NCBI GenBank assembly: GCA_937863565.1
Contig: CALMGJ010000003.1
Coordinates: 1 to 33,486 of the forward strand
DNA: 33,486 nucleotides
Direction of reading: 5' to 3'
DNA from: an uncultured bacterium
GTDB lineage: Bacteria; AUK180
The number at the start of each line of letters is the position of its first letter. Position 1 is the first letter of the stretch. Positions 1-33,486 of this stretch are shown here, one piece after another. Made by a program: the position numbers and the translations under genes. The notes under the pieces were generated by a model. The model was not told the origin of the DNA. It did not search any database and saw nothing but the letters and a program-made list of their open reading frames with translations.

Positions 1-152
1 AATAATAAAAATACATATTATTTTATTACACGGTTAACGTGTTAACGGGTTAACGAGTTGAAAAGCAGTGAGGCACTGCAGTGAAGAGTGAATAGTGAAT
101 AATAAAAATACATATTATTTTATTACACGGTTAACGTGTTAACGGGTTAACG
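1..152. repeat. 55-bp direct repeat (1-55 and 98-152, period 97) containing GTTAACGN octamer tandems
   Basis: AATAATAAAAATACATATTATTTTATTACACGGTTAACGTGTTAACGGGTTAACG is read at both 1 and 98. The first copy may be cut by the window edge. Confidence 0.9.
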
Positions 153-310
153 GGTTAAAAATAAGTGAATAGTGAAGAATGATAAATGATAAATGAAAAA
201 TGAAGAATAAAAAATACAAAATAAACTCGTTAACTCGAGGACATTCTTATGTCAACTCTCAAGCGGTCTTCCGCCAACCCGTTAACCGGATAATAAAGAC
301 ATAAATAATA

Positions 311-339
311 TTGACAAAATAAATAAAGTCGATTATAAT
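311..339 (+). promoter_or_regulatory. sigma70-type promoter of nrdR, probably leaderless
   Basis: TTGACA (311-316), 17-nt spacer, TATAAT (334-339). The ATG at 345 lies 5 nt downstream and there is no SD. Confidence 0.85.
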
Positions 340-344
340 ATACT

Positions 345-803
345 ATGAAATGCCCGTTTTGCGGAAGCGAAGACCTTAAAGTTAACGATACAAGAACAAG
401 GGGGAATATAATACGGAGGAAAAGGCAATGCCTCTCCTGCCAGAACACCTTCTTCAGCATTGAGATGATCGATCTTAGCGAGATCATGGTACAGAAGAGG
501 AAGGGCAATATCGAAGCATTCGACCGCTCGAAGATACTTACCGGGCTCAAGCGTGCTTTCAATAAGATCGATATCACTCAGGACGATATCATCAAGATCC
601 TTGATAATATAGAGATGGAGATCTACAGAAAAAAAACAAATGTTATAGCATCGGAAGATGTCGGGGAGATCGTTTTAAAATATCTCAAAGTTGTCAACGA
701 TATCGCTTATATAAGATTCCTTTCGGTTTACAGAGGATTTAAGAACCTAGAAGAATTCTATTTGGAGATAGCGAAACTCCGGGAAGAGCGAAAGAGGTCA
801 TAG
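345..803 (+). CDS. nrdR: Transcriptional repressor NrdR
   Basis: N-terminal Zn ribbon MKCPFC...RRKRQCLSC, ATP-cone start VQKRKGNIEAFDRSKI, C-terminal AYIRFLSVYR. Confidence 0.95.
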   Translation: MKCPFCGSEDLKVNDTRTRGNIIRRKRQCLSCQNTFFSIEMIDLSEIMVQKRKGNIEAFDRSKILTGLKRAFNKIDITQDDIIKILDNIEMEIYRKKTNVIASEDVGEIVLKYLKVVNDIAYIRFLSVYRGFKNLEEFYLEIAKLREERKRS

Positions 804-1616
804 ACCGAATTCTTTCTCTATCTGATCAAGATCGATCTCATCTTTGTAATTTATGATAAGATTCAGTATCAGGTTCAGAGTGTCCATAGGAATATTCGCT
901 TTTTCGAGATTCGAAAGATAATAACGATCATGCTCGGGAGATATCTTCCATTTTATCAGTTCTTCCTCGGAATTAAGAAGTCTGAAAGGAACGGGATACC
1001 GGCCCGTCATGATCCTGAAAGAGCTTATCCCAAGAGCATAATAATCGATATGCTTGCCGAGGTTCTGATTGAAAAAACTCTCCGGCGGCATGTAGTTGCG
1101 GGAAGAGAAAAGGGCATAACGGTACCGTTTGATGAATTTGGAGAAGAAAGGTATCCTGCGGCTTCGGAATTTCACGTAATTAAAACAGAAATCGGTTATC
1201 TTCGGTATCAAAGACCCGTTCTCAATGATGATATTGGATGTTTTAAAATCCCCGTGAATAAGCCCCGCTTCATGAAGGGCTTTTAATCCTGCGGCAAGGC
1301 TCCTCACAAGGGAATACTTATATTCATTGCTCATGATCTTGCCGTATTTTTTCAATTCGATGACATTATTTAAGGGTACGCCTTTAATGAACTCAGTGGT
1401 TATAGTGATGATATCCCCGTTAAAAGAGATGTTCTCAACTTTAACAAGGTAAGGTGAAATAATGCCCAATAGCCGCTTTCTGATACGGCTCCGCTCCGAG
1501 GAATCAAGATTCCGGATAATGCTCACTTTCAGGGTTTTTAAAAAATAAAGTTTCTCTCCGTCCACCAATTTGTACGACTCGCTTGCGATTGAGGAATGAA
1601 GCTTTACTCTTTGCAT
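798..1616 (-). CDS. Hanks-type Ser/Thr protein kinase, atypical motifs
   Basis: YFLK (VAIK position), TEFIKG hinge, IHGDFKTSNII catalytic loop, KITDFC, YMPPE, DYYALG, TGRYP. Confidence 0.85.
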   Translation of the reverse strand: MQRVKLHSSIASESYKLVDGEKLYFLKTLKVSIIRNLDSSERSRIRKRLLGIISPYLVKVENISFNGDIITITTEFIKGVPLNNVIELKKYGKIMSNEYKYSLVRSLAAGLKALHEAGLIHGDFKTSNIIIENGSLIPKITDFCFNYVKFRSRRIPFFSKFIKRYRYALFSSRNYMPPESFFNQNLGKHIDYYALGISSFRIMTGRYPVPFRLLNSEEELIKWKISPEHDRYYLSNLEKANIPMDTLNLILNLIINYKDEIDLDQIEKEFGL

Positions 1617-1644
1617 TGATTTTTTTTATACGATATAGTATAAT
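1616..1644 (+). promoter_or_regulatory. sigma70-type promoter of the 1650 gene, probably leaderless
   Basis: TTGATT (1616-1621), 17-nt spacer, TATAAT (1639-1644). The GTG start at 1650 lies 5 nt downstream. Confidence 0.7.
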
Positions 1645-1649
1645 GTATT

Positions 1650-2405
1650 GTGAAAATAAAGTCAATAAGCGAACTCAAAAGCACTTTTTTGACTGCGAAG
1701 ATATCCTATATCCATAAAAATCCCTATTACCTGTCACGCGAGACCGACCTTTTCGATCACGGTATTTTTCAGAAGATCGATTTTGATATTTTCAACCGCC
1801 TTGACTTCGATGCAGGTCTTATTCAAAAGGAGAAGGAGCACCTTATCATTTTGAGCAACGGCGGCATCGGGGCATTTCTCGGATTCCACGGAAGGGAAGC
1901 TTTTAACGGCCTGATGGATTATCTCTCCGGCCTTTATGCGACAATCGCGGTCTTTCTTCTCAGGAACGAAATAAAGGAGATCGGCCTTTCAGAGGAAGAG
2001 GTGCATATCATAGATCCCAAGGACGAACCACTGATAATGAAACCTTTTGAAAAAAGGGAATTCGAATATTACCGTGAATTCTTCCCGTATGCCTATTCGA
2101 TATCGAACGGCCGTCTTTCTGTCAATACGGTCCTTTATGAAATGTCCGACGGAAAGAGGAAAAGATTATGGGAGATTTCAGCCGCATTGAACAAAAAACC
2201 CGGAGTGGCCAAGGTCTATCTGGACAGGATGATGGAATGCGGATTGATAATGAAAGAGGATAAAGTCTATTTCATACCGTCCGCTTACTTCTGCGCCGGT
2301 CTTTCCGGAGCAAGGACGGAGATCATGATAACTGAGGCTTCACTGCCGAAAAAGAGGGAAAAGAAAGATGAAAGCAAGAAAAGCGATTTTGACTATCTTA
2401 ATTAG
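1650..2405 (+). CDS. Hypothetical protein with C-terminal winged-helix-like segment
   Basis: 251-aa ORF behind a good promoter and overlapping the next gene. LWEISAALNKKPGVAKVYLDRMMECGLIMKEDKVYFI has HTH-wing spacing. Confidence 0.65.
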   Translation: MKIKSISELKSTFLTAKISYIHKNPYYLSRETDLFDHGIFQKIDFDIFNRLDFDAGLIQKEKEHLIILSNGGIGAFLGFHGREAFNGLMDYLSGLYATIAVFLLRNEIKEIGLSEEEVHIIDPKDEPLIMKPFEKREFEYYREFFPYAYSISNGRLSVNTVLYEMSDGKRKRLWEISAALNKKPGVAKVYLDRMMECGLIMKEDKVYFIPSAYFCAGLSGARTEIMITEASLPKKREKKDESKKSDFDYLN

Positions 2406-4644
2406 TTTTGCAGTTTTAGGTTTTGTGTTTGCGGACAGCATAGATCTAATGGACGATTTCCGGGCAAATTCTCTTCACAAGAACCCGGCTAACCTGAAAT
2501 ATATCAGGCTTTTTGACAGTTTCCTCTATCTCGAAGGCAATGAGCACGGGATAGACAGATTCGTGTATAATAACGGTTTTTTGGGTTTTTCCGGTTTCTC
2601 TTACATTTACGACGATTCCTTTGCGGAAAGCCTTGGTGTTTTGAAATACCAGTCCCTGCTCTTTCCCGGGAAGAACTTCGCTCTGGGCATGTCGCTCAAT
2701 ATCCACCTCAATGAAGCGCTGACAAACTCGAACCTGTGGTTCACGCTCGGCGCTACATACCATTTCAAAGACATTATCGGGTTGAGCTTCGTTTACAATA
2801 ATCCGGGTAATATCGCCAATCCCTGCGAGGGGGAGAATTTCCAGGGGTGGCTGACATTGAAGATCGGGAGAATAGCATCGATCCAGGGGGAGATCTCCTT
2901 CTTCCGCGAAATAGAGACATACGGGGGCGCTTTGAATTTCAATATACCCTCCGGCGCCGAATGGTCGATATACGCAAAAAAGAACGGTTCTTTCATCATC
3001 GGTGCTTCTCTGAAGACAGGCTTTGATCTGGCGGGTTTCTACTACGGTTTCTCCCGCAATGACGATGCATCCGAGAACAGGTATTCGATAGGGATGTACG
3101 GAGGCTTTGGCCGAGGTCCCGAAATAAAAACGAAAAGCCGGAAGTACAAACTAACGATCTCCGGCGAATATTCGATGCTCGGGAAAAAGGGCTTCTTCTC
3201 CAGGGTCAATGCGCTCTCGGAGACCGTAATAGTGCTTTCGGAACTGGTAAAGCAGGATTTCGACGAACTTCTGATAACGATAAGATCCAATAATCTTTCA
3301 TATGCGGATATATACGCCGTATCGGAGAAGATAAGGGAGATCCGCGGTGTCGGCAGAAAGGTCATCGCCTATCTTCCCGAAGGCTCCGTCAGCTTCAAGG
3401 ATTATTTCCTTGCTCTTGAGGCGGATGAGATCTATGCGGCTCCCGAAGCAACGCTCTTCATCGGAGGCATCTATTCGGATTCTTTTTACTACAAAGGTAT
3501 TCTTAATTTCTTCAAGATAGACGCCCAGTTCGTAAAACCTGATGACTGTATCTATAAATCCGCTCCCGAAACATATACGGAAAAAGAACCGACGCCGCCG
3601 GCTTTGGAGAACAGAAAGGAGATATTCGAAGCCCTTTACAATGCGGTGACTTCAAAGATCTCCGAAAGAAGAGGTATAGAGGAAGGTTCATTGAAGATCC
3701 TCATAGACAATTTCCCCATCCTTGCATCTTCCGAAGCGGAAAAATACGATCTTATTGAAGGAGTATATTACGAAAAGGAGTTCGAGGAGAAATTCCTGAA
3801 AAAGGCGGCCCCCATGAAAATTCCTTATGAGGATTATTCATACGGGCCGGAAAAATACATTGCTGTAGTAGAGATGAAGGGCATGATACTTTCAGGTAAC
3901 GAATATTCTCCCCTTCTTGGCGACCTCATACTGGACAATGCATATGAGCATTTGTTCAACAGGATAGAGAAGACCAAGAACATCCGTTCGGTCGTTCTCA
4001 TCGTAGATTCCCCGGGCGGCGATGCTTTCGCCTCGGAGAGGATAAATTACCGGATCAAACGCCTTAAGGAAAAGGGAAAGAAGGTGTATATATTCTTCAG
4101 CCACGTTGCGGCCTCCGGCGGTTATTACATCTCTGTGCCGGCAGATATAATCTATGCAACACCTTTTACGATCACCGGTTCGATAGGCATATTCAGCGGG
4201 AAATTCTATCTCGGGGATTTCTATAAAATGATCAAGATCAATCCATTCTCTTTAAAATTCGGGGAGAACGCCGATATTTATAGCCCGTTCGAAAAATGGG
4301 GGGATAAAGAAACGGATATCATCAAGAAGCACATAAACATATTCTATGATACTTTCAAACTGCATGTCTCGGAAGGAAGAAAGATGGCTCCGGCCAGAGT
4401 GTCGGAACTTGCCGGCGGCAGGGTATACCTGGGCGAAAAGGCGAAACAGGAGGGCCTTATAGACGATATCGGATCGTTCGATTCCCTCCTGGACCTTGTG
4501 TTCTGGGATATGGGAATGAAGAAGAATTACGGGAAGATCCAGTATTGCTCGACTGAAGGCGGATTGTTCGGCGGACTCAAGAACATGGCAAGATTCCCTT
4601 CCTTTGAGAAAATGAATTTCTGGATGCTTTACTTAGGAGAATGA
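2368..4644 (+). CDS. sppA: Signal peptide peptidase SppA (S49, tandem-domain type) with an extra N-terminal beta-rich domain
   Basis: Signal peptide; YKSAPE; VDSPGGDAFAS; AASGGYYIS (catalytic Ser); TITGSIGIF; GGRVYLG; GLIDDIG. Confidence 0.9.
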   Translation: MKARKAILTILISFAVLGFVFADSIDLMDDFRANSLHKNPANLKYIRLFDSFLYLEGNEHGIDRFVYNNGFLGFSGFSYIYDDSFAESLGVLKYQSLLFPGKNFALGMSLNIHLNEALTNSNLWFTLGATYHFKDIIGLSFVYNNPGNIANPCEGENFQGWLTLKIGRIASIQGEISFFREIETYGGALNFNIPSGAEWSIYAKKNGSFIIGASLKTGFDLAGFYYGFSRNDDASENRYSIGMYGGFGRGPEIKTKSRKYKLTISGEYSMLGKKGFFSRVNALSETVIVLSELVKQDFDELLITIRSNNLSYADIYAVSEKIREIRGVGRKVIAYLPEGSVSFKDYFLALEADEIYAAPEATLFIGGIYSDSFYYKGILNFFKIDAQFVKPDDCIYKSAPETYTEKEPTPPALENRKEIFEALYNAVTSKISERRGIEEGSLKILIDNFPILASSEAEKYDLIEGVYYEKEFEEKFLKKAAPMKIPYEDYSYGPEKYIAVVEMKGMILSGNEYSPLLGDLILDNAYEHLFNRIEKTKNIRSVVLIVDSPGGDAFASERINYRIKRLKEKGKKVYIFFSHVAASGGYYISVPADIIYATPFTITGSIGIFSGKFYLGDFYKMIKINPFSLKFGENADIYSPFEKWGDKETDIIKKHINIFYDTFKLHVSEGRKMAPARVSELAGGRVYLGEKAKQEGLIDDIGSFDSLLDLVFWDMGMKKNYGKIQYCSTEGGLFGGLKNMARFPSFEKMNFWMLYLGE

Positions 4645-4645
4645 A

Positions 4646-7105
4646 ATGGAAAATTTCTCGGAAGAATCCAAGCGCATCCTGAAACGCGCGAGCGAATACG
4701 CGATAAATCTGAACAATGAACTCCTCTCACCGGAACACATACTGCTCGGGATACTCGACCTGGGAGAATCCGATATGGCCAGCTCATATCTGATCAAGAA
4801 GGGTGTTCTGAAAGATGAGGTCCTGAAGTCCGTAAAAATGATCGAGCGGCCGAAACTCCTTTTCCCTTTCCTCCAGGTAACTTTCGCTCCTAACACGAAA
4901 AACCTGATAGACATGGCCCTCACGGAGGCGAGGAACCTTCAGGAAGAACTCGTTCAACCGAAACATATCCTGCTTGCCATGCTCAGGCTCGAAGATTCCT
5001 GGGCTACCAAGATCATTCAAAATCTCGGCCTTGAACCGAAGGAACTCTACAAAGAATTCTATGCGATAATAAGAACTAAGAACAAAAGAGTGAAACCCTC
5101 GGCGATGTTCGAAGAGAAGGAGGAGTTCTTCAAAGCGAACCCCGATTCCGAAACCCCGAACCTGGATGAATTCTCGAGAGACCTTACCGACCTTGCCGCC
5201 AAAGGAAAACTGGACCCCATCATCGGCAGGGAAAAGGAGATCGAGCGCCTTATCATGATACTTATGAGAAGGAAGAAGAACAATCCCGCACTTATCGGCG
5301 AACCGGGGGTGGGCAAGACCGCGATCGTGGAAGGTCTCGCACAGAAGATCGTGAAAAGCAGCGTCCCGGAAAATCTCAAGAATAAAAAGATCAAGATGCT
5401 CGATCTTGCCGCGATCGTTGCGGGAACGAAATACCGCGGGCAGTTCGAAGGCAGGATGAAGAAGATCCTTCAGGAATTGGAGAACGCCCAGAATGTGATC
5501 CTTTTTCTTGACGAGCTGCATCTCGTCGTCGGAGCAGGTTCTGCCGAAGGATCATTAGATGCCTCTGCTATGATGAAACCGGCCTTGGCCAGAGGCGAGA
5601 TACAGTGCATCGGCGCGACGACGCTGGATGAGTTCAGGAAACACATAGAGAAGGACAGAGCGCTGGACAGAAGATTCCAGAAGATACTCGTCAATGAACC
5701 GGGCATTGAGGAGACGATCAAGATCATCGAGGGCATCAAAGATAAATACGAGGCATTTCACAAGGTTGTCTTCACTCAGGAAGCGATCCGCGCGTCCGTT
5801 CATCTTGCCAAACGCTATATTACCGACAGGTTCCTTCCCGATAAGGCCATTGACCTCATAGACGAATCCGGAGCCAATGCCCGCATCAAGGCCCTTACCC
5901 TGCCCAAAGAAGTGACCGATCACGAACTCAAGATAGAAAAACTCCTGAAGGAGTTCAAGATGTACTTGAACAATCAGGACTTCATAAAGGCTTCGGAGAA
6001 GAACACGGAGCTTGAGAAGATCAAAGCGGATTACGAGAAGAAGAAGGAAGAATGGATAGAGAAAAAACTTAATGAGATAAAAGTGATCGACGAGAATCTG
6101 ATTGCCGAGGTCGTGTCGACAGCCACGAACATTCACGTGTACAGGATCGCGGAAGGCGAAGGTCAGAAACTTCTGAGGATGGAAGAGGATATCCATAAAA
6201 GGCTGATCGGGCAGAACGAGGCGGTCAATGTCCTCGCAAAAGCGATCAGGCGCGCCCGTTCGGGGATGAAGGACCCGCGCCGGCCTATCGGATCCTTTAT
6301 ATTCCTTGGGCCTACGGGAGTAGGGAAGACCGAACTGGCCAAAGCGCTCGCAGAATTCATTTTCGACACGGAAGATGCGCTTATCAGGATAGACATGTCG
6401 GAATATATGGAGCAGTATTCAGTATCAAAGCTCATAGGAGCGCCTCCGGGATATGTGGGATACGAAGAAGGCGGTTTTCTGACGGAAGCGATAAGAAGAA
6501 GGCCCTATTCTGTTATTCTGTTCGATGAAATGGAAAAAGCGCACCCGGATCTTTTCAATGTTCTATTACAGATACTCGATGACGGACGCCTTACGGACTC
6601 GGACGGACGCGTAGTCGACTTCAAGAATACGGTGATCATCTTCACTTCCAATATCGCGGCAATGGAGATATCGAGCGCCAAGAAACTCGGGTTCAATCTC
6701 AACATTACCGAAGAACAGAACTATGAGGAGATGCGCGCTAAAGTTCTCGAATATCTTAAAAAGAGCGTGCGGCCCGAGTTTTTGAACAGGATCGACGAGA
6801 TCATCGTTTTCAAACAGCTCAACAAGGATGAACTTTACCTCATTATCGAGATCATGCTGGATGAACTGCGGACACGCCTTAAGGCGAAGAATCTTGATCT
6901 CAAGGTCCCGAAAAGCGTAAAAGACCTTATTCTGGAAACCGGTTACAATCCCGAATACGGGGCCAGGCCGCTCCGCCGAGCAGTACAGTCACTCATCGAA
7001 GATATGCTGGCCGAGGAACTGTTGAAGGATACCGGACTTGAGGGAGGCACGATAAAATTGAAGAAGGTAGGTGAGAAGATCGGCTTCACTTTTGAAAAGG
7101 CATAA
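4646..7105 (+). CDS. clpC: ATP-dependent Clp protease ATP-binding subunit, ClpC type
   Basis: Two N-terminal Clp repeats (PEHILLG, PKHILLA), Walker A motifs GEPGVGKT and GPTGVGKT, a short UVR-like middle coiled coil, a KLGF ClpP-binding-type loop and YGARPLRR; 819 aa. Confidence 0.93.
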   Translation: MENFSEESKRILKRASEYAINLNNELLSPEHILLGILDLGESDMASSYLIKKGVLKDEVLKSVKMIERPKLLFPFLQVTFAPNTKNLIDMALTEARNLQEELVQPKHILLAMLRLEDSWATKIIQNLGLEPKELYKEFYAIIRTKNKRVKPSAMFEEKEEFFKANPDSETPNLDEFSRDLTDLAAKGKLDPIIGREKEIERLIMILMRRKKNNPALIGEPGVGKTAIVEGLAQKIVKSSVPENLKNKKIKMLDLAAIVAGTKYRGQFEGRMKKILQELENAQNVILFLDELHLVVGAGSAEGSLDASAMMKPALARGEIQCIGATTLDEFRKHIEKDRALDRRFQKILVNEPGIEETIKIIEGIKDKYEAFHKVVFTQEAIRASVHLAKRYITDRFLPDKAIDLIDESGANARIKALTLPKEVTDHELKIEKLLKEFKMYLNNQDFIKASEKNTELEKIKADYEKKKEEWIEKKLNEIKVIDENLIAEVVSTATNIHVYRIAEGEGQKLLRMEEDIHKRLIGQNEAVNVLAKAIRRARSGMKDPRRPIGSFIFLGPTGVGKTELAKALAEFIFDTEDALIRIDMSEYMEQYSVSKLIGAPPGYVGYEEGGFLTEAIRRRPYSVILFDEMEKAHPDLFNVLLQILDDGRLTDSDGRVVDFKNTVIIFTSNIAAMEISSAKKLGFNLNITEEQNYEEMRAKVLEYLKKSVRPEFLNRIDEIIVFKQLNKDELYLIIEIMLDELRTRLKAKNLDLKVPKSVKDLILETGYNPEYGARPLRRAVQSLIEDMLAEELLKDTGLEGGTIKLKKVGEKIGFTFEKA

Positions 7106-10100
7106 AGCGCTCGGTATTCTGATCCTCGCCGTTCTTGTTGTGGTGTTTTTATGGCTTGTCCTTTGCGCTTTGGTCCCTGTACACCTTAAAAAAAAATACG
7201 GCATAACTTACCAGAGCATTCATTTAAACTTCAAGGGTGTTCTTCATCTTGATAATGCCGTCTACGATACGGAAGCGTTCCGGCTCGAAGCCGGATATGT
7301 GTCCGCATCACTCTTTGAAGCATTGGCAGGAAAGCCTTCGCTCAATATCGGCCAAGGCCGGCTTACCGTTAAAGATCTGAAAAGCATTTCCGGGCCACGC
7401 GCCTCCGGAATCGCCGCGCTCACCGCCCACGACATTTCCATTATAGTTCGAGGCAGGGATATCGGATCCTTTAACGCGGTCCTGAGCGGAGAGGAACTCT
7501 CAGGAACATATGCCGGGCCTTTCTTTAAAGCATCGTTCAGCCTTTCCGGAAACAAGGTAAAAGCGGAAAGCATCAACTTCCCGTTATTAAAGAATTTTAA
7601 AGCCGAATATAATCTTAAAGAAGAAAAGGGCGAAATGGAAGCAGGCCCCTGGAGGGCCGGATTCAGAAAATCCGGGGACGGTTTTCTCGTTGAAGGAGAG
7701 GGGATAGACCTGGAGGCGGGAGCAAGGACCATAAGGATCAGGGAGCTTGCGTATAAAGATTTCTCAATGACTGGCGAAGCGGATATCGAAAAGAAAGAAT
7801 ACCGGGGAGTGATCAGGAATTCCAAAAGTAAAAGCATAACATTCACCGGAACGCCCGAAGGTGTAAAGGCGTTTTCCGAGACCGGCGCCCAGATCCTTTA
7901 TCTGAATAAAAATACAGTGGCAGCCGATCTTTTTTTAAAGGATATCATTCCTTCTCCGTTTAATGCATATCTGAAACTCTCCGGAGATCCCGCGAAAAAA
8001 ATTGATATTGCCCTCAATAATATTACGTATGAAGGAGAGAATATTGAATCCCTGAAAGGGATTCTGGATGCCGGGAAAAAGACGCTCAATCTCTCCAACG
8101 AACCGGGAAATATCAACATATTCTCTCGTCTGGACAAATACGAAGCAACCATTGAAATAAGATCGTATGATATTAATTACCTTGCGGCGCTTATAAGAAG
8201 AGTATCCGGCCTGGCCCTGGGATCCGGAGTGATATCCTATGCTTTTATCGTGCTTAGAGCATCAGGCGATCATTCGGTGACCGCCGAACTCGAGGGCCTT
8301 GATATCGCCGGCCTGCGCGATATCCGGGTGACCATAGAAAAAGGCCAGCCGGAGGCGCAGTTCGCGCTCACCGCTTTCTACAGGGATGCCGTGTTAAAAG
8401 GACGGTTTGATGAAAAAGGCCTAAAAGGCCGCCTCTCAGGGCATTATTCCTCCGGAGCGTTCAGGGTAGAATTCACGGATATCGCGGCGGAAATGAACAG
8501 AGATGGCCTTGTATTTCTGGACATGAACCCTTTGCAGATAAAGATGGACAGATATACGGCAGATGTCTCCGGGAAAATGTACTATAAGAACAGTACTCTC
8601 ATTTTTGATCATGTCCGTTTCCTCGATGGAGATTTCCACGGGACCATGGACCTTCATAAAAATTCGAAGATCGATTCACGGATCGACCTTTCCGTTCTTG
8701 ATAAGAACCTTCCTTCCGGGGTTGCGATAAGCATCGGCAAAAGGCAGGAGCATTTTTTTATTCTTCTTGATCACGATATCCTGAAATGCGATCTGATATT
8801 CAAGAAAACGGTCGAGATCAACGGGCTCATGTTCAAAAAAGACGGCATCACCGCCGCTTTTGACGGAACATTCGGCAATGGCGTTCTTTCCGGGGAATCA
8901 GCCGTGAAAGGAGAACATTTCGAGGTCTCCGGAAATATTTTTCTCAAAGCGGAGGAAAAGGAAGGGACGTTTTTCGTGCATAATCTTAGACTTCCCGGGA
9001 ACGAGTTCAACGATTCCTATGTGAATTTCAGGCTTTCCGGAGATATCGCGTTCACCGGCGCTCTCGGCGCAGGGATTCTTTTTTCCGGGACCTGGTCCCG
9101 CGGGAAGTACTTTATAAATGCCTCGCTGGATGCGGCTGTCATAGACCTTGGGGAAAAAGGCATCTGGAAGATCAGCGGTAGTGCTCTTTTGAACAACCGG
9201 GATGCTCCGGAACTCACCTGCGATATTTCCGGGGAATCAAGCGGATTCGAGGCGTCCGGGCAGACAATAGGGCAATTCAGCTTCAACACCGTTTTCAGGT
9301 ATGCCGCCGGCGTTCTGAACCTGAATTTTTTCTATATTGACGGCGTAAATCTGAGAACTTACGGAAAGGGTATTTACAAAAGCGCGAAGGAGATGAAATT
9401 CCTTTTCAACAGCTTTGCCTACAGGAAAGAGAATTTCAGTTTAACGCTTTCGGGAGAGGTCGATATCTTCGGAGGTATCAGATATCTGGATATAAGGGAC
9501 ATCAAGCTCGTTTCGGGCGGCACGCTGGCCTTGAAGAGACTCCTGTGGACGGCAGGCCCTTCCGGTGCGTTCAGCGCGGAATCATTAGTTCTTAACCTAT
9601 TCGGGCAAAAGATCGGGGGCGATATAAAAGGGAATATCGGCAACGGTATATTCAGCGGAGAGCACAAGGACCTTTTCATCGGCGGCACTGCCTATGCGGG
9701 CGGTCCCGTCTCTGTAGAACCTAAAGGTAAAGGAAGATTCATCATAAACATCAAGGAAACCGTGAAAAAGGCTCTTATGCCGATAATCGAGGCCAATGTG
9801 AGGTTCTCCGGTGATGAAGTGCTCGTCGACGATCTGTATTTCCACCGCGAGAAGGGTTCTCTTTTCGCAAGGGGAACTCTCGGCGGGAACATTAGCCTTT
9901 ATCTCAAACTGGAGGATTTCCCTCTGCGCTCCAAGCAGCCTTTCTTCTCCTGCGATATCCTTGCCGGCGGAGAGATCAATGCGGGAGGAAGTTTTTTAAG
10001 GCCGGATATTTTCTTCGATATAAGTTCGGAGAAGGGAAGTGTGAACGAACTCAAGTATAAAGAGTGCCGGTTCCGCGGGCGTATCGCGGACAATATTCTC

Positions 10101-11396
10101 TTCATCAGCGATCTTATGCTCCAAACGGAGCGTTCAAAGATATCCGCACCCGATAGCGCAAAGATCTATTTGAAAAAAAAGAAGAGTATGGAGGATTATT
10201 TCCTGTCTTTGAGCGGCTTTCTTTCCGTTACCGATCTGAGCCGCCTTCTTCCCGGGCTCTTTTCTTCGGGAAAGGGGAATTTCGAGTTCTCCATGACGCT
10301 TCGGCCTTATGCCGAAGTGCCCGTTGTGGGAAGAATGGCCGTCGACGGGCAATCCTCCCTGAAGGAAGGTTTCGATAATATTAAAGCTGAGAATTTCACT
10401 TTTCAGATCGATGATGAAGGGAGTATCACGCATGCAGGCAAGATCATTATAGCGGGGAACCCCGTATCGATAAGAAAAAGCGGAGATTCTGCAATCGATT
10501 TCGAATTCTCCGAATTCACGAGGTTCAGTCTTTCCTCTATCGGACTTTCGACTTTTGTGAAGGGGAAAGTGACCGTTGACCTTGAGAAAGGCATATCAGT
10601 GGCCTCTTCAGGACTTTATGCAAAAGAAGGTTTTCTCCGCTATGACCCTTTCCAACGGCAGGGTGGCGCGGGTTTATTGCCGGTCTCTTTGGATCTCAAT
10701 GTCTCTTTCGAAGAAGTGAGACTGATGAATTCCTTCTATTCAGGATTGATATCGGGAGAGGCAATGATCACCGGCGAAGTGCCCGATGTGCTGTTCGAGG
10801 GGAAGGTGAATTCCTCAGAAGGTCAATTGAAGTTCTTCGGAAGGGATTTTAATGTGGAGAACGCCAATCTCACTCTCGGAGATAACCCCCGGATCAATGT
10901 GAACGCCTCGGGAACTTTTAGTTTCGACAGGCAGTATTTCGTCACAATCAATATCTTCGGAGATCCGTTTAATCCGCAAATGGCCATTTCTTCCAATCCC
11001 GAGATGAACACGGACGAACTTAAAGGAAAACTTTTCTCGGAAGGCTCTATCGCGACCGGGCTCGATATCCTGATCTCGAAATATTCAGGACCGTCGGGGG
11101 GATTCATAGGCAGGATATCCTTCATGCTTCAAAAATACGTGCAATTCTCGGGGTTCAACGTGAAGATATCGAATCCTCTTCTCGGCGGAACGGAAACCGA
11201 TATAAGCGTCGGGATAACAGGCCACCTGGACAGGTTCTCCTTGGATACGAAACTGGCTTTCTTCAAATATAACGATTCTTATAAATTCTCTCCGGAGTTC
11301 AATATCGGCTTTAAGGTCAATAAAAACCTCGAATTGGACCTCAATGTGGGCGGCAAGGATTCGAAGATCGTTTTTGCACCTACGATAAGGTTTTAG
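7071..11396 (+). CDS. TamB/AsmA-like translocation-assembly or lipid-bridge protein (start may be TTG 7092)
   Basis: N-terminal TM anchor followed by about 1400 aa of Gly-rich amphipathic beta-strands. The C-terminal region (GQLKFFGRDF...NPRINVNA...IFGDPFNPQMAISSNP) resembles the TamB C-terminal domain. Confidence 0.75.
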   Translation: MRRSASLLKRHKALGILILAVLVVVFLWLVLCALVPVHLKKKYGITYQSIHLNFKGVLHLDNAVYDTEAFRLEAGYVSASLFEALAGKPSLNIGQGRLTVKDLKSISGPRASGIAALTAHDISIIVRGRDIGSFNAVLSGEELSGTYAGPFFKASFSLSGNKVKAESINFPLLKNFKAEYNLKEEKGEMEAGPWRAGFRKSGDGFLVEGEGIDLEAGARTIRIRELAYKDFSMTGEADIEKKEYRGVIRNSKSKSITFTGTPEGVKAFSETGAQILYLNKNTVAADLFLKDIIPSPFNAYLKLSGDPAKKIDIALNNITYEGENIESLKGILDAGKKTLNLSNEPGNINIFSRLDKYEATIEIRSYDINYLAALIRRVSGLALGSGVISYAFIVLRASGDHSVTAELEGLDIAGLRDIRVTIEKGQPEAQFALTAFYRDAVLKGRFDEKGLKGRLSGHYSSGAFRVEFTDIAAEMNRDGLVFLDMNPLQIKMDRYTADVSGKMYYKNSTLIFDHVRFLDGDFHGTMDLHKNSKIDSRIDLSVLDKNLPSGVAISIGKRQEHFFILLDHDILKCDLIFKKTVEINGLMFKKDGITAAFDGTFGNGVLSGESAVKGEHFEVSGNIFLKAEEKEGTFFVHNLRLPGNEFNDSYVNFRLSGDIAFTGALGAGILFSGTWSRGKYFINASLDAAVIDLGEKGIWKISGSALLNNRDAPELTCDISGESSGFEASGQTIGQFSFNTVFRYAAGVLNLNFFYIDGVNLRTYGKGIYKSAKEMKFLFNSFAYRKENFSLTLSGEVDIFGGIRYLDIRDIKLVSGGTLALKRLLWTAGPSGAFSAESLVLNLFGQKIGGDIKGNIGNGIFSGEHKDLFIGGTAYAGGPVSVEPKGKGRFIINIKETVKKALMPIIEANVRFSGDEVLVDDLYFHREKGSLFARGTLGGNISLYLKLEDFPLRSKQPFFSCDILAGGEINAGGSFLRPDIFFDISSEKGSVNELKYKECRFRGRIADNILFISDLMLQTERSKISAPDSAKIYLKKKKSMEDYFLSLSGFLSVTDLSRLLPGLFSSGKGNFEFSMTLRPYAEVPVVGRMAVDGQSSLKEGFDNIKAENFTFQIDDEGSITHAGKIIIAGNPVSIRKSGDSAIDFEFSEFTRFSLSSIGLSTFVKGKVTVDLEKGISVASSGLYAKEGFLRYDPFQRQGGAGLLPVSLDLNVSFEEVRLMNSFYSGLISGEAMITGEVPDVLFEGKVNSSEGQLKFFGRDFNVENANLTLGDNPRINVNASGTFSFDRQYFVTINIFGDPFNPQMAISSNPEMNTDELKGKLFSEGSIATGLDILISKYSGPSGGFIGRISFMLQKYVQFSGFNVKISNPLLGGTETDISVGITGHLDRFSLDTKLAFFKYNDSYKFSPEFNIGFKVNKNLELDLNVGGKDSKIVFAPTIRF

Positions 11397-11480
11397 CACA
11401 ATAATGTTCAGTGCCGCCGGATGTAAATCATTTAATAAAGGGATTATGACGGTGGCATATTAATTGCACAAATAGTTAAG

Positions 11481-13553
11481 ATGAAAAGTTCTCTGGCGAT
11501 AGTCCTTACCGTCCTTTTGGTTTTGCCGGCCTCGCCGACCTTCTTCAACTATCCTTCGGATATGATGAATATCCCTACAACGAGGATACTGGGGAATCTC
11601 AATTACCATATGGGACTTTCGATGCTTATGGCTACAACGCCTTACGGCTATAAATTCAATACGGACTGGTTCGAAGAGGATGCTTCATTCTCTATGGGCC
11701 TTCATATACCTTGGAACCGTCTGAAGATCGAATTCACCTGGGTCCAATTCACGATGGTGCAGGGCCTGGGGCAGTACGGAACGGCACAGATCAAACTCAG
11801 GATCTTTGACGATCCTTTTGAACGCTTCTCAAAAGAATTCCTTGCAGACAATCCAAGGCTCAGGATCCTGCCGTCAATTGCTTTCGGGATCAGGAACATT
11901 GCCTCCAACAGCTTCAGATATATAACACCTACCGGGAATGATGCCGACTACATCACCAACAATTCATTCTTTATCGTATTCTCTAAATACCTTTCCTACA
12001 GGGACAATTCGAACATGATGCTGACATTCGGCCTCGGAGGAAGAGAATTCGTGGGAAGCGGGAAGATGCGGAATGCCGGGTTCTTTTTCGGCCTTGAACA
12101 GTCCTTCTTCCTCGAAGGCGGGAATTATTTACGGTTCTTTACGGAGTACTCTTCACAAGGTATCGCATTCGGCGGCGTCCTGAAGCAGCACAGGCTGTTC
12201 GCGAAGATAGGACTTCAGAACCTTCAGACCGTTTTCAATTCGCTGAAGGAGAACCGGGGCGTTGAAATTAACGTTGGGATCGGATATGAGGATTCCTTCA
12301 ATCCTGTTTTTAAATTGCTGAAACCCTCTAGCAACAAAACGAAAAAATACAAGATCATCCCCGACATCTTCGTTGACAGAAGGGTGATCCCCGAAAGGAG
12401 ACTTATGTTCGCCGTGCCGTCCTATGTCAGCGAGGCGGACCTGCCTGCTCCGATATACACTGCGGGGGAAACGGTCGAAGAAGAGGTCAAGGTCGTTAAA
12501 AAGGATACCGGACTTCAGCTTAAGATGAAACCGATCCTGTTCGCTTCAAATTCCGCCAGGATCCTTTCCGAATCTTATGCCGTTCTGGATAAGATCGTTG
12601 CCGTGTTGAACGAATATCCCGATTATGCGGTGATCATCGAGGGGCATACCGATACTCTCGGTTCCATGCATTCCAATTTCTCTCTTTCGAAGAACCGCGC
12701 GGAAGCGGTGAAATCGTACATACTGAAAAAACTTAAAAAACCGTCGGCGGACAGCATTTATACCTTCGGTTTTGCTTCAAAGGTCCCCATCGCTTCCAAC
12801 TCTACCGACCTGGGAAGGAAACTCAATAAAAGAGTGGACTTCTACCTTTTCGAGAAGAGCAATATAGGATCGGAAGTAGAATCAAGGAATGGGAAAGAGA
12901 AAGAGATAAGCGATGAATTGAACAGATTGGCCCTTGCCGTCCCGAAGGAAAAACCCGGGGAAGAGCCGGTACCTCCCGTTGAAGAGAAACCGAAAGAGAC
13001 TCCGAAAAAAGAAGTGACGCCGGCGCCCGAGGAAAAGCCGTCCGCTTCATTCGAGGACATGCTGAAGGAAAAAGTCGCCGCAAATCAGTTGCCCGAGGCG
13101 ATAAAGATGCTCGAGGAGAAGATCGGATCGGAAAAGAGCATGGTACAGAAGCTTAAACTCAAAAAAGAACTTAACGGGATATACTATAAGCATGCCAATG
13201 ATCTTATTAACGCGAAAGACATCGCGGGAGCCTCCAAGTATTTCGAACTTACCAAAGAGGTCCCGAACTCCAAGGAATACGAGGAGTCATATTACATCCT
13301 CGGGCAGATAGAATACAATAAGGAGAATTACCAGAAATCGATAGATTATTTCAAAAAAGTTCTTGAGAACTATAAGTACATAGATGCCAAAGTATACGAC
13401 AATGATGACGAAGCAGTGTTCAAGATCATAGCATGCTTTATAAAACTCAATAATATCAGTGCGGCGAAAAGCCTTCTTGAGGCCTTCCCGAACAACTATC
13501 CTGAAAGCCCTCTAAACGAGAAGGTCAAGGTCCTTTCCGATAAGCTCAAATGA
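11481..13553 (+). CDS. Outer-membrane protein: N-terminal barrel-like domain, OmpA peptidoglycan-binding domain, Pro/Glu linker, C-terminal TPR (CpoB/BamD-like)
   Basis: Signal peptide; OmpA motifs ILFASNS, EGHTDTLG, LSKNRAEAV, NKRVDF; PE/PK-rich linker; TPR helices YYILGQIEY...YPESP. Confidence 0.85.
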   Translation: MKSSLAIVLTVLLVLPASPTFFNYPSDMMNIPTTRILGNLNYHMGLSMLMATTPYGYKFNTDWFEEDASFSMGLHIPWNRLKIEFTWVQFTMVQGLGQYGTAQIKLRIFDDPFERFSKEFLADNPRLRILPSIAFGIRNIASNSFRYITPTGNDADYITNNSFFIVFSKYLSYRDNSNMMLTFGLGGREFVGSGKMRNAGFFFGLEQSFFLEGGNYLRFFTEYSSQGIAFGGVLKQHRLFAKIGLQNLQTVFNSLKENRGVEINVGIGYEDSFNPVFKLLKPSSNKTKKYKIIPDIFVDRRVIPERRLMFAVPSYVSEADLPAPIYTAGETVEEEVKVVKKDTGLQLKMKPILFASNSARILSESYAVLDKIVAVLNEYPDYAVIIEGHTDTLGSMHSNFSLSKNRAEAVKSYILKKLKKPSADSIYTFGFASKVPIASNSTDLGRKLNKRVDFYLFEKSNIGSEVESRNGKEKEISDELNRLALAVPKEKPGEEPVPPVEEKPKETPKKEVTPAPEEKPSASFEDMLKEKVAANQLPEAIKMLEEKIGSEKSMVQKLKLKKELNGIYYKHANDLINAKDIAGASKYFELTKEVPNSKEYEESYYILGQIEYNKENYQKSIDYFKKVLENYKYIDAKVYDNDDEAVFKIIACFIKLNNISAAKSLLEAFPNNYPESPLNEKVKVLSDKLK

Positions 13554-13810
13554 AAAGGTTCAGAAAAAGATCCGATATCCTTGAGAGGGATGAACATGGC
13601 GTGATGGTACTGTATGATCCGGCTACCGGTATCCCGTATTCGCTCGAGGGTTCGGCAAGGGAAATATGGAAACTGCTGGAGCGCGGGATGACTGTAGAGG
13701 AGGTCCTGGAGAAACTCGAGGAACGGTTCGAGAAGGATCCTTCCATGAGAAGGGACATCGAGGAATTTCTCGCAGATTGCGTTAAAGAGGGTCTTGCGGA
13801 TGTATTTTAG
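13550..13810 (+). CDS. PqqD-family RiPP recognition element (RRE)
   Basis: 86 aa; VLYDPATG..YSLEGSAREIWKLL, TVEEV...L.ERF, DIEEFL..C.KEGL; sits next to a radical SAM gene. Confidence 0.9.
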   Translation: MKRFRKRSDILERDEHGVMVLYDPATGIPYSLEGSAREIWKLLERGMTVEEVLEKLEERFEKDPSMRRDIEEFLADCVKEGLADVF

Positions 13811-14789
13811 CTCCCCCTTCGAGCTTTATGTTGATCTTACGGGAAAATGCAATCTCAACTGCGATTTCTGTATGCGGAAGTGGAAATACTACACCGGCCA
13901 TAAAGATGACGGAAGGATTGTCCAGGCCCTTGCCGAGGAGATCGTAAAAAATGACATCCCGGGCATCGTGATAACTGGAGGGGAACCTTTTCTCGCCCCG
14001 GGTATATTCGAGTTCATAATATTCCTTAAATCGTATAAAAAGAAGATCAAGATTACAACAAACGGGACTCTCGTGAACGGCAATACGGCGGATTTTTTAA
14101 AAAAATACGGCGTTAACGAAGTGCAGGTCTCTATTCACGCATCATATGCCCGGCTTGGCGATGCGATGAACGGCGTCAGAGGATCTCACGCTAAAACCGC
14201 CGCGGCTCTTGATATCATGCTTGAGAAAAACATCAATGTGACTACGAAGACCACGGTCACGGCCCGCAATATCCGCGATATTCCCGCCCTCTGTAAAATG
14301 CTTTCCTCAAAGGGGATAAAGAAAATGAAATTCAGCGAGGTTTTCCAGATGGGCTCGGCATTCCGGAAGAACATGAAACCTTCAGCGGCGGAGCTGAAAA
14401 AACTTGCCGCGTTCTTCGATAATCTTGACGATGAAAGGGTCATTTTCCAGAGCGAAACGCTGAACGCGCTCAAGAACAAGTTCGCCGCGGTCTGCTCTCT
14501 GGGCGACAAATACGCGACCACGATGGAGATCCTTGCCGACGGTACCGTCCTCCCGTGCGCTTACGCCGTGGTTTTCGAAGAAGGGCTCAATATTTTCAAA
14601 ACAGGCCTGAAAGGAGCCTGGGAAGCATTAACGGATTACAAAAAATACAATACACTGCCCGATGAATGCATCGGTTGCCCCGGCGCATCAGCTTGCTCAG
14701 GCGGATGCCCGGCACGGGCACGCATATATAAAACCGCGAAGGACCCCCTTTGCCCCGTAGGAAAGAAGAATGAAAAAGAAATGGTCTAA
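13794..14789 (+). CDS. Radical SAM/SPASM-domain peptide maturase
   Basis: CNLNCDFC (CxxxCxxC), TGGEPF, TTNGT; SPASM cysteines C-SLG...GTVLPC...CIGC-x5-C-SGGC...DPLC. Confidence 0.92.
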   Translation: MRMYFSSPFELYVDLTGKCNLNCDFCMRKWKYYTGHKDDGRIVQALAEEIVKNDIPGIVITGGEPFLAPGIFEFIIFLKSYKKKIKITTNGTLVNGNTADFLKKYGVNEVQVSIHASYARLGDAMNGVRGSHAKTAAALDIMLEKNINVTTKTTVTARNIRDIPALCKMLSSKGIKKMKFSEVFQMGSAFRKNMKPSAAELKKLAAFFDNLDDERVIFQSETLNALKNKFAAVCSLGDKYATTMEILADGTVLPCAYAVVFEEGLNIFKTGLKGAWEALTDYKKYNTLPDECIGCPGASACSGGCPARARIYKTAKDPLCPVGKKNEKEMV

Positions 14790-14916
14790 ACCTAAGATCA
14801 AAAAGGTCGCAGTTTCGGTGCGATGCAATCCTGCACGCCCTCAGTTCATAACCTGTGATGCGCTAAACCCGCAAACGGCCACTAGTTGCACGAAGAACAA
14901 GATCGGCCTGTCATGA
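14770..14916 (+). CDS. Putative RiPP precursor peptide, 48 aa (MKKKWSKPKIKKVAVSVRCNPARPQFITCDALNPQTATSCTKNKIGLS)
   Basis: Hand-translated and below the ORF-track cutoff. Purine-rich AGGAAAG lies upstream, it overlaps the rSAM end by 20 nt, and it has a WxxPxI leader motif and three Cys in the core. Confidence 0.75.
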   Translation: MKKKWSKPKIKKVAVSVRCNPARPQFITCDALNPQTATSCTKNKIGLS

Positions 14917-14921
14917 CCCGG

Positions 14922-15836
14922 TTAACGCTTTAAAGCGGCTATCTCCTCTTTACACAGGGCAATTCCGGGGGAATAATCCACCGCAACGGCATTCCTTAAA
15001 GCTATTTTCAGAAAGCATACGGCCTTCCCGGATTTCCCCGCCCGTCCGTATGCATTGCCGAGATTTCTTGCGCACACATAAAGACCGAACAGGTTACCGG
15101 TCGGCAGGACCGTCTCATAAGCTTTCTTTAAACATCTCAGCGATTTAATATTCTCGCCTGTTCTTATATACAATTGACCGAGATTATTAAGGCTCATCGC
15201 CAGTCCGTTATTGTCGCCGACAGATGTTTTGATCTTCAAAGACTCCTTGTAAGCTCTCTCCGCCGGGCCGTGCTGCCCGTTGCGGGCATAGAAAGTCCCG
15301 AGTTCGTTCTTTACATTGGCGATATGAACAAGAAGGCGGTTCCGTACTGCGATCTTCAGCGTCTCATTAAGATGTTCCATGCATTTACCGTCCTCGTTCA
15401 GTTCCTTATATAATATGGCCGCATTGCAGTGCATTACGCACAACGAATCAGCCTCGGATGTCCCTTTGTAAATATCAAGCGCTTTAAGATAGTATTGTAA
15501 AGCATCTTTTCTCCTGTTCTCAAGATTCCGAAGCGAGCTTCCCAAAACGGCATATGCCAAAGCCAGGCTAAGCTTCAGATCCGATCTTTTGGCATACGGG
15601 ATCGCTCTTTTCGCGTAAGCCGCCGCTCTGGTTTTAAGACCCATAAGATTATAAAGGTTCGCAATTGCAAGGCGAGCATCAATATATCCTGCAGCATCTC
15701 CCGATGAACGCGTCAATCTGCACAGATGAGCCGAATCTCTGACCGCATTATTGAAATCACCGAGATGACGGTATACTTCTCCCCTCAATTTCAATGCGTC
15801 ATGGAATAAGGCTTTTGCAATATTCAAGGAATTCAT
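14922..15836 (-). CDS. Tetratricopeptide-repeat protein
   Basis: Repeated TPR helices (LRGEVYRHLGDFNNA, ALQYYLKALDI, NELGTFYARNG...AYKESLKI, SLNNLGQLY, NLGNAYGRAG). Confidence 0.88.
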   Translation of the reverse strand: MNSLNIAKALFHDALKLRGEVYRHLGDFNNAVRDSAHLCRLTRSSGDAAGYIDARLAIANLYNLMGLKTRAAAYAKRAIPYAKRSDLKLSLALAYAVLGSSLRNLENRRKDALQYYLKALDIYKGTSEADSLCVMHCNAAILYKELNEDGKCMEHLNETLKIAVRNRLLVHIANVKNELGTFYARNGQHGPAERAYKESLKIKTSVGDNNGLAMSLNNLGQLYIRTGENIKSLRCLKKAYETVLPTGNLFGLYVCARNLGNAYGRAGKSGKAVCFLKIALRNAVAVDYSPGIALCKEEIAALKR

Positions 15837-15853
15837 CTTCTTCTCATGAACAT
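15833..15853 (-). CDS. Putative leaderless uORF MFMRRR coupled to the TPR gene
   Basis: The minus strand reads ATG TTC ATG AGA AGA AGA TGA. The stop overlaps the TPR start (ATGA) and the ATG lies 6 nt after TATAAT. Confidence 0.45.
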   Translation of the reverse strand: MFMRRR

Positions 15854-15859
15854 AAGGGC

Positions 15860-15888
15860 ATTATAGCAAAGAAGAGCGAAAATGGGAA
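15860..15888 (-). promoter_or_regulatory. Extended -10 promoter for the TPR gene
   Basis: Minus strand TTCCCA (15888-15883), 17-nt spacer ending in TGC, then TATAAT (15865-15860). Confidence 0.7.
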
Positions 15889-15946
15889 ATGACATGATAC
15901 GGAGGAGCCCATATGTGAAAATAATCACAGTAATTGAGTATTGCCT

Positions 15947-15974
15947 TTGAGTATTTTTTTAAATAATGTATAAT
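15947..15974 (+). promoter_or_regulatory. Probable promoter of PorV-cargo cassette 1
   Basis: TTGAGT (15947-15952), 16-nt spacer, TATAAT (15969-15974); SD AGGAGGT at 16021-16027. Confidence 0.55.
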
Positions 15975-16030
15975 GAACCCGTGAGAAGAAAAAAAATCTA
16001 TATAATTATTCATACTGATAAGGAGGTAAC

Positions 16031-16957
16031 ATGAAGAAGTGTTTTCTCATCATCGGGATCATTGTGATCTCTGCTGCATTATTTTCCGCAACGACGGCCG
16101 GGACGGCCGCGGCTGCATTTTTGAAGATAGGGGTCGGCGCGAAGCCGTCAGCCCTCGGGGATGCGTACATAGGGATAGCGGACGACCAGAATGCGGTTCT
16201 ACTGAACCCCGGCGGATTATGCTTTCTGGAGAAGGGGATCGTCTCGTTCACTCATCTGAACTGGATAGCTGACACGAACATAAACAGCCTGACGGCCGTA
16301 TACGGACTGAAGGGCATAGGGACATTCGGCCTGACCTGGGAGAACCTCAATTACGGGGTGATACAGGGCACGAACGAACTTGGCGAGGAAACGGAGGAGT
16401 TCACGCCTCAGGATACTCTTTTCACGCTTGCGTACGGCAGGCAGATGGGAGAGAGCCTCGGCGTCGGTTTGAACCTGAAGTACATCTCGTCGGTGATACA
16501 GGATTACAGCGCCGGGACGGTGGCGTTCGACATAGGGCTTCTGTATAAGACGGAGCTTGCGGGCAAACCTGTGAAGGCGGGCTTATCGGTCCGCAATGTC
16601 GGAGGGAAGATGACCTATGATGTGGAGGGCGATTCTCTTCCGATGTATTTCGGTATCGGGGCGAGCTATGTGGTCCTTTCGACGGACACGAACAATGTGA
16701 TGGCGGCATTGGACATAGGCAAGGCGTCTGATACGGACCTGAGGTTCAATATCGGGGCGCAGTACAGCTTCAAGGATTTCCTTGCGATCAGACTGGGATA
16801 CAAACTCGGCGATTATGATGTTGAGGGCTTCTCGGGCGGCTTGGGCGCGGGCTATACGCTTTCCAACGGGATGAGGCTTGCGCTTGATTATGCCTACGGC
16901 TCCACATCGAGCGAGTTCAGCGATGTCCACAGGATATCGTTCTCGTTCTTGTTCTGA
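16031..16957 (+). CDS. PorV/PorQ-family (FadL-like, UPF0164) outer-membrane beta-barrel, copy 1
   Basis: Signal peptide; FLKIGVGAKPSALGDAY; NPGGL; AFDIG; RLGY; LDYAY; C-terminal HRISFSFLF. Confidence 0.88.
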   Translation: MKKCFLIIGIIVISAALFSATTAGTAAAAFLKIGVGAKPSALGDAYIGIADDQNAVLLNPGGLCFLEKGIVSFTHLNWIADTNINSLTAVYGLKGIGTFGLTWENLNYGVIQGTNELGEETEEFTPQDTLFTLAYGRQMGESLGVGLNLKYISSVIQDYSAGTVAFDIGLLYKTELAGKPVKAGLSVRNVGGKMTYDVEGDSLPMYFGIGASYVVLSTDTNNVMAALDIGKASDTDLRFNIGAQYSFKDFLAIRLGYKLGDYDVEGFSGGLGAGYTLSNGMRLALDYAYGSTSSEFSDVHRISFSFLF

Positions 16958-16958
16958 G
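16071..16958 (+). repeat. 888-bp near-identical direct repeat, copy 1
   Basis: Matches 22268-23155 (offset 6197). The only difference seen is the synonymous 16093 G vs 22290 A. Confidence 0.93.
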
Positions 16959-16968
16959 GACATGATCT

Positions 16969-19900
16969 ATGAAAAAATATCTTCTTTTAACGGTCATTTT
17001 GATGCTGGCTGTTTCCATTCTTGCAAAGAACGGGGGCACTAAAGTCGATTATTTTGACGCAATGTCATTGACGAGCCTGAAAACCGTCCTTCAACCCGAG
17101 ACGATATCAAAACTGGGTATAGCTCCCGCCGTCAGCGCTAAGATCAATAAGATCAAAACCAACGGACAGGACAGATACCTTTTCGATCATGGCAATATGC
17201 GTACGGAATTCTTCGCGGACGGAAGAACCGAATTGACGAGCGCCTTCGGGAAACTTTCCTTCGTTCCCCGGAACTTCTTGATCGGTACGAGATCTGGAAT
17301 ACCGGAATTCAAGGGCATGACCCTTTCGGATAACCGCGCCGGATTCACCGTTGATGAATCCGTAAGAGAGGAATACATCGCAACGAGAAGCCAACTGAAA
17401 CACAATATCTATGTTAAACCAGGTGCTGTAAGAGAAGCGGGAGATTTTACATATGAATGGGAGATCGACCGCGGACATTTCATCATAGAGAACGGCGGGG
17501 AGATAAATAAGGACTTCACAACGGCGGACGATATCACGCTGAAAGCCCGTGGAAAGGATGTCTTCAAGATACTCAAGCCTTTCGCCTACGAAAAGGGGAA
17601 GGATAAAAAAGTGTACGGACATTACGATGTCAGGTTCACCGGTGATAAGATCATTCTCTCGCTCACCGTGCCGATGGACGCTTTCCGGAAAGCATCTTCG
17701 GAGATCGTGATCGATCCCACCGTTGTCGCTTTGGAATATGCGGAACTGTGGGGGACATGGAAGAGGAATATCGCGCAGGATTCCAAGGGCAATATCTACG
17801 TGGCCTACATGGAATACTCCAATTCTTACGAGATCTATGTGCAGAGATCATCAGACGGCGGCACTTCCTGGGGAACCCCTAAGAGATTGTCTTATACGAA
17901 TTATGACGGTTACTATCCTGCGATAGCGATCGACGGCAATGACAATATCTATGTGATCTGGATCGATTGGGATCAGTCGGAAATATCTTTTTCGAGATCC
18001 ACCGATCTCGGAGCTACCTGGTCAATGCAGAAAACGATCTCATTCACGAACCAGTACGGAACCGATTATTATGCCATCGCAGCTTACGGGAACGGGAATG
18101 TATATGTGGTTTACTGGAATTATCTCAATGACAGGATCGAGTTCATAAGATCTTTGGACGGCGGCGCAACCTGGTCAATGGCAAAGATGCTTTTGGATAA
18201 TCCCGCGATCGGGGGTAATTTTGAAACAGCCTTTCCCACGATCGAAACTGCCGGGAACGGAAAACTCGGCGTAGGCATAACATTGAAATATTATAAAGTC
18301 CCCGGAGGGTACCACATAAGGGTCTATTATATGTCTTCGGAGGATACCGGTTCAACATGGACGGTCCCGGAGCTTGTGCAGTATGATGACGATACCAGCT
18401 CCGGCGATGTAGCCGTGGATGCCGTCTCACTGTCATTCGATTCATCGAATAATCCTTATCTTTTCTACTCTGTCAGATCGAATAATAAATGGGGGGATGC
18501 TACGCAAAGAGTAGTTTATACTAAATACGACGGTTTTCTCTGGTCGCCCGTGATGGTCATTGACGGCGAAATCCCGGATAACGGATATGACCCAGTGATC
18601 TCTTTGGACCAGAATGATAATATTTATTTCACCTGGACCCGGTACCAGGACGACACCGAATCGCATATCAGGTTCATCTCGAAGATCGGCGGCATCTGGC
18701 AGGACCTCGTCGAACTCAGCAGGTCCGATAACGGCTACTGGGAGGATTATCCTCATATGCCTCCATATTTCAACACAGAGAGGTCATACGGCGGTCCCTT
18801 CACAGTTTACTATGATTATATAGGGGTCACCGACGACGATACCGATTATGATGATGTTCTCACTTTCCAGTATCTCGGCAGTTCGCAGCAGGCGCCTTCG
18901 GCTCCCGTGATCCTGTATCCGAAGGAGAACGGATATTCGCCGGGACTCGTGATGTGGGAGAGGTCGGATTCGCGAATGAACGTTTACTATCGGCTGGAAT
19001 TCAGCACAAGCGATACCTTCACTACGATCCTGTGTTCCGCGGATAAGGTCCTGAATACTTGGAGCGAAGCGTCAACGGAACTTCTCGAGAACACCGATTA
19101 TTATGTAAGGGTAAGGACAGTGGATGTTCTGGGGCGAGTATCTCCGTGGAGCGCGACGAGGAAGTTCATAACGGACAATACTGCGCCCGTCATCGTAGAC
19201 AGCGCCTCCGAGCCGGATACTGTGACAGGATGGTATAATATTGAAAATCCGCTCGCGCTGACATTCACCGGCCATGACTCCGGCGGTGCGGGGATCTGGA
19301 TGAACAATTATTTTACCGACAAGGATGAATTCACCGAAGTGACATACAACTGGATCGATATAGAGAAGGAGGAGAACCACTTCCCGATAACACCCGGTGA
19401 AGACGACGGGACGGTAAGGGGCGTTCCTCTGAACTTTCTCTTCCCTCTCTACGAGGCGGTATTCTACCGCATCAATATCTGTACGAACGGTTGGGTGTCA
19501 TTGGATTATGATGGCGACGCATGGGGCCTGCCGGAATTTCCTTTTAATGGCAATTATCATTATACTATTGCCGTATATCAGGATGACCAGATGACCTCAC
19601 GCAACGGGAATTCACAGCTCTTCATTGCGGATCTTGAGAACCCGAAGAGGAAAGTGATCACATTCAAGGATTGGTCGATATACTGGGATATCGAAGCGAA
19701 CCTGACCTACCAGGTAGTCCTTTATGAAACGGGGCAGATCGACATCAATATCAAAAAAGGTTCCGAATATATCGATTCCGTACGGCAGATCGGGATCAAT
19801 TACGGGTATAATACCTGGGATGCCATAACATATTACTATTCCCTGATGGAAGGCCTTAACGGCCCCCTCTCGGTCTCATATATCCCCCGCACTTTCGCTC

Positions 19901-22050
19901 TTACTGATACGATAAACATTGAAAGCGACAGGGACCAGTATTTTTCATATGTCAATTTCGACAAAGCCGGCCGCAATTCGACATACTCCGCCGAGTATTT
20001 CGACAATATCGATTACGGCATGCCTGCCTGCACGGTCACTACGCCTATGTACGATATGACGGTGAATCAGGCCTCGATCACCTTCCTGGGCACATGGAGC
20101 GAAACAAGATCGGGTATTCTTGATGTGCAGTACAGCGTGAACGGTTCTACTTCCTGGGTAAGCGTATCGACGATAGGCGGAGGGACATGGGGCACGGTTG
20201 TCCCTTTACTCGCAGGAGAGAACGACATAGTCTTCCGCGCTCTTGATGTCGCAGGGAATATTGGCGAATCCACGGATGTGATCGCGATCATGCGCGATGA
20301 CTCTTCCGCTTATTCTATCATTTCAGGCCCAGTGAACGGAATGAAGTACACGAAAGCGGATTTCCCGATCGGTATTGACGGTTTTGGATACCACGGATCA
20401 GCTCAGACCATCGATCAGATCGATGTGCTGATAACGGGCGCGACTTTCAGCGATACGCTGTCGATACCCGGTTTCCCCGATGATCCCGATTGGAAAACGC
20501 AATGGGACGATGTGCCTCCGGAGGGGCTTTACAATATCAGGTCACGCGCAAAAGGCGATACCGCATCCGGTTGGGTCGAAAGTCCGAACGGGGGTATCTG
20601 GGTGACGATAGGAACGGAAACCCCGACTTCGAACATCATCGGATTGGCCACTGATGACTATTTATACGGGGATACGTGGTCTATTGCGGTTGCGGCCTCC
20701 GATCTGACCTCGGATATCGAGGACGTGAACCTCGGCATCAGAAGATACGATGAGGAGGATTATACATGGTATGACTCTTACAGCGTAACAGATTGGACCT
20801 TTAATTGGGATATTCCCCAGAACGAAGAGGCATATTATTACCTGCTTTCCAGGGCGACCGATACGAGCGGATATGTTGAAACGAACACCGTTCCGCTCCG
20901 GATAATAGTGGATACGAAAGCGCCGTACGGATATGTAACAAAACCCGTTTCCGGGAATTATTCGTTCTCGGATTTCGATCTTGAGGGATACGCCTGGGAT
21001 GATCTCACCGGTGTATGCTTGATCACGGGGATCCTGACCGATACGGGCGGAAATACCACATTGTTCTCATTCCCGGCGGAGAACGGCGAATTCAATGATG
21101 TCTGGACATTCCCCGAAACCGGCGCATACACTCTCACCGTGATATTTACGGATAATGCCAACAATGACTTTGAGATCGGACCGATAAACATGTACTGGGA
21201 TATCTGGGACCATACTTCGAGGATATTCACGCCCAAAGACGGGGATACGATCTATGACAGTACGGTGATGATAACGGGTGAGGCGCAGTACAGTAAAGAT
21301 GACGCGAACATAACGAAAGTGGAAGTGGGGATCACGCCTCAAGGCGGGACCACATCATGGTATACCGCAGACGGCACCGATGACTGGTCTTATCTTTGGA
21401 CCGGCTACGATAACGGCTACTACACCATTCAATCCAGATCATACGGAGATACGGAAGTAGAGACACCGTCAGCGGGGATAGATATCCTGGTCAATCAGCC
21501 GCTTCCTCCGGAAGGGCTTTCTGCAAAAGGTTTCGACAGCTTGATCAGGCTGACATGGAGCGCACCTTCAACTGTGCTGAACCCGCAGGGTTATATTCTC
21601 ATGAAAAGGGCCGAAGGCGAAGAAATGTTCGAAAGCGTTTGCACCACCTCTGCTTTTACCTTTGATGACTGGGATGTGACCGCGGGAATAAGGTATGAAT
21701 ATGCAATAAAGACGGTCGGGGAGAACGCTCAGTCCGGCGAACTTTCCGAGAGCATCTTCATAACAATGAACGATTACGGCACAACGCTTGACGATATTAT
21801 CTGTTATCCCAATCCCTGCGTGAAAAGTACCGGAGCGGAAACCTTTAAATTCGCATATCTTTTGCCCGATACGGAGATCCTCATCTACAAGATCAACGGT
21901 GAACTTATAAAGACGATCGAGGCCGACGGCCCGGTATTTGCCTGGGACCTTCTTGACGACAATGCCAGAACGATATCGACAGGGATCTATATAGCCGTGT
22001 TCAAATGCGGCGGGGAATCAAGGACTGCCAAGATAGCGATAGTAAAATAA
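16969..22050 (+). CDS. Large secreted multidomain protein: BNR/Asp-box propeller, FN3, NIDO-like, Ig-like repeats, T9SS type A-like CTD
   Basis: Signal peptide; Asp boxes SSDGGTSW, STDLGATW, SLDGGATW, SEDTGSTW; Ig motifs ALDVAGN and ATDTSG; CTD YPNP...IYKINGELIK...STGIYI...KIAIVK. Confidence 0.85.
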   Translation: MKKYLLLTVILMLAVSILAKNGGTKVDYFDAMSLTSLKTVLQPETISKLGIAPAVSAKINKIKTNGQDRYLFDHGNMRTEFFADGRTELTSAFGKLSFVPRNFLIGTRSGIPEFKGMTLSDNRAGFTVDESVREEYIATRSQLKHNIYVKPGAVREAGDFTYEWEIDRGHFIIENGGEINKDFTTADDITLKARGKDVFKILKPFAYEKGKDKKVYGHYDVRFTGDKIILSLTVPMDAFRKASSEIVIDPTVVALEYAELWGTWKRNIAQDSKGNIYVAYMEYSNSYEIYVQRSSDGGTSWGTPKRLSYTNYDGYYPAIAIDGNDNIYVIWIDWDQSEISFSRSTDLGATWSMQKTISFTNQYGTDYYAIAAYGNGNVYVVYWNYLNDRIEFIRSLDGGATWSMAKMLLDNPAIGGNFETAFPTIETAGNGKLGVGITLKYYKVPGGYHIRVYYMSSEDTGSTWTVPELVQYDDDTSSGDVAVDAVSLSFDSSNNPYLFYSVRSNNKWGDATQRVVYTKYDGFLWSPVMVIDGEIPDNGYDPVISLDQNDNIYFTWTRYQDDTESHIRFISKIGGIWQDLVELSRSDNGYWEDYPHMPPYFNTERSYGGPFTVYYDYIGVTDDDTDYDDVLTFQYLGSSQQAPSAPVILYPKENGYSPGLVMWERSDSRMNVYYRLEFSTSDTFTTILCSADKVLNTWSEASTELLENTDYYVRVRTVDVLGRVSPWSATRKFITDNTAPVIVDSASEPDTVTGWYNIENPLALTFTGHDSGGAGIWMNNYFTDKDEFTEVTYNWIDIEKEENHFPITPGEDDGTVRGVPLNFLFPLYEAVFYRINICTNGWVSLDYDGDAWGLPEFPFNGNYHYTIAVYQDDQMTSRNGNSQLFIADLENPKRKVITFKDWSIYWDIEANLTYQVVLYETGQIDINIKKGSEYIDSVRQIGINYGYNTWDAITYYYSLMEGLNGPLSVSYIPRTFALTDTINIESDRDQYFSYVNFDKAGRNSTYSAEYFDNIDYGMPACTVTTPMYDMTVNQASITFLGTWSETRSGILDVQYSVNGSTSWVSVSTIGGGTWGTVVPLLAGENDIVFRALDVAGNIGESTDVIAIMRDDSSAYSIISGPVNGMKYTKADFPIGIDGFGYHGSAQTIDQIDVLITGATFSDTLSIPGFPDDPDWKTQWDDVPPEGLYNIRSRAKGDTASGWVESPNGGIWVTIGTETPTSNIIGLATDDYLYGDTWSIAVAASDLTSDIEDVNLGIRRYDEEDYTWYDSYSVTDWTFNWDIPQNEEAYYYLLSRATDTSGYVETNTVPLRIIVDTKAPYGYVTKPVSGNYSFSDFDLEGYAWDDLTGVCLITGILTDTGGNTTLFSFPAENGEFNDVWTFPETGAYTLTVIFTDNANNDFEIGPINMYWDIWDHTSRIFTPKDGDTIYDSTVMITGEAQYSKDDANITKVEVGITPQGGTTSWYTADGTDDWSYLWTGYDNGYYTIQSRSYGDTEVETPSAGIDILVNQPLPPEGLSAKGFDSLIRLTWSAPSTVLNPQGYILMKRAEGEEMFESVCTTSAFTFDDWDVTAGIRYEYAIKTVGENAQSGELSESIFITMNDYGTTLDDIICYPNPCVKSTGAETFKFAYLLPDTEILIYKINGELIKTIEADGPVFAWDLLDDNARTISTGIYIAVFKCGGESRTAKIAIVK

Positions 22051-22056
22051 TGATCT

Positions 22057-22090
22057 ATTCGGGGGGAGAGATAAATCTTTCCCCCCGAAT
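22057..22090 (+). terminator. Stem-loop after cargo 1, likely terminator
   Basis: ATTCGGGGGGAGAGAT-AA-ATCTTTCCCCCCGAAT inverted repeat 6 nt after the stop; weak U-tract. Confidence 0.75.
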
Positions 22091-22179
22091 TTAGCAACAC
22101 AGCCCGATTAATCCTAATAATTCCGCCCCGTTTCCTATTTTGTCTATTATTGGGATTTTCTTTGCTCTAATCACTCCAT

Positions 22180-22208
22180 TTGGAAAAAAATGGAAAAAGT
22201 AATACAAT
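22180..22208 (+). promoter_or_regulatory. Probable promoter of PorV-cargo cassette 2
   Basis: TTGGAA (22180-22185), 17-nt spacer, TACAAT (22203-22208); SD GGAGG at 22221-22225. Confidence 0.6.
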
Positions 22209-22230
22209 AATACATGAAACGGAGGTTCGT

Positions 22231-23154
22231 ATGAAGAAGTTCTTCACGATCTGTACTTTACTTTTAGCTGCTGCATTATTTTCCGCAACAACGGCCGGGA
22301 CGGCCGCGGCTGCATTTTTGAAGATAGGGGTCGGCGCGAAGCCGTCAGCCCTCGGGGATGCGTACATAGGGATAGCGGACGACCAGAATGCGGTTCTACT
22401 GAACCCCGGCGGATTATGCTTTCTGGAGAAGGGGATCGTCTCGTTCACTCATCTGAACTGGATAGCTGACACGAACATAAACAGCCTGACGGCCGTATAC
22501 GGACTGAAGGGCATAGGGACATTCGGCCTGACCTGGGAGAACCTCAATTACGGGGTGATACAGGGCACGAACGAACTTGGCGAGGAAACGGAGGAGTTCA
22601 CGCCTCAGGATACTCTTTTCACGCTTGCGTACGGCAGGCAGATGGGAGAGAGCCTCGGCGTCGGTTTGAACCTGAAGTACATCTCGTCGGTGATACAGGA
22701 TTACAGCGCCGGGACGGTGGCGTTCGACATAGGGCTTCTGTATAAGACGGAGCTTGCGGGCAAACCTGTGAAGGCGGGCTTATCGGTCCGCAATGTCGGA
22801 GGGAAGATGACCTATGATGTGGAGGGCGATTCTCTTCCGATGTATTTCGGTATCGGGGCGAGCTATGTGGTCCTTTCGACGGACACGAACAATGTGATGG
22901 CGGCATTGGACATAGGCAAGGCGTCTGATACGGACCTGAGGTTCAATATCGGGGCGCAGTACAGCTTCAAGGATTTCCTTGCGATCAGACTGGGATACAA
23001 ACTCGGCGATTATGATGTTGAGGGCTTCTCGGGCGGCTTGGGCGCGGGCTATACGCTTTCCAACGGGATGAGGCTTGCGCTTGATTATGCCTACGGCTCC
23101 ACATCGAGCGAGTTCAGCGATGTCCACAGGATATCGTTCTCGTTCTTGTTCTGA
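22231..23154 (+). CDS. PorV/PorQ-family outer-membrane beta-barrel, copy 2 (start revised from 22180)
   Basis: GGAGG lies 5 nt before ATG 22231, giving a clean signal peptide MKKFFTICTLLLAAALFS. The mature sequence is identical to copy 1. Confidence 0.88.
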   Translation: MKKFFTICTLLLAAALFSATTAGTAAAAFLKIGVGAKPSALGDAYIGIADDQNAVLLNPGGLCFLEKGIVSFTHLNWIADTNINSLTAVYGLKGIGTFGLTWENLNYGVIQGTNELGEETEEFTPQDTLFTLAYGRQMGESLGVGLNLKYISSVIQDYSAGTVAFDIGLLYKTELAGKPVKAGLSVRNVGGKMTYDVEGDSLPMYFGIGASYVVLSTDTNNVMAALDIGKASDTDLRFNIGAQYSFKDFLAIRLGYKLGDYDVEGFSGGLGAGYTLSNGMRLALDYAYGSTSSEFSDVHRISFSFLF

Positions 23155-23155
23155 G
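22268..23155 (+). repeat. 888-bp near-identical direct repeat, copy 2
   Basis: Matches 16071-16958. Confidence 0.93.
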
Positions 23156-23178
23156 ATCGAAGACAATAAGGTGATGGA

Positions 23179-26100
23179 ATGAAAAAAAGTTTAACAACGA
23201 TATTATTAATATCATGCATTCTGGCGTTCTCGGCGAATCATTTCTTCGAGAACTTCGATGCGGGAACGACATTCCCTACGCCGGACGGCTTCACGACGGA
23301 CGTTGCCAATGCCGCATATATAAACAATATTGCTCCGGTTTATTCCGCGCCCAATAAAGCGGGAATAAATGCAGCGACCAAGTGGGTAGCAACGCCTTTT
23401 GTGAGTACGGCAGGAACATTGACCTTCTATGCAAGGAGTTCTTCAACATCAACATCCAATTATGTTATGGATATTCAGAAAAGCTACAACGGGACCGATT
23501 GGACCACAGTGCAGTCATATCCCGTGGGCACTTTCGCTACTGCGGACTATGCTCTTTATACAGTCAATATCAACGACTCAAATTCGAATATCCAGATAAG
23601 ATTCTATATGAGTTCGAGAACGGGGAACAGCTTCTATTTCGATGATGTGACCCTGACCGATTACTTCGTATGCGAAGGCACGGACACTACGCCTCCGATG
23701 TGGTCCGGCGGGGAGACTTCCGGCATTTCCATTTCGGATTTTACATTCTATACGGCAGATGTTGTATGGACCGATGCCACGGATGATTCGAATCCCGTCT
23801 CATACGACCTTTACAGGTCCACGGCTTCCTTCACTGACACATCTGTTGCGACGCTTGTTGTATCGAGTATAAGCGATACAACATACACCGACATCGGACT
23901 TTCGCCTACAACGACATATTATTACAAGATTGTTGCGAGGAACTGCGTGCCCCTCACGACTTTGGGTAATGATACCGCTTCTTTGACGACGAATGCGATG
24001 CCGACGATATACGAGATCCAGTTCAATAATACCGTGATCGGCGGTGGAACGAACGATTGCTATCCTTCTCCATACAACGGTTTTCCCGTCACACTTACGG
24101 GTCTTATCCAATCATTATCGAACAAGGGCACATACATGGTTTATACAATCTCCCAGGGGACTGATCCGTGGAATTCGCTCTATGTTTACGATTATGACGA
24201 AACGCGCCTTCTGGATATAGGCGACCTTGTGACAGTATCGGGGACCATTAGCGAATATAACGGACTTTCCGAACTGGGCAATGTCACGGCGGCAGATACT
24301 GTCGGAACAGATGTTCAGGAGCCTTATAGCGTTGCCAGCGTAAATTCGATCGGCGGCCTTGGGACCTGGGGGGCTGAATGCGGGGCTACTACCGAATCTT
24401 ATGAGGGCTCTCTGGTGATTCTCAACGATGTTTATGTCGTAATCGCTACGGACGGGAATAAACATTCCTTGATTGCCGATACAACAACGCCTATAATTAC
24501 ACTTGCTATGAGTGATATGCTTTACTCATATTCTTCCCTTGCCGCCGGCTGCAAGCTTGATACAATAGTCGGCGTGATCCTTTACGAGGACATAGGAGGA
24601 ACATACTATTATACGCTTAATCCGAGAAGCGCAGATGATATTATGCTCGGATGCAGCGATGCGGATATCACCTCTCCGGACTGGACGGTAAGCGGTATCA
24701 GCAATATTGACAGCACTGCCGTGAAAGAGACCAGCGTTTCGCTCACCTGGGATGCTGCGATAGATGCGGAGAACCCTGCTGTGTATTATGATCTTTACAG
24801 ATCGCCGACCTCGCCCGTCAATACAGCAACCGCAACTCTGCTCGCTTCCGATCTGGTAACGAACAGTTATATCGATGCCGATCTGAATTACTATACTACG
24901 TACTATTACAGGATCGTGACCAAGAACTGCGTTCCTTTGGAGAAAACAGCTTCGGATGAACTGGCCGTGCAAACGCTTAATATCAACTTTACCGATCTTT
25001 GCGATGCGCAAAACTGGGATACGAACGGGAATTCACAGATGTTGGGACATTGGATCTGGGTAAAAGGGATTGCGAGTTCCGAGACCGGCATTTACGGAAC
25101 ATCGGGAAAGACATCCGTTTATATCGAGGACTCCGTTCAGAGCGAGACCACCTGCGGGATCAATGTGTATTATTCCGACGGTATCATAGACATCGAACGC
25201 GGCGATGATATCATCGCATACGGAAAAGTAACCGAATATAACGGCGTCACCGAAGTCGTTATTTCCGATACCGACCCCGTGCTTATCGCTCATACCTCGA
25301 GCGTTGTTCTCGAACCCGAACTTATAGCCACTTCGCTTCACCTTTCATCAAATTGGGAATCGGCCGAAGCTAAGGAAGGAAAACTTACATATGTTGCGGG
25401 AACAGTAGTAGATCAGTACAAGGGCGCTTCATACAGCAGGATCAGGATCAGGGATACGGAAGATACGGATACCGGGACCAACGGCCTTGTCGTCTACTGG
25501 TATGATTCAACAGCGACGATCACGCTCACCGCAAATGATTTCACTCTTGGCGAATATGTAGTGATACGAGGTGTCTTCACACAGTATGACAGTTCATCCC
25601 CTTATACGACGGGTTACGAGATCATGCCAAGGGATGACGCCGACTTCACGAGATACTTCAAGATCGCCGGACAGGTGAAAAAGTTCAACCCCGATTATGC
25701 GACGAAATCCGATGTTCCGAATCTCACCGTGTACCTGTACGAGAACGACTCCTACATGGACATCCTTCTTGACCCGAATATAGTGGCCGAAACGGTAACA
25801 TCAAATACCGGCGCCTTCACATTCGACGACCTTTCAAGCGGCGCTACATATATCGTCTATCCCGCAACGGTGCAGGATTCGATGACAGCGGCACTTTCTC
25901 ACTACGTCAACGGGATCACGACAGGATACTATCCGGTCTTCAAAGACCTCTCGGATGATATTACCGATGTTGTGATCGACATGGTAGAACCCGTTGAGAC
26001 CATGACTCCCGACGATTCGGAATTCGATACGAACGTTACGCTTGAATGGGAGCTTTACACGGGCAATGCGCTTGACGACAACTTCGCCATGCCCGACACA

Positions 26101-26889
26101 TACACCATTACCTACCTCATTGCTATCAGTCCTGCGGACGAATCGGGAGAGATGACGCTTCCTCCGGCCATATACACGAGCCTCGGCATCGATGCAACGA
26201 GCTATACGAATTCATTTGCTCCCGGCGAATACTTATGGACCGTTTTCGCGAGTTCATACGACCATCCCGGAACGAGCGGCAATACGATACCTCTTTCCAT
26301 GAGCGATCGTCCTCAGAGATTCCTGGTAACTTCAGGCGAACCTCCGGAGATAGCGGGGATCGTCGTTGCCGATAACAGGACACTGATAGTGACCTTCAAT
26401 GAGGCGGTCGACACGGCAACGGCAACCATTGAGGCGAATTACGTAGTGACTCCCGGCAGCGAGATTCCGGCTACAGCCACGAAGACCAATACCAATACCG
26501 TGGAACTCGTCTTTTCCGCAGATTTTGCCGCCGGCGATTATCTGCTCACGATCGGCGGCGTTGAGGATCTTGACGGCAATAAGATCGAATGGGGAGCTAA
26601 AAATTCCGACACATTTACAATTCAGGAAACGAATCTCTCCAATCTCAAAGTATATCCGAACCCGATCCGGCTTGCGAGCGTTCAAACGATCACATTCACC
26701 GGTGCAGGTTCCGGCGGGAAAATAAAGATCTACGATGCGGCCGGAAATCTGAAATACGAGGACGATTACGAAGGGAGCGTGATAACGATAGATCTTGTTG
26801 AAGATGCCGAATTCTCTTCGGGCATTTATTTTTACAGTATCGAGACGGATATCGATAAAGTGATAGGAAAATTTGCTGTAGTCAGATAA
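23179..26889 (+). CDS. Secreted multidomain protein: FN3 and OB-fold-like modules, Ig-like domain, T9SS type A-like CTD
   Basis: Signal peptide; two FN3 units (YDLYRS...YTD.GL...YYY.I); OB-like IYEIQ...SPYNG..VT.TG, GDLVTVSGTISEYNGLSE and GDDIIAYGKVTEYNGVTE; CTD VYPNP...IYDAAG...SSGIYFY...GKFAVVR. Confidence 0.85.
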   Translation: MKKSLTTILLISCILAFSANHFFENFDAGTTFPTPDGFTTDVANAAYINNIAPVYSAPNKAGINAATKWVATPFVSTAGTLTFYARSSSTSTSNYVMDIQKSYNGTDWTTVQSYPVGTFATADYALYTVNINDSNSNIQIRFYMSSRTGNSFYFDDVTLTDYFVCEGTDTTPPMWSGGETSGISISDFTFYTADVVWTDATDDSNPVSYDLYRSTASFTDTSVATLVVSSISDTTYTDIGLSPTTTYYYKIVARNCVPLTTLGNDTASLTTNAMPTIYEIQFNNTVIGGGTNDCYPSPYNGFPVTLTGLIQSLSNKGTYMVYTISQGTDPWNSLYVYDYDETRLLDIGDLVTVSGTISEYNGLSELGNVTAADTVGTDVQEPYSVASVNSIGGLGTWGAECGATTESYEGSLVILNDVYVVIATDGNKHSLIADTTTPIITLAMSDMLYSYSSLAAGCKLDTIVGVILYEDIGGTYYYTLNPRSADDIMLGCSDADITSPDWTVSGISNIDSTAVKETSVSLTWDAAIDAENPAVYYDLYRSPTSPVNTATATLLASDLVTNSYIDADLNYYTTYYYRIVTKNCVPLEKTASDELAVQTLNINFTDLCDAQNWDTNGNSQMLGHWIWVKGIASSETGIYGTSGKTSVYIEDSVQSETTCGINVYYSDGIIDIERGDDIIAYGKVTEYNGVTEVVISDTDPVLIAHTSSVVLEPELIATSLHLSSNWESAEAKEGKLTYVAGTVVDQYKGASYSRIRIRDTEDTDTGTNGLVVYWYDSTATITLTANDFTLGEYVVIRGVFTQYDSSSPYTTGYEIMPRDDADFTRYFKIAGQVKKFNPDYATKSDVPNLTVYLYENDSYMDILLDPNIVAETVTSNTGAFTFDDLSSGATYIVYPATVQDSMTAALSHYVNGITTGYYPVFKDLSDDITDVVIDMVEPVETMTPDDSEFDTNVTLEWELYTGNALDDNFAMPDTYTITYLIAISPADESGEMTLPPAIYTSLGIDATSYTNSFAPGEYLWTVFASSYDHPGTSGNTIPLSMSDRPQRFLVTSGEPPEIAGIVVADNRTLIVTFNEAVDTATATIEANYVVTPGSEIPATATKTNTNTVELVFSADFAAGDYLLTIGGVEDLDGNKIEWGAKNSDTFTIQETNLSNLKVYPNPIRLASVQTITFTGAGSGGKIKIYDAAGNLKYEDDYEGSVITIDLVEDAEFSSGIYFYSIETDIDKVIGKFAVVR

Positions 26890-26907
26890 TAGATATTTGG
26901 TGAACTT

Positions 26908-27702
26908 ATGAAAAGAATTTTGTTCATTGCAACAGTATGCACAGTAATGCTCATATCGGCAACGGGGTTCACCGGGAAACCTTTCTTTACGGATATTCCC
27001 GGAGGTAATGCCTTTTCCGACAGGGAACTTCTTGCTTATTACGATTATCTGCTCGGCTCGACGAATTCCCCGCTTGATGAAATACCTACGCACGATATCT
27101 ATTACAACGGTAATTTCAGATTCTCCTTCAGCCCGAGGGATTTCGTACAGATAACGCTTCTCGTGTACAGTTTTGCCCCATTCTCGACGGCAGTGAATGC
27201 CGACTTCAACATACTCCCGGAAGGGGACAAGATATGGAAGCCCGCGCTGCATGCAGGCATACAGAATCTGTCTTGGGACAGATACGCATCTACGGAAGGG
27301 GAACATGAAGAATACGATCATCTGACTTATGATGATGAGAACTTCTACAGTGCGAATTCAGTTTATGTCTCCATAAGCAGGACAATAAGCAATTTCGTAC
27401 TCGTGATAGGACTGGGCGGAGGCAAATTTGTCGGGTTCTCCGAATGGTCGGAGCGGGTGAGCATCGGCGGCCTGGCTTCATTGTTCGGCGGTATAGGGTA
27501 CCGGCTTAAACTCGGTTCAGCGGAAGTGCTTCTTTCCGCTGAAGAAGATGGAAGGGATTTCAATATGGCGGCGAACTCATATTTTAACCTTGAAAAGATC
27601 ACTATTTGCCTCACGCTCGGTGTCGTTAAAGCGGAACACTGGTTCCAATCAACCGGATTCCAACCTAAGTTCAGATTTGCTCTTGCGGTGATACCAAGGT
27701 AG
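26908..27702 (+). CDS. Exported beta-rich protein, probable small OM barrel (YjbH-like), paralogous to the N-terminus of 11481
   Basis: Signal peptide; PALHAGIQNL, NSVYVSISR, IGLGGGKFVG and LFGGIGY parallel motifs in the 690-aa protein. Confidence 0.65.
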   Translation: MKRILFIATVCTVMLISATGFTGKPFFTDIPGGNAFSDRELLAYYDYLLGSTNSPLDEIPTHDIYYNGNFRFSFSPRDFVQITLLVYSFAPFSTAVNADFNILPEGDKIWKPALHAGIQNLSWDRYASTEGEHEEYDHLTYDDENFYSANSVYVSISRTISNFVLVIGLGGGKFVGFSEWSERVSIGGLASLFGGIGYRLKLGSAEVLLSAEEDGRDFNMAANSYFNLEKITICLTLGVVKAEHWFQSTGFQPKFRFALAVIPR

Positions 27703-27711
27703 AAATCCATT

Positions 27712-29556
27712 TTGAATAGTACGTTCCAGTCCACATTCAACGGAAAAAAAGAAGACCTGAAAAAGTTCTTCGGGTATCTGAAGGAGTATATTCCCCGCTA
27801 TCTCGTTGGTCTGTTCGTTCTATTCTTTACGGATTTTTTTACGCTGATCACGCCGAAACTAACGGCGTTCGCTATAGATGCCATGAAGGCGCTCGTGGAC
27901 GGCACGCCTGTCAAGGCCGACCTGTATTTCGAAATAATAAATGACCATATTTCCGCCTGGGCCGATTCGATAAGAGCTTCTCATTCGTACACGATTATCC
28001 TCTGGGCAGGCATTCTTATAATCGGAGTGAACGTCATCGCAGGCGTCTTCAGGTTCTTCTGGCGCCAGTATATAATGAGAACATCGTTCAGAGTGGATTA
28101 TGATCTCAGGAACGATTACTACGGGAAATTACTCTCGCTTCCGATGAGTTTTTATTCAAAGTTCACAACAGGCGAGATCATGTCCCGGGCAACGAGCGAT
28201 CTTGGTGCGATAAGGCAGATGGCGGGTCCGGGAATAATGGCGATGTTCGACCCTGTATTCATGGGGCTCATCTCGATATTCAATATGTGGGTGATCAATA
28301 AACGCCTCGCACTCACTGCGCTCTTGCCCTTGCCGCTGATCGCTATACTTGTTTTCACCTTTGAGAAGATAATCTACAAATACTTCAAAGAAGTGCAGCA
28401 GAAGTTCTCGGAGATAACTAATTTTTCCCAGAACAGCTTCCAGGGAATCAAGATAATTAAATCCTATGTGAAGGAAAGCGCAATATCAGACCGTTTTGCA
28501 GAGGGTTCCGACCAGTATAGGAAAAGTAATCTGAAATTGATACGGACGGAAGGGCTTTTCCATCCGATGATCGTGTTCTTTTCAAGCCTGTCCCTAATCA
28601 TCATACTCTGGTACGGCGGCCGTTTGGTCATCAACGGACAGATCTCTATCGGGAATTTTTATGCTTTCCAGGGATATCTTCTCTCTCTCGTATGGCCTAT
28701 GATAGCGATCGGGTGGGTCATTACTATCTGGGTAAGGGGAACGGCTTCGATGTCGAGGGTGAACGAGATCCTGAAAGAGGAAGACACGCTTCTATCCGGT
28801 GAACGCAGTATATACAAGATCAACTCGGTCGAATTTAAAAATGTCTGGTTCAAGTATCCGGCAAGCAAGGACTGGGTGCTCAGGAATATAAACTTCACGA
28901 TATCGGGAAGCGAAAGGATCGCATTTGTGGGCAAGATAGGCTGCGGAAAAACTACTATATTCGAAGTGCTTCTCCGGTTCTACGATGTGCAGAAAGGCGA
29001 GATCCTTATTAACGGGGCCAATATCAAAGAATACAATACAGATCATTTGAGGCGCGCGATGGGATATGTTCCTCAGGATAGTTTTCTTTTCTCCGAATCC
29101 CTCAAAGATAATATCATCCTTTCGAAGAAGGATATTGCGGCCGAACTTGAAAAAACGATAATGAATTCAGGGCTTGACGATACGATAAATGATTTCAGGG
29201 ACGGGATCGGAACCGTCGTGGGCGAACGGGGCATTACGCTCTCCGGCGGACAGAGACAGAGAATGACCATCGCCCGGGCACTTTACGGGAGCCCGGAGAT
29301 CATATTGTTCGACGATTCTTTCTCCGCAATAGATTCGCATATAGAGAAAAAGATCCAAAATAACATCGAAGAAGATTATGCGGGTATCAAACAGATCTTC
29401 ATTACACACAGGTTTTCAGCAATTCAGCATGTTGACCGCATCTATGTGCTGAAAAGCGGGGAGATCGTCGAAAGCGGCAGATACTCTGATCTCATCGAAA
29501 AGAAAGGTGAGTTTTATAAGATTAAATTGACGCAGCAGCTGGAGGAAGAGAAATGA
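27712..29556 (+). CDS. ABC exporter TMD-NBD subunit A (MdlA/YheI-like); TTG start uncertain
   Basis: TM domain, TGEIMSRATSD, Walker A GKIGCGKT, LSGGQ, degenerate Walker B ILFDD. Confidence 0.92.
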   Translation: MNSTFQSTFNGKKEDLKKFFGYLKEYIPRYLVGLFVLFFTDFFTLITPKLTAFAIDAMKALVDGTPVKADLYFEIINDHISAWADSIRASHSYTIILWAGILIIGVNVIAGVFRFFWRQYIMRTSFRVDYDLRNDYYGKLLSLPMSFYSKFTTGEIMSRATSDLGAIRQMAGPGIMAMFDPVFMGLISIFNMWVINKRLALTALLPLPLIAILVFTFEKIIYKYFKEVQQKFSEITNFSQNSFQGIKIIKSYVKESAISDRFAEGSDQYRKSNLKLIRTEGLFHPMIVFFSSLSLIIILWYGGRLVINGQISIGNFYAFQGYLLSLVWPMIAIGWVITIWVRGTASMSRVNEILKEEDTLLSGERSIYKINSVEFKNVWFKYPASKDWVLRNINFTISGSERIAFVGKIGCGKTTIFEVLLRFYDVQKGEILINGANIKEYNTDHLRRAMGYVPQDSFLFSESLKDNIILSKKDIAAELEKTIMNSGLDDTINDFRDGIGTVVGERGITLSGGQRQRMTIARALYGSPEIILFDDSFSAIDSHIEKKIQNNIEEDYAGIKQIFITHRFSAIQHVDRIYVLKSGEIVESGRYSDLIEKKGEFYKIKLTQQLEEEK

Positions 29557-31346
29557 GAGGCGGAGGCCACGGGGGCCGCGGCAGAGGCGGTTCATCCGAT
29601 TCCGATGAAATTACCGGGAAGATTTTCGATTCAAAGATCATCCGGAAACTTTTCGGGTTCTTCCGGCCCTATTTTCCACTTGCTCTTGTAGCTCTTCTTA
29701 TGGTGCTTGCATCTTCACTCATGGACCTGATCGGGCCGCTTCTTTTCAAGAAAGCCATCGATGTGTATATTCCCGCGAAGGATTTCACAGGGCTCAGGCA
29801 TACGGCCATCTTCTATCTTGTGATCACTTTTTTCACTTCGCTTCTATTCTATCTTAGGGCGATCCTCGCAGGAACTTTAGGGCAGAACGTTGTTTATGAT
29901 ATCAGGGCAAAACTATATTCTCACCTTCTGCGGCTTTCCGTGAACTATTTCGGGAAGAACCCTATAGGACGCCTTACCACAAGAGTAACCAATGATGTTG
30001 AAAGCCTTAATGAACTTTTTACGGCCGGTTTCATAGAGATGTTCGCGGATATCTTCACGATAGTTTTCATTCTTGTCATTGCATTTAAAATAAGCGTTTC
30101 ACTGACTCTGGTCACGCTTCTCATCACGCCCGTGATGCTGGTAGCGGTCACGATGTTCAGAAAATTCATACAGCCGGCATATCTTGAGATCAGAAGGACG
30201 CTTGCGGAGCTCAATGCCGAACTTGGGGAGGACCTCGGAGGTATGAAGGTCATAAAGGCGTTCACCGAGGAAAAAAGAACGATGAATAAATTGAAGACCA
30301 AGAACAAGGAATATCTTAAGGCAAATGAGAGGTCCGTCTTCGTCCATTCTGTCTTTTTTCCCGTAGTGGAGATACTCGAATCAGCAGCACTTGCCATTAT
30401 CGTTTGGTTCGGAGGCGGAAGACTGCTCAAGGCCGATCCTTCAATGACCGCGGGAACGCTTTTCGCTTTCCTCCTTTATTTCAGAAGGATTTACCGCCCC
30501 ATCAACGACCTTGCCCAGAAATTCAATATCTTCCAGAACGCCGTCGCCTCGAGCGCACGCATATTCAATATCCTCGATTCAACTGACTTTATCCCGGATA
30601 CGGGAAGGGAAAAGATCGTGGAATGCAATGAGATAGAGCTCAAGGATATCTCCTTCTCCTATGGGAAGGAAGAAGTGCTTCAGAACATTAATTTCAAGGT
30701 TAGAAAGGGCGAGAAAGTGGCTTTGGTCGGACACACGGGTTCCGGAAAATCAACGATCATCAATCTTCTTCTCAGGTTCTGGGATGTGGAGCACGGACAA
30801 CTTCTCATCGACGGGAAAGGTATCAAGGAATATGCGTTAGGCGCGTTGAGAAAAAAATTCGGTCTTGTTCCCCAGGATATCTATCTTTTCGAAGGCACCG
30901 TTTTCGACAATATCGTTCTCGAAAATCCCGATATTTCAAAGGAGACCGTTGAAATGAGGGCAGAAGAGGTCGGTCTCACAGAAATACTCAAGAAATTTCC
31001 CAAAGGTCTCTATCACACGGTAGCCGAAGAAGGCAAGAACCTATCTCTCGGAGAAAGACAACTTATATCTTTTGCCCGTATCATGGTCTACGACCCCGAT
31101 GTCCTGATCCTTGATGAACCCACATCGAATATCGATACGGAAACGGAAGAGCTGATCCAGAAAGCTCTCGAGAGGGTGCTTAAAGGCCGAAGCGCCATAA
31201 TGGTCGCTCACAGACTGTCAACGATCAAAACAGCGGACAGAATAGTAGTCCTTTCCCACGGTAAGATCGTGGAACAGGGAACGCATCAGGAACTTCTTAA
31301 GAACAAGGAAGGACATTACTATAAATTATATCTGTCGCAGAGCTGA
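29553..31346 (+). CDS. ABC exporter TMD-NBD subunit B (MdlB/YheH-like)
   Basis: ATGA overlap with its partner; GRLTTRVTNDVE, GHTGSGKS, degenerate signature LSLGE, ILDE, AHRLSTI. Confidence 0.93.
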   Translation: MRGGGHGGRGRGGSSDSDEITGKIFDSKIIRKLFGFFRPYFPLALVALLMVLASSLMDLIGPLLFKKAIDVYIPAKDFTGLRHTAIFYLVITFFTSLLFYLRAILAGTLGQNVVYDIRAKLYSHLLRLSVNYFGKNPIGRLTTRVTNDVESLNELFTAGFIEMFADIFTIVFILVIAFKISVSLTLVTLLITPVMLVAVTMFRKFIQPAYLEIRRTLAELNAELGEDLGGMKVIKAFTEEKRTMNKLKTKNKEYLKANERSVFVHSVFFPVVEILESAALAIIVWFGGGRLLKADPSMTAGTLFAFLLYFRRIYRPINDLAQKFNIFQNAVASSARIFNILDSTDFIPDTGREKIVECNEIELKDISFSYGKEEVLQNINFKVRKGEKVALVGHTGSGKSTIINLLLRFWDVEHGQLLIDGKGIKEYALGALRKKFGLVPQDIYLFEGTVFDNIVLENPDISKETVEMRAEEVGLTEILKKFPKGLYHTVAEEGKNLSLGERQLISFARIMVYDPDVLILDEPTSNIDTETEELIQKALERVLKGRSAIMVAHRLSTIKTADRIVVLSHGKIVEQGTHQELLKNKEGHYYKLYLSQS

Positions 31347-31347
31347 G

Positions 31348-31365
31348 TCAGCGCATTTGCGCTGA
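31348..31365 (+). terminator. GC-rich hairpin after the ABC genes
   Basis: TCAGCGC-ATTT-GCGCTGA directly after the stop; no U-tract. Confidence 0.4.
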
Positions 31366-31508
31366 AGGGAATAACTAATAGTGAAGAGTTTAAATAAATT
31401 GAGAGTTGATAGTTGAGAGTTAGGTGAAACGCAGTGAAAACGAAAAGTAAAAAGAGAATAATAAAAAAAATAGAACAAAGCGTTAAACGCCGGATAAGGG
31501 AGGGATAA

Positions 31509-31778
31509 ATGAAGATCATTGTTGAACAGATAGATGAGAAAAGAAGAAAAGAACTGGGTATTGATTCATGGAGTATTTGGGAAAAAGGTGTATCGGAGTT
31601 CGACTGGAAATATTCGGCACGTGAAATATGCTATATCCTTGAAGGGAGAGCGATCGTGACAACCCCGGACGGGAATAGTGCCGAATTCGGGAAAGGGGAT
31701 CTTGTTACTTTCCCGATAGGCCTCAGTTGCCGCTGGAAGATAATAAAAGCGGTCAGAAAACACTACAAATTCGGATAA
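31509..31778 (+). CDS. Small cupin (EutQ-like/DUF861 type)
   Basis: WSIWEK..SEFDW.Y...EICYILEG; GDLVTFP.G..C.W; VRKHY; SD GGAGGG. Confidence 0.9.
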   Translation: MKIIVEQIDEKRRKELGIDSWSIWEKGVSEFDWKYSAREICYILEGRAIVTTPDGNSAEFGKGDLVTFPIGLSCRWKIIKAVRKHYKFG

Positions 31779-31830
31779 TCGCTCCACTCCGTGAAAATCT
31801 CCCCCAAAAAGTGAAAAATCCGTAACGATA

Positions 31831-31839
31831 TGTTATAAT
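31831..31839 (+). promoter_or_regulatory. Extended -10 promoter upstream of the delta-60 gene
   Basis: TGTTATAAT at 31831-31839; SD AGGAGG at 31891-31896. Confidence 0.55.
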
Positions 31840-31900
31840 AAAGCATATGCTCCTTTAATTGGAATGGAAGGAAATATTTGATCAATATTGAGGAGGCTCT

Positions 31901-33486
31901 ATGAAAAAAGGCGCCTTTTTTATAAGTGTTATACTTTTAGTAATATGGTCAGCTTCGGGGCCGTACTGCGCTTCCGTTGATGATAAATTCGACCCGAACG
32001 CCAACGGCTGGGTCAATACCGTTGATACTCAAGCGGACGGGAAGATCATTATAGGCGGGGCATTTAAATCCGTGAACGGTTTCGCAAGGGATTACATTGC
32101 CCGGCTGAACATCGACGGCTCGGTGGATATCTCGTTCAATGCCTCAGCCGATATGCCGGTCAATGCGGTAAAGGTCCAAAGCGACGGAAAGATCCTGATC
32201 GCAGGCGAATTCACTTTGGTGAATTCAACAAGTAGAAATTTCATCGCCCGTCTTAACGCCGACGGCTCTCTGGACACCTCCTTCATCGGCCCGTCTCTTG
32301 ATAATCCGGTATTGGACATTGCCGTGCAGAGCGACGGAAAAGTGATCGTCGGCGGCAGTTTTACTTCTCCCCGCGGTCATATTGCGCGATTGAATACCGA
32401 CGGCTCTTTAGACAGTTCTTTCAACACGGGGACGAACGGCATAGTGCTTACCGTGGCTTTGCAGGCCGACGGCAAGGTGCTTGCCGGCGGATACTTCTCT
32501 ATGGCAGGGCCTTCGCCGGGAACAACGAGGAACCATATCGCGAGATTCTACAGCGACGGGACAGTGGACCCTGACTTTGATCCGAATACGAATGATATCG
32601 TCAATGATCTTGCCGTACAATCGGACGGAGACATTGTTCTGGGCGGGGTGTTCACATATGTAGGAATGGAGCCGAGGGGACGCATAGCCCGTTTTCATTC
32701 GGACGGTTCTTTGGATTCCCTGCTGAACCGAGCGATGAACGGATCGGTAAATTCATTGTGCATCCAACCGGACGGGAAGATTTTGCTTGGCGGGCAGTTC
32801 TCCGAGATCGATGCCCTGTACACAAGGCCCCGTATAGCAAGATTGAACTTTAACGGCAGCGTAGATACGGGTTTTGCGCCTGATGTCGGTGATACTGTCA
32901 TGGCGATAACGGTCCAGAAGGACGGCAGCATCCTTGTCGGGGGGAAATTCGCTTCGGTGAATGCGGAAACCAGGAATTTTATCGCAAGGCTTTATAAGAA
33001 TGGCCCGCTTGATACGAATTTCAACCCTAATGCCGACGCTCTAGTGCGCTTCACTGTTTTACAGCCTGATGACATGACCATCCTGGGAGGGTATTTTAAT
33101 AATGTCAGCGAGTTACCTCATCCCTTTGCCGCCCGCGTATATATCAATGGCGCAATCGAAACGGGATATGATCCGAATTCCAATAATTTTATAATAACAT
33201 CTGCAATACTCGAGAATGGTTATACTCTTTTCGGAGGTTATTTTGATGTAATTGGCGGCGGCACAGAAAATTTTCTGGCACGGCTTTTCTCTAACGGCGC
33301 CCTTGATACTTCTTTTGCCACAAATATCGATGGTTCCGTTATAACGACCTGTATCCAGCCTGACAGTAAGATCCTGATCTCCGGCAATTTTTCCAGCATC
33401 AACGGAACATCAATTAGCAATATAGCAAGATTGAATGTGGATGGATCTCTCGATACGAGTTTTACTCACGACACATTCAATGATTC
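31901..33486 (+). CDS. Secreted delta-60 repeat beta-propeller protein, runs off the window end
   Basis: ATG 31901 after AGGAGG; signal peptide; about 10 repeats of V..IAVQ.DGKI..GG.F...IARLN.DGSLD.SF. The frame is open to the end, so the ORF track omits it. Confidence 0.9.
   Translation, partial: MKKGAFFISVILLVIWSASGPYCASVDDKFDPNANGWVNTVDTQADGKIIIGGAFKSVNGFARDYIARLNIDGSVDISFNASADMPVNAVKVQSDGKILIAGEFTLVNSTSRNFIARLNADGSLDTSFIGPSLDNPVLDIAVQSDGKVIVGGSFTSPRGHIARLNTDGSLDSSFNTGTNGIVLTVALQADGKVLAGGYFSMAGPSPGTTRNHIARFYSDGTVDPDFDPNTNDIVNDLAVQSDGDIVLGGVFTYVGMEPRGRIARFHSDGSLDSLLNRAMNGSVNSLCIQPDGKILLGGQFSEIDALYTRPRIARLNFNGSVDTGFAPDVGDTVMAITVQKDGSILVGGKFASVNAETRNFIARLYKNGPLDTNFNPNADALVRFTVLQPDDMTILGGYFNNVSELPHPFAARVYINGAIETGYDPNSNNFIITSAILENGYTLFGGYFDVIGGGTENFLARLFSNGALDTSFATNIDGSVITTCIQPDSKILISGNFSSINGTSISNIARLNVDGSLDTSFTHDTFND

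Follow-up and report, generated by a model that had tools for sequence, protein, structure and literature searches.

The PQQ and mycofactocin systems share an architecture of a discrete PqqD protein and a short radical SAM (rSAM)/SPASM enzyme without a fused RRE, and the mycofactocin precursor ends in Gly-Val-Tyr. CteB, PapB and AlbA carry a fused N-terminal RRE. Streptide, darobactin and cyclophane chemistries use aromatic substrates, and the C-x-P-x-R site of sulfatases is the one modified by anSME. In the StsA/StsB/StsC system of Streptomyces sparsogenes, as described in the available part of Precord et al. 2023 (PMC10288494), an MftC-like rSAM enzyme is paired with a discrete RRE and with a precursor whose three Cys are all consumed, giving three thioethers and a mass change of -6 Da. 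The accessible portions of two further sources state that discrete lasso-type RREs bind a [Y/W]xxPx[L/V/I/F/A] leader motif (Popov et al. 2026, PMC13381572) and that kinase-associated lasso precursors have an invariant C-terminal Ser and are tailored by an HprK-like kinase and an NTP-transferase (PMC9266682; PMC13381572). In the available text of the LPP paper (PMC13381572), rSAM/SPASM is never mentioned (0 occurrences).

The locus compared here with these systems lies in a 33,486-nucleotide stretch of DNA from an uncultured bacterium, the whole of which is referred to as the window. Three of its genes overlap serially on the forward strand and encode a PqqD-family discrete RRE of 86 aa (13550..13810), an rSAM/SPASM predicted peptide maturase of 329 aa when read from its ATG (13800..14789; alternative TTG start at 13794) and a putative precursor peptide of 48 aa (14770..14916, stop included). 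The 20-nt overlap of the rSAM and peptide genes given in a preliminary description of this DNA is exact, whereas the 17 nt given for the overlap of PqqD and rSAM depends on the TTG start; four aligned rSAM homologues start at the position of ATG 13800, which shortens that overlap to 11 nt. Nor is the cassette free-standing, since its genes are the last three of an operon of four (ompA/TPR, pqqD, rSAM, peptide). The first gene encodes an OmpA-domain/TPR (YbgF-like) envelope protein of 690 aa (11481..13553, forward strand), with matches to Pfam OmpA (66.3 bits) and TPR and to NCBIfam YiaD/OmpA and YbgF. Its stop codon runs into the start codon of the PqqD gene (ATGA). An OmpA/TPR orthologue lies immediately 5' of the PqqD gene in the window and at loci L009, L011, L013 and L036, and it is translationally coupled to the cassette at all five loci with visible upstream DNA. 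The link is not obligatory, because in genome G006 the OmpA/TPR gene occurs apart from the cassette, with the peptide located elsewhere beside other enzymes.

The short ORF with three Cys (positions 19, 29 and 40) that had been noticed after the rSAM gene was confirmed from the sequence and reads MKKKWSKPKIKKVAVSVRCNPARPQFITCDALNPQTATSCTKNKIGLS. It is preceded by a Shine-Dalgarno-like AGGAAAG (14759..14765, forward strand) whose AGGA ends 7 nt before the ATG. A purine-rich stretch of this kind was seen by eye 5' of the peptide ATG in 6/6 loci inspected, most clearly at L009 (AAGGAGG), and the overlap between the rSAM and peptide genes is 1-20 nt at every locus. Ten distinct peptide variants were collected, all of which have three Cys, begin with a W-x-x-P leader and end in Leu-Ser, with W5, P8, C19, N20, P21, P24, Q25, C29, P34, Q35, C40, L47 and S48 invariant. 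The leader motif of the window peptide, W5-S-K-P8-K-I10 (14782..14799, forward strand), fits the lasso-type [Y/W]xxPx[L/V/I/F/A] pattern as defined in the available part of its source (PMC13381572), in agreement with the preliminary description; W5 and P8 are present in 10/10 peptides, with I, L or F at position 10. The putative core, provisionally taken as Cys19-Ser48 (14824..14913, forward strand), holds the other invariant residues, arranged as C-N-P-x-x-P-Q, then C-x4(5)-P-Q, then C-x5(6)-L-S; the window peptide ends in G-L-S.

Strong purifying selection acts on the 48-aa ORF, which is a real gene. Within a genus (one pair), the peptide gene had a dN/dS of 0.28, and between genera (five pairs) pS was 0.73-0.96, at which synonymous sites are saturated, vs a pN of 0.19-0.25, at which replacement sites are unsaturated. 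As judged from sequence identity, the peptide core has diverged less than the enzyme, with peptides 63-73% identical where the rSAM proteins are 49% and the PqqD proteins 35-42% identical, and 50-54% vs 35-36% for peptide and rSAM at class-level distance.

Amongst the nine genomes of the phylum, an rSAM orthologue (E <= 1e-30) was found in five, and in all five the peptide is encoded directly 3' of the enzyme gene, as it is on two metagenome contigs that share one identical peptide. The expectation that homologous loci would carry a conserved downstream peptide was thus borne out, as was the placement of the precursor after its maturase. In the other four genomes, where the enzyme is missing, the corresponding locus is truncated at the end of a contig, not assembled or moved elsewhere, and none of the nine is clearly without the system. 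The peptide family is real, and so far it is found only in one uncultured bacterial phylum.

The assignment of the cassette as an RRE, an rSAM/SPASM enzyme and a precursor proved genuine, with matches to PF05402 and PF04055 and a co-occurring peptide with an invariant W-x-x-P. The PqqD-like protein scored 54.2 bits against PF05402 (cut-off 23.4), and its gene is conserved in five loci (alignment A3). Its best NCBIfam match, in both the window and L036, was ScmD, at 34.3 bits in the window and under the cut-off of 100. The enzyme scored 87.8 bits against Radical_SAM PF04055 and has a CX3CX2C motif for the SAM-binding [4Fe-4S] cluster (CNLNCDFC; 13848..13871, forward strand) whose C17, C21 and C24 do not vary among 20 relatives. 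Pfam SPASM scored 18.7 bits, just under its cut-off of 21.5, and nonetheless all seven Cys of the SPASM region (14493..14753, forward strand), namely C232, C253, C290, C293, C299, C303 and C318, are invariant across the 20 relatives (alignment A6). The enzyme is PqqE/MftC-sized, has no fused N-terminal RRE and retains the Cys for three Fe-S clusters. The AlphaFold2 model (pLDDT 93.3) had its best Foldseek matches with the peptide maturases SuiB (TM 0.78), SkfB, PqqE, CteB and ChlB, and with anSME amongst its structural neighbours, and sequence matches in the PDB were to PqqE (best), SkfB, anSME, SuiB and, more weakly, CteB. No NCBIfam family reached its cut-off for the rSAM enzyme, no curated family was found that claims any of the three cassette products, and the curated thioether maturases PapB (71.9 vs 340) and AlbA (60.5 vs 850) scored below cut-off.

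The cassette resembles PQQ (PqqA/PqqD/PqqE) and mycofactocin (MftA/MftB/MftC) systems in that a small precursor is served by a separate chaperone of the PqqD family and by an rSAM/SPASM enzyme of ~330 aa without a fused RRE. Membership in either pathway was rejected: PqqE TIGR02109 scored 69.5 vs 381 and PqqD TIGR03859 29.5 vs 46, with no E-x3-Y in the core, and MftC TIGR03962 scored 66.7 vs 265, with a peptide ending in L-S rather than Gly-Val-Tyr. No PqqB/C or MftD/E/F genes were found near the cassette. SynChlorMet (SCM, TIGR04248-TIGR04252) is also similar, as ScmD is the best NCBIfam match of the RRE, ScmE and ScmF are amongst the enzyme matches and a ScmC/HprK-related protein occurs at sister loci, but the equivalogs themselves (ScmD 34.3 vs 100, ScmE 78.4 vs 400, ScmF 77.9 vs 400) lie far under cut-off, and one rSAM enzyme is present instead of two. 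ScmA TIGR04252 matched 0/6 peptides at E <= 10 and was over cut-off in 0/9 genomes, with no match at the peptide loci; no ScmC-like gene adjoins the window cassette, and the window lineage is without ScmC. The stated absence of PQQ and mycofactocin patterns was upheld, ScmA patterns were absent as well, and the peptide had no SCIFF-family match.

With paeninodin-type lasso peptides and linear polyphosphorylated peptides (LPPs) (PadeK, PsmK/PsmN; LppA/K/B/S/D/N), as described in the available parts of the sources, the cassette shares a discrete RRE and the W/Y-x-x-P-x-[L/I/V] leader (PMC9266682, PMC13381572), here W5, P8 and I/L/F10 next to a PqqD-type RRE, and with the kinase-associated precursors of those sources it shares the invariant C-terminal Ser (10/10 peptides). 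A lasso peptide was rejected, as neither an Asn-synthetase-like cyclase nor a B2 leader peptidase was present among the six ORFs scanned (11481-16957); unlike the paeninodin and LPP systems, the locus has no lasso cyclase or SpI peptidase, and its core enzyme is rSAM/SPASM. StsA/StsB/StsC (NCBIfam NF045574), as far as its available description goes, is matched in the short MftC/PqqE-region rSAM/SPASM enzyme, the discrete PqqD-type RRE and the three-Cys precursor. However, StsB is not homologous at family level (relatives 75-94 bits vs a cut-off of 625, and StsB absent among the best 25 NCBIfam matches listed for the enzyme), and the present cassette has a lasso-type W-x-x-P leader. In the same partial description the StsA acceptors are Gly in a hairpin, whereas the peptides here have no invariant Gly and too few residues after the last Cys for a hairpin. 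A Cys-bearing core with an rSAM/SPASM maturase is shared with ranthipeptides and SCIFF (CteA/CteB, PapA/PapB), CteB also being a fold neighbour, but the RRE is a separate gene here, unlike in CteB and PapB, and the precursor has three Cys rather than six and lies downstream of the enzyme gene, not upstream. The cassette is a real new family within a known kind, the RRE-dependent rSAM/SPASM RiPP cassettes, and the earlier designation as an undescribed class is likely too strong.

The cassette had also been called minimal, which applies in this lineage only, as the peptide of sister lineages is accompanied by HprK-like, NTP_transf_5 or transglutaminase-like genes. In G006, a PF14907 gene (47.1 bits) and an HprK-like gene adjoin the peptide, and loci of a second family of the phylum (f2) have HprK/ScmC-like and transglutaminase-like genes. 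The HprK-like assignment is weak (E 2e-4 to 8e-3), as is that of the transglutaminase-like gene (DUF553, 22.2 bits in L036; the L012 copy has no Pfam match). None of these accessory genes lies next to the cassette in the window's lineage; at E <= 0.01, the transglutaminase-like gene was not found in the seven genomes of the window's family (f1) and the f2 kinase-like protein had no match in the window's own genome. In the sister lineages, the invariant C-terminal Ser would probably be phosphorylated, as in paeninodin-type lasso peptides, by a kinase that the window lineage lacks.

We hold with moderate confidence that the last three genes of the operon constitute a RiPP maturation cassette, in which RRE-guided rSAM/SPASM chemistry joins the three Cys through thioether cross-links. 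The discrete PqqD-like RRE would bind the W-x-x-P-x-[I/L/F] leader and present the peptide core to the rSAM/SPASM enzyme, which would then connect the three invariant Cys to carbons of nearby residues. Of these residues, the invariant N20, Q25 and Q35 are candidates for the acceptors. At most three small rings would result, lying within the C-[N/D/E]-x3(4)-P-Q repeats and in the C-x5(6)-L-S unit at the C-terminus. Small-ring thioethers from Cys to side chains would resemble ranthipeptide/SCIFF chemistry; to our knowledge, a Gln or Asn side chain has no precedent as a thioether acceptor. Thioether cross-linking appears to be the likeliest chemistry by analogy with described systems and by exclusion of others. 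The core has neither E-x3-Y nor a C-terminal Tyr, and none of its aromatic residues is invariant (F, W, I, T or S occupies position 26 in the 10 peptides), which makes PQQ, mycofactocin, streptide, darobactin and cyclophane chemistry unlikely.

The same cassette and substrate could nevertheless undergo another reaction, such as anSME-like oxidation of Cys to formylglycine, epimerisation or aliphatic C-C joining, the Cys then forming disulfides, binding metal or reacting at a later step. We regard this as unlikely, albeit deserving of some weight, given that families of several different chemistries are about equally low-scoring as the best full-length curated matches of the enzyme (PqqE 69.5, MftC 66.7, anSME 70.4, GeoRSP 79.9, PapB 71.9) and that its structural neighbours include the C-C-forming SuiB and PqqE in addition to anSME. 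Moreover, full-length similarity mispredicts function in such enzymes, according to the available part of Precord et al. (PMC10288494). The C-N-P-A-R of the window peptide does resemble the sulfatase C-x-P-x-R site, but its Arg is not conserved, the position being R, H, I or K with R in only 2/10 peptides. Additionally, the variants share no acceptor pattern of the aromatic, Val-repeat or Tyr/Glu kind, and three invariant Cys in repeated local units best fit a reaction at each Cys. A reading in which the short ORF is no substrate at all, the rSAM and PqqD proteins acting on another protein such as OmpA/TPR and the ORF being conserved for some other reason, is very improbable, even though the four genes are translationally coupled with OmpA/TPR first in 5/5 loci with visible upstream DNA. 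The peptide bears a leader motif of the RRE-binding type, invariant in 10/10 variants, and it travels with the enzyme, whereas in G006 the OmpA/TPR gene is without the cassette and a peptide variant lies elsewhere. One Logan source (longest contig 1575 nt) contained both an rSAM protein 54% identical to that of the window and a peptide identical to that of G006, the two being linked by their common source only.

For the product of the thioether-forming cassette, a lineage-wide physiological role, as an envelope-associated factor, a signal or a cofactor-like molecule, is favoured over a fast-evolving bacteriocin, because conservation is higher in the core than in the enzyme, no phylum genome is clearly without the system and no protease or exporter was found adjoining the cassette in the window's lineage. 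These same three observations, together with the PQQ/mycofactocin-like architecture, would also suit a redox cofactor made from a peptide or a small enzyme subunit, in the manner of PQQ, mycofactocin or QhpC, rather than a secreted natural product. Such a product seems improbable, as no partner dehydrogenase or further tailoring genes were found beside the window cassette and the operon partner is an envelope protein. Sister lineages, moreover, add a kinase and a nucleotidyltransferase, which are lasso/LPP-type tailoring enzymes of released peptides, and a transglutaminase-like putative peptidase.

A bolder version of the thioether reading, which we consider doubtful, would place the cassette in a kinase-less branch of an undescribed RiPP class. 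Its members would combine a lasso-type W-x-x-P leader and a discrete RRE with a PqqE-sized rSAM/SPASM enzyme linking the three Cys as thioethers to Gln/Asn side chains in repeated C-x4-P-Q units, and the C-terminal Ser would be phosphorylated in other branches. In this phylum the product would act not as an antibiotic but as an envelope-associated factor, inherited vertically, present lineage-wide and expressed together with the OmpA/TPR protein. As for the precursor having been described as unannotated, this is only partly the case, as two of its relatives are entered at NCBI under the name 'hypothetical protein'.

Four consecutive genes on one strand of the window make up the operon, namely those for an OmpA-domain/TPR protein (11481-13553, 690 aa), a PqqD-like protein (13550-13810, 86 aa), a radical SAM/SPASM protein (13794 with a TTG start or 13800 with an ATG start to 14789, giving 331 or 329 aa) and the putative precursor peptide, a short ORF at 14770-14916 (48 aa). 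The PqqD start and the OmpA/TPR stop share ATGA, and the peptide ORF overlaps the radical SAM gene by 20 nt. The mechanical ORF call placed the radical SAM start at the TTG, whereas four aligned homologues begin at the ATG position two codons on (13800), so that a PqqD/radical SAM overlap of 11 nt is more likely than one of 17 nt. The preliminary description had thus read the peptide, with Cys at 19, 29 and 40, and the 20-nt overlap correctly, while its 17-nt overlap is disfavored by the homologue starts. The sequence AGGAAAG lies upstream of the peptide ATG, its AGGA ending 7 nt before, and the peptide stop is followed 5 nt later by the end of a convergent TPR gene. Promoter-like sites numbered 13, compared with 7.1 +/- 2.6 in shuffles, with none seen immediately upstream of the peptide ATG; sites resembling terminators occurred at the background level, with none seen 3' of the peptide on the + strand, and Rfam returned no RNA family in 13000-16100.

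Conservation of the short ORF was assessed across the nine species genomes of the window's phylum, five of which carry an orthologue of the enzyme (E <= 1e-30), with identities to the window enzyme of 48-49% in three genomes and 37% in one that belongs to the second family. The expectation that a conserved peptide would follow homologous enzymes was borne out, as an ORF for the same peptide (48-51 codons) lies behind the enzyme in all five enzyme-bearing genomes, overlapping it by 1-20 nt. A metagenome scan with peptide motifs added two further contigs, with one identical peptide, behind PqqD and radical SAM genes. Against a set of 5.8 billion proteins, the single-peptide query gave no match and a seven-peptide profile recovered seven called proteins, two of which carry the NCBI name "hypothetical protein". 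Among the ten distinct peptides, M1, K2, W5, P8, C19, N20, P21, P24, Q25, C29, P34, Q35, C40, L47 and S48 are invariant, which defines a precursor family with a fixed W5, P8, three Cys, two P-Q pairs and a C-terminal L-S. Identity of the peptide DNA between genera is just 62-67%, with synonymous sites saturated (pS 0.73-0.96) and pN at 0.19-0.25, and the one within-genus pair gave a dN/dS of 0.28. At the protein level, the identity of the peptide (63-73%) exceeds that of the enzyme (49%), the RRE (35-42%) and the OmpA/TPR protein (46-51%). Altogether, the short ORF is a genuine gene. The window's own genome holds one copy, and the ESM Atlas placed the peptide near unnamed clusters only (0.91-0.92), the named lanthipeptide and lasso leader clusters scoring 0.76, which is chance level.

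None of the four enzyme-less genomes represents a clean absence, and the system may therefore be phylum-wide. In G006, a divergent peptide begins 17 nt from the contig start, so the enzyme would fall off the contig; the G006-identical peptide and a radical SAM gene product 54% identical to that of the window were both recovered from a single source whose longest contig is 1575 nt, and may lie on one contig. The OmpA/TPR orthologue of G005 is truncated by a contig end, as is the G008 homologue of the kinase-like gene of the second family, and G002 has no OmpA/TPR orthologue either. Wherever upstream DNA is visible (the window and loci L009, L011, L013 and L036), the OmpA/TPR gene sits immediately upstream of PqqD with overlapping stop and start (5/5). 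Behind the orthologous OmpA/TPR gene of G006 (L046, G006:C34) there is instead a 183-nt gap (1315-1497) and then a convergent gene, a slot that the PqqD-radical SAM-peptide cassette fills in the sister genus (L011), so that this position must have seen gain, loss or relocation of the cassette. A large ORF also lies upstream of the OmpA/TPR gene in G003 (L013); upstream of the window operon, positions 2368-11396 encode an SppA-like S49 peptidase, a ClpB-like double AAA+ ATPase and a 1441-aa TamB-like protein.

The G006 peptide, which has a Pro-rich spacer ahead of its first Cys and a P-L-S end, is located elsewhere than OmpA/TPR (L038, G006:C56, 18-173). It is convergent with a PF14907 nucleotidyltransferase gene (165-1073, minus strand; 47.1 bits, above the cut-off) and a gene for a P-loop protein related to the HprK/ScmC-like proteins of the second family (1057-1860, minus strand), which we read as putative counterparts of the lasso/LPP tailoring pair. 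In the second family (L036, and L012 in G007), two additional genes follow the peptide. The product of one (4150-4716 in L036; 737-1312, minus strand, in L012) is weakly transglutaminase-like, with DUF553 at 22.2 bits in L036 and no Pfam match for the G007 copy, and is a possible leader peptidase. The other (4721-5419; 1-840, minus strand) is HprK-related/ScmC-like at E 2e-4 to 8e-3. The HprK-like assignment in the sister loci, based on weak NCBIfam matches, is itself weak; a PDB profile search gave nothing meaningful for these proteins, and the AlphaFold2 model of the HprK-like protein had a pLDDT of 36.2. The transglutaminase-like gene was found in none of the seven genomes of the window's family, and a search of the window's genome gave no match to the kinase-like gene (E <= 0.01). 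The cassette, initially called minimal, therefore deserves that name in the window's lineage only, since the second family and G006 carry extra genes beside the peptide. The convergent TPR gene beside the window cassette (14922-15836, minus strand) is not conserved in other loci, and its product weakly matches the cyclophane-RiPP TPR protein HaaT at 37 bits, relative to a cut-off of 1125, a match that reflects generic TPR similarity.

By its sequence-level features, the cassette appears to behave as an RRE-dependent radical SAM/SPASM RiPP system. Pfam recognized PqqD at 54.2 bits and Radical_SAM at 87.8 bits, with SPASM falling slightly short (18.7, cut-off 21.5), and NCBIfam assigned none of the three products to a curated family. 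The top NCBIfam match of the enzyme reached 94 bits of the 380 needed, that of the PqqD-like protein was ScmD (34, cut-off 100), and the sole match of the peptide was to L40e, by chance; tested with the ScmA model, the peptide did not qualify as ScmA. Because all family scores lie under their cut-offs and ScmA was not recognized, the cassette is placed outside the PQQ, mycofactocin, SCM, PapB, AlbA and StsB families.

The AlphaFold2 model of the enzyme (pLDDT 93.3, pTM 0.90) was closest in Foldseek to SuiB (TM 0.78), followed by SkfB, PqqE, CteB, BlsE, ChlB and, lower down, anSME; PDB sequence matches include PqqE, SkfB, anSME and SuiB, with CteB weaker. The CX3CX2C motif and seven SPASM Cys are invariant across 20 relatives. 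In the 329-aa form, the radical SAM core starts right from the N-terminus, with no fused RRE, as is likewise the case in PqqE and MftC. When 1.84 billion representatives were searched with an HMM, two clusters stood out at 601 and 381 bits and presumably correspond to the two families of the window's phylum; about ten more followed at 308-208 bits, before a smooth fall into general SPASM space. Ten scanned next relatives reached no NCBIfam cut-off, their best partial matches being PqqE, MftC and AhbD. In 185,579 species genomes, a pattern scan recovered no relatives at 36% identity or above beyond the four already known; the next full-length matches stood at 23-26%, with a few short segments at 32-39%. 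A word-indexed search returned five proteins at E <= 1e-40, two of them named merely "radical SAM protein [bacterium]", and the other radical SAM/SPASM genes of the window's own genome encode distant paralogues (at most 25% identity across most of their length). The enzyme is covered by no curated model.

The leader offers a candidate recognition site. Discrete lasso-type RREs bind a [Y/W]xxPx[L/V/I/F/A] leader motif, and in a crystal structure the cleft of the RRE is occupied by a WxxPxL leader, as described by Popov et al. (2026, PMC13381572). Here W5, P8 and I/L/F10 are fixed, and we infer that the discrete RRE would recognize them; complex prediction for RRE and peptide scored 0.47, and one control 0.54. 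In the core, no aromatic residue is invariant across the ten peptides, and neither E-x3-Y nor a C-terminal Tyr occurs, which makes PQQ or mycofactocin chemistry unlikely. Streptide, darobactin and cyclophane substrates are aromatic, and such chemistry is also unlikely for a core of this composition. An anSME-like reading of C-x-P-x-R was weakened, R occurring in only 2/10 peptides.

Each invariant Cys belongs to a repeated unit (C-N-P-x-x-P-Q; C-x4(5)-P-Q; C-x5(6)-L-S). In StsA/B/C, an MftC-like radical SAM enzyme and a discrete RRE convert three Cys into three thioethers (Precord et al. 2023, PMC10288494). This is the nearest precedent for the cassette. Based on the core pattern, the three Cys in repeated units and this precedent, we favor an enzyme that would form as many as three thioethers, for which N20, Q25 and Q35 are the candidate acceptors. 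In ranthipeptides, Asp, Asn, Thr and Glu are among the acceptor residues. Precord et al. (2023, PMC10288494) also caution that similarity over the full length mispredicts what such enzymes do, and a chemistry other than thioether formation therefore retains an appreciable probability. Additionally, lasso kinases act on the conserved C-terminal Ser of precursors (review PMC9266682), and the C-terminal Ser is probably phosphorylated in kinase-bearing relatives.

The predicted modified peptide outconserves its enzyme across a candidate phylum and shares an operon with an envelope protein, which favors a function within the cell over one in warfare. To our knowledge, few RiPPs have a known cellular role. 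Judged by sequence, the system is unusual in its phylum-wide conservation, a core more conserved than the enzyme, its coupling to an envelope gene and its downstream precursor. It ties radical SAM systems to a lasso/LPP-type leader and C-terminal-Ser tailoring; its chemistry could widen the known set of radical-SAM cross-links, and the three genes are a small, clean target for heterologous expression. Our literature search found no paper on this combination and none on "SynChlorMet"; no paper naming HprK was among the matches listed for HprK/radical SAM/RiPP/PqqD, and papers naming the window's phylum had no RiPP topic in their titles or abstract openings. The supplementary list of 3,421 predicted clusters of Precord et al. 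could hold relatives.

Eight long multi-domain relatives of the enzyme (P0010, P0013, P0015, P0023, P0027, P0041, P0065 and P0141; 594-914 aa) were considered as kinase fusions and proved instead to be tandem radical SAM/SPASM proteins, with two radical SAM regions each and, in most, SPASM matches too; they resemble two maturases arranged in tandem within a single polypeptide. Elsewhere in the window, a PorV/PorQ-like outer-membrane protein (16031-16957) is followed by a giant protein of 1693 aa (16969-22050), and a second PorV/PorQ-like gene (22180-23154) with a giant protein of 1236 aa (23179-26889) comes consecutively after this pair. The giant proteins carry BNR, Ig-like or fibronectin domains, and the pairs look like type IX secretion shuttle-and-cargo modules.
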